This document shows positions 1 through 64,000 of a DNA stretch of 64,000 bases, in pieces; position 1 is the first letter of the stretch; each line of letters opens with the position of its first letter. The notes beneath the pieces were generated by a model, which was given only the letters and a program-made list of their open reading frames with translations, ran no database searches and was not told the DNA's origin. Source of the stretch: Octopus bimaculoides (Eukaryota); NCBI RefSeq assembly GCF_001194135.2, contig NC_068982.1:37083127-37147126 (forward strand). The letters are read 5' to 3'. The translations under genes were made by a program, and so were the position numbers.

Positions 1-289
1 AACAATATTGGGTCTTTTTATTATTTCAAATTTCAGATATTATGGTTGTTTTACTTTTAATACAATTTTATTTATTTTGCCTCCATCATTAACAACTTTT
101 TTTAACTTTCAGAGTTCTCTTGCTATTTAACTGACAAATGGATTCTTAACAGATATTTCTTTTATGCTTTCAATATTATTGAGTTAATTAAACTGTCTAT
201 GCCTTTGTTCCATCAAAACAAAAATGTAGTCTTGTATCATATTTGTAATATTTCTCTATTGTTTTACTTTTGAGAAATGTGTTGTTGTA

Positions 290-445
290 TCTCCAGGTTA
301 ATCTTGATCATATGGGCTTGTGGTTAAAAAAATTCCAACAATGACAATCTATCTTTTGTTTATCTATGAATACATTAGCCAATAGTCCTTTTTAAAATGT
401 TAGGTATGATCTGAGGAAAATTTGGCTGCTCTTTCTAGCATGATA
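290..445. repeat. Unclassified dispersed repeat sharing the core tttggctgctatttctagca
   Basis: Related cores near 410-440, 6360-6385, 31420-31450 (minus) and 60605-60630. Confidence 0.5.
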
Positions 446-2601
446 AACAACAGAGAAGTGTGTTAGAGAGCAAAGTTCATTTTAAAACCTGATCTGATCT
501 GTTTAATATATCAGTATTGGACACTGTCAACCAAAATTCTAGACAGAATAGAAAAAGAAGCTCAATGATGCAGCTCAAACAGTGCCAGACGACAGCTACA
601 GGATTTGATTCCTATAAGTAGACATCTTTCATTTTTTTAATTTTTTTATTTATCTAATATCAATTGCATTAAGATTTTAAGAGTTAGACACATTGTTTAA
701 AATATCTTGTTTTCTCTATCACAAATTGAGTATTTACACTGGTTTTTCTATTGTTATGTCACTTTGATTGAATTTTCTCTTCTCTATGATCTACATTAAT
801 AAACCCTTTTAATTTTGTACCATTGATTTCAAATTCCCTACTAAACCTGATTATATTTATGTAAGACCTTTTATTTGAATGCACAATTCCAATATATAGT
901 GTGTGGTTGAAAATATTTTTAAACAATTGCATAACTGTTAAATCAATTACAATATGAAGATAAACTTTAGAAAATAGCTTAGAATATTATCATTCAAGTA
1001 ATATTTTATTGAGAAACAAATTGTGAAGAAATTTGTTTGAATTTTTCCTCTTTCATGAAATCAAATCTTTTTCTTGTGGTCAAAATATTTTTTAGTGCTA
1101 AGAATGTGCCAGAAAGTCATGTATTTGAAAGAAGGTGCAGAATATCATTAAATTTTTTTCTGCTGTAGGTTTTATTTGGTGACATGAAGTGTGTATCTTT
1201 ATCTCATGTGACAAAGGAAAAGTTTCAGCCTGTCTGTCAATCATGACAGTCATGCCTCCCCACCTTATGTCACTTTTCTTTTATTAAAATTCAGTATGTC
1301 AACAGATTTGATCATTCACTCTGTCACAATGATTCTCAAACCCTTTTTTTTTTTACTTCTGGACCCCTTTGATTCCTTTTTATTTGGGTTGACCCTCATA
1401 ACCAGTTGATGCTTAAAAAATCCTATTATACTTTATAATTAAATATTGTTAGGAGTTGCGTATTGTAGAAGTACAACCAATTTACTGTGCATACATTTTA
1501 ATAAAATCTTATATAGACCTCAGCTGAGAACCTCTGCTCTAACAGTTCCTTCTAAATTCCTTGTAAGGTTTGCACTACCTAAAGTTTGTTCCCCATCAGT
1601 TTATTGTAGATCTAATCACTTAGTTTTATTGATGAATGCAGTGTAGGCATCAAGTTTGCAACTATTAGAAATTTAAAAAGTATTACTTTGCTCTGAACAT
1701 TTTCATACAAGTACTTCTACATATTTACTTTTACTGTAGTGTCCATTAAAGCTAGATTTGTTATATGTCATGCTTCAAGTAACACTTTTCACATCTTACC
1801 ATTTCTAATAGTGTATGAAAAATGCCAGACAGTATTATTAGTAGTGATTAGTAAATTATTTCAATTCAAAAAAAAAAAAAAATCATGAATTTCCTTACAT
1901 TAACAGACAAATGTATGTCAGTAATTTCTTCAGAATTATTCCATTTAATTTGGTTATTCAGTTTCTATTATTGGTACTATCTGTTATTCGATTAGAGCTA
2001 TTTATATCTCATTACCTATTTCAAACTCCATACAAATCTTGCTAGCTTTCAGTTCAGACATATGTAATTTGTTTACCTTCAATATTCTCTGAGTTACTCT
2101 TCATTCTTTATTGGTGTTTGCGCAAGTCTTTATTTTTACTGCATATGTCCTTTTACAGTTCACTTAATTTACTTGTCAATTATTACACAAAGGCATTGAA
2201 TGCCTAAATACAAATCTCAGTTATGGTTTGGGATTGAACCTGCTTCTAATTAGATTATCTTATTTTTTTGTGCTTTTTTTTATGAAGATTTTATTAGTTT
2301 CTAGAATTAAGAAAGTTGTGACTAAATAGCTGTCTGGCTTAGAATTATCTATTATTGGATTCATTAAATTGTTACTGTTAGATCACTTCTTTTGTTCTGT
2401 AATCACAAATGTTAATTGCTTGAAATTGCTCACAAATCTTTTTAAAAGTTCAGTTGGCTTCTCCTGTAATAAGACAGGAATTATGTTATTTTCAGATAAA
2501 TTTCAAAACGCTACCAATTACACTGATAGTCATTGTCTACTTCCATGATATTCATCTATTGTAGGTAGAAAAGTTACTTCTTTTTACAAAATTAGCTTCT
2601 A

Positions 2602-2617
2602 AAGTGTGTGTGTGTGT

Positions 2618-2668
<51 letters not shown>

Positions 2669-2669
2669 T
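2602..2669. repeat. Compound (GT)/(AT)/(AC) microsatellite
   Basis: Seen directly. Confidence 0.95.
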
Positions 2670-2834
2670 CAACGCTATCATAGGAAATCTGAAGTTTTTG
2701 CTGATATGAACTGAATAGGAGCTCAGAACACTGACATATTTAAGTAATTATTTACTGAATTACCAGTAGAGGTGGAAAATTTCACTCTGAAAATCTTGTA
2801 AGTTCAGAAAGAATTTGATGTTGAACATATATAT

Positions 2835-3236
2835 GCAGGCATACCATGACCATGTGGATACAGGATTCACTTTGTAACCATATATTGGCACCTTGAGCAA
2901 GTGTCTTTTGTTGTAACTGACCTATAACTTGTGAGTGACATTGATAGACAGAAACTATATGGAAGCTTATTTTTGTGTTTGTGTGTGTGTATATACCTAC
3001 ACACATACATGAGTGTATACATATGCATAAATGTTTGCTTTCCACATGTCTTTGTGTAGCACTGTCTCAGAGACAATGGTATCTGTTTACATCTGTAAAA
3101 AGCTCATCCTGTAACTTTGATTTTGTCATTTTAAGACCACTGGAATATAAATACATTACGTGGAAATAGGTAGAGTTTGGCAATAAGAAGGAGATCTGGT
3201 GATAGAATACTGCCTTAATGAGTCTTATTTAACTAA
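2835..3236 (+). mobile_element. Degenerate SINE, 3'-truncated at the start of the duplicated block
   Basis: ggcaccttgagcaagtgtctt..gacagaaact core, then ggaaataggtagagtttggcaataagaagg. Confidence 0.5.
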
Positions 3237-3606
3237 ATGTAGTCTTTGTAAACCAGTACTAATAATACTGAAGACATGAGGCCACTACCAGAGATTAGAT
3301 ATTACTAAGCATTTGCAGCAACTTTGTGTTAGCAATGTATTATTCATTTGCTGTGGTGTGTAGTGCAAAACTATTTCCTTGATATTTAAACATGTTCTAG
3401 TATTGTAAAAGGACTAGGCTGTCATATTTCCATTCTCTTTGGTTTAGAAAATATGAAAATACTATGGATATTGTCCCCTTCCTATAGCTGAATATTTATA
3501 AAATCTTCCAAAAATATTCTTTTGACATAAACATCATAAATGCAAGCAGAAGTATAATCCTAAGTAGAAGGAAATTCTTTAAATTTCTATTGATGCTACT
3601 TCAATA
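3237..3606. repeat. Local composite duplication (inverted copy of 4791-4985 joined to a direct copy of 5471-5646)
   Basis: By-eye alignment: about 6 mismatches over 195 bp (inverted part) and about 10 over 176 bp (direct part). Confidence 0.9.
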
Positions 3607-3696
3607 GAAAAAAGTATGCATAAGACTTATGTTGTTGGTGATATGGATTGATATATTTATGTAGGTAAATGGAAATTCATACATTAAACCACCTTC

Positions 3697-3895
3697 TGGC
3701 AACAAGGCAGCAGAATCAGTAGCATGCTGGACAAATTGCTTAAGTAACATTTCTTCTCGCTTTACATTCTGAGTTCAAATACTGTTGAGGTCAACTTCGC
3801 TTTTCATTCGTTTGGGGTCAATGAAATAAGTGCCAGTTGAGCACTAGGGTTGATATAATCAACTAGCCCCCTCCCCTAAAGTAGAAAGAAAATAG
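3697..3895 (+). mobile_element. Second SINE family (Meta-domain-like core)
   Basis: ctgagttcaaatactgttgaggtcaacttcgcttttcattc..ggggtcaatgaaataagtgccagttg; related remnants near 13200-13350, 31620-31750, 36720-36890, 54570-54620 and 63130-63570. Confidence 0.65.
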
Positions 3896-4189
3896 ATATA
3901 CTAGACCACCTTAGTGCATTACTGTCAGTACTTTTAGACAGACATTAATGTAGTCATTTTAACAGTTAATTAGCTGATAAAAAAACATGTACTGGCATTC
4001 ACAGTCACATAGTTTGGGGTTCTGCCCCACTTTATGGTATCTTTGATAAGTGCCTTCTACTTTAACCTCAAACTGATTTACCCTTTACCATTCACATTAT
4101 TCTGTATTGTGTAATTTGTCTCACATTGGCTTGCATGTATGTAACTCAGTTACATATGCATGCACACACATACACAGTACTGAAAATGT

Positions 4190-4483
4190 GTTGACATGAC
4201 TGTGTAGTTAAGAAGTTCACTTCACAATTACATGGTCTCAAGTCTGATTCCATTGCATAGCATCATGGGCAGTTGACTTCTTTTATAGCTTCAGGCTGAC
4301 TTATGCCTTGTGAGTGCACCCAGTACACTCTGTAAAGTGTTTGGTGTTAAGAAGGACATCCAGCCATAGAAGCCATGCCAAACCAGACATGTGGAGCCTG
4401 GTGCAGCTCTCCAATTTGCTAACTCCTGTCAAAACATCCAACCCATGGCAGCATGGAAATGGACATTACATGATGATGATGAT
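4190..4483 (+). mobile_element. tRNA-headed SINE with RTE-type tail
   Basis: Head gactgtgtagttaagaagtt..., tail ccaacccatggcagcatggaaatggacattac(atg)n. Confidence 0.6.
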
Positions 4484-4539
4484 ATACATACACACACACA
4501 TCACTTTGTGGCCTATATCCTTTTAACTATATGAATTTT

Positions 4540-5460
4540 ACAAATATCTTGTTTTTTATGTTTGTAGCTGTTCTCATTACCATCTTATACACCATCTGTT
4601 TTTTCATATTCATCACAAATTCTCAAAATATGTTCAAGCCAAATGTCTTGACTATCTTTTATTCAACATTTTTCCTGTTGGTGTCACTCCTCTCTAACCT
4701 TGAATACTGGTACCATCCACATATAGCTGAGACACCTTATGCTAGACTTGCACAGCTTTTATAAATAGAAGCTTGAAAACTTCCTCCAATGGAGACATGA
4801 CAGCCTAGTCCTTTTACAATACTAGAACATGTTTAAATATCAAAGAAATAGTTTTGCACTACACACCACAGCAAATGAATAATACATTGCTAACACAAAG
4901 TTGCTGCAAATGCTTAGTAATATCTAATCTCTGGTAGTGGCCTCATGTCTTTAATATTATCAGTACTGGTTTACAAAGACTACATATAATTTTCAAGGCC
5001 TGAAATGATTTCACGCCTGATCAGTTGGTAACCGCCATGCCTCGCCACCATTGCAAAAATGATTTCTCCACTCTGGAGTACTGCTCAGATATCTGGGTAG
5101 TCACCACTGCTATGTACACAAAACACCCTAGCTCCCTCCTAACCATCACCACTACCACCATGAAATCCTGCTTGATTGATGAAGTCTCAGCCACCAACAT
5201 GCTACAACCACTATGATACAAGCTACTGCATTTCTTTGCCTCTTCTAGTGCTATTAAAATAGCTCTTGTTCTCCTAAATGTAACTAGATTCATTTGCTCC
5301 TCCTCCTATCATCTTTAAAATGTCTTTATCTACAATAGCCTAAACTAAACATGTGGCATAATTTTCCTCTTCAAAAATGCATCTTTCTGGAATTTCTTAT
5401 TTGTTCATGTGTTTCCTGTTGCAACCACCCCCTCTAAAATGAAAAGAAACGCTAACCTGA
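4540..5460 (+). mobile_element. Decayed L2/CR1-type LINE remnant(s)
   Basis: GVTPLSNLEYW-like and AFINRSLKTSSN motifs near 4680-4790; FTPDQL, TLEYCSDIW and MLQPL at 5005-5215. Confidence 0.55.
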
Positions 5461-8119
5461 ACTGCAACAGCATTCTCTTTGGTTTAGAAAATATGAAAAT
5501 ACTATGGATATTGTCCCCTTCTTGTAGCTGAATATTTATAAAATCTTCCAAAAATCTTCTTCTGACATAAACATCATAAATGCGAGCAAAAGTATAATCC
5601 TAAGTAGAGACAAATTCTTTAAATTTCTATTGATACTACTTCAATATTTGGACACTACATTTTTGTATTGAATCAATTGAAAAAGCTTCTATTTCTGTTG
5701 AGCTTTAAATGAGTTATAACAATTACTCTTACTAGTATACTTAATATCACTGTTCTCAACTTAGCAGGCTTATCTTTGAAGAAAGATCTACGTTTAGTTT
5801 AGGAAATCCTTCTTCAGGGTTAGGAAATAACCCAACATGTTCAACAGAACTTCTAGTTCTCTTCCTGATACATGGCATCCTGTTTGTGTGAATATGGTAG
5901 GATAAAAAGCCTAAAAAATCAAGTTTACTCTTGGTTAGATTGAGATTTAAACCTGTAAGCTAAAAACAGCTCATATTGAGCTGATAAAACAATTTTATTA
6001 AAATTAAGTTAATAAAAGTAGTAAATGTATGTTTTTTTTTTAATCTACCATGACTCTACCATGATGCAGTTGTACTTAACTTGTTCATATCTATACTTTT
6101 ACTCTTTGCTAAGTCAGTTTAGCTATAATCTTACAGTTGTCCTTTTATTTTTCTTCTGAAAGCAGGAATAAAATAAACATTGAATTAAAAGAAAGCTTTC
6201 CTAGAAATTCCAATGGAGCTTGTAAAATTATGCTGTTACTGTTTAGCCTCATATAAGCTCTGATCGAGCAAACCTATGATCAAAAGTATTTCACTCAGGG
6301 CCATTCTGTCTTTTTTATTGCATGTTTTCTTCCATTTTTAAAACAATAGATAAAGGACTGATTTGATTGCTATTTCTAGCAAACCAAATAACTCCATAAA
6401 AGCTTTCTCGTATCTTGTGTAAAATAATATTATTTTGTTGGTCATTTGCATTAAATATCTCTTCAACAGAATATAAAAAAATATTAAATATCTCCTTAAT
6501 AGAATATAAAATAGTAGTTTGCACAGGTGTATTATCTAAATATTTCCACGTATTTGATGTTTGTTGTATTGTTATGCTAAAACAATAGAACTGAATTGAA
6601 TCATCTTGGCAATAATTTTAAAATGCGAGATTTACAGTTAAACTTTTCACTTGAATACTGTAAATACACTATCATTGGAATCGTTGACATTTTCTTTGTT
6701 AATTGAATATTGCATCAATGAGGTAAATTCTATCTTTTTTTTTATTATTTCATGTAACGTTTCTCTTAGTGGCTTTTACTAACACTTACTTCTAGCTACA
6801 AAGTTGTACTCATTTAACCTATTTGAAATGTTGCCAACCATCTTGTTTCCTTCAAACAGTTCTGTGTAATAAAACAATATTTTGCTATTAGATCTGAACA
6901 GTAAAATATAAATAGCAACAACAGCTGTCCATTGTTTTGTAATTGAAGCAAGCTAGCTAAAGGAGCTATCTTTTGTTTACTGTAAATAAGTTGTGATTTG
7001 AAAAGCTGTCCTTGATGAAGTGTATGATAATTATCATTATTTAATAAATAGAAATTATAAACATCTTGTCACACAATCAATGATTTAAAATGGAATGCAT
7101 ATTTTAATAACAATAGGAGAAATTACATCTTGACTTTTCAAAATATAGTTATCATTTCCTAATCTATTATTCTCTAGGAATATAATTTGAAGATCTAACA
7201 ATATAACTGGATTATGTAAATCATTACTTTAATAGGGAATATAAATATGTATTTAATATCAAAGAGCTGAAAATATAACACCATTTTTCTGACGAATATT
7301 TTGCGTGACCCCAGTAAAAAATTTGGACATCATTTGTGTAATTGTCATAGATTGTTGGGAAACATACCACATAGAAAGTATCACATCGGAAGTTTAAATA
7401 TGTAGGCTCTAATCAGAAATCTATTTAATAAATAGATTATTCCTCGACTTTTATAATTTTTTTGGCTCGTAATAAAGAATTGCTAATTTATAAAGTTTCA
7501 TTTCTAGGAATTTAATACTGGTACATATACATTTTTCATAATTTCAGTTGTTTGATTTATAACATACTACAAATGTGAAAGTTTGATCTCTCTGACTGAG
7601 TAGTTCAGTGTGCAAACATGTGGTTCTGAATTGTGATCCTGCCACATAACATCTTCTACTATGGCCCTTTTGAATAAAATTTGTCAGATGGAAGGTGTAC
7701 ATCAGTTTGCAGGATACTTATGCACATGCACACACATTCATCTTCAAGTGGTTGCAATGTGCTTTACAATGCTATAATAGGAATCTCCTTAACTTTGGTA
7801 ATTCACCCTCTTTTAGAAAGTCTCCAAAATGTAGCATCTGATATGGTCTTGTTGTTCAGCATGATGGCAGTGGCCAGTCAAGAAAAAGACTACTATGTGT
7901 TGAGCAACAATTGTAGAGATGAATGAAATGTGCCCCCAAAACTCCTCTTTGGTCTTGTGCTCATACCTTGAGATATTCTGATCTCATGAGTTGGTGTGTG
8001 TACCATCAAACCTGTTTTAAAATTCCCTATTCATAGGCTAGGTTTCTGCTCCATAAAAAAAAAAAATTCTGTCTTCACATCATAGAGAAGGCCAGCCTTG
8101 TTGACTTTGAAATGAGTTG

Positions 8120-8122
<3 letters not shown>

Positions 8123-8168
<46 letters not shown>

Positions 8169-8303
8169 NNNNNNNNNNNNNNNNNNNNNNNNNNNNNNNN
8201 NNNNNNNNNNNNNNNNNNNNNNNNNNNNNNNNNNNNNNNNNNNNNNNNNNNNNNNNNNNNNNNNNNNNNNNNNNNNNNNNNNNNNNNNNNNNNNNNNNNN
8301 NNN

Positions 8304-8348
<45 letters not shown>
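8123..8348. repeat. (CT)n microsatellite spanning an assembly gap (N 8169-8303)
   Basis: Seen directly. Confidence 0.95.
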
Positions 8349-8350
<2 letters not shown>

Positions 8351-9399
8351 ATTATCATCCTTTTAATGTTCACTTTTCTGCACTGGCTTGGAACAGACAA
8401 AACTTATTGAGCAGTTTTCGTATGGCTTGATGCTCTTCCAGTCACATATTCCCATTACCTACAATCTTTTGAACAATGAACAGGCCAATAGCCAGGCATG
8501 TTTTGCAGCAGAAGGAAAGCAAAGACATTGTGTAATAGATGGTAACATATTGTTTTTTATGCAGTGCATATATGCCATTAAGGCAATGAGAAGAGAAAAA
8601 CACATGCACACCTTTCTGTGTGCATGTTTTTCTCACACACAACACCTGCATCCAGTTTCTGCCAACCAGTTTCATCATGAGTCATTGGTCAACCTCAGGT
8701 TCACCATTAAGGTAGAACACACATGCTCTGAACTTAAAACCACACCAGCACAAAGGAAACTTCTTAACCACACAGCCATGTGTGTGTAAAAATATATGTC
8801 ACATCCACTTCTCCAGTCTTATTGCTCTTACTGCACTCTCCCCATAGCTGCTCTTGCTTCTCAACACCTATCCTCAATATTTTCTTCCTTTCTCCTGTCC
8901 CTTACATATCCTCTCTATGTATATAATGTATACCCTGTTACTCTCTTCACTAGTGCACTCTTACAACTAGAAATCAGTTCCTTTAATCATACTTTAGTCT
9001 CTCTTGTCATCTTATCTAGAATCATTGTTTTTTTCTCTCTTATTCTTTCATTCATGGAGACCCTTTATGTTCTTTAGTCTTGCAAACTACATGGCAACAT
9101 CACTAGTTCTGGTACCATAAAAAAATCACCAAGTACACTCCATAAAGTGGTTGGCATTAGAAAGAGCCGACAGCCATATAAACCATGCCAAAACAGACAC
9201 TAGAGTACAGCATGTTCCTCCACCTTGTTGAATTCTCGTCAGGCTATCCCACCCTTGCCAGCATTGGATAATAGATGTTAAATGATTACACATGCACACA
9301 CGTAAAAATGCATTGAAATTACAGAAAAAACTGAAAGTACTTAAAACAAGAGCACACACACATATGTATATGCTACCCGAGGTGATTGTAGCAAGAAGG

Positions 9400-10760
9400 T
9401 GGTAGAGAAGGAAGGAGAATGATTGGCAGTAGCGGTGGTGGATGACATTGATAAGAGCGAATGATGGACATCAGTGGCAAATGTCACAAGAGAAAGAGTG
9501 TGATGACTGATAGCATAGAGAGAGTGAGTATAGTGTATCAAGTAACTATCCTTTTGAATGAAGCATGTTATGTAATCTTCAATACAGTATTTCACCACTT
9601 GTTGCAATCACATGTTTTCTTTGTTGATAGGGTCAGCCTCCTCAAATCTGCTTTCATCACTCCTTTCCATGTCTTTTTTTATCTTCTCTTTCAAGTTTCT
9701 TCCTCTTCTTTACACATCTTTCATTCTCTATAAACGTAACACATGCTCATAGCAGCTAAGTCTTCAATGTATATAGAGAGTTTCTTCTCAACTCTTTTTG
9801 TGCTCCGTTGCTCAAGCACAATAATATACAACCAGCAGAGCATGCAGACTAACTTTCATTTGAAGAAAGAAATCTTTTGTGGCCAGCAGAGACAATAGCC
9901 TCCAAACTTTTTCCTCCTCATTAATACTCTAGTTATTATACCTTCAGTGCAACTATCTGCACTGTAAATTTGATTTCATAGAAGTTATCAACTACTTCAA
10001 GGGTATCTTCTGGGCATTTGAAGTTTTTGAGTGCTCTCATTACTAATTACAGATGAAGTCTTCCTTTGCTGTGATCCCACTACATCTCTTTTGCACCCAT
10101 AGTTTACATTAAATATACAATATCGAATTCCTACCTACTCTTTTCTTTCATATCAGGCATAGTCACTTCCTGAATGTCATAGTCTTGTATTCTTTTTTAC
10201 TGAGACGTTTTGCTTTTCCTAGTTTAGTTTCAGGTCACTGGATTTGTTGCTCTACTATTAACCTTTACCTTTAATTGATTTACCTATGAGAACTAAGTCA
10301 TCAGCATAGAGAAATTCCTCCCAGCAGTCAATCTCTAGCTCCTTTCTTACGAGAACTATGTTAAATTCTGTACTAAATTCTTGCTAACTTTCACCTTACT
10401 AATAACACCCCTGTACATGGCTTCCATGATACTCATATGCTATTCATCTCCATCTATTTTTGTTAATGAACACTTGGTATAGTGGCCTGTACATTGCTGA
10501 GAACTTCTGTTTTGTTTCACTAGGAAGAGGGCAGCAGTGGTACTTTGTCCTGGTACAAATCCAAATTGCATTATTCTGATTCTCTTTCTAATTAATTGTG
10601 CTGTTACTCTTCCTCTTATTTTCATATTTTGCTCCTTCAATTGGATGCTTCTTTTCTTGAACATCTCTTTTGCCCTTGAAACATTAAATCAGGATACTTA
10701 TATGCCAATCATTGTAGATGTACTGTCTGACTGACAGTTTCAATGCTTAATGCATGACCT
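9400..10760 (-). mobile_element. Decayed RTE-clade LINE (reverse transcriptase remnant)
   Basis: Minus-strand motifs MQFGFVPGQSTTAALFLVKQ (~10520-10570) and EFLYADDLVLI (YADD at 10297-10308), with many stops and frameshifts. Confidence 0.8.
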
Positions 10761-13700
10761 ACTTCACAAGCTATTTTCAGCACAAGTGACAACCCCTGTT
10801 GGTCTTGTTACATTCTCTATCTTATATTGTTTATGACCTTGTAGACTCTATTTCTGTCAACAGCTTTCCATAATAGTGTCTCTATACCTCTTCTTGATAT
10901 CAATAAGGGCAAGTGCACCTCTATCATTTTCTAATGTCTGTGTATATGTTTATATATTGTTGCTATTATGCAAAAGTGTCATAAGTCCAAAACGAAAAAA
11001 TAGTTTCACCATTCCATTTCTTTTTACATTAGCAACAGTTTCAGTTTGACAATAATACTTTGTTGGGTGCATAAAATCATAACTCCATGCATGTATGATA
11101 TTTTCAGTCAGAAATATTTTTGCAAAACTGTCGTATGTGGGACTTACTACATTTGAAAAATGCTAAATCATTTTGACAATTTTCATATCTTGGCATCTGA
11201 AGCAGCTGGAGATACGATAGCTTGACCAAAAGAACCAGCTATTGCAAGCTAGATTAAATATTGAAAAAAACGCATTTGGCCAAATTTGGACATATGACAG
11301 TTTAACATAATAGCAATGATATATATTTGTGTATAAATTTATCTGGAATGGCAGTACTGGTGTTGTTTCCCTTTGCACTTGGTTGACACTGCCTGTTGTA
11401 CTCTTTTAAGGTTGGTAAAACATGTACCTGACAAAGTACTTGCATCAATATAATCAGCTTAAACTAAGTTGGATGGCTGAAACCTGTAGCAGTATATATT
11501 TTGATTACTAAATTGTATAATCCACCAAGTGTTCTCTTCAGTTTTTTCCTCTCATATTCATGACTTGTCTGGAAATTTCTTAAGTACTTCTCCATAATAT
11601 GGTTCTTGCTATAAAGTCAATGTTGAACTTACTAAAAAAAAAGAAAAGGGACAAAAGAGGTTTACTTGTAATTTGGTTCAGCTCCAGCAAGTAGGTTAAT
11701 TGTAAGGATTTTGACATTCCATTCACATTAAGATAATAGCAGTAAAGTAATATGTGCAATGAATGTTTATAAGTAGATGAATTAGAGTAGTAATTAAATG
11801 TTACACGAACTGCAAATCAACTATAATGTTATACACACTTTTGATAGTATCTGAAAGATTGAACTTAACAGCCTGGATTGACCAGATCATTAAGTGTATG
11901 AACCTAGATATTTTCTACTTTGCTGAAGAAAAAAATGATTTATTATACATATGAGCCAAAAGTATGATTTTTTTTTTTTTTCTGTAAAGTATAGTCGTTC
12001 TAGACAGGGGACAGAATGACTGATGGCATTTTATTGAGTGTCTATTTGAAATTTACAAGACTGCAAGTGTGTTTACAGAAAACAGGTATTAGAGGATTTA
12101 TTTGCTGCATATAAGAGATATGAATATGTAATTGAAGTAGAGAATAAATGTTAGATAGAAAAGTATCCTTGTTGTCATCCATAGATTTAAAATCTAAATG
12201 ATGATGGATTAAGCTAAAGACATATTTTTATTTTTCAAAAGTTTGCTAAATACCAGTGAAGGCAAATGAAGGACAAATAATCCTGCCTTAAATACTTAGT
12301 CAAATACTGGAACATGGTTGCAAACTGTTTATTTATTTATTGGAAGGTGGGGGTCAGTTTGCTTCAGTTTATTTGATAATTCAGTCATGAAACAAATATG
12401 AATATATCATACTACTGAACATGATCTATTAGTTCTTTTCTTTATTCTTTATAAAATGGTAAGCTTGCTCTGATCCAATCATTGTCAGTTTTATTTTAGA
12501 AGCAAGTCAGCAGAAGACTAGGTTTCATTGAACATCACAAACATTCTTGTTGAATTTTAATTAGATTTAGAGAGGAAAAATGAAATTGTAATATACAATA
12601 AAAATAAGTCTTTATAATATTTTAACATATCTATCTTGGAACACTCTCTCTCCATCTTTCTTGACCTCCTGTCACCCATTCATATATCTAATTCCAAATT
12701 CATGATAGAATAGAACATTTCTTAGACATTTGCTTATCGTTTGTGAGTTAATGTCTGATATGTTTGCAGACAAACCAATTTTAAATTTTGTGAATGTTTC
12801 CAACAAAATATGAGTAAAAAGTATAGCAAAACACCTTTACCTTTAATGAAGGTTTTAAAGTTAACTGAAGTATAATTGATATATAATTCTTTGTTGTAAT
12901 TTAGTGTTTGGTGAAAATATCCTTTAAAATAATGAACTGTGCTGAATGATTTTATTGAAGGCCTAAGGAAAGAACTAGAAGAAACAGTTTATGGGTACAT
13001 TTGACTGTAGGATGTAAAGATAAATGCAGAGTTAAGAAAAAAAAAGGTAAAATGGTTATAAAAGAAAGAAAACAACAAAAGTGAACTTTTTGTGAATATG
13101 TGTTGGTAGATGTACAGGAAATGTTGGTTAATGTTTGTGTTTGTGGGGGTTGTGAGCTGACAGAATGATTAGCATGTTGGGCAAAATGCTTAGTGTCATT
13201 TCGTCTGTCTTTATGTTCTGAATCCAAATGCTGCCAAAGTCAACTTTGCCTATCATCCATGATAAAATATGTACCAGTGTTGAACATTGGGCTTAATGTA
13301 ACAAACTTTCCCCCTCTCCCAAAATTACTAGCCTTGTGCTAAAGTTTGAAACTAATATTTGTCTTTTTGTAGATTTGGAAACATGTGATGTAAGAAAAAT
13401 TAGTATTTAAAAAAATTTGGGAGTAATCTTTCTTAGTTATAAAACTCTCCTTTGCATGCTTCTATTGTAAGATGATTGGTATGAAGGAACCATTTGTCTA
13501 ATTAACAGATCTTTTGTACTGCTATTCTGTCATTTGTGTTTTGGTTGTGAGATGCAGTATGATTGCTTGAGTTATGTAGATACAGTATCTCATTGATTTT
13601 GTGATGAATACTGGTGAAGTAGAAAATGTGGAATCAGTATCTTAGACTTGTCAGAATTTATCAAAGAGAACTGATAACATAGTGATTTGAACATACAAAC

Positions 13701-16499
13701 TGGATTGCTATAATTATTACTTATGGTATTTTGAATTTTCTGGTTTAATGAAAGTTATACTAAAATGTTGATATAATGTTCTGACATAGATTGCTGATAT
13801 GTCTTTGTATTCAACTTTGATTGATTATGAAGTTAAAATAGTGTTGTGATGTAGAGTTGACTGTGGCACTTGTTATTGCACATTTAGGATATAATTGAGG
13901 AAAATGTTATGATATACATATTGAGATTAAAGATGTGAAATTGATAAGCCAGATTCTTTTAAGAAACAGTAATTTTAGGATATCTTATTGATAAGTCATG
14001 ATCCTTTAGTTCTTCATTTTATTCTCTAAAATAGTTCACTTGCTCTCATCTAATCCTTATCAAGTCTATTTTAAAAGCTTGTCAAAAGGTTTAATGTCCT
14101 TAGAAGTACTTGACCAGCCATTGTTGTTGCTCAAGGAATTGTAGAGCAGCAAGAAATTATTGAAAGCTAAACTTAATGGACTTCAAGCAGTTAGAGTGTG
14201 TGCGTGTACATGAGAGAGGGAAGGAGAATATTTCTGTGTTAACTGATGCATATTGTTACATGTTCGTTTGTAGTTAGTTAAGATTGCAGTTCATTAGAAA
14301 CATGGAACGCAACAATACATTCTAGAGAATGAGCAAAGCATTCTGAATAGACAGTCTTTAATACAATTTCCTTATAACAATCAGATGACTAGCAGAATTT
14401 TAGTTCTGATGGCTTTTGCAATTACCTATAAATTCTTTCTTTCTCAAAGGTTTATTTTCCTGCTTGTTTTATTCTGCAAGCTTAATTAGGAATGGCAAAA
14501 TATTGTTTCCTTGCATTCATTTCTTCATAATTAATTAACACATTTTCCCAGACAAAGCCTATGTACGGAATGTTCCATTTTTGTTAACAACATTTTGTTT
14601 TTTACCTTTTTCCTAGTTTATCAGTATTAATTGTGAATTAAGAGTATGAATTGCTTGCTAAAGAAAAGAGAATTGATAAATTCATACCATTAGTAATTTC
14701 ATTAGTCTTTTTTTCATCCTAAAAGTAATTGTCATTTAAACACCTGATATAGCTGAATCAATATTGTTAACAAGTAGTTTTATCAGATCTGATAAGTTTG
14801 AAACAATTACATACAGCTTGGATTTTTTTCTCCATTATATTTCTATATATATTGGGTTTTCCATCAAAGCAAATATTAGCTTTGGGTGTGTATCCACTGT
14901 GTAACCTTGATAATGCTATGAGATATAGACTTTGTATAAGTTTATGTATTTGCATCTGTGTGTGTGTTGCTTTTTTCTTTTATTTAATGAAGAAATCTAT
15001 GTGTATTTTTTTCGCCAAGTTAATTTTTTCTTCATCAATTTTTAAAACATTTAAATGTGTACATCTAAAAAAAGAAAATTAAAACAATTACATAGTGTCT
15101 TTTTTTGTGTGGAAATTATTTGATTATATGGAATTTGAACAATGAGTTTTGTGATTGCTGGCATTATGAAATTAAAACTTTCTTTTTTTTTTATGTAGTA
15201 CATCAATGCTTTTACATTTACATTTTTGGTTTGTATCTATCAATAGGTCTTCCTAATTTTTCTCAGATATTTATATGAATGTTGCCTTTACTGGTTTCTG
15301 AAGCCTATTTCAACAAGCATATCTTATTTGGATGACATACAAAATGTAAACTCTTTGTCAGTCATTTACTAATTTAATTTTTGTATTAGTATTTGTATTA
15401 GTTTAGTGTCTACTTCTTACTTATGAAAGATACAAACTGTTTACAATATTATTATTTATTTATAGATATTCATTTCTAAGTGAATTCTTTAAATAGTTTA
15501 ATAATCATACATTATTATTTTTACTTTAAACACCAAGCATTTCAGAAAAGGTTACCTGCCCATATACCTGTCACTTTATAAACACTAATTTTAGGCATCA
15601 CTCATATTTTTTTTATGATTTGTGGAATGATTGTCTTAAAATACAGTGCAAATTTAAGTAAACTATTCATCTAATTAATGGAACAATAACTATTTTCTTT
15701 ATTATACACCATACCCAAGGATTATTATTATTAATTATGATAATATAATGATAGTAATAATAATATTCTCATCATCCTCATTATCATCACTATAACGAGT
15801 TAATCATATGTGGTTCTAAAGCTCTCTTTATTCTTATATCACATTGTAAAGTAAGAAACCAACTGCAACTATCTTAGCTAGAAAAACAAGCTTAAGCCGA
15901 ATGATAAAAAGTATCAGTAGAATTTACTCTAGAGATCTATCAATGGGCACTTTTAGCTAAAAATAGCTTTTCTTTTCTGATATCATATGTCTGCAAGCAA
16001 GAAGTAGTGCATCGTTGATTCAACCACATAAAGTTTTTATGATAATGTATTTTTCTATTTATTTTGCTACTAGAATAGGTTATATGAAAAGAAACTTTAA
16101 CATTTTGACTGTATATCATCCTCAAACATTACACATATCTTTCTCATGTTTCTAAATCAAATTGTTTTGTCACTTCTGTCTTTCAAGAATTTCTTGATAT
16201 TATAGATAAACTTCTCCCACAGTATGGGAGAACAGATGTTAAGACTTGATTTATGCTACAAAGATTGCTTTCTTTTGTAAATATAAATTGTGCATTCTCA
16301 TTTATGTAACAACCTTAATTGAATGACATCACTTAATTGAATTGTTCATCTTGTATCTTCTGATTCATGTAGTTCCTCTTCATTATTTACATAATCTTTC
16401 TGTGTTTCCTTTCTCTCTACTCATTTCTCTTAACAATCTAGATCAAGATAGATGTGAGATTTTGTGTGTGCATGTGTGACCATCAATATGGTCACACAC

Positions 16500-17340
16500 G
16501 CACATTTTCTATCTGCTTTGCCTTGCTTGTAAGAATTGGATGGGCTTTCTCCAAGCATAGCACCTCACCATTTGTTCCAAACGCTTGTCATCATCATATG
16601 TTTCAGCCTTCCAAGATAAGCCTTCACTTCCGTCATATCTTCCTTGTTGTTCCTCTTAAGCATCTTCCTTCCACTACATTTGGCACTTCTTTACCTTTTT
16701 CTTATACATATCACATGCCTGTACAAACAGTCCTCTTTTGCACACACCTGATTCTTTTTATACTCAGGTTTTTTTCTCAGCTCATTTGTGCTCTGTCATT
16801 CTTGTACACTCACATTACACGTCTAGCAGAACATGATAACCTTATTTCTTTCCAGCTCTCACCCATCCTCTGCATTCAATACCTGTATTATGCTACCATG
16901 CAATATCACGCCTCATACTCTTCATACACAAACATCATACAGTCTGCATTTCACATGGAGAAAGAATCTTTTGTTGCTAACAGAAGTAATATCTCTTGAA
17001 CTTTTTCCACCCCATTCTAATCTAGCTACTATGTATTTGGAACACCCACCTTCACTGCCAATTAGGTCACCTGGATAGCAGGAGCTAGCAACTATTTCTA
17101 GGGAGCCATCTAGGCATTTGAAGGAATTTATTTCACGAATGCTCTTATTGCTAAGTTCCCCTGTGCATTTCCTTCTCTATCAGCCCCACTATATCCTTGT
17201 GCACCCATAATTTACATTTGATATACTGTATGGAATTCCTACCTACTCCGGTTTTTTTTTGTTTTTTTTTACATATTAATCATAGCCACTTTTTTACATA
17301 TTAATCATAGCCACTTCCCAGATAACTGTAGAGCTCTATT
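16500..17340 (-). mobile_element. Decayed RTE-clade LINE, 3' portion
   Basis: Minus-strand GVGRNSIQYIKCKLWVHK, LEIVASSCYPGDLIGSEGGC and KCRLYDVCV..ILHGS. 17110-17240 is visibly homologous to 10010-10140. Confidence 0.75.
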
Positions 17341-17599
17341 TTCATGCTTACTAAACTTTTGTCTTTACTAAGTTTACTTAGGAGACATAGTTTTGCTTTT
17401 TTTTTTTTACAGTTTCTTCTCTAACTCTTAAACAGCTCTGTGAATAATACAGTGGCATACAGGATTTTTCACATACATATGATGTATATGTTGGTGTATA
17501 TGTTACTGTAAGAAGTTGCATGTGTATGCATACATGTACATAGGTTTATGTGTATTTATGCTCATAGGGCACGGGACTTTTTGCACCTACAACCCTCAG

Positions 17600-17945
17600 T
17601 TGCTTGTGGCAAGATCAAATGTAGCCAGTACATTGTTTGGTTGTTGATAGTAAGGTTTCCAGTTGTGGAAACCACACCAAAAGAATGCAATGAGATATGG
17701 ACATTACAATTTGCAAGGTACCCACCTAGGAGAGGAGTTACAAATGCTGTGTAAAGAGGAATCTGTAATCCTCTTTACTGCTGGTGGACTGATAAAATAT
17801 GCCATATTCACACCGTGAGACAAGACACAAATTTGGCTGGTTTTCTTAGTTAGAGTGTGTGCCATATGACACAGACCATGACAGGTGATAAGACTCATCC
17901 AAACCAAGCCAGCTTGGAAAACAAAAGTAAAATGATAATGAACAT
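17600..17945 (+). mobile_element. Degenerate RTE LINE 3' end
   Basis: MRYGH-like remnant followed by a decayed 3' tail (ccaaaccaagccagcttggaaaac...atgataatga) like the SINE/RTE tails elsewhere in the window. Confidence 0.45.
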
Positions 17946-18200
17946 TATCATGTGTGTGTGTATGTGAGTAAATATACATAAATTATCCAGTATCTGGAAA
18001 CTCTTTATAATCACAGTAATAACTTAAGTAAAAAGAAACATTTTCAAACTGAAAATTAAGAAACCAAATAAGTAAACTGATATGAAATTGAAACAAGTTT
18101 AAAATGAGGAAAAGGAGGTGAAAAATGAAATAAATTAAAATGCCATCACTCATGAGGGGGTTAATGAAATTGATGTTTAGATTTTTGTTAGTTTGACATA

Positions 18201-19495
18201 CCGTAAAAACCAATGTAATTTACTCACTTTTTTTTTTCGCAAAAATAGAAATAAGCTTTAGGGGGTGCGTAAATTACATGAGTAGATTGTTTCCAGAATT
18301 TTTTTGAAATTATTTTTGTTGAATAAAGATGTACAAAAGGTAAACATTCATACCGGAAGTTGACTCATTTAATGTCAGAATAGGGTTTTGCAAAAAAAAT
18401 AATGACTTAAATATAATGAAGTTGACTTTTATTTATGCTGGATGGTATAATGCTTACTTTTTCTGTATAAATTTACTAAAACCATTAAATGGTTAACTAC
18501 TTTTTGAAGTCTGGCGTTCATTGCTGGTAAACACAGTCTGGGCCATATTTTACATTGCTTGGAGTTTCTACCAATCACAATGGAGCACCATTAACATACA
18601 TAATAATATGGATATTCCTGACTGAAAAAACTGTAATGATATAGATAATTTTGATTGTTTTTATTTTTGTTTGTTTATTACTAGGCATAGTTTTAAGTTT
18701 GTCATACTGTTTACACCAATTTCAAACATTGTCTTCATTAACATTAAAATGCCTTCCGGCAGCTCTATCGCCACGTTCAAATGCATATTGGACATATTTG
18801 ATTTCTCCTTCACAGTAAGCAATTCATAAGTTCTGCCCATACTGACAATAATGGTAATGACAAATTTTTAAGTTTGCTTGACATTTTGTAAGTGTTAAAG
18901 GGACTAATATTTCGATACTCCATATGAAAGATTCTGACAAGAGTAGGCAGAAAATTCTGTTTATATATTCAGTTTGATCAGTCACCTTCCTTTGTCAGTT
19001 GAGTAAAGTGTCATTCAAGCTGATGTTTATTGATAATTAAACTTAATTGGCAACACCTGTGCATATTTATCAGCTTTATTTTTGTTGGTAATTCTCATCA
19101 ACAACTTTTCTTGAGATCGTGATTTGAGAAAACATACAGCAGTATGCTAAAGATTGGACAAGAAATTTTTATTTTACATTTCTTGTGGACAAGAAATGTA
19201 AAATAAAGTTTATTATAAACAACACAAATACTTTGTAATTTAATAGCTTTCAATGTGATACCTGTTAAACAGAAATTATTTTTATTGAATGAAAATTTAA
19301 TAAAATCTAATCATAAGTAAGTGAAATTATGCTAAATACAACTAAATTGAAAACTTTTTTCCCCTGGCTATATTGGCAATTCTGAAAACTTCTGAGTGCA
19401 AATTTTACATAAGTAGAAGCTTTTTTTAGCAAATTTGATCTTGAAAATCACCTGCGTAAATTACACAGGTGTGCAAATTACATGGGTTTTTACAG
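18201..19495 (-). mobile_element. Decayed pogo/Tc2-like DNA transposon
   Basis: TA flanks at 18199-18200 and 19496-19497. TIRs: CCGTAAAAACCAATGTAATTT vs reverse-complemented right end CTGTAAAAACCCATGTAATTT. Subterminal repeats of GTAAATTACA. Minus-strand HTH remnant at ~18718-18810: EIKYVQYAFERGDRAAGRHFNVNEDNV*NW. Confidence 0.8.
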
Positions 19496-20921
19496 TAACC
19501 ATTGACAATAACTGAGAACAAGCAATTTCAAATGGTTTTGTTGTAGATAACTGGCCAAAGATGAAAATCAGACCAGTGGGCTGTGGGTTTGGTTAGGCAA
19601 CATTTTGTAGCATTGCATCATTTGGTATTTTTCCAGTAGTTTGAATATTTATTTAATGATTATTTCAGTGGTAAAGTATGAAATACGTTTGAGACAATAA
19701 GTAGCACTAGTAATGAAACTGGTATATATGTAAATTATCAGACAGTTCTAATTGTGATTAAGGCTTCAGTATACTGACCTGATCTATGAGTAGTGATAAT
19801 TAAGTATTTGTTGAGGAAACTAGTGAGAGAAAAGGTGTAGAGTAAACATGGAGGTTTGACAGTAAGATTTAGATTTTTGTATTGAAAACGGCAGATGTGC
19901 CTTTGTTGAAGCTGTTAGATAAGTATCTGACATCTTCACATCTGAATGTATTAAAATTTAAAGGTGTAAAATTGCACTGTCTCATTTAAGTGTTAACTTT
20001 AATTAGATAATATCATCTTGTTGGTTATTCTTCTTGTGTCATCTCATCTTGTTTTGGTTTTTATATGATTTGATTATTCATGCAAACTATTTCCATGTGC
20101 ATGTATGTTTGTTTGTACATATACATAGATTTTAGAGTTTGGTTAGATGTGTAGCTGGAATAGAATATGAGACAGTATATAGATCATTCAAAATGGAAAA
20201 ACATTTCTACATGAAACTGTATCACTTCAAGGCAATTGACAAAGCTAGAAGTAATTGTGGATATGAAAACTTCTACCAGTGGAAACCATAAGGAGATAAT
20301 AAAAAAAATCAAAACTTTGTAAGAGAAACAGCAAAAGAAGTGTTTCAGTTAGTCTAAATGGAAATTTTCTTTTTATATTTGGGTGAGTAAAATATGCGGT
20401 AGGATTCCGTATTCAATATTTTGACAGAAATTGCTTTGAAGATTGTAGTGAGAATGATTAGTTTGGAAACTGTTTGGTGTATTTGTGTATAAAAATGTGT
20501 AGCCTTGTAAATGTTTTGTCATTGTACTAATATTTATATATGTATATAGATGCATATCTTTCTGTATTAATATGTTCTTTGGAATACTGTGTTACTTTGT
20601 TCATTACATATTCAGTTTTGTGTGTGCGTGTGTGTTGATTGATTATTATAGTAAGCAAAATAATTTTTGTTGAAATGAGAAGGCAGTTAAGTGTAAAAAT
20701 GTGAGGGATGTGACTATATTGATGAGGATAGATAATACAATCTGGGTAGATATGATATTTGGTAGAAACTGGCAAAGATTAGGTCTAAAGATGAAGGCTG
20801 GTGACTCATGGGCTTGTAAATCCATTCATTCAGCACGTTTTATCTTGATGATAATTTTATGTATATGTAATTGTGTGCTGTGTTTTGTTCATTCGTTTTA
20901 TGCCCATTTTCAAATACTAAG

Positions 20922-20954
<33 letters not shown>

Positions 20955-23206
20955 CATGTACATATACATGTACTTTGATGACAAACAAATCAATACATGA
21001 ATGAAAAATTTGCTTTTGCTTTTCTTTATACTTAATGTAGTCTATACTATTAAAGTTTAATAAAACTTGGTGTTGCTCATGTAGATAGTTTACACATAAA
21101 ATAAAAATATGATTGGGTTTATGTATTTTTACTTTTTGTGGGGGGATAATGTTAATATAAAATCAAAGACTTAACCTATGATTTGACAGGTACCTTATCG
21201 AAATATGCCGTTCAATGAGCACCAATATTTTAGATAAATATCTTTTTCAGTGTTAGTTTTTATGCCTCATCAATCATGCCATAAATAACAAATAGACAAA
21301 TGAGGATGTTGAAAAAAAAAAAACATCAAGTTTTATTACATTAGTTCTTTAAAGATAGAAACTACTACTTGACCAAGAATTTTGCTCAAGTTCAAAATTT
21401 ATTTTTCTAGAACTTATTTCTTACAGTTTGATGTGAAATGATAATTTAGTAGAACTTAATTGCAAACAACTTTCAAGCTGGCTTTTATAGTCTGTAGATT
21501 TATTTGAAAGCTCAGTTTTTCTCATAATTTGTAATAAACAAAGTATAAACAGTTGAAGCACAAATTCAAATTTTATAGTACATGTTTGGAACATAGCTGT
21601 GTTTTACAAAAGATCACTACTTTAAGAATATACATATATAGTTTGATGGTAATTAACTTCCTTAGTCAGGTGGCAGGGTAGCATTTTCATTGCTATAACC
21701 CTATTAAATAAATCAAATAAAAGGTATGAATATTTTGAATGTGAGATATGAATATTTTGATGTCATTAAATTTATTGACTACTGATGCACTTAAAATAGA
21801 TTTGTCACATAAATATGAAATTGAATGTATCATATACAGTTATGCTATTGAAAATAACCAGTTTCAAGGCATTAATAATTGCAATCTTCCTTTCTTATTT
21901 GTTAATGATGTTCCACGTGATAACACTGGTACTATTTGCTATTGGTCTTGAGAAGGAAAAGTGCTGAGATAAACCATCATATGCCATTTGTTGTCTGGAA
22001 GAAATTATCAATAATAAAATGGCTAAAACTTATCATAGCATAGCAAAAAGTGATTTATTTAAAACTGTGATATAGTTTCCTGCTGTTAATCCCATTACAC
22101 TATCTTAGAATCAAACTGTAAAGTCAAGAGTTCCATTATATCTTTTGGAGAAAGGGGTAAATTGCAACAGAAATATGCACTCTAATTCCTATATTCAGGT
22201 ATCTTTTGAGCTGACTCAATAATATACTGCAAACTTATTTTTTCCAGAAATTTTTATGTTGAAATGATAATTAAAAATACAAAATAACATAGATATGCAG
22301 ATTTTTGGATGTAAGTTCCTATATCAAATCCTAACGTGTTAAACCTAATATTTCTTATACCCCACAATGGTATATTTCAAATTTTGTATGAAACCTCTCA
22401 AAATATATCATATGAAACCATTCTGTACAAACAAAAGCTTATTTTAAAATGTTAGTTTTCATACATTATCAAATTTCTTATAAATTTTCCTGAAAAATCT
22501 TTTATATTTAACTCATAGTAATGACAATCTATTTAAAGATTAAAAGTTATTTTGCAGGTACTAGTCATATTTACTGACCTGATCCATCTTCCTGCATATT
22601 AAATAAAGCATTTCCTCTATTACATATAGGATTGTGTAACATAAAAGAAACAAATTATCTAAAATGTTTTTTCAGAAAATAACCTCTTATTTTGTTATTG
22701 AGCCATATCTGCCTTTTCTCTTTCATCTCTCAAAACTGCTTCTCGGCACTTTGTGGTTTCATGGCAACATGATTAATTAGTTATTAATTCAAACACAAAT
22801 TCTCTAGTTTTGTTTCATCAGCTTACCTAAGATTTATGTAGCTAAATTCAAAGTGTTATTTCTGTAAATGCACTAATTATCCTGTTTGTTATTAGTTTCA
22901 TTCCAGGGTAATATTTTAAAATTGTTTATTTTCTGAACAGTTTGCTTGCTTATATTAATAAGTTGAGAGTATCTGTTTGTTGTCTACTGTAACTAGTTTT
23001 GATACTTCTGCTTAAATCCAGGTTAATGACTGCAATTCAGCACCATAACCAAGTGAAGTATTGTACTTGACACTAGCCTAAATATTAAGAAATATAGAAA
23101 TATTCTCCTAATAGTAAGATGTCAATCAATATTCCATATGAAAATATGCAAACAAATGACTATCATGTAGAAAATAGTCACTCTTTTCTTCCTAGTCTTT
23201 ATTTCA

Positions 23207-23238
<32 letters not shown>

Positions 23239-23239
23239 T

Positions 23240-23430
23240 CGTGCTGGTGGCATGTAAAAAGCACCATCCGAACGTGGTCAATGCTGTGTCAATGGCACGT
23301 AGAAAGCACCCACTACACTCTTGGAGTGGTTGGCATTAGGAAGAGCATCTAGCTGTAGAAACTTTGCCAGATTAGTTAAACTGTCCAACCCATGCTAGCA
23401 TGGAAAATAGACGTTAAATGTTGATGATAG
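23240..23430 (+). mobile_element. SINE/RTE-tail copy after a (TA)n tract
   Basis: gtgctggtggcatgtaaaaagcacc...ccaacccatgctagcatggaaaatagacgttaaatg. Confidence 0.7.
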
Positions 23431-24139
23431 AATGAAATAAAATAAGAATAAGGGTTCTTTTTTAAAGTTAGAATAAGGCTAATTTGGAATATTTCTGAAG
23501 TTCTATTACAATACATTTATCAGAGGCAAATTTAGATGATGAACAGAGAAACCTAGTTTATGAAATATAGGTTTGGTGAAGTATTCTTGAGAATTATTTG
23601 AAGACATTACATATTTTCTCTCCAGTGAAAGGCAACAGCTTTGGCATGCTTTGATGTTAGAAATATAAGCCACTTAAAACTTCCTTGTGTGTAGTCAAGC
23701 AACTGAAGATTCCTAACTATGCAATGCAACAACCAAATTTTCCTCCACATGTTACCATTTTTAAAATACTGGCCATGTAGCAACTAAAACTCCTGAACAA
23801 AATGTTTAACAGAAAGTATCTATTAATCAATTTGAGATTATATTTTAGGATTACTTCAGTACAATTCTACTTTGATTGTTAGTCTCTTCACTTAAGTCTC
23901 TAGCTCATCGTTGGATCTGTTGAATATATTTAGACACAGTTGTTATGTTATTAAGTTCAAATCTTACTACAACTATAAGGTTATAATCCTGAGTATTTGC
24001 ACATAACTCTACTTGTATTACTCTGAAACTCTTGGAGAAGAATAAGAGTCTGAGGTATGACTCCATCATTTGTTTATTCAACCATAGGCTATTTTAGCAA
24101 ATAAAAGATATAAGGTATCAGGGAAGGTTAGGATAAGAA

Positions 24140-24530
24140 GTGAGGCAATAAGAATGTTTAATAGCAAAGGGGATGTGGTCACATGGCTAAAGAAAGCGAA
24201 ATTTGTTGGGAGATAGCTGGGAATGTTGCAAAGTTTATACTATTTTATCTGGAGGGATAAGCATTATATTTGCATTGTAGTTAGAGATGAGAGAAGACAT
24301 CCAATTAAATATGATAAAAGTAGAAACTACACTGAATAAGGCTTTCACAAGAAGGGTGGGATATGCTTTATATCCTTTAGTAGATTAGGAAGGGTTAAAG
24401 GGATTGAGAAACAAGGGGACATATATACTAATGAGTTTAGAAGGTCAGAAGGTTGACATATTTACCAGAGAGGCATTGGAAAAAGTGGTTAAATTTGGGT
24501 TTGTGATTGGTTCTGCTTATCACTTTACAG
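24140..24530 (+). mobile_element. Gypsy-type LTR retrotransposon gag remnant
   Basis: Frameshifted pieces IRMFNSKGDVVTWLKKAK, YLEG*AL, KVETTLNKAFT, DIYTNEFRR and EALEKVVKFGFVIG, in the order recalled for invertebrate gypsy gag. Confidence 0.6.
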
Positions 24531-26631
24531 TAGTACTGCTGCAGTTATTGGATATTGAAACTGTTGGCCTTAATTTTCTCAGCAATCTCCTATTTCAGTT
24601 AACATTTTCCATTACTTGTAATTTTCATTTTCTCTTTGCATTATCTTACGTAGTCTTTGATTAATAATAGTTGATACGATAAATTTTAAAATAGATTTTA
24701 TACTTCTTCAGTCTAATCTAAATTCACCTCATGAGTTTGATAGACATGAACAAATTATGAATATTAATATATACTTTTAATTAAATCGTCTTTGTTTTTA
24801 TTCTGTTTAATCGTATTTTTTATTATTTTATTCATTAGAGTTGTATGCAGAATTGACCATACCAAAGTAGTGGTATTCAAAACTGACTATACCAAGATAG
24901 TAGTAACCTTGCTCTCTTTTTTGGAGTCAGGTCATACAAAACATAGATAGTCCAGAAATGTTTGTTTCATTGATGGAGTATTGTGATATGAAGAATAAAT
25001 CTTTGCTGTAGAGGTAGCCATTTCAATATTTGTAAGCAGTGGTAAGATCCAACTTCTCATCATGGAATTACTCTGCACCATTTACCATTCTGTTGTATCT
25101 ATGAAATAAACTTGTTTGCTATTTTGTTTCTCAATGCAGAGGTTGATTTGTTTCATTTCAACTGTTAACTTGTTCTTGTGCTGTTACTACTAATGTCTAC
25201 ATCCTAGATACATTATACTGCCCAACATTGCTTAATATGTTTTCAAATACTAAAAACACAACACTTAGTGCTCAATAAATAAACCAAACACTTAATTACT
25301 GGCTCAAAATATACAATGACATAGTTTATAAATTTCAATTACTATGTTTAACTATCAAATAATTACATTAAGCCTTTTTCTCTCTTTTATTAGTATTATT
25401 ATTTTTGTACTTAGTTCTGTTTTTGAAAATACTGCTTTCTACTTGGAGAAACAACTTCATACTTTGAAGTTAATGTCCTGTTATGCACCTATTTGTAGAC
25501 AATTGCTTTGCGTTAGCCATTGATTCTAGTATCACAACAGTTTCTTTGAAATGTTCACACCAAACATCAGCAATATTAGATTTGTGATTAACAGTAAACT
25601 GAAACCTCTTTCTAACATTTGAGTTCTAATTCTTTTTGTATGGGGTCATTTTGACATTCTATTTTTTTTTTTAATATGGTATTTTCTTTTTTACCAAATT
25701 TATTTCTTAGTTCCTTCTTAGTTTATATTAAAAGCATGTACCACTACTACCCCAGGTGTCCCACATTAGTTAAGCATTTACATTTTCATTATGCACCATT
25801 GCTCTTGTTTGTTGAACAGAAAAATATCGTTTACATTACAGACAAACAACTATTGAAAATTTTTGGAGCTGGTTTCTACAAAATATTTAGAAAATAACTT
25901 CTCGTCTTACTAATAACTTTCAAAACTATGATCATCTAATGAAGACATCTTTGAAATAGCTATTAATTCTTCTCAAAACATTTCCAAAACAGGTGAATAT
26001 AGTGTTGTCATTATTGGTAGCTTTCTCTTAAAACCTAGTAAGCCATTCCACTACAGAATAAAATGACTGTCTATTTTTGAATACATAGCCCTCCTGGGTA
26101 TGATTTATTAACATTTCTTGTGCTTCTCTTCATTTTCATGACATAATTATTATCATCACACCAATATCATATCTCCATGTTGATACATATTGAATGGGTC
26201 AGTAGCACAGCATACCTGTGTGTATCTTAGTTTTGTTTCATTTTAAACACATTCTGAACAGTTCTCATATATGCTAGCTATTCCTTCCTAGTTGTTTCTC
26301 ATTATACCTCTGATGTATCTTATGCCATCAACTCCATGCTGATTCTATTGTAGCTGTCTCTGTTACATACAATTTCTATGAGGATATGTACTAAATAACT
26401 CCTGCAAAGTAATATCAAGTGTTCACTAGACTTATTTTTCTCCAATAACTGTAGTTTCACTAATGTTTCACTACCATACATCATTGGATTTATCTATTAC
26501 CACTAGACTGCAGTGTATTAGTCTCAATATTTTTCCTATAGGTCAACAAATGTGAAATAGCTATACTTAACTAAGAACTCCTCTCGTAGTTGTTTTATCA
26601 TGAATAAAGGATCAAATTTACTGTCTGGTAA

Positions 26632-27008
26632 TTCTTTTACTTGTTTCAGTCATTTGACTGCAGCCATGCTGGAGCACAGACTTGAAGGGTTTTAGTCGAA
26701 CAAATCAACTTCAGGACTTATTTTTTGAGCCTAGTACTTATTCTATCAGTCCTTTTAGTTGAACTGCTAAGTTACAGGGAGGTAAAAACCCCAGCACCAG
26801 TTGTCAAGTGGGGATGGAGGGGGACAAACAAAGACACACACACACACATAGATATATACATACATATTATATATGATGGGCTTCTTTCAGTTTCTGTCTA
26901 CCAAATCCACTCACAAGGCTTTGGTCGGCCCAAGGCTATAGTAGAAGACACTTGCCCAAAACCATATGGTTGAGAAGCTAGCTTCTTAACACACAGCCAT
27001 GTCTGCGT
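26632..27008 (-). mobile_element. Near full-length tRNA-derived composite SINE
   Basis: Reverse-complement match to 30660-31048: tRNA-like head, gtagacagaaactgaaagaagccc core, CA/TA tract, gactgaaacaagtaaaag tail. Confidence 0.8.
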
Positions 27009-30000
27009 TTTTTGTTTTTAAACTATATGCATGGATAAGAGGAGCCAAAGATTGTTTAGATTATGTTAAACAAGGGATTATTTCTGTTTGTAGAGCTTTT
27101 TTATGTAATCTATTCAACTAGATTACTATTAATTGGAAGATATTAAATTACCCCACTTAAAGTGAAGTGCGTGGCACATAGATATATTGATGTTGTTTTT
27201 GTGTTATAATTTTTATATACAAGTTAATAGAATAATTGGTTCAAATAATTATTCCCATTGAATCAGGTGCTGAACAAAATCTGAAAAATAAAAGGACAGT
27301 TATTTTGCTTTCATTCCTGATTACTCAATAATTTTAATTAGTGCATTGCTCAGAAGGAAAATAGACATAGATTTTATGAAGGTTAAAATGCTAGTTTATT
27401 AAGTAAATCATGTGTCTAATTTTACACAATATTGCCTTTGCTACAAAGACATGAATGGCAGTTGAGTTCTTTATTAATTTAACTGGAAAGAGCATAATGT
27501 TTATATTTTTTACTGAATGGAGATTTCTAGTTACCAGTTAATAAGTATCTTTCAAAATCTCATCAAACTAAAATAGGGTCTAAAGCTCTGAAGGTTAACC
27601 AGTTCAAGACAGTGAATTTTCCTCAGAAGTCAATGATAAAATATTTACATAAAGTGGAATTCCTGTAAAACACACTCTGGTAAATCTGTTAATATACTAA
27701 TGAATAATTCTCTATTTAAAAAACAGTAATAGGTAATAATTATTTATTATATATTTGTATATTTATATATATCTTTTGAAGTTGTTAACAATCCTCCAAT
27801 ACTTCTCTTGAAATAATTAGAAGTGAAATGGAAAATTTCAAAACTATACAACTCTAATTTCCAATACTTTACTTTTAATTAAGCTGTCATAATAAAGAAG
27901 AGAATGGGTAGCTCATATGTTCTCTGCCGATTTGTTTGTCTCCCCACCCCTTACTCACAAACCTCACAGCAGGCAAGCATTAGAATTTAAACATGAAACT
28001 TCCTCAGGATGATGATGAAACATTGTTTATCTTGGACATCTTTTTTTCTTCTACTCTTATCTTCAAACTATCATTCAGCTTCTGTTGAAAAATATTGTGT
28101 CAGCTATCATCATCACCGTCATCATCATTATTGTTGTTCTTAGCTATTCAGTAGTAAACTTGGTTCTGTGTCAGAAGACTTAAATTTATATATTTGAGAA
28201 AAAAAATTCAGTTCCACAAGAAGTTACCAATGTAACTGAACTACATAGCACTAGTTTAAGGTGGGAAAAGCTACTCATTATAACAGATAAGCCTCGATTA
28301 AATACTTAATTATAACTTTATTGTTTTGTCACTATCGCTTTTTTGGACATTTTTAAATCCGTACACTTGTGTGTTTGTAACACTTGGTCTGCTTTCTTTC
28401 TTGGAAATTGATCTGATCTTTTCTTTATTTGATAACTCTTGTCGATTGTTTTATTGAATTAAGTCAAGCTAAGTAATGTATTTGAGCAGCTTTTGTCCTT
28501 TAAAGGTTCTTGGATTTTCAGGTTCTGTTTAACTTGATCAATTGCCAGCTGCCAATTGCCAGCTGGAAAAACCATATAGAAATATCCCAAGTGTTCTTTC
28601 TCCCACCCCTATCTCTCTCTCTCTCTCTCTCTCAAATTTTGGTATATAGTGTTCACTTTCATTTAACATTATTTTTATTATTTCTTTAAAAACAAAAATG
28701 AGATGTTATTTTTATTATCATTCTGATATTTTGTGAATTAGGTCTTTGATTTTTTTTTTTTTTTTTTAGTAGCTTACATTTTATTTTTTAAATCATTTTT
28801 ATTTCCTCTCTCTGTTGGCATTATGTCATATTTGATGGTTTCTATTAGTTTAGTTAATTCAACCTCCTCGGGTGAAATATGGTTCTGAATGAAAATTAAA
28901 GTTATGCCTAGTATAAGGATATCTTGTTAAACTTAAGTGTTGAATTATCTATAAGAATTATTTATCGAAACAATAGTTTTCCTGCTTTGAAAGTTAGTAA
29001 ACCATTAAAAGAATTTTTATTATAAGTTCAAAATTTATAACATACTGCATCATATATAACTCTTGACACATGTCTGATTGTCTTCTATTAAATTTTTCTT
29101 TATCTTAACATACCATCTAGCAGTCATGTTGATATTGAAACCTCCATTTTAATATATGGTTAACTATGAGTTCTCTAAATAAGCCTGTCATGCTACAATA
29201 ACCCTTGAGTATGCAACATATTTCACATGTATTATGATCGTTAGAATTATTATGAGTGACTGCACATTAAATCAATGAACTAAAAAGATACTCTCTTACA
29301 TCATTCTGTCTTATTTAATGAGTAACATGGATTGCTAACTGTACATAAGAATGCCTTGTTAGTGAAGCAACATTTACTGCACAGTTGCTAAACTCTAGAG
29401 GTTTATTGTCATTTTATCTACAGCTGAAATCAATCTAACTTCATAATTCTTTGTTAATTATACCTTTGGACTAACATTTGTAGTTAAATGAAACTTATTA
29501 TTCACTATAGTAAAATATAATTTTTAAAATATATTTTATCTTGAAGGTATCTTCCAAACAAAAACCATATTAATGTAACAGCTATTTGGAAAAGTAAAAT
29601 TATTTTCATGTCAAATTATTTCCATCAAATCTTTTTTAAAAGAAACTTTAAGCACTTGTATAGAAATTTAATTACATATTTACATGGAAATATTTTGCTA
29701 TTTGCCATTGTTTTCTTATGGTTTCTTACATAAAATTAATAAACAAATTATATATCCTTATAGCATAACCACTCAAACTATTTTATTTTTAACTATTTTA
29801 TTCCAGAAATATTGGAATAGAAATTGTTTATAGGTATAAAAAGAAATTGGTGAAGAATGACTAATGTAACAAATTCAATAAGTATCATTCATCATGTAAT
29901 AATGTACAAATTAATCATTTGATAATATTTATTCAGAATAATAATCTGGGTTGACTGTAAAAGAAAAGTAATATAAAAACTAGAAATCTGAGTGTAATGC

Positions 30001-30659
30001 ATTTCTTCTGACCATATTAACTAATCAGCAGGGTATAGAAGAACTTGTAGCGATAAAGATCATATACACAGAGGCAAAGCAGAACAAGTACCAAGTTAAT
30101 GTTAAATTGACTGTATTTTTGAATAATAAGAAATGTATAGACGCAGAATATCAAAATATCTGTTAATTCCTAAGAATTCTATTTTTTTAAATATCTCTTA
30201 ATGAGATGGTGGTGATATTAAGTTTCTTTGGTAACTAGGTGGTTTCAGGTTCAGTTCCACTGCACAACACCTTCAGCAAGTATCTTCTGATGTAGTTCTG
30301 ATCCGACCAATGCTTACAGATTCCACCACATGTGCTTATATATGTCACCACACAAAAGTTGTGTCTGAGTGTCTGCACTCATGCATGTGTTTGTGTTCCC
30401 TCGTCTGGACTTCATGTGTCAGTTATAAGCATCTTTCACTGCCATACAAGAAGTGTTGTTCGTTTTCAAACATCTGTGAAAACTTGTTCAGCTATGGGAA
30501 AATACTGTTATATCTGGAAATGAGTGTAGTTGCTTCAACAGATTCCATCTAACACAAGAAAGTATATGAAAGTAGATATTGAAATGATGAAAACAATAGG
30601 TATATATTATATATATATATGAATGCACACACACACAAACACACATGCATATATACACA

Positions 30660-31048
30660 GGCACAGGCATGGCAGTGTGGTAACAAATTACTTCCCAATC
30701 ACGATTCTGGGGTCAATGACACAGTGACACTTTCGGGAAAAGTGTCTTCTACTATAGCCTTGGGCCGTCCAAAACCTTGTGAGTGGATTTGGTAGACAGA
30801 AACTGAAAGAAGCCTGTCTTATGTGTGTGTGTATTTGTGTGTCTGTGTTTGCCCCCCACACACACACACACACATTGCTTGGCACCAATGTTGGTGTGTT
30901 TACATCCCTGTAACTTAGTGGTTCAGCAAAAGAGACCAATAGAATATATACTAAACTTACAAACGATAAGTTCTGGGGTCAGTTTGTTTAACAAAAGCTC
31001 GTGCTCCAGCATAGCTGCAGTCAAATGACTGAAACAAGTAAAAGAATA
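30660..31048 (+). mobile_element. Near full-length tRNA-derived composite SINE
   Basis: ggcatggcagtgtggtaac head, aagtgtcttctactatagcc..gtgagtggatttggtagacagaaactgaaagaagcc core, tail ending aagtaaaagaataaa. Confidence 0.8.
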
Positions 31049-31759
31049 AATATATATANNNNNNNNNNNNNNNNNNNNNATATATATATATATATATATA
31101 TATATAAAGAGAGAGAGAAACATACACAATGTACATGCACAGAGTGATTTGTGTTCTGAAGTGTACTCTACTAGTGGTATGATTGGATGATATCTGTTGC
31201 ATGAAAAAAGTACCATTCAATAACAATACTGAAAAAGCTGGCAGTTATTTCATACTGTAGATCCATTCTGCCAATGCCAGGATGAAAAAATTATTAAAGT
31301 GATGTCAGTAACTGTCTCTTCTCCTCTCCATGAATATCTTAATGCATAAATCACATGAAAAATGTAATATCAATCAATGTGGTATAAATAAATCTATCTA
31401 GAGAGCTTACACTGTGTTCAACCTGCTAGAAGTAGCAACCAAATCTCATTAAATCTCACCCTACTGTCTTAAAAAGAGATATGGAAGAGCACATTGGGTA
31501 TGTAATCATACTGTACTTGTGAAAGAAAAAAAATTATATGATGACAGATGGAGTGCCTTTAATCATAAATCTACTCAATCACATCAGATCTGAGGTTAAG
31601 CAACAACAATGAAAATATAATTATTCATATCCTTCAAACGTCTGAGTGAAAATTCAAGTTCATAGGTCTGCGCTCTGAGTTCAAGCAATACTGAGGTCAG
31701 TTTTACCTTTCATCTTTATGGTGTTTATAAAAAAAATTCCAGTCAAATACTGAGGTTGA

Positions 31760-31777
31760 TTCTCTCTCTCTCTCTCT

Positions 31778-31830
<53 letters not shown>

Positions 31831-32003
31831 NNNNNNNNNNNNNNNNNNNNNNNNNNNNNNNNNNNNNNNNNNNNNNNNNNNNNNNNNNNNNNNNNNNNNN
31901 NNNNNNNNNNNNNNNNNNNNNNNNNNNNNNNNNNNNNNNNNNNNNNNNNNNNNNNNNNNNNNNNNNNNNNNNNNNNNNNNNACACACACACACACACACA
32001 CAC
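31760..32003. repeat. (CT)n - assembly gap (N 31831-31981) - (AC)n
   Basis: Seen directly; a further small gap (N 31059-31079) lies in a (TA)n tract. Confidence 0.95.
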
Positions 32004-34319
32004 AAATTGTATTTGATAAGTATCATGGTTTACAACTCAAAGCTTCCCCTTCTCCAGAAATGGAGGAGTCATGACTGAGAGGTTAGCATTCTGTCTTTCA
32101 TGGGAAAATGAATCAGATTTTGAAACCATCTTATGACAGTCCAATGTGTAATACAGCACTGAACAGAAATTAAGAAGAATAGTTATTTTAACTTTAAAAA
32201 GACACATTAATTTAAGTGAACATCCATACTTTCTAACCTCTTTAGAAAAATGTTAAGCTGTACACTTCAGGCAAATTAAAACAAGTCTTTGATTCTCCTT
32301 TAAAGCTGCACAGTGAGTGTCAATCAAAAATCCTGAAATTTTGTTTGAAACAAAAATATCCAGAAGGAATGACTAGGTGCATAATTTGATTAGGATAAAG
32401 AAAAAAGTTATTAATTTGGACATGCATGCCTTTAACATGGTTCTCAGATTCACTGAATGTGACAAGGTTGGCTCATTGAACTACTGGTACAACTCATTTT
32501 TGCCAGTCGAGTGGACTGGAACAACATACTGCTGGGAATTGAACTCCTGACTTTATGTTCATGAGTCAAATATACTAATCACTAAGCCACTCACATTTCA
32601 CTGCTTTTTAATACTTGCATTAAGTAAACATGCATCTAGTTGTAGTTATTTCCTCTGTTAGCCTTAATATGTGCATCAACCCTATCTTCTAGATCTTGGT
32701 TTACCTCTATTCTGGGTATGATATACTACAAGTATTCAATGTTTTTTCTTTGTTTGTTTTTTATCCCTAGTATTCAACATCTATTTTCATCCTATAAACA
32801 TATGTTATTTTTTTATTCTTCATTCTTAGCAGCTTGTGTTCTTATCCTCATTCCTTGTAACTTTTTATTTCACTTGAATTTAATTTACTTTTGAAATCTC
32901 TGGTATTCATTTTCCATATCCAGTACCTCATCTTATCCAGATTTCAATTATGTTTTAAATATTTTCACACATTGCTTATTGTGTCTGCTATTGAAATAAT
33001 TTTGTTGTGTATTTTAAAACTACTATTTAAAAACAATATTTCATTCCTATCTATTTTATTGAATTTCTATTTTAATATCTTCTCTTCACACTTGGGAATG
33101 CTTTTAAATGTGCTGTCTTTTTTTCTCTTTAGTGTAACATACTAATAGTTTCACAGTCCTTTATTCAGTAACAACTTGTGCCATAGGCAATGCACCTTTG
33201 TAATTTCCTTTTGAAGCATTCAGTTTTTGTTTTGCTTTATTGTAAGCTACATTAGTTCTTCTGAAGTATTAATTTGTTTATATAATACTAGTTTGATGGT
33301 TTCCATATGGTTTTCGTCAAGATTGTATTTTTTATGTATTTTTCTTTGATGGATTCTGTTAACGAACATAACATAGGAGGCACTGAAAACTCTCAGATTC
33401 AGATACATTAATCTTTTATGTGTTGCAAGTCAACCATTGAAAAATAAATTGATAACTATAATAATGATAATGATGTCTTTGTGTCTCAGAGAGGAAATTT
33501 AATCCTGTCTTCTTGTCTTTTATATCATCACCTTACATTGTCACACAAATTTGTATAAATCTTTGCAGCATTAGTATTGTTTTTTTTTTTTTTTAATTGG
33601 TGCTTATGTGAACAAGTGTGCTTCACCTCTACAACTAAGATGGTCACTCTTTATAAACATCTAAGTCTAATGACTTCTTAGGTACATCGTACATTTATAA
33701 CAGTAAGGTAACATACCAAAAACCGAGGGGGTTTTCTTCAGGGTTAGTAAATGTCATGACCTGAACAGTTGCTGACCATTGTTTCTTAGTACAAGTATTT
33801 TCAACACTTGAGCACTATTTATAGAGCACCAACAACACTTTAGAGACTGCACCCATAAAAGAAGTCATTACATGGTACACTACATTGCTATATTTTATAC
33901 TGTATCTATCTCTCTCTTTGTACAAGCATAATGTTATATACTTCACTCCACTTTCCTTTCCTGTAAAACTCCTTGCATATATCTTGATGAGAAAACTTTC
34001 AGAAATTTTAATTAATTATTCAATATTTTAAATTTACCATCTATCCATGAACAAAAAAAGCCTGTAGGTAGTCTTTGCTCCTAAATTATAAATAAAAACT
34101 CTAGTATACCAAAAAATATATGCATTTCATATTTTATGCATTCCATAAATAAAATAATTCAGAATCTCTAGATGTGTAATTTATTATTTAATAAAATAAT
34201 TTCATACTTAAGGCCATGAGAAATGCTATTTTTCAAGACTCCACAAAGCAAGGTGTTGCAAACACATACCAAATTTATTATACACGTGTGCATACATATA
34301 CATACAAAAACAAAAGTAC

Positions 34320-35945
34320 AGACTTGGCTGTGTGGTTAAGAAGTTTGTTTCTTAACCACTTGATTTCATGTTCAGATCCACCATACAATTTGCTCTGCTT
34401 AGCTCACCAAGCCTTGTGAGTGGGTTTGGTAGTCAGAAACTGAAAGAAGTCCATCATACGTGTGTGTGTGTGTCTGTATGCATATGAAATGTGTGTGTTT
34501 CTCTTTGTTTTAACATTATGTGATAGTTGTAAATGAGCATTGTCATTATCTACAGGGTGTTCGAGTTAAATTTGAGGATTTTTTATTCAGGAACAGTTTG
34601 ATGTATTGGTGAACAGGCAACAGTCTTGGAGAGCATAAAGATGAAACGTTCTAAAGTAAGAAAAAGTTAGCTGACATGAGGGACTGAAGCCATCTGAATA
34701 TTGGAAAAGAGTTAGCTGTACCATGATGATTTGCATTGGGTATCAAAATGCTGACATCATGACTGCTGCTCTGTGTTCTATGAACACTGTAATTGCTGCA
34801 ATGGAGTCTTCAAAGTCATGGTGAACAGGAAGGAAGCATTCTGAGCATGTAAGCATGCTGGAATCCATCCAGTAACTGCAGAACAAAGTAATGGTAGATC
34901 CAAACAAGGGGACCAGGCATTTTTGCATGAGAGTTGAATGTTGGAGTCACCACTATAAAGCTGGTTCTCAATGAGCACCTTCACTACCACTCATATAAGT
35001 GGCATAAGGGACAAATTCTGACAGCCATGAAGAATTGCTTAACAAAGGCAAAAAAGCTCCTGAACAACTGAGGCATTGTGTTGGGCTAGGAATGATCTGG
35101 TTCTACTCAGATGGAAAAGAACTTCTGCCAGGACCAGTTGCACAATACCTAGGACAACAGGTGGCTTGCCTACAATCTGTGTGCTGTCCCATGTATCATG
35201 GAAACCAAGTTCCCCGAAACTGTGATGGTTTTTGGGTGTATCTCCAATGAAGGTGATGTCATACCACATATCTGAACAGGGCCTTAGACTCAATTCAGAC
35301 AGCTATGTGAAGCTGCTGAAGACTGTGGTCAAGCCTTGGCTGGAGAGGGTTACTACTGGAAGGTCATATGTGTGGCAGCAGGATTCACTTCCTCACCATA
35401 CCTCCAGAAAGAGAAGTGGTTGTCAGAGAATTTCTATAATTTCACCAGCCTCAATTTCTGTTCTCCTAATTCCCTTGGTTGTATTCCCATGGATTACTCT
35501 GCATGGCACATGGTTGAGAAAGACACCAACTGCTCTGCCTGCAACACCAAAGCAAAGCTGGTGGCCAAGATCAAGGGAGTTTTTGAAGATCTTCAGTGAG
35601 AAATACATGCACAAAGTTCTGGAGCTGTCTTGAGGCCATGATGGAAGCTGAGGACAGCTACTTTGTGTAAACTGTTGTCTCCCAGCCATAATCTAGTTGA
35701 TATTTTTTTGATTTCTTAAAATATTCTTTTTTTTTATTTTTTTTATGCGAACTGTCAAATTTAGCTCAGACACTTTGTAAGTGGTATTATTTGTTTTCAG
35801 TCTTCTTTAGAAACATGTCTGACTATGGGATAGTATTACTTGACTTTGGGAACAGGCGAGGGTTAGTAACTGAAAGAGCATCCAACCATAGAAAAATCTG
35901 CCTTCCACGAATTCCATCTGAACTATGCATGGAAAAGTGAATGCT
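34320..35945 (+). mobile_element. SINE split by the mariner insertion (34320-34550 and 35780-35945)
   Basis: Head and core before 34551; the body resumes at 35780 and ends in catggaaaagtgaatg; same layout as the unsplit degenerate copies at 2835-3236 and 30230-30560. Confidence 0.65.
34553..35777 (+). mobile_element. Decayed Tc1/mariner DNA transposon, probably maT (DD37D) family
   Basis: TA at 34551-34552 and 35778-35779. Imperfect TIRs: CAGGGTGTTCGAGTTAAATTTG vs reverse-complemented right end CAAAGTGTCTGAGCTAAATTTG. Frameshifted transposase pieces: YSD/EKNFCQD, VMVFGCISNEGDV, LKTVVKPWLERV..YVWQQDS, KWLSENFYNF...SPNSLGCIPMDY..W. Confidence 0.9.
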
Positions 35946-38169
35946 TAAACAACAATTCTAATTTGTTCATTCAATTAAGTTCCATTTTTCTATGCTAGAA
36001 TTTGTTGACTGGGAGCTCATTTGAGGCAAACTTTTATAGTTGGATGCTCTTCTATCACCAAACCTTACCTGTTTTTCACGTGAGGGATTATTTTGAATTG
36101 TCAAGTCTTTGAAAATTCAACTCAACCTGTTGTAATGTCAACAGATAATGTAATATATCATATCACTGGTAGCAACAAGCAAGGACACAGGATGCCAGTA
36201 TTCATGTCAACACACACACACACACACACACAATGAACTTTCTGCAGTTTCTGTCTGCCAAATTCACTTGTAACGCATTAGTCAGCCTAAGACTTTAATA
36301 GAAAGCACTTGCCCAAAGTTTCATGCAGTGGGCCTAAATCTGAAACCTTGCAGTTGCCAAACAAACATCTTAGCACCACAGCCAAGCCTTCACATGCATA
36401 AGTACATGCTTGTGCATGCTCACACACACACTAATACATATATATGTAACATTAAATTCAGATCAAAATAAGACTGCAAAACTGTAGTTAGAGAGGAAAC
36501 ATTTTAGTAATATCGGGACAATTAGGTACTAATGATATGGAAATCATATACTACTATAAAACTTAACAAAAAAACTGAAAATCCTTCTTGAAATGTCTTT
36601 TTAAGAAATTCATTAGACTTATTCTTTTTTCTAAAGGAATTCAAATATTAGAGGAGTACAAGTGTACTGTACAGTTTCTGTTCAATTGAAATAACTTTGA
36701 TTTATTCTGGCAGACTTGCTTGAATGTTGGGGAAAATGCCTTGTGATAATCCTTCTGGGTTTTTACATTCCAAGTTCAGATCTTGCTGAAATTAACTTTG
36801 TCTTTCATCTTTGGGGCTCAATGAAATAAATACCAGTCACTTATTTTGGTTCATGTAATTGATCATTCCTCTCTTCTCAAAAATATTTCACTAGTACTGA
36901 AAGCTAATTCATAGATACAGTTTTAAGTATTTAAAATATAAGCTGTGTAGATTTTTTAAATTATCAAATCAGAATCTGAAATGTTTAGGCCTGATGAGAT
37001 TTCTATTTTGTCTTAAGATTAATAAAATTGGTTCATAATATGCAAAGACTTAATAGAAAACAAAATTATAGAATATATAGCAATTGAGTAATTATAGTTC
37101 CAGAAATTTTAGTTCTTAAAATCATTACTTATGTTTTCTGTCTATCATTGTGGTTTATTGTAGAAGTTAATAACCAGACACATTTATATACTCATTGAAA
37201 GATATTTTAATACTTGCAAAGGAATAGTATTTTCTGTTGAAAATAAGTTTCCTCTTCAAAAGTCAAAAAATATAATAGAACTGGGTGACATATTTTGATA
37301 ATTTTAACCAGTGTTCACCAGAACAAATGTTGAAATGTTCAACTAACTATTGAGATTTAGAAATACAATATTTTGTATGTTTTCTCTTCAGTCGAACCTA
37401 TAATTGCATAAATTTGAAAATTGATCTCCAGGCAAATTTCTGTTTGGATAATTTAGAAATAATTTGAGAAATTTGATTTGAACAAAAATTTATCACAAAG
37501 TATCTTTTGGTTGAAGTAGATTGTAGATTCTTTACTGATGACCAAAATGATTAGTTGCAGGCTACATGGTACAATCACATGGTTCCAAATTCAAATCTCA
37601 CTGCACACAGTCATGAGCAAAGGTTTCTTAGTATAACTTTGAGTTGACAAATGTTTTGTGAGTGAAATTTGGTAGATGAAAATTGTTATTTATTTATTAT
37701 GATTGCATTGTGAAGAGTTATTTTAACCATTTGAGAATACTGCAATTTGTTACACTTATATTTATTTCTTAATAATATTGTCTATTACTATTAAGTGTCA
37801 CAAAATTTCCATTGCATTTCTATAAACAAGTTACTGATACAATTGCACTACAATTGAAGAAAATCAGATACTAACCAAATTTTATAAGCCACTGGAGTTT
37901 TATTTCGATTATTCAAACATGGGAGTAGTTAATAATGTCTGTCTAATTACATATGGTCATTTGTGCTTTTGTGTTTGCCTGTATGTAGTTTTATAATGAT
38001 GTCATTTAGTTTAAAGACAAAAGTATATTATTTTTATCTATTTATCATGATTCAAGCTATATATTAAATAAAGAGATTCTTTTTACTATAATGCAACTAT
38101 TAACAATATTGATAAAACTACAATAATCAATCATTTTAAGAACGATTTAAAAGGTATTTTAATTATATC

Positions 38170-38375
38170 ACCGTGTGACTGGTCCTCGTGCTGGTGGCAC
38201 ATAAAAGCACCCACTACACTCTCGGAGTGGTTGGCGTTAGGAAGGGCATCCAGCTGTAGAAACTCTGCCAGATCAGATTGGAGCCTGGTGCAGCCTTCTG
38301 GCTTGCCAGTCCTCAGTCAAATCATCCAACCCATGCTAGCATGGAAAGCGGACATTAAACGATGATGATGATGAT
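38170..38375 (+). mobile_element. SINE/RTE-tail copy
   Basis: ggtggcacataaaagcacccactacactctcggagtggttggcg...catggaaagcggacattaaac(gat)n. Confidence 0.8.
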
Positions 38376-39629
38376 CGTACTCTTAGTTAAACTTTTGTGA
38401 GGAGTAAACAAATAAAACATTTCATCAGAGAGACATATCAGCAATTGTCGAGTTGCCTAAACTGTAATGGGCTTTTTTGAGCCAAAGCTGCCAAAGTTGA
38501 ATGCATAGTAACTGTTGTTCATCATGCTGTGAACACCATTGAAACTGGTGGCTGTTTTAACCATCCTCAGTCAAAGTAGTTGTGAAAATTTACTGAAAGA
38601 ATGAACTGATAGATTCACCATTTGTTAATGAAGAACAGGAAAATGACAGCTTTACCTAGAAATCTTGGTGAAAACTATGCCACTATATGCTTGTAAAGCA
38701 TTCCACAAGAGTAATGAAAGAACACATCAAAAGTAAGAAAATTCCAGTGTTGTTGTGTCTAAATCATATTGGAAAACTCATGAAACATTTTCAACTAAGG
38801 AAATCAAGTGAATTTTATGTTTACCTAACAAAAAAAAAGACAAGAAACAAAAGGAAGAAAAAAATTTCTGGTAAATGTGAATTGTGTTTTGTGAAATTTT
38901 TTAAGACCTGACTAAATATTCATGCCATATGATTTTATTATTTTCAGTATTTAATGCACTCATACCATTTTGTATAAATAAATTATATGCTTTAAAAGTT
39001 CTTAAAAAGACTATAACATACCATTATAAAGTAGCTTCCCTTGTTTGTGCTATTATGATTCAGTTTCACATTGAGGCTATCCATCAGTTTGTAACAAACA
39101 ATATGTTTTGTTTAATGGTGAATAACACCTGAGATAGATAAACTAGTCTTAACTTATGTCAATTTATTCACCATTTCACTATGGAAAGTTCCTCCACCTT
39201 GAATGTTTGGGTGTTGACCCGATGATACACTTGTTGCTAAATAGTGTCTACACTGGCAGAAAATGCTTCAAAATTTTATTGCAACACTACAGGTTGAAGG
39301 ATAAAATATCAACAAGCTGAATTTTTTTAATCAATTATTTATCATCATAGTTATTTGAATACATTACTGATGTGACTCTCTCTGATGCCACTGTAAATGC
39401 TTTGCAGGCTGTATATGTCAAACCAAAGAATGTAGTAATGCACAACATGTTTTGACTACTCATTGATAAGAATTTAATGAACCAGAGGCTAGTATTTGCA
39501 AATATTAAGTTTCATAGCAAAAGATTGTAACTTCAAGGTCGTACCTGCTGAGTAATAAAGGGATCACTTTAGAAGAGACCCTTTATTAATGACCTTTCTT
39601 CCTCACAAATATGACAATGTTTACTTGAT

Positions 39630-39960
39630 GACCAAAAATCATCATCATCATTGTTTAACATCCGCTTTCCATGCTGGCATAAATTGGACGGTTTGCCTGA
39701 GAACTGGCAAGCCAGGAGGCTGCACCAGGCTCCAATCTGATTTGGCAAGGTTTCTACAACTGGATATGCCCTTCCTAACACCAATCACTCCAAGAATGTA
39801 GTGGGTGCTTTTACATGCCACTGGCATGGGAGCCAGTCAGGCAGCACTGGCATTGGCCACACTCAAATGGTGCTTTTTATGTGCCACTGGCACGGATGCC
39901 AGTCAGGTAGCACTGGCATCAGTCACACTCAAATGGTGCTTTTTACGTGCCACTGGAAAT
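39630..39960 (-). mobile_element. SINE/RTE-tail copy with tandem internal units
   Basis: (ATC)n tail, conserved tail sequence, then repeated gtgctttt(t)a.gtgccactggc units. Confidence 0.75.
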
Positions 39961-40199
39961 GGTTGAAAAACACTCTGCATATTTTGTACATTCTCTTTCA
40001 ATTAATGTAGATATAGTTGTTCTGGGCTGGGGTGGGGGTGGGGAACTCTGCAGGAAAATGCTACTCATATACTTCTAGATCATTCTTCAACAGTTGCAAC
40101 AATGTTTCATGTGTGGGTTAAAGAGATATTTCCAATTAAAATACATTAGTAAGAAGGTACATTACAGCTAATCTCCTCAATCTACATCTTCAAGAGTAT

Positions 40200-40450
40200 C
40201 CACAATAGTTGCACTTTCTGCTGCTTCAACTCACTATTTGTCATGTGCTGTCGTGGACAGGTGAATAAATGGAAGACAAGCCAAGGCATTAGTGGTGGAC
40301 ACAGGAAACTCAGAAAGCTTCCTGAACAAGGAGCTAGTAAACAGACACAAATAGAAAGAAAATCCAACAAATTTTTTTTATTAGGCACCAAAATTATCAA
40401 TTTCGTTGGTTTAGAAATTGTTGCCATTTAACTATACCAGCAAAACATTA
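40200..40450 (+). mobile_element. Gypsy-type aspartic protease remnant
   Basis: INGRQAKALVVDTGNSESFLNKELVNRHK* from 40265; catalytic DTG at 40298-40306; flanked by stops. Confidence 0.7.
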
Positions 40451-40519
40451 CACTATACTCCAGTTTCCTTTTGTTATAGTCTTATTTTACCTATACCATA
40501 AATACTAAAATATTAAGTC

Positions 40520-41100
40520 ATTTCTCAGATAACATTCCTCAATTGTCCTTGTTTAACAAGGCAATTATTTTAAACATTCTGAGATATGTTGCTTCAGCTT
40601 TAACATAAACTTTCTAATATTATATATTGGGTTTGAAATCAGTTGTATTGAGAATGAAATATTTGCATTTTGCAACTTGTGCTTCTAACCAATTACTACT
40701 GTCCAAGTTGGGTTTAGTTGCATAGAGAGGAAGCAAATTATTTTTGATTTAAGTAAACATTGTGAAAGAAAGATCTTTGTTGTTTGTGTCTGAAGTAGAT
40801 CAAGACTTTCTAAAATCTATTGGCAGAGCTTTCGATATTTTTGGACCATTATTTTCCATGCACTTTTTCCTATAACCATTGCTCACAATCAATTTTTACT
40901 AGAAAATCATTATTCAATTATCTCCTTGTTTGTCTGATATAAAAGAACTGAAATCATTGAATTCTTTTCATAGATGACGATTAAGTCTCTGAAATGCATG
41001 CACTTCATTTATGTGTTTCCCACTTAGAACAAATATGACATCATTAGATGCTTTTATTGGACTACATTTTACATTAAAAGATTAATCTATATTTTTTCAA
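40520..41100 (-). mobile_element. Highly decayed CR1-like RT remnant
   Basis: Minus-strand fragments resembling the ISDKQ..F / DF.K..D / PQG order of CR1 RT motifs; heavily disrupted. Confidence 0.3.
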
Positions 41101-41949
41101 CACTACTTCTGCTAGGTATTTAAAAGTTATCTTAACAGCTTATCTAATTATTGCAGTATCTCGTACTTTTTCAGTTGAACTAAGTATTACTTTCATATAC
41201 TTTCATATCCATCTATTTCATCTAACATTTATTTAAGTTTCTGTAGATTAAGACCAATCTGTTACTTGCCATACAGTTTTGATCAACTGTATTTCTTATA
41301 AATTTATTTAGCAAACTTGTCAAGTCTAAAATGTTGAATGAACTAAGTGACTTCACTAACAAGGACTCCACAAGAGTTTTCATTTCTTAATTTTTTTTCT
41401 TTTTCATGTTTCCCGTATTCTTTTATTATTTGGTATAATAAGAAAATATCTATACTAAAAGTATATTTCATTTTAAAGCTTTTAACTATCATTGTAACAA
41501 TGAATCTGTCTTGTCATACATAAAATTAAGATCATAATTATTCTTTGGTAGAGCCACCAATAATTAACTATATAGCTGTTACTTTAATTCTTACCTTTTG
41601 GTACAAGGCATGTGATATCAGGATAAATAGTTACTCGAGCAATTGTGTTTCCTTTCTTTTCAGTGTGCCAATTAAATATTTGATTTTTTTCCCCCTCTTT
41701 TGATGATTACTTGAAAACTATAATCAACTATTATCCAATTGTATATGAGTCCAAATTTGGTTTGGGGATTTCCTAACACAGATAACCTTGTTACAACTAA
41801 ACTCCCAAATTCTGTTGAATCATTTGCAATTACTACATTCTATTTTAATTGAACTGACAAAAAAAGAATAAATTATGCAACAAAATGTGCTAGAAAATTT
41901 AGTGACAATAAATTTGTATGTAGCTGGAATTTTGGAGAAAATCCTTTTA

Positions 41950-42800
41950 AGCAGGATATTTACACATGATCTGGTTTTGTTCTCCTACAACAACACCCTA
42001 CTTAGCATCACTGTTAATTATGCCCACTCCTACACTCATGACACAGCTCTTCTTTCTTCATTAACCTTCTGCTCCCTAGTATCTCTCACATGCAGCCTAC
42101 TCAAGTCACACCAGTGGTTTCCATGAATGGAATTATGCCTACTCTTACACACATGGCATGACTCTTCTTTCCTCATTAACCTTCTCCCTAATATCTCCCA
42201 TATGCAACCTAGTCATGTCACACCATGGTTTCCATGAATAGATATTTTGAAAATATCCAATTTAGTCAGCCAACGCCATCTTCTTCAACAGTGCAAAATA
42301 CAATCACTACACAAGTAAAATTATCATAGACCTCATTGTAAATGGAAATCTCTCTTAGCAAAGACTACTTTGCAAAGACTGTCTTTCCTTGTCGGAACCA
42401 GAAACTATTTCAGCCCTCAACAGCTACCAATCCTCAACAAAGCTCATGTGACTATTGCCTCCTATATCTGAAATAGTGCTGTTACTACAAACTCAGAGTG
42501 TATTCAAAGAAAAGTCACTCAACTTATTGGTGTTGAGCTACAAACACTAGAACGTCTGACCCACAGAAATGATAGCTCCTCTAGCTTGCTTTTCTACTGC
42601 TACTACAATGGCCTCTCTCCTTGAGCTGGCTGGTCTCATGTCATCCACATTGTATCCACCTTCCACCCCTAGGTACTGCATGAACCATTATTTCCCATCT
42701 TTTCTTCATTAAGTCAGCACACTTGAATTCCTTCTCTGCATATTTTTCCTACAGTCTCCAACTTGCAAATATCCAAGAGGAACATTAGCTGCATCAATGT
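41950..42800 (+). mobile_element. Decayed L2/CR1-type LINE remnant with internal tandem duplication
   Basis: RNYFSPQQLPILNKAHV and CIQRKVTQLIG...LFYCYYNGLSP at 42390-42625; ~115-bp tandem units at 42016-42128 and 42131-42239. Confidence 0.65.
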
Positions 42801-43587
42801 CATCAATCTCATAGGGCCTACAAAACCCATTGACAAAGCTCCTTCTCTCAGCCAATCCACTAGCATATTCAAAAATAATAATTTACATCTTAAACTTTTT
42901 TTTGTTATTTGAATGCACAACACCTATGCTTTTTAAAGGCTGGAATCTCATAAATCAACTGTAACCTCTTAGAAAATGTGTTATTTATCGCCTCCCTAAC
43001 TTAGAAATAATTATTATTTCAAGTAAGCATTGTTATTATTAAATAAACAACTTACAAAAATGTTTCTATTAGTTTGTTATATATTTCATCTGTTATCAAA
43101 TAAATATATCAGCTTCTTGTAATTTATTGTTTTTTAAGTTGGCTTTATGGTACACATTTGTAAACGTAAACCTCACCCCTATTTTCTTAGTAGTCAGTTT
43201 ATATTTCTGAAACTTAATTCAATAACTAATTAAATTGTCAGGCAAACATTATAAATAATAAAATGATTTTCAAATTACAATTTAAACATCCAGCAGCATT
43301 TACTTCAGTTTTAATACTCTTGCGCAGTCTATGGTCTAATTAAGACCAATCTAACAATTTAAAGTTCATCAATGAAACTTTAGTCCCATGAGAGATTTTA
43401 TTTTTGTTTTTGTTTTATTTTATTACTGTAAGAAGATTTTGTTAAATTCCTATCTTAGCTACCAAATTAGATTAATCCGGGAATGAATATGCACATGTGT
43501 GTGCATGAATAGTGTGTTTGAGCATAAGTATTTGGTTTATAAATGTATGTCTTTATGTATACATAACAGAATGAGTGCAAGAAACAT

Positions 43588-43633
<46 letters not shown>
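43588..43633. repeat. (GT)/(GA)n microsatellite
   Basis: Seen directly. Confidence 0.9.
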
Positions 43634-43635
<2 letters not shown>

Positions 43636-44051
43636 CTAGCAAGAAAAGAGTACTGTGTAAAATATGCATATTCTTGTCTATTTTTTGCTTTTAGTCTTTA
43701 AACAATATATCTATATACTTTCCAAAAGCTGGAAAATAACATTGAGATGATTTTTTTTTTCTATTTGGAATTGCATCGTTTAATTATTGTTGTTTTCCCC
43801 TCTTCCATAAAGCAGGTGAAAACTGTTTTAATTTGTTTTCCACAACACTAATAATGTTATGGATCATCAATATTATCACTTGCCATTTTCTGGTATTGCT
43901 TCTCTTATCACTTGCTATTTCTACACAACTCAATAGTTAATTGTTGTAAAATGTTTGCTGTATTTACATTTTATACCTTACTTTAAAATAACTTCCTTGT
44001 AATGATAATTTCTGCCCTCCTTCACTGTGCTCTATCTTTCTCTCACATTAT

Positions 44052-44054
<3 letters not shown>

Positions 44055-44093
<39 letters not shown>

Positions 44094-44517
44094 TCTCTCT
44101 ACTGTTGTCAGCTGCTAGAAGTTGTAAAAACATGAGTCTATGTAAGATGGTGAATGATGAAGAAAGTTCTGAAGGTGTGTTGTTCAGCTGTTTGTGTGCA
44201 GTATCAGGTATCTGGATGGTGGCAGGAAGAGTTTAGTAACAGTTGCAGTTTTCTTTGAAGGAGGGCCCACTCAAAAAGAAAGAGAGAGAGAGAGTGGTGC
44301 TGGCACACTACTAGCTTTCGTTGAAGTTTGGGGAAAGTTGGGTAATACAGTTGGTGGGTGGGGGTTAGCTTGCTACTTATGTCATTATCAGCTTTCTACT
44401 ATATACTTCTCCAACCAAAGATCTACCTCTGTCTGCAATAGTCATGTGTAGCTGTCAACATGGCGTTGTGTTTTACCTGCTGTAAGATATGTCCAACCAT
44501 CTAAACAGATGGTACGT
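44055..44517 (+). promoter_or_regulatory. Candidate internal promoter / 5' UTR region
   Basis: (CT)n tract 44055-44100, CAGCTG E-boxes near 44110 and 44185, no recognisable transposon, and two donor-like sites (CT|GTAAGA at 44482, TG|GTACGT at 44512), each preceded by a short ATG ORF. Confidence 0.3.
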
Positions 44518-45469
44518 TATGGAAATTATTATGGATTATGGAGTAATTGTCCATTTCAATAGCCTTGCTGCATCTCATCATCCTTGTCTGCTATTATACA
44601 CAATGAAAATGCTTATTTTAAACAGTTTCTTAAAAATAATGTGAATGTATGACAGCAACTCAAAAGTATTTCTAAGTTTTGCTTGTCCACTGTTTATATT
44701 ATTGTCATCACTTTGTACATTTCTTGCTAAAGCTTTGCTTTCTATTTGAAGAAAAACATTCACCTTAAAACAGTACATTGTGCTATCATCAGTGACACTT
44801 TTGATCTGCTAAAGTTTTTTTTAAAAATATAAACCAAACTTTTTCTCATGGATCTACTGTATGTCATTTCAGCACAAGCACAAAGTTTATTCATCTAATG
44901 AAGATAACTAAGAGAGTCAAGAATTCCTTTGGATATATACATGCTTTGAGAAATCTATTCTTTCGTATATCACCTGTCATCATTTAACTCTAAGAACTTT
45001 CGGGATCTTTTTCAAAGAGGATAATTCTTTGAAAATATTTTCGTCACTTAAAAAGTTATCTTCTCGCTGCATTTAAAATGGAACATCATTCTGATTGCTT
45101 TAATTGTAGAAAACCTTCCATTTTAATTAAGATTTACTCAATTTGTTTTTGTTTTTGAATAGCCAGTTACTATTGTCAGACAGTATCTTTGGTTCAGCGT
45201 CCATATGTTATTGAGGTTACCTTTTTTACTTGTTGCTACAGTCCAGTGATTTTTTCTGTTTCGAAAGAAGAATTTGACCATACAATATGTTTTCCACAAG
45301 ATGCTGCTGTATTTTCTTTGCACATTTGAATGGAACCAGCAAACTCTGTTGGATTAACTTTCCACAACCATCATACCAACTTCCTTACTCAACAAGTTTG
45401 AAAACTTAAAACTTTTGGATGTTCCCAATTATTGAAACTTCTGCAGCAGTGTTAGTGTTCCTCTCTGTC

Positions 45470-45580
45470 ATGGCTGATGATTTGGTGACACTGGTGGCAG
45501 CCCTCACTGTCCTCATATCCCTAGCCATCCTCTGCTTCATTGCTGCAGCACTTGTTTTTGGCATGTGGCTACTGAAAAAC
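45470..45580 (+). CDS. Candidate alternative first coding exon encoding a transmembrane signal-anchor (MADDLVTLVAALTVLISLAILCFIAAALVFGMWLLKN); upstream in-frame ATG at 45419
   Basis: gtcATGG start context; 111 nt (37 codons); donor AAC|GTAAAT at 45581 in phase 0, matching the phase-0 acceptor at 62323. The segment is GC-elevated, drops sharply to AT-rich sequence after the donor, and has no recognisable transposon similarity. Confidence 0.55.
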
Positions 45581-46859
45581 GTAAATAATTCTTCACTATC
45601 ATTTCTTTTAAAATATTTCATAAGTTTAATTGCTATTCTCTAAAGGAAAGAGCATAAATTGTATTAATTTTTTTTTTTTAACTAAATTTAAAAGAGTTTT
45701 ATATTTACTTATAATTATCAAATAGCTAATGTTTAATGGTCATTATAATTTACTTCTTACAGAATATATAATTTCTTAAAGCAAAAGATTGGAATTCTCC
45801 TGTTACTGTAACAATTAGTTTTGAATTTCTAAAATCAAAATATTAAGCTTTTATGATTACTTTAATTGTTTTGTTTCCCTAACTAAATTTACTACTTAAT
45901 TTTAACTTGATTCAGATATTATTAAAATATATATTTCCTGTTTCTTTCTTATTGAAATTATCTATTTTCAAAAGTAACATTCTAATTTCCAATATTTTCT
46001 CAAATTTTTACATTTTTCATAACTTTGTTTATTCTTCTGATTTCACCAAACTTCATCAAGAAAACAATAGGAAAATGTTTTGAAATGGTGAAATGCATTT
46101 GTTTTATTTAGTTTTTAAATATTAAATTATTTTGTTAAATGGGAAATTATGAATCTACTTCCTTTCTTTGATATTGTAGCTATTACATTGTTAATAATGC
46201 AAGCTGAAAGTTAATTTTAAGAGTAATATTCCTAGAAATAAATTTATTTCTATATACAAACAGAGATTTTCTTTCATCTGTTGTCTCATTTATTATATGA
46301 ACACACATAAAACACATACATACACACTTATTACCTAAATATACAATTATAGATGTGTGTTATAAATATGTGTTTGAACATATATTACTGTAAAATAATA
46401 TTCATTGTCTGTTTCTCTTCCAAATCCTACCTGTTATACAAAGTTGTTAAATTGTCATTAAAATTTAAATGCTTAAATCAGAACTATTTATCTCTGTTTT
46501 TACCATTTGTTATCTTAAGATATAAATTAAGTGCTAAAAACAATATTCTAAAGTATTGATATAAGGAATGAGTTAGAATGGTGAGTGTGTGTATGTGCAC
46601 ATGCATGTGTGTGTTTATATAATGTTGTAAACACACATATAAAGTATACCCAGCCTACTCAGCTAGTATTGTTAATTAATATGGTGTATTCTTTGTCATA
46701 GGGTTATACATACAATATATTCAGATGATCCAAATAGAATTAATAATTTTACTTTCAGATTATATCATCATATTGTTTTCCTTCATGTAGATAAAAACAA
46801 CTTGTCAGTGGATCATCAGTTGAAGTTACAATAAATTTTCCCTTTCTTTATTAGTGATA

Positions 46860-47170
46860 TCCCATGTAGGTGCCACATAAAAAAGCATCCATGCTGGTAC
46901 CACATAAGCACCTGTACTTTTTACAAGGCACCACATAAAAAGCATCCATGCTGGCACCATGTAAAAAGCTCCCATGCTGGTGCCTCATGAAAAGCACCTA
47001 GTACACTCTGTAGAGTGGTTGGCATTAGGAAGGGTATCTCACCATAGAAATCATGCCAAAACAGACGAGTGGAGCCTGGTGCAGCTCTCCAGTCCAGCCT
47101 GCCAACTCCTGTCAAACCATCTGACCTGTGTGAACATGGAAAAGAGACATTAGATAATGGTGATGATAAT
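46860..47170 (+). mobile_element. SINE/RTE-tail copy with several short internal repeats
   Basis: Repeated ggtgccacataaaaaagcatccatgct units followed by the family tail. Confidence 0.7.
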
Positions 47171-47329
47171 ACAAACAATTCAGAATACACACCAAGAGCT
47201 GACTTTATCATTCATCCTACTAGACTCAATAAAACATTTAAAATAATGAGAATGAGTTTATTGCATACAGTGCTCAGAAAACAGCAGTAAGCCAAGTAAA
47301 GAAAAAGAGCAATTACATCCAAAAGTGCA

Positions 47330-47530
47330 TGCATTAGCATGCAGGATATTAAAGCGTAAAGTAAAGGGAACAGTAAAAGAGCTATATAAAGGTTCACAGG
47401 CACATCAGGAGTAGTGTTGGCAAATTTTGGAAAGCACGGAACTTTTAAGGAATGCAGTGTCCTGACAGTTAAGTAATGAGGGTTGTTCCATGCTTTGATA
47501 GTTCTGTAATTATGAGCATGAAAAACTTCA
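47330..47530 (-). mobile_element. L2/CR1-type LINE 3' end remnant
   Basis: aggaatgcagtgtcctgacagttaag...gttccatgctttgatagttct is the antisense of the F..RT...WN.L terminal motif. Confidence 0.4.
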
Positions 47531-48435
47531 CAATATATTGTTGTTGTTTACCTTTTACATTACAATCAGAATCTTACAGTGAAATCATGATACATACAAG
47601 TCACTCTTAATTTCTTTGCAGCTTTCCAGTTAGTTAACTTTGATTCGTAATATTTATGCTATGTATGCTGAAAGTGTTTTCTCCTTTACAATAACATTTG
47701 GTCGCTGCTTATTTCATCGGCATGATCCATATAATGTTTATTGTTTGTAGGGTATAAATTGTATGTTTTTTAGCATAAATGATGAGCCTGAACATATGCT
47801 TGCACAAACATGAATACAAAATGCACATTTCAAAATGTTTAATATTTTCAATGTTTTTTTCTTTTTTCACGTTTGTTCAACTGAAACTCCATTTTGTTGA
47901 AGCAAATGAAATTTGTTCTCATGAACACTTAGAATATTTTGATCCCTCAGTCAGCTTCAACATTATATAAATTCTTCATTATTGGTTGTTTCTGTTATTT
48001 CTGTTCATCGTTTTCCTTGGGCCTGTATACTCAGAGATGAAACTTGAAATTAAATTTTCAAAATTTGTTTCACTTTCATCACTTTTACTAGGTGGGTCAT
48101 TTCATCTTCTATATTTGTGCATCATGATTTTACATGTATTTTTTTTTCTATTTTTGCATGGCTTATTTAAAATCAGTGATATATTTTTCATCTGTCAAAC
48201 AGCGTAAATTAAGACATTTTCTGTTGTTACCAGTAGAATGTATGTAGAAAGGAAATAGTAGGTCTCAAAAAAATGCTAAAGGTTGATAATTAAAATTAGT
48301 GATCAACCAGAAGAAATGAAAGCTAGGACTGGCTTTCTAAAGTGAAAATTATTACCACCAATTTCAGACAGAAAAGAGAAACAGGGTTACTGACAGTCTT
48401 TAAATCATGTATCTATAGCTTACTAGATGACCACA

Positions 48436-48803
48436 TTATTACCTCCACCTTAGCGAAGGCAGAGCTATTGTTTTCAGTCATGTTTGTTTGTTTGTCCGTG
48501 GACAAGATATCTCAAGAACCGCTGGATAGATTCAGATGAAACTTTCAGGGATGTTTGGCCTTGTGGCTGGCACGAACTGATTAGATTTTGGGATCAATCT
48601 GGTACTGGACAAGGATTCTGGATTATTTTTCCGTTTTTTTTTTTTTTTACTTAATTTTTGAGAGTGGTCAGGTTCAATTTTAGTATTCTCGTTTTTGAAT
48701 GCAGTCGAGTTTATTTCAGATATTCTCATTTTAAAAATCATCTCTGGCTAATTGTTGAGACGAATTTGGTGTTGCCTTGGCAGAGGTTTGTGCTCTCTGA
48801 GTG
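48436..48803 (+). mobile_element. Non-autonomous Helentron-associated (HINE/DINE-1-like) element
   Basis: 5' ttattacctccacc...gaaggc, (GTTT)n tract, gatgaaacttt core and 3' ggcagaggtttgtgctctctgagtg with sub-terminal inverted repeats; matches the recalled family layout. Confidence 0.55.
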
Positions 48804-49059
48804 ATGTAAATACTCTGTGGTGTAATTGGTTATGAGGTAACTTGGCAAGTACTGCTACATGGTTCAAACACCAATAGTGGGCCAGTTTTACTTTTCTTTC
48901 TCAAATGTATTCCTATTTTTTACATTAAACTCTAAATAGTTAATTTCAGGATTGACTCTAGAGTGTTGGGAAAGAAGAAAGGAGACAGTAGAAACAAGAC
49001 TTAAAGCGTTTTATCCAATGTTTACCCTTTCACTTATAAATTAGCTTTTATCATCATCG

Positions 49060-49210
49060 TCGTTGTCATTTAACATCTTTTTTTTCCATGCTGGCATGGG
49101 TTAGATGATTTAGCAGGGGCTGGCTTAGCAGAAGACTGCACCAGGTTTCACTGTCTGTTTTGGCAGAGTGTTTACAGCTGGATGCCCTTCCTAACAGCAA
49201 CCACCATACG
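49060..49210 (-). mobile_element. Degenerate SINE/RTE-tail copy
   Basis: ttccatgctggcatgggttagatg...gctggatgcccttcctaacagcaacc. Confidence 0.6.
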
Positions 49211-52000
49211 GTTTTAACTATATTAATATAGAAATAACTCTTTTGTTATCTCTTCAATGTTTTATTTAGATCAAGCTGAAACAATGTGTATCAAACAAAA
49301 ATTAATATTTTAATGTAGGACCCATCAGAAGCAGTTTAATGACTCTCGTGATCATTTAAGGAATTAAGTAATCAATAAACATGAAATCATGTTAATTATC
49401 TTAAATTTCTTATATAATTGAATTAATAATTGGCATGAAAATACTCTGACTTTTTAATAGTAATTAAAATGTTGCTAGTTTTTTGGGGTTTTTTTTACAT
49501 ATACACACACACACATGAACACTTTGTTGTTTTATCTTCTACTGTTGGAAATGCTATGAATGCACTACCTCAGGATTTCTTAGTGGTTAATTCCCTTCCG
49601 TCCTTGTCTCTAATTCATGCGGTCAGAATAAAAGTAATATTTTTGGTATGATATGTTGTTGATTATCATTACCACTATCATCGTCATCTTCATCATCATC
49701 ATCATCAAACAAAGCCCACCTGCTATCTATCATATGTTAAATATTTGGCAAAGAAACAAGATTGAAGCTATTACAGAAAATTATTCTGATTCGTCTTTAC
49801 CTCATATTTTGTATTTATATTGCCAGTAGTGAGTTGTGGTAGTTTGGTGGTACTTCATTATCACTCTATTGTTAAAAAGTTAAAATAGTTTTTCTTTATA
49901 ACAACCAGCATATTTAGAATCTTTCTTACATTTTATCAATCTGTTTCCATTTGGGTGCTGCTGTTCATTTGCAGTTATGAGGCTGTTAAGGGTTATGCCT
50001 TGCACTAACTGCTCACTTACAAAGCTCTCTGTCTACTCTTTACAAAGCTAATTATTTGTTGATGTGTCATCAGTATTAAGTTTGTTGTCGAGGAGGGTGG
50101 TATATGTGTGTTCTAATGTTGATTTTGTATTACTGTAATACGTCCTATTTAAGCAAAGCTTACAATGCTTACTTGTAAAACTTGTGTAGAATATATCTTT
50201 TTAACTCTCAAAATTATTTTTACCTATTATTTCTGTGTGTGTGTGTGTTTAAGAGCAAAATATAGGGAGGGACTATTGAAGAAAAAGATTTTCATTTCTA
50301 TAGTCTTGTATAATAGCATTCTGTAATATCAAAATACTGTCTTGAAGTTAAAAGTGAAAATAGCTGAATTGTGCTTAATGAGAAGATTGTTCGAAGTAGG
50401 AAAGGAATATTTCTTTTAGTAGACAAGGGCTACTCAGTACTGGAGTGTAGATAAGACATGATAAAAAAGAAACAATTAAAAACTTGTATATATTGAGCTA
50501 AATTGTAGTACACTCATCATTTGCGTAATTTGATTTGTTTCATATATTTTTTAAATAAAGAGTTAGGATCATTAATTTAAAAAATTATTTCAGCATAAAA
50601 GACTGGATATTGCTGTGAAAATATTAATTTAATGCAATTTGTATTTCATTGTATGATTTGATTGAAATCAAACAAACGAAAAAGAGTTATACTTTATAGC
50701 AATATAACAAAGAAAATTTGCATCTATAACTTATAGGTGGTATTACTAAATTAAACCCTTTTATGCTATGAATATGTGCAAATTCCATTTCCTTTATAGA
50801 TTAAGTTAAATGTTAATTTGTTTGACTTCATTTGTAAATTAGAGACCATTTAGAGACTAATAAACACAACCTCTTATGAATAAATTAACATTATTTTTAA
50901 TATTTTAAACTTGTGTTTTGTTATATAACTTTTAAAAAATGTATTTCAAGCAAATGTTTTGTTTGTATTGTTGGAATAAACAACCTTCTGTACATGAGCT
51001 TCCAAAACAAAATGATATGAAGAGCCCCATCTTGTTAAGTGAATCAATTGAAAGTAGCAGATGGAATAAAAGTATTTTGCACTACATGAAAAGCAACTGA
51101 TACTGTGTCAGTGAGGCAGAATCTCCACCCATAACAAATATCTCCTTTGAGATAGTTTCATGTATATATAAATTTCCTTCAGGTTAATAGTGGGTATTTA
51201 CACAGTGTATCATACACTACTTCATTCAAGATTTTCTTGATTTTAGATTGTTATTTTTTTGAAATAGACAATATGTCTTTGATATTTTTATGAACTGAGA
51301 GAGAAAATGGATCAGTTTAACTTTTATATAAAAATTTTAAATAGTTAATTATCCTAAACTAATTAGTTAAGAAATAGAAATTTATTGGGATCCAGCTTTC
51401 AGCCTGTGAAAGTTTGAAGCTATTCTATATATAAATTTTTTTTTTTTTTTCAATACTCTTGCTATCAAATTAAAAATTAACAATTTGATGTGTTTTATTT
51501 AAAAACAAGGAAGACTTTAGTTATATTACTTCACTGAAATAAATAAGTTAGCACATCAAAAACCTGAAAAATGTAAACAGCATAAAAACCCTCCTGTTTT
51601 CTGTGGTAATAAAAACGCAGAGTAAAAAGGCTTAATTGGGTTTGCAGCATAAATTCTTGTCACTCTTTTGTTTTAGAAACCCAAATCTAAACATGGAATG
51701 TTTAATCATGGTTGTGCAGTTTTTGAATGCATTTTTATCCAGTACTTATGTGAAGCTGTAAATACCAAATATATCTTAGACTTAGTTGTGGCTGCTAAGC
51801 AATGTGCCCCTTTACACATATTAGAATGCTGTTTTAGATTAACAGTTCTTCCAATATTCATAAATTCCATTTTTGATTTGGTTGAGTGATTGTAACTGAC
51901 ATTAAAATGCTTAATGTTATACAAAACAAACTGACATCAACATATTACAAATGAAAGTTTATATGGAAATTTGATCACACTTGTTAAAAGACAGTTATGA

Positions 52001-52190
52001 TTAGCAGGACATTGCTGGAGAAATAAGCAGGAAGTTATACATAAGCTACTATTATGGCAACCAATTAATGGGAGATATAGTAGAGGAAGACCTGCTTGCT
52101 TAAACATTCATCGATCAACTCTCAGGCAATACAGACCTCAGTAAGGAATAATTGCCATGAGCAGTGGAAAACCATGAATTGTGTAAAGTC
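52001..52190 (+). mobile_element. RTE-clade LINE C-terminal remnant
   Basis: LAGHCWRNKQEVIHKLLLWQPINGRYSRGRPA, then after a frameshift TFIDQLSGNTDL; typical of the RTE ORF C-terminus. Confidence 0.7.
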
Positions 52191-53333
52191 TTTATCAGTT
52201 CAACTGTGGTAGCAGTGATGAACTGTGACCTCTCTTTGCTGTTCTGTTAGTGCTTTGCTTCTTAAACAACAGTTACAAGAATGCCCTCTTGTTAATGAAT
52301 GATAGAATTCCATGCTATCATGTTTGTTGAAGCAGACTCCTTATCCAGTAAACATACTTCCATTTATGGATCATTAAAAGATAAATTTAATGCCTTTGAT
52401 GTAATGTCATATTGAAAGTAGAAGTTGTAAATAATTGAGTGACATTCCACTCCATATTTATTTTGTTTACAAGAATAACTCTTGATAAAGTGTAGTCACT
52501 AAATGACACTACTACATTAGAGGTATAGTCTCAGTCTCATTAAAATGTTTTAGAGATTAAACTTTCTTTTTGTTACATACGTGCTTCATTTGGTGTACAA
52601 ACCTCAAAAAAATCATATGATAATAATCTCAATGTTTGAAAATTTGTTTTGTGTTACTCAGAATTTGATATGGTAGAAAAAGGTATTTTTTAGGTAAAAA
52701 ATTTTATTTCCAGCAATATTGAGTTTCATTTTCTTTGGATCAATGACACTGCCACCTTCAGTAATGTGTAAAGAATTACTGGTTTTTGGTGCACTGTTAT
52801 GAAAGTGCACTTGAAAAAATATATTATTTGTCATGTGATGTTGGTATATGTTACAAGCATTTGGCAAGTGCATAGTCCTTCTGAACATTTCAAACTCTTA
52901 AATCATTATGTATTAGTAAATGCAGAAAAGTGATATTTGGCCCATGTTTCATCACCAACCTGATCATCATCATTATCACTACCACCACTACGTTCAGTGT
53001 TACATTTTAGCCTGTGAGACATAATTTGTGAATATTCATTCTTATGAGACTTCTTGGATATGGTTGATGTTTTGTTCAAGTAGTTGAGGTAGGCTTCCTA
53101 ATATATCCAAAAATTTGAGTATTCTACTCAAAATGCAATTATTCATGTCAGCATACTTTGATGAAACCTTCCCAATCAGCAGTTGTTATAGATCTTGAAA
53201 TAATTTCATTTTTAATAAAGATCTCTATAATAATTCCTAAATAATGAGGTCTAGTAGTGCCTGAATGATTAAAGATGTCTTAATGTCTAAGAGATTCCTC
53301 AAACTTCCTTAACATATCTAATTAATACTTGAA

Positions 53334-53395
<62 letters not shown>

Positions 53396-53428
53396 AGTTC
53401 TATATTTAAGAGATGAGGAATTATTTAC

Positions 53429-53486
53429 ATTATTTACATTATTTACATTTGTCGGATATCCGACAAATGTAAATAATGTAAATAAT
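53429..53486. repeat. 58-bp perfect palindrome between (AAT)n tracts
   Basis: Centred on gtcggaTAtccgac (53451-53464) with 29-bp arms of ttatttaca units; (AAT)n at 53334-53393 and 53481-53509. Confidence 0.9.
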
Positions 53487-54849
53487 AATAATAATAATAA
53501 TAATAATAAAGAAATGCTCAATACCTATTAAAATATACATAGAGAGCAGTGCAGTACAATTTGAATTGACGAGGATCTGAATCCTGTAGAACTGAAGTTC
53601 TGTTACTGTTAGATCCAATATAGCTTATCTCTCAACTCTTTTGAAGCATTTAACATGAATTTCTGGATTAGCTGTGATGCTTAGTATCTAGTTTTGCTTC
53701 TCATAAAGTAGAATAACTTTTTATTTAAAAAAATTTTTTTGCATTCTGTCTTAAGTCAAATATTTTCTGGATTATTCTATATCTGTCTGTATCACACTGA
53801 TTAATTCACTAAAGACATCTCATTTGTCAGAAATGTTATTATGGTGATATAGATTATAAAGTACATATAGAAATACTTATTTCTGGAACTTTTAGCCTCT
53901 CCTCAAATTGCCATTCTGTTTCTATCAGTACAAATTACCTATTTTTATGTATCTCATTCAGCCATTGTTCTGTCTTCTAAACTTGGTTCGAACACATATT
54001 TCATGAAACAAATTCAATTTGTTACTATTTTAATCCAGGCCAAAATCATATCGAGGTGGATAATTTTACTTTTCAGTTTCTTCCTCCTAAATCACTTCGA
54101 CAAGAATTATGCTGACTTTTCATACTCCTTATGCTTTCTTTGTAAAGGAAAAGCAATTAATAAACATTCTTGGTTTTCTCTATGTATTTTATGTCAATAA
54201 GACTAGAGTTGAAAATACTTTATGTAATTGAATGAAGAGAAAGTAAACCTAGTAAACAATCCCATAAAATCTCTATCTTGTCAAATATATTGCCTATCTA
54301 ATTTAGAATATATAGGTTATACATCACTTCAACCATTTTCCAATTGTCATATCTTCATCAGAAGGAAAAACATCAGTTTATTTATCAAAAGTTTTGTGAA
54401 GAATTGTTTTTAAATTTTAGATCAAGTAAGGGGGGGAAAAATAGACCAGTTAGATAATATTGAATTTTTGATTTGGACAAAAATATACAAATTAAGGCAA
54501 GTGACTTGACAGCTGTTAAAGCTTCAGGTAAAATGCCTTATATTATTTGCTCTTGCTTTCTGCAACATCCTATGGAGGTCAACTTCGCCTTTCATCCTTT
54601 GCATTCTGAGTTCAAATTCTGTCTTCTATCACTGACTTCTGCATGATGACCAACTGATGTTTTGGGACTGAACTAAAAATGATAGGTGTACAATAATGAT
54701 CAGAATGACATATTGATTAGAACAGTATCATTATCACATTAATTAGACAACAGACCCTGCAGAGCTGAAACATATTATACAAAAGATTTTATAACATTTA
54801 CAAACATATATAAACTCTTTCAACTTCGAAAATACCATGTTTTGAGATG

Positions 54850-54952
54850 CATATCATCATCATCATCATCGTTTAATGTCTGCTTTCCATGCTAGCATGG
54901 GTTGGACGATTTGACTGAGGACTGGTGAAACCAGATGGCTACACCAGGCTCA
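54850..54952 (-). mobile_element. 5'-truncated SINE/RTE-tail copy
   Basis: (CAT)n then gtttaatgtctgctttccatgctagcatgggttggacg; ends abruptly at ccaggctc. Confidence 0.75.
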
Positions 54953-56837
54953 AAAATCATTTTTATACAGTCCTATGATTATAATTCTTGATCAAAATCT
55001 TTTTAGCTTAGTTTTATTTTGTCAGTCATTTATCTATATACTACAGTATGTAAGATGGAGATGTTATAGATTTATGAGATTATAATGGTTATAAGTTCTA
55101 ATCCATAGACAATGGACTACTAAAATTAGAAGGTATAACAGTTTCTTAATCTGGTCATTTGTTGTATTACTTCAGGCTTGTTCTTTATTTAATGTCTCTA
55201 ATTTTTCAAATCATTTTAAAGCAATTGTCACAAGATAATAATTATTAAATCTAATTCTTATAAAACAAAAGGGAAAAACTTACCAAAGAAATTCTGCTTA
55301 GATATTTTATTTATTGTGGAATCGGGTTTTATATATAACATTTTCTTAATTTAAATTAATGTTTTTGAAACTAGGTTAAAATTTATTGTGGTTTATTCTA
55401 TTCCTTGCGGACACCTGCTAAATAGTATTGAATTTTTTTTACTTATATTAATTAGGATAGGCACTAAACTTTACAGAGTTATTTTTACCAACCTAAATTT
55501 TTATTTTATTTCACATAAATCATTAATATTGATTCTTAACATTATCACAAGTTCAGGAATTTAAGGGAAGTCACAGTCGATTAAATCAACCATCACTACA
55601 AAACAGATATTTATTTTAATCAATCTTTTAGAAAAATAAAAGATGCCCACCCACCCCCAATGAGATGTGAAGTCACAATGTAATGGGAAACTTTGTATTT
55701 CAAAATATTTTATCCAGTACTTTACAGCCATCCACCTGCTTTACATTAGCCTTTCGACCATCCCACTATCCTTACACTAAACAGTGACATTACTGTATTT
55801 GATGGCATGAAAGATGTACAGGCATTTTAGATACACCCTAATTTCAGCAGCTCATATTCAGGATAAAAGTTTTCAATGCATTAGAGCTTATGCAGTTTTG
55901 CATATAGGATTTAGGGCGATGTTTTTAAACTTGTTTTTTTTTTTTCTATGTTCATCTTACATGCTATCAAATACAATAATTTACTTTCATGTTTTCTCCA
56001 ATGCAATATATTCCTAACATTGTTTTCATAAATTAAACCTACAAAAGAGTTCAATTTGGAAAATCTCATAGTGTAGAAAGACCTGGTACAAAGAAGAACT
56101 AAACCTTTTGATTCAGTTACCTGTAATTTTGTCTTCATCACTGAAGATAGATACATTTATTACTCACGTAGAATCATGAATGTTGCATAAGGTAATTTGG
56201 AGAGAATTTTTCAAAGGTGTCTCTAACTAGCTTCACCTTAGCAGAAATTCGTATATAAGCCATTGCCTAGGAAAAGAAATATTTAATTTTTGTGTGTGTG
56301 TGTGTGTGTACGCATAAAATATACATGTACATGTATTTATATATTCTTCCCCTCTCTCCACTAAATATTTATTAAATATACATGTATATAAATATGTTAA
56401 TATAATCTTTCACTGAAGATTAGCAATAATTACTTGAAGAGTTTACTTTGCATGATTTAGAAACACTGATTAATTTAATATAATTTGATCCATTCAAGTT
56501 ATATAGTTTGCAATAGATGTAAAATTCCACCACATTTCACTTTCATTATGAAAAAACAAAGTTGCCTCGTTGATGTGAAATGTTAAAATGTGTGCATCAT
56601 CTAACAGATGTACATCGTCTAACAGAGTAAACTGAATGCCTTCAGTTTACTTGAAATGGAATCTGCCAAAGGCATGTTTCAATTATTAGGAAAGGCATTA
56701 AATGGATTTCTCCAGACATTTTAATTTGTTGCCAGAATTTCATACTTTTGAATTTTGTTTCTGTGTTTTTTGGTGATAATGGGTTTAGTCATGTTTTAAA
56801 GTTGCTTATGTATTATTTATGACAAGGATGACACAGC

Positions 56838-56870
56838 ATGTCTGGTACATTGAGAAGCAAGTCAGTAGTA
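56838..56870 (+). CDS. Weak candidate micro first exon (MSGTLRSKSVV), phase 0
   Basis: agcATG start, 33 nt, donor GTA|GTAAGA at 56871; frame-compatible with the exon at 62323. A match this short can arise by chance. Confidence 0.2.
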
Positions 56871-57121
56871 GTAAGACATTAGAAATATTGACCAAATTAA
56901 GAAGTGTTCTTCAGTATTTGAATAGATAACTGACAAAGCCTATCTTTTCATGTCTAAATGAAGTTAAATGTTCAAAGTGAGAAGCAGTTTTAAACTCTAG
57001 GTTTCTCAAACTAGAGAATGTAAACGATGGAAATGTACAGGCATATTTAACAAATTTCTTTTAATGAAGCTAGAATCAAAATGCTATAAGCTAGTGTTTC
57101 ATAAAGAGGCTTCTAATAAGT

Positions 57122-57126
<5 letters not shown>

Positions 57127-57182
<56 letters not shown>

Positions 57183-57202
57183 GTATATATATGTATGTAT
57201 AT
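57127..57202. repeat. (TA)n microsatellite
   Basis: Seen directly. Confidence 0.95.
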
Positions 57203-59759
57203 AGTAACAAATACAATACAGAATACTAAACTTCATATCTTACTGAGAAAGGGGTCGGTGCAATTACAAATGCTATCAAATTTACATAACCAATTTGATG
57301 TCTAAACAGGAGATACCTACACTGCTAAATTGTACATAATCCTCAAGGCTCACATTAATGTGAATAATTTATTTGGCATGTGTGTGTGTGTGTGTGCATG
57401 TGCCTAGCTGAAATAAGATCACATTTGTATTTTTCTAGTTTAATTATTTGAAGAGTGTTTATGTATTTATTTATTTATTTTATTTATTTCTTTTAGTCTT
57501 CATTTGTCAAACTTCTTATGCTTCATAATTTTGGAAATAAAACTGCCAGAATATGCTTCTTAGGAATAATTTGATATCTTTTTATACTTAATCTTTTTGA
57601 TTATTTGAAACCTTGTAATATTATTAACTTAAGAATCTTGAGTATCCAAAGAAATGACAAAATATTAAAATAAACAGGGTGAGAGTTTAATTACTATATT
57701 AATTCTACTCTATACTTCTACCAAATTATCTTCTCACTTGTTGACAGATTCAATTACCATTCAGTCACCTTCTGAACCAAACCATCCTTGGTCCTCCATT
57801 CCCAGTCAGATGTAACTGCACTCGTTACTCATTTTTCTGCTTCATTGATATCTATTTCTCATCCATAATTAGTTTAAACTACACATGAGTAATTTTGTTT
57901 AATATTTTATTTGTAGATTTTACCGCATGAGGAAATTTCAAAAAGTACAAAATAAGTTTCTTCGATTTGCAGCTACTAAGAAATTTTAATTTTCTGAAAT
58001 GTATCAATTCTAGCAAAATGGAAATCTGTCTATTGATTCTAAGCAAAAACCTTTGGATTGATTTTTGATATTTTTCTTTGGAAATTCCTTTTCTCATTGC
58101 TTTAATAAACCACTCATTGATATTAAATTCTTGTGAGATTACTTTCTTCTTTTTCTAAGTTTAATATAATTGTATTTCTGCAAACTGTTAATATTGCTAT
58201 ACACATAACAGACATTGGTAACTAAGCAATTTTATACTGAATTTTGATAACAAAAAGCTAGAGAAATATATTTATGTTCCCTTTAAGTTTCAGATAATGC
58301 AATAGATATTTCATTTACTAATATTATATGAATAAAAGTTTATCTTTCTGTTGATGTTGTTCTAATATGCACAAACTGCTCAAAGCATCTTAAACTTATT
58401 TCATTTGATATATTTCTATTGTGTGTGTATGAGTGCTTGTTTGTGTGTGAGTGCTTGTGTTTCAGTTAGTAATTTGAAATGAACTTGGAGCCTTTACTCG
58501 AAATGAAACTATATGCAAATTTGTAGTTTTTATTTTGAGATAATGAAAAACTATGATTATTGAAGGAAAATATTATCATATCAATTATATTTTACACCTC
58601 TGCGCCAAAAATACCTTGTAGCCTAATATATTCTGAGATATGGAAGTATGGTTCACTTTTATTATATAATTCTTTTTAATAACTATTAATATTGCTGGAG
58701 TGAAGCAACCATGCAATTTTTGAAATCACATTCCATGCATTCACACATTGGACTGTACTTCTTCAATGTCCTTGACTGCATGTGTTCTTTTTCCAGTGTC
58801 TATTGGTAACAGCTGTCAAGTCTTCCAGAAAGTTTTAATGCCATATGGCCATTAGTTTTCTCCATTTTATTCTTTTTGTGGTGGTGCCTATACTCCATTT
58901 ATCTAGCTGCAGTTGGATGCGACCAATTAGGCATGATCTTTAACATGTCATGAAGTCTTCACAACAATGCTCTTCTCAAGACATCTTCACTGTGAAAAGA
59001 TTGAGGTTCAGAATTCTTAAGGTTTTCCTCAAGAACATTTGGTGAAAAATAACCAACTATTTTTCCTGATTTCTACAATTTTCTTCCATTTTATGCTTGC
59101 ATGTAGTACTATTCATAGTACAGTAATATTGCAGAAGGAAATTTTGAATGTTGGTATCCATATAGCATAAATATATAATTTTTATTGCCAAAAACTATAT
59201 AGTAATCCAATTAAATTTATTGATTTGATTAGAGTATATCTATATTTTAATAAATAAATAGCAGAATTATATAATTGTGATTACATTTTTACCTATGGTA
59301 ATGAACATGTTAAAAAAAAAAGATCATATTCAATAAATCACAATTAGCTGTTCTGGTTTTATTCATAATTACTTCCTTTGAATAAGAATGACTTCTATTT
59401 ATTTACTAAAATTGCCTGTTCCTTTCACTTATATAATGACACTTTACTTTAACTATATAAGCCGTGTAATAGTTAGTTTGTAAAATAGCCTCGTATGGGA
59501 ACACAATTTAATTTTGTATTTTATAATTCATTAAGAATTCAATATGATAAAAAATGAATATTCTTAAAGATCAATTTTTAAAAATTCCCAGGCATTCTTC
59601 TAGATATATAATTTTTATTTTTTTCATCTGAATAAGAGTGCTTCTGCTTAATTTGTTTCTTCCTGAGCCCACTCATCACTAATTTGGGTTCACCTGTCAT
59701 TTAGAATTACCATCATTTAGCATCTTTTTTCCATGCTAGCATGTAACACAGACACTTGA

Positions 59760-60303
59760 CCCTTCAGCATTTAAACCAGTTATATCCAGCCCAAAGATTC
59801 TATCTGTTTTATGTTCAAACTGACCAGATCTAGCCTCTCACACCTACTCTACAATGTTATTCTAAAAATAAACAGTCACATCGTTGAAATTTCAAAGCTA
59901 TAAGCTCATACTTGATTAATTCAAGATACCTGTGCCCGTGACATGTGTAAGGATTTTCGAACGAGATCGTTGCCAGTGCCCCTGGACTGGCTCTTGTGCG
60001 GGTGGCACATAAAATAAACCATTTTGAGAGTGGCCGTTGCCAGTACCGCCTGACTGGCCTTCGTGCGGGTGACACGTAAAAGCACCCACTACACTCTCTG
60101 AGTGGTTGGCATTAGGAAGGGCATCCAGCTGTAGAAACTCTGCCAAATCAGATTGGAGCCTGGTGTAGCCATCTGGTTCACCAGTCCTCAGTCAAATCGT
60201 CCAACCCATGCTAGCATGGAAAGTGGACGTTAAATGATGATGATGATGATGAATGTGAATAAATAAGCACTGCATTTGACAGAGAAATCTGAATGCTAAA
60301 GGG
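59760..60303. mobile_element. piggyBac-like MITE interrupted by a SINE
   Basis: Ends CCCTTCAGCATT and AATGCTAAAGGG are inverted repeats with 1 mismatch; flanks TTGA/TTGG resemble decayed TTAA; SINE inserted at ~59927-60251. Confidence 0.6.
59927..60251 (+). mobile_element. Young SINE/RTE-tail retroposon with internal ~60-bp repeat units (octopus OK-like family)
   Basis: Ends ...ccaacccatgctagcatggaaagtggacgttaaa(tga)n; CpG-rich and near-identical to the copies at 38170, 62777 and 63674. Confidence 0.8.
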
Positions 60304-60989
60304 TTGGCATTGGCAGTGGATTTTATATATAAAGATTTAATAGTATGTATTTTTGCACAGAAGTAAGAGGGTAAATGGTAAAATACATCCATCCAAGAAG
60401 GTAAATAACAGAGAGTCACTGAAGTAAAAGCTTTCTATTTGACTATAAAACATTCTTAGTTGTGTAGTCCCAGCCTGGGTTATGTAGATCTATGATAAAA
60501 ACCTTTGACTATGACCATCCCATCTGTTTTGTATGTCAGGAATGGCGATCTCTTATGCATCATTTTTTTTTTTAATTTTAAGGTGGTGGGGTACAATCTG
60601 ATTGAGCTTTGGCTGCTATTTCTAGCAGATTGATCCACTACATTGTCTTCTTTAGTTGTTATAGTTTCTAGGTTGCACAGGAGGCATAGTAGTCATGATC
60701 ATTATATCTTCCTGTACGTCATGGAGTCTAATAATATTATCATTGTCTAATATATTAAGGGCACCATTGTACAAAGTTTTTTGTTTCATTTTGATGGACC
60801 ATGTAGAAGCTCTTTGTGTATGTGCATCAACATATATGTGTGTGTACATTATATGTATACACATACATCAGGCTTCTTCAGAGTTTCCATCTTTCAAAAT
60901 TTACTCTTAAGTTATTAGTCAACCTGAGACTATAGTAAAAGACACAAAGAGACCTAATCCAAAATCACATGAACTTCTGCACATCTAGG

Positions 60990-61325
60990 CCCTTATGTGT
61001 GTGTGTGTATCTTTTATCTTTTACTTGTTTCAGGTCATTAGCCTGTGGCCCTTGCGAAAATTGTTCTATCAGTTTCTTTTGCTGAACTGCTAAGTTACAA
61101 GTACATAAGCACATCAGCACTGGTTATCAAGCAGTAGTGCACACACACACACACACACACACCCATATATATATACAGGCTTCTGGCAGTTTCCATCTAC
61201 TAAATCCACTCACAATGCTTTGGTTGACCCAAAACTATAGTAGAAGACACTTGCCCAAAGTGCCACACAGTAGGACTGAACCTGGAATCACCGAGTGGGG
61301 AAGCAAACTTTTTACCACACAGCGT
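60990..61325 (-). mobile_element. Degenerate composite SINE
   Basis: Same layout and orientation as 26632-27008. Confidence 0.7.
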
Positions 61326-62322
61326 GTGTGTGCATTTCCAACCACTTTTACACATGTAATTCATAGAAAGGAGAAATATCTGTTAAACCCCAACAACTAA
61401 ATCAAATATTAATATTTCTAGCAAAAATAATTATGAAATTAAGCTGCTATTAAGGAACTCTGAATAAAGTTATTTTAGTTTTATTTATAGAAATACATAT
61501 ACATTTATATAAATATAGACTACATCTGAAACACTTGTAAAAACATTTAAGATTTTTTGATTTGAAACCATACACATATACACTTAGTGCCTCAAGAAAA
61601 TTCAAAACCCAAATATATTAATTTGAAACTTTAGCATCCAGTATATGCCAGAATATATTTTTAGCATATCATCATCATAATTTTTATATCTGATTTCTCC
61701 ATGCTGGTGAGAGTTGGACAAGACTTCTTAAGACCCTAGTCAATGGTCAGATGCTTTTTCTAATGTCAGCCCTTACTTGTTTTCAAATAAGAAACTTTAT
61801 TTTACTAGACTTCACATGTTTAAACCACCAAGTTCTGAAATATCGTTTATACAGAACATAAATGAATGTCAGAGCTGTCTAAGCAGTGCTAGTGTAAAGA
61901 TATGGAGACAAGTCTTTCATGCTCTCTCTCTCTCCCTCTTTCTTTCTCTTCCCACCCCCATGTTTACAATGGGTTTCTATAAAGTTTCCTTCCAACAAAT
62001 TTCACCCACAAAGTATGGATCAACTTGAGGCCATAGTAGGATATACTTGCCTAAGGAGGTATCACATAATGGAATTGAACCCCAAAACACATAGTTACTA
62101 AGTGAACTTTTTAATCACTCAGTTATGCTTGCTCCTATAATAATGACTACATCTTTGATTAAAAATTATTTGTCATGTCTTTCTGTTATTGTATGTTCAA
62201 GTACCTTCTTTTGAATTCTTTGAAAAAATTCCTCTTATTAACATTGTAATTAAGGCTTTAATCTTTTGATTATTGACTACATACCTCTCTTAAACTTACA
62301 AGTGTATTTTTTATTATTTTAG

Positions 62323-62736
62323 GCAGTTGAAGAGGAACTAAAAAGAAGACAGAGGGATGTGGATAGCTTAAACAGAAGTGGAGAAGAACTAAAAGGTAAA
62401 GAAGCTTTAGAAATCGTGGAACCTGAACTCCTAAAACTCAACAGACGATGGCAGGATCTTCGCTCCCAGAGCTTACAATGCAGACATGCTCTGGACTCAG
62501 GCACTACAGCTACAGTTGCTGCTGTTGCTTCGGAGAAAGCTATTACAAAAACTACACTAACTGCTGTCTCAAGCCACCTTTCCAAAAGCATTCTTAACTC
62601 AAAAACTTCTTCTCAGTATACAAATGAATTGAAGGAGATTCTTCGGAGTATTTCAGCTGTTCAACAACAGTTAAGTTCACAGGAGCTGACAGGAAGAGAC
62701 TTTGAAGATTTTTCGAAGCAAGAAGACAAGTTAAAG
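62323..62736 (+). CDS. DMD: Dystrophin internal coding exon (end of spectrin repeat ~15, linker, start of repeat ~16; equivalent to human DMD exons 41+42)
   Basis: Acceptor tttttattattttAG at 62321-62322 and donor AAG|GTAAAT at 62737; 414 nt, open, phase 0-0. Translation: AVEEELKRRQRDVDSLNRSGEELKGKEALEIVEPELLKLNRRWQDLRSQ...LRSISAVQQQLSSQELTGRDFEDFSKQEDKLK. This resembles human dystrophin as recalled (EIDRELQKKKEELNAVRRQAEGL...VEPTQIQLSKRWREIES and LNAPDLCAKDFEDLFKQEESLK). No database search run. Confidence 0.9.
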
Positions 62737-62774
62737 GTAAATACTATTTTTGTAATTATCAATAGTTTAAATGG

Positions 62775-62776
<2 letters not shown>

Positions 62777-62813
<37 letters not shown>

Positions 62814-62990
62814 GTTTAACGTCCGCTTTCCATGCTAGCATGGGTTGGACGATTTGACTGAGGACTGGTGAACCAGATGGCTACACCAGGCTCCAATCTG
62901 ATTTGGTAGAGTTTCTACAGCTGGATGCCCTTCCAAACGCCAACCACTCCGAGAGTGTAGTGGGTGCTTTTATGTTCCACCGGCACGCAG
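62777..62990 (-). mobile_element. Young SINE/RTE-tail copy immediately downstream of the dystrophin exon
   Basis: (ATC)n tail, then gtttaacgtccgctttccatgctagcatgggttgg...; about 6 mismatches in ~165 bp against 60080-60245. Confidence 0.85.
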
Positions 62991-63580
62991 TTGACACAAT
63001 TCCTACACAAATTTAATTAAAGTAATTTACACCTTCCTCAGTTTTCTTTTTCAGTATTTCTCCATTTTAAGGTAAGATAGTATCAGAAATGGTAGTGTGC
63101 CAGACTAAGAATCTTGCAAAGTTACTTCATTTGATACATTGAGTTAAAAACCCTACCAAAGCCAACTTTGCTTTTCGTTTTTGTTGTTAATAAAATAAGT
63201 GACAGAATAGTACTGGTGTTAAAGAAATTAACAGGGCCTGCATCCAAACTATGTGTCCTTATGCAAAAAATAGAAATCATAATTTCAGTATGCTAATTAA
63301 CCCTTTTATGTCTAAGCATAAACCATTCAGAATTAAAGGTTTAACACTCTCGAGTGACAAGGGGCAGAAATTTTAGAGCATCAGATAAAATGCTTTGCAG
63401 CATTCGTTTTGGGTAATTGTGCTCTGGGTTAAAATCTCAGCTCTATCTTTCAGCCTTTTAGGAGTATCAGTCTTGTTTGTAGAATTTTAGAGCATCAGAC
63501 AAGATATTTGGGATATTTGTTCTGGCTCTTTATATTCTAAATTCAAACACTACCATAACCCAACTGAGTGGTTGACTTAA

Positions 63581-63673
63581 GCCTTTAGCATTTAAATCGG
63601 TTATATCCAGCTCATATATTCTACCTGTTTTGTTTTCAAACTTGGCAGATTCAGCCTCTTACACCTACCCTGA
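63581..63673. mobile_element. Second copy of the same MITE (left part), truncated or interrupted by a SINE
   Basis: TTAA at 63577-63580, then gcctttagcatttaaatcggttatatccagc..., homologous to 59760-59850. Confidence 0.6.
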
Positions 63674-64000
63674 ATCATCATCATCGTTTAACGTCCGCTT
63701 TCCATGCTAGCATGTGTTGGACGATTTGACTGAGGACTGGTGAAACCGGATGGCAACACCAGGCTCCAGTCTGATTTGGCAGAGTTTCTACAGCTGGATG
63801 CCCTTCCTAACGCCAACCACTCAGAGAGTGTAGTGGGTGCTTTTACGTGTCACCCGCACGAAAACGGCCACGCTCGAAATGGTGTCTTTTATGTGCCACC
63901 CGCACAAGCCAGTCCAGGGGCACTGGCAACGATCTCGCTCGAAAATCCTACAGGAGCCAGTCAGGCGGTACTGGCAACGGCCACGCTCAAAATGGTGCAT
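63674..64000 (-). mobile_element. Young SINE/RTE-tail copy with internal repeats, runs off the window end
   Basis: Reverse-complement match to 59945-60245, including the gttgccagt..gactggc repeat units. Confidence 0.85.

Follow-up and report, generated by a model that had tools for sequence, protein, structure and literature searches.

By the pattern of its substitutions, a short block in a large intron of the octopus dystrophin gene is a protein-coding 5' exon, selected on the + strand and not derived from a repeat, which encodes a strong candidate transmembrane (TM) helix and ends at a phase-0 splice donor. Judged from the sequence, chances are about even that this TM exon serves a membrane-anchored short dystrophin as alternative first coding exon. 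The wider proposal that octopods make a dystrophin of ~200 kDa from an intronic promoter, with a TM signal-anchor first exon that would fix the rod from the R15/R16 linker onward, together with the dystroglycan-binding region, in the membrane independently of beta-dystroglycan, falls slightly short of an even chance. To our knowledge, dystrophin and all of its known isoforms are peripheral proteins, reaching the membrane via beta-dystroglycan and contacts between the rod and lipids. No dystrophin isoform with a membrane-spanning segment was found in the literature and, since none is known, the prior probability of a TM dystrophin is low. If the proposal is correct, the dystrophin/utrophin family would gain its first integral-membrane member, and the octopus protein would be a natural experiment in which the WW/EF/ZZ module and the two-fifths of the rod nearest the C-terminus are freed from dystroglycan-dependent attachment. 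Moreover, it would represent a new route to short dystrophins and an innovation specific to a lineage whose muscles and nervous systems are unusual.

Sequence of the candidate transmembrane exon

The window, i.e., the whole 64-kb stretch of Octopus bimaculoides DNA analysed here, was compared with one second cephalopod, represented by Logan contigs L001 to L006, of which L001 is a 4.3-kb orthologous contig. The TM exon comprises the following features:

45419–45469, + strand: possible N-terminal extension MFPIIETSAAVLVFLSV, opened by an in-frame upstream ATG at 45419 in a weak Kozak context (T at -3)
45470–45580, + strand: core coding part of the TM exon, made up of MADD, the hydrophobic helix (45482–45574) and KN
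45581–45587, + strand: phase-0 splice donor GTAAATA, 7/7 identical in L001

The + frame around these features is open from 45410 to 45640 and is preceded directly by an in-frame TAA (45407–45409), while the last coding base of the exon is 45580, next to the donor hexamer GTAAAT at 45581–45586. The initial annotation, made from the letters alone, had described MADD, 31 uncharged residues, KN and a phase-0 GTAAAT donor, all of which are present in the sequence. Its start at 45419 is indeed an in-frame ATG, but MADD begins at a second ATG, 45470, and the annotation was silent on there being two. The second ATG lies in a strong Kozak context (gtcATGg, with G at -3 and G at +4). The possible extension MFPIIETSAAVLVFLSV resembles a signal peptide, with a candidate cleavage site between VMA and DD. 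Alternatively, 45419–45469 may be untranslated leader (5'UTR) or, should the conserved AG at 45448–45449 serve as an acceptor, part of a 3' splice site.

The helix, LVTLVAALTVLISLAILCFIAAALVFGMWLL, spans 31 residues from which D, E, K, R, H, N, Q and P are all absent, and its mean Kyte-Doolittle value is 2.64. The best windows of 19–23 residues give summed insertion energies of approximately -4.1 to -4.8 kcal/mol on a biological hydrophobicity scale. This long uncharged stretch with a favourable computed insertion energy is a strong TM candidate on sequence grounds, as had been proposed. The N-out/C-in topology put forward together with it fits the flanking charges, since DD precedes the helix and basic residues follow it. 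The C-terminal side of this argument presumes the splice to 62323, given that K and then ..KRRQR, with a net charge of ~+1 over the next 15 residues once the acidic residues in between are counted, follow the helix only if that splice is real.

The GC content is 0.48–0.56 within 45450–45550, against 0.14–0.36 in the flanks and 0.32 in the whole window, in line with the GC-elevated block described initially. Neither blastn nor tblastn found a second copy of the block in the window, the TM peptide is without any match in Pfam, and proteins sharing words with it are nearly absent, six candidates being all that emerged from 5.8 billion protein clusters. These observations rule out an origin from a repeat or transposable element and uphold the earlier description of the block as transposon-free. 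Searches of the protein collection yielded a single relative of the TM exon, P0005, scans of JGI metagenomes gave no homologue, and the window's 74-aa ORF, looked up as an exact sequence, has no record. An alignment query came back empty, missing even P0005, which we ascribe to filtering of so uniformly hydrophobic a profile. Six-frame translation of the 64 kb produces only 6 runs of at least 25 residues lacking D/E/K/R/H/N/Q/P, and four of the five other such hydrophobic runs stem from simple-sequence or very AT-rich DNA. By contrast with the single-copy TM block, a SINE-like family is present elsewhere in the window in at least 12 copies.

Conservation and selection

Only two islands align between the window and L001, namely 45408–45587 (86% identity, with flanks that are not alignable) and a non-coding element ~1.2 kb upstream. 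Within the first island, the 23 substitutions in 54 codons are distributed over codon positions 1, 2 and 3 as 6, 0 and 17 (P about 8e-5). The ratio dN/dS is about 0.09 over the 54 codons and about 0.03 for MADD..KN, where 14 synonymous and 2 non-synonymous differences are found in 37 codons. In the extension 45419–45469, about 3 differences are synonymous and 4 non-synonymous, each of the latter conservative; its ATG at 45419 is kept in L001 and it is free of indels and stops in both species. At the protein level, identity to L001 is 91% and every replacement is I/V, S/T, F/L, V/I or L/V, the six changes at position 1 on the + strand being either synonymous Leu changes (2) or conservative (4). 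The conserved stretch starts at about 45408, beside the in-frame TAA, and similarity stops immediately 3' of GTAAATA, beyond which the read-through tails are unrelated. Thus, the codon-position bias of the substitutions, the low dN/dS and the similarity ending at a conserved donor identify the block as a coding exon under selection.

On the same periodicity, a chance ORF as well as conservation of a non-coding kind was rejected. It is extremely improbable that the ORF is fortuitous and the block serves instead as a conserved non-coding element (an lncRNA exon or enhancer) or as a dystrophin cassette exon that breaks the frame. A clearly non-coding conserved element does lie close by in the intron (44103–44268) and the conserved AG at 45448–45449 could act as an acceptor; however, 17 of the 23 substitutions fall at position 3 and none at position 2, with no indels. 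Moreover, a cassette starting at 45450 would meet TGT TAG immediately in the dystrophin frame, its 131 nt would shift that frame, and selection on the TM frame would be left unexplained. An in-frame dystrophin cassette exon was rejected on the same grounds, since the only conserved acceptor would give a length of 131 nt and the dystrophin frame would reach TGT TAG straight away.

Selection on the opposite strand was also weighed and appears highly improbable. The block would then be a minus-strand coding exon with an acceptor, TATTTACGTTTTTCAG, ending at 45572, an ORF ..SSHMPKTSAAAMKQRMARDMRTVRAATSVTKSSAMTERNTNTAAEVSIIGNIQKF and a stop at 45408–45406, and the + strand TM ORF would be its shadow. 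The antisense frame, whose wobble positions coincide with those of the + frame, is open in the window and in L001 and looks constrained (13 synonymous and 9 non-synonymous differences, dN/dS about 0.15). In addition, CTGAAAAAYGTAAATA, read in reverse complement, makes a good-looking acceptor that is conserved, and the window's antisense stop falls at the boundary of the conserved stretch. Nevertheless, the six non-wobble changes all fall at antisense position 2 and none at position 1, which is the opposite of a coding pattern, and some of the replacements in the antisense frame are radical (T/M, R/S, E/V, I/T). Neither the C-terminus nor the stop of this frame is shared by the two species (GNIQKF versus GNIQSFWRIQQWDTSG before the stop), an open frame is expected opposite a run of codons without Tyr, His and Gln, and Pfam returned nothing for this frame.

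Conservation in other cephalopods, a check suggested in the initial annotation, held for one further species, in which the donor is kept and selection is evident. In a more distant cephalopod, the TM exon was not found within the 10 kb searched upstream of the orthologous dystrophin exon.

Upstream of the TM exon lie the second conserved island and several smaller patches of the same element:

44103–44268, strand not applicable: conserved non-coding element, 75% over 169 nt in comparison with L001
44399–44464, strand not applicable: further conserved patches of the upstream element, seen in global alignment with L001

The element carries two CAGCTG E-boxes, at 44109 and 44185, a fully conserved block of 24 nt (44171–44194) and GTATCAGGTATCT at 44201–44213. 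In all 4.3 kb of L001, CAGCTG occurs just twice, and both occurrences are orthologous to those at 44109 and 44185. The patches include the TATA-like CTATATAC (44399–44406), ACCAAAGATCTACCTCTGTCTG (44414–44435) and TGTCAACATGGC (44453–44464). The E-boxes and the TATA-like motif are situated 1.0–1.3 kb upstream of the TM exon, and no conserved acceptor was seen 5' of ATG 45419 in the comparison with L001. On this evidence, 44103–44268 is a candidate promoter, enhancer or non-coding exon, and for the patches at 44399–44464 we infer a possible core-promoter role. A coding exon was rejected for the element because of indels and an in-frame stop in L001 and the lack of wobble changes in the 24-nt block. 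A miRNA or structured RNA was likewise rejected, since the element folds worse than shuffled sequence on both strands (z +1.2 and +1.8) and has no match in Rfam. The conserved E-box element, adjacent to the TM exon, represents a candidate cephalopod cis-regulatory module.

The downstream dystrophin exon and the predicted junction

The exon to which the TM exon would be joined lies near the end of the window:

62303–62322, + strand: acceptor of the dystrophin exon, with pyrimidine tract tgtattttttattattttag
62323–62736, + strand: dystrophin exon of 414 nt, 138 codons, phase 0 at both ends

Its donor, GTAAAT at 62737–62742, is a hexamer identical to that of the TM exon. The encoded sequence runs from the last part of a spectrin repeat through a linker rich in Thr, Ser and Ala into the beginning of the following repeat and, by its similarity to known proteins, is dystrophin from the mid-rod R15/R16 linker region. 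The Pfam Spectrin model matches exon residues 2–58 with its last half (E=1.2e-6), at a score of 29.4 bits that is marginally under the gathering cut-off of 29.9, as expected for a partial repeat. The exon profile matches P0044 (3652 aa) at residues 1893–2011 (E=8.5e-8) and also P0099 (3675 aa), both of which contain CH, spectrin, WW, EF-hand_2/3 and ZZ domains. In the octopus gene, the exons for the dystroglycan-binding WW, EF-hand and ZZ region fall outside the window, past its 3' end. In reverse tblastn of dystrophins against the window, this exon was the sole match, and no upstream dystrophin exon was detected in the window with eight dystrophin queries. The start of the exon, Q/AVEEE or Q/AFEDE across the exon boundary, recurs in genomic ORFs of many invertebrates. 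Pfam, profile and tblastn results thus agree with the initial identification of a phase-0 dystrophin exon as the only recognisable one in the window.

The TM exon is located 16.7 kb upstream of this R15/R16-linker exon, in an intron that extends back at least to the window start (about 62 kb). It has a start codon, the same strand, a location within a dystrophin intron and an in-phase donor, as an isoform with an internal promoter would. Joining 45580 to 62323 would give ...WLLKN/AVEEELKRRQR, phase 0 to phase 0, a match of phase that by itself has a 1-in-3 chance. Downstream of the TM exon, the dystrophin exon and one block at 48440–48619 are the only non-repeat GC-rich blocks, and no other convincing coding block was found in 45.6–62.3 kb with a GC/repeat screen that could miss a small exon. 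A junction-spanning protein was found neither in the protein collection, which contains no spliced cephalopod dystrophin, nor, as a junction DNA pattern, in JGI metagenomes, which likewise lack one, so that these negatives carry no weight.

According to the reading that we consider most likely, a promoter in the dystrophin intron would drive the TM exon, with the E-box element 1.2 kb upstream as part of its control region, and the phase-0 donor AAC/GTAAAT would be spliced to the acceptor at 62323, also phase 0. Judging from the match position in the 3,652-aa dystrophin, the short dystrophin produced would have roughly 1,800 residues, with the actin-binding domain and some 15 initial repeats missing. 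MADD, the helix and KN at its N-terminus would function as an uncleaved N-out/C-in signal anchor. Consequently, the remaining rod and the WW/EF/ZZ region would lie on the cytoplasmic side of a membrane, of whichever kind, attached to it with no need of dystroglycan.

A separate gene nested on the same strand, an alternative already raised in the initial annotation, is less likely but plausible. Its product would be a micropeptide-like or single-pass membrane protein whose coding sequence begins in the TM block and continues in one or more exons that escaped recognition. Such a gene would account for a real coding exon and donor that nothing yet links to 62323, and TM-only first exons are typical of membrane-protein genes. 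A TM-bearing dystrophin is not known. The composition of the exon points the same way: 45470–45580 has a GC content of 0.50 and a GC3 of 0.54 (0.73 in L001), unlike the GC3 of 0.32 in the dystrophin exon (P about 0.004), a contrast that could indicate a separate gene or merely a promoter-proximal first exon. The GC-rich non-repeat block at 48440–48619 might offer such a gene further sequence; however, this block is spread across two frames and, like several other ORFs of the window, has no match in Pfam, and a second convincing coding block is missing from 45.6–62.3 kb. A nested gene on the same strand also requires its own poly(A) site within the host intron, which is uncommon, and the phase-0 donor agrees with the dystrophin acceptor. 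A one-exon micropeptide is ruled out, as the in-frame stop after the helix is not conserved and the read-through tails differ between the species. If the nested gene were nonetheless real, the dystrophin locus would contain an unannotated small membrane protein under selection.

Comparison with known short dystrophins and membrane anchors

As far as we know, the unique N-termini of vertebrate short dystrophins are short and soluble, none of them with a membrane-spanning helix, and we know of no vertebrate promoter in the intron before the R15/R16-linker exon. Short dystrophins produced from intronic promoters comprise Dp260, Dp140, Dp116 and Dp71 in vertebrates and Dp186, Dp205 and Dp117 in Drosophila, the latter with unique N-terminal domains that are conserved among related species and followed by spectrin, WW, ZZ and coiled-coil regions (PMC2840664). 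The short dystrophin predicted in octopus resembles the vertebrate forms (PMC2840664) in its unique same-strand first exon, placed in a large intron and spliced to the next common exon, and in a product that would miss the actin-binding domain and begin part-way through the rod. Unlike in vertebrates, the octopus promoter and splice are predictions from the genomic letters. With Dp186, Dp205 and Dp117, it would share the design of an invertebrate short isoform with a unique N-terminus. However, no transmembrane segment is reported in the Drosophila N-terminal domains, and they have no sequence relationship with the octopus exon, which belongs to no Pfam family and has P0005 as its only relative in the protein collection.

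Outside the dystrophin family, nesprins (KASH proteins) carry an extended rod of spectrin repeats that one TM helix of their own anchors directly in a membrane. The nesprin helix is C-terminal, acts as a tail anchor in the outer nuclear membrane and leads into the KASH peptide, whereas in octopus the helix would be N-terminal, a KASH motif is absent and the rod is that of dystrophin. As regards insertion, the N-terminal signal anchors of microsomal cytochrome P450 enzymes (type III, N-out/C-in) combine a very short acidic or neutral N-terminus, a long hydrophobic helix and basic residues with a cytosolic bulk. The likeness to the octopus anchor, whose insertion is predicted, is an analogy of mechanism only and implies no homology.

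If the TM exon belonged to a separate gene, the model would be the muscle micropeptides sarcolamban, phospholamban and sarcolipin, with which it shares a small ORF, one TM helix and a muscle-related locus. The ORFs of these micropeptides stop just past the helix within one exon; the octopus helix instead precedes a conserved splice donor.

Sequence and conservation of the hydrophobic exon

The plus-strand frame is open at 45410-45640, directly preceded by an in-frame TAA (45407-45409), and it includes the following features:

45419, plus strand: upstream in-frame ATG in weak context (ttttggATGt), starting MFPIIETSAAVLVFLSV
45470, plus strand: second in-frame ATG in strong context (gtcATGg), starting MADD, followed by LVTLVAALTVLISLAILCFIAAALVFGMWLL and then KN
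45581, plus strand: GTAAAT donor, directly after the AAC codon ending at 45580

The initial annotation was accurate in its description of the ATG context, MADD, helix, KN, GTAAAT and raised GC content (0.48-0.56 across the block versus 0.14-0.36 on its flanks). The block was also said to be transposon-free, which agrees with its occurrence as a single copy in the window and with the lack of any Pfam match. Its start coordinate, 45419, is a real in-frame ATG, although this upstream ATG had been left without comment. Stop-free stretches of at least 45 codons number 415 in the window, so that openness by itself is weak evidence. Runs of at least 25 residues devoid of D, E, K, R, H, N, Q and P occur only six times in the six-frame translation of the window; four of the five others arise from simple-sequence or very AT-rich DNA, the run in the transmembrane (TM) exon averages 2.64 on the Kyte-Doolittle scale, at a GC content of 0.53.

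A protein search using the hypothetical junction peptide recovered P0005, an ORF on Logan contigs that represent genomic DNA of a different cephalopod. These six contigs (L001-L006, ~4.27 kb, ending in T-runs) are taken as one species because they are mutually 99.97-100% identical. By blastn, L001 and the window share only two islands, 45408-45587 (86%) and 44103-44268 (75%), the remainder being unalignable. Over 54 codons, the TM exon and L001 exhibit 23 differences and no indels, distributed as 6/0/17 over codon positions 1/2/3 (P = 8e-5 for at least 17 at one codon position). The differences from this one other cephalopod, which bear on selection on the peptide, are mostly synonymous, with Nei-Gojobori counts of 17 synonymous and 6 non-synonymous (dS 0.58, dN 0.05), and of 14 and 2 over the 37 codons from MADD to KN; at the protein level there are five replacements, I/V, S/T, F/L, V/I and L/V. 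Moreover, identity extends through GTAAATA and then ends, the read-through tails past the donor being unrelated (VNNSSLSF.. vs VNIYTWIF..). Judged by sequence comparison, this pattern is characteristic of a protein-coding exon whose end is a splice donor in use. The TM exon has a GC3 of 0.54 here (45470-45580) and of 0.73 in L001 (3791-3901), a strong GC-ending codon bias in genomes of ~30% GC.

In L007, from a cephalopod more distantly related, the exon was not found in the 10 kb preceding the orthologous dystrophin exon. Searching with a profile of the two 54-aa TM peptides gave nothing at E<=10 and missed even P0005, in which one of the queries occurs unchanged; this blank likely stems from a composition filter acting on so purely hydrophobic a profile, and the negative is unreliable.

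The block can also be read as a minus-strand exon, from a frame with which it has its wobble positions in common:

45406-45639, minus strand: antisense ORF

Neither species has a stop within this frame, a conserved acceptor-like TATTTACRTTTTTCAG borders it, and it looks constrained against L001 (13 synonymous and 9 non-synonymous changes, dN/dS ~0.15). However, an open antisense frame is expected anyway opposite codons avoiding Tyr, His and Gln, and the six non-wobble changes fall at plus position 1, equivalent to antisense position 2, with none at plus position 2, equivalent to antisense position 1, an order that is normal for plus-strand coding and the opposite of what an antisense coding frame would normally show. 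On the plus strand, two of these six are synonymous changes within Leu codons; among the antisense replacements are T/M, R/S, E/V and I/T, and the antisense C-terminus and stop differ between the two species. We consider a minus-strand exon very improbable, and the block is in all likelihood a selected, plus-strand, coding 5' exon. For a hydrophobic exon, the coding strand is not identifiable from the dN/dS test alone.

The conserved element upstream

The second L001 island precedes the TM exon by ~1.0-1.3 kb:

44103-44268, plus additional patches as far as 44464: conserved non-coding element
44201-44213: conserved patch, GTATCAGGTATCT
44399-44406: TATA-like motif, CTATATAC
44414-44435: conserved patch, ACCAAAGATCTACCTCTGTCTG

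The element is non-coding, given its indels relative to L001, an in-frame stop in L001, and a 24-nt stretch (44171-44194) left invariant at a level of divergence that alters ~40% of wobble sites. It contains two CAGCTG E-boxes, at 44109 and 44185 (76 nt apart), and the only two CAGCTG sites in all of L001 are the orthologous pair. The natural reading would be a candidate cephalopod promoter, enhancer or non-coding leader exon. A structured RNA was rejected, since folding was no better than that of shuffled sequence and no Rfam family matched. No conserved acceptor was found upstream of ATG 45419; with the conserved AG at 45448-45449 as a possible acceptor, ATG 45470 would become the first AUG.

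The dystrophin exon and its preceding intron

62323-62736, plus strand: dystrophin exon, 414 nt, phase 0 at both ends, donor again GTAAAT

The end of this exon, previously placed at 62738, is corrected to 62736. Its residues 1-58 match the last half of a spectrin repeat (Pfam, E=1.2e-6). A search of 1.84 billion representatives with a profile built from the exon and four cephalopod orthologues yielded 102 relatives, most of them the same single exon in genomic DNA of many invertebrates. Those invertebrate ORFs have common boundaries, starting with AVEEE or AFEDE directly after a Q and ending in a conserved motif (QEDKLK in many), followed by a V that is the donor GT read through. The long matches, P0044 (3652 aa, at 1893-2011) and P0099 (3675 aa), display the complete CH / spectrin / WW / EF-hand_2 / EF-hand_3 / ZZ architecture of dystrophin. 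Because of the spectrin match and these long matches, the exon is, on sequence grounds, mid-rod dystrophin; its annotation as a phase-0 dystrophin exon is borne out by Pfam, profile matches and phase. We take it to be equivalent to the human repeat 15 end, R15/R16 linker and repeat 16 start. The exon boundaries appear kept across many invertebrate genomes (proteins P0002, P0007, P0015, P0020 and P0038), and the Thr/Ser-rich linker joining its two spectrin portions is hypervariable in both sequence and length. A (CAT)12 microsatellite (62777-62812) begins 41 nt past the exon end and 35 nt past the donor hexamer, directly followed by a SINE-like repeat copy (62797-62990).

The window is AT-rich (GC 0.32) and consists mostly of intron and dispersed repeats. 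No other dystrophin exon was found in it by tblastn with eight dystrophin fragments and, thus, the intron before 62323 reaches back at least to the window start (~62 kb). The TM exon lies inside this intron, 16.7 kb from the acceptor of the dystrophin exon. The only non-repeat GC-rich block between the two exons is 48440-48619 (48327-48651 overall, GC ~0.44), where ORFs are split over two overlapping plus-strand frames (..KISQEPLDRFR and ..DETFRDVWPCGWHELIRFWDQSG..) and no Pfam match was obtained; it could be a decayed piece of a mobile element, an exon being less likely. The earlier view that the dystrophin exon is the only recognisable coding exon downstream agrees with this GC and repeat screen, which a small exon could have escaped, this frame-broken block being the sole other candidate.

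Most GC peaks of the intron are due to a SINE-like family (~200-360 bp, at least 12 copies in both orientations, 73-94% identity), for which ARAGORN found no tRNA-like head:

4316-4483, 9122-9197, 23293-23428, 38170-38375, 39638-39918, 46975-47170: SINE-like copies
49051-49204, 54854-54962, 59900-60260, 62797-62990, 63674-63996: further SINE-like copies

Assembly gaps (N runs) occur at 8169-8303 and 31831-31981, inside CT/GA dinucleotide repeats, and at 31059-31079, flanked by TA-rich simple sequence.

Readings of the exon and its putative product

The initial annotation proposed that an internal promoter yields a short dystrophin with its own membrane anchor. We see an even balance for and against the TM exon being an alternative first exon of such a dystrophin, through a putative splice from 45580 to 62323. 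This is favoured over a separate gene nested in the dystrophin intron, which is unlikely though worth serious weight, because the exon lies on the same strand as dystrophin, its phase matches that of 62323, no other convincing exon precedes 62323, and dystrophin genes are well known for intronic promoters with unique N-termini (PMC2840664). Against the dystrophin reading, GC3 is 0.54 (0.73 in L001) versus 0.32 in the dystrophin exon (P ~0.004), the TM exon is known from two species only, and no membrane-spanning dystrophin has been described in the literature. Of the original proposal, the plus-strand coding exon and the phase match stand, whereas the GC3 mismatch with the dystrophin exon counts against it. 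Other readings have only a very slight chance, and part of the probability was given to no reading. No protein spanning the junction was found in a 5.8-billion-cluster collection, and JGI scans were empty; both results are uninformative, as neither resource contains any spliced cephalopod dystrophin.

If true, the membrane-anchored reading would add an unprecedented integral-membrane N-terminus to an internal-promoter short dystrophin, itself a familiar type. An intronic promoter would drive the transcript, whose start codon would be either ATG 45470 or ATG 45419; in the latter case, signal peptidase might cut after VMA. During translation, the 31-residue helix would enter the membrane, leaving DD on the outer side and K...KRRQR on the inner side. 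The cytoplasm would retain the partial repeat 15, the linker, all repeats from 16 on and the WW/EF/ZZ region. By position in P0044, the predicted product would comprise ~1,760 dystrophin residues plus the anchor.
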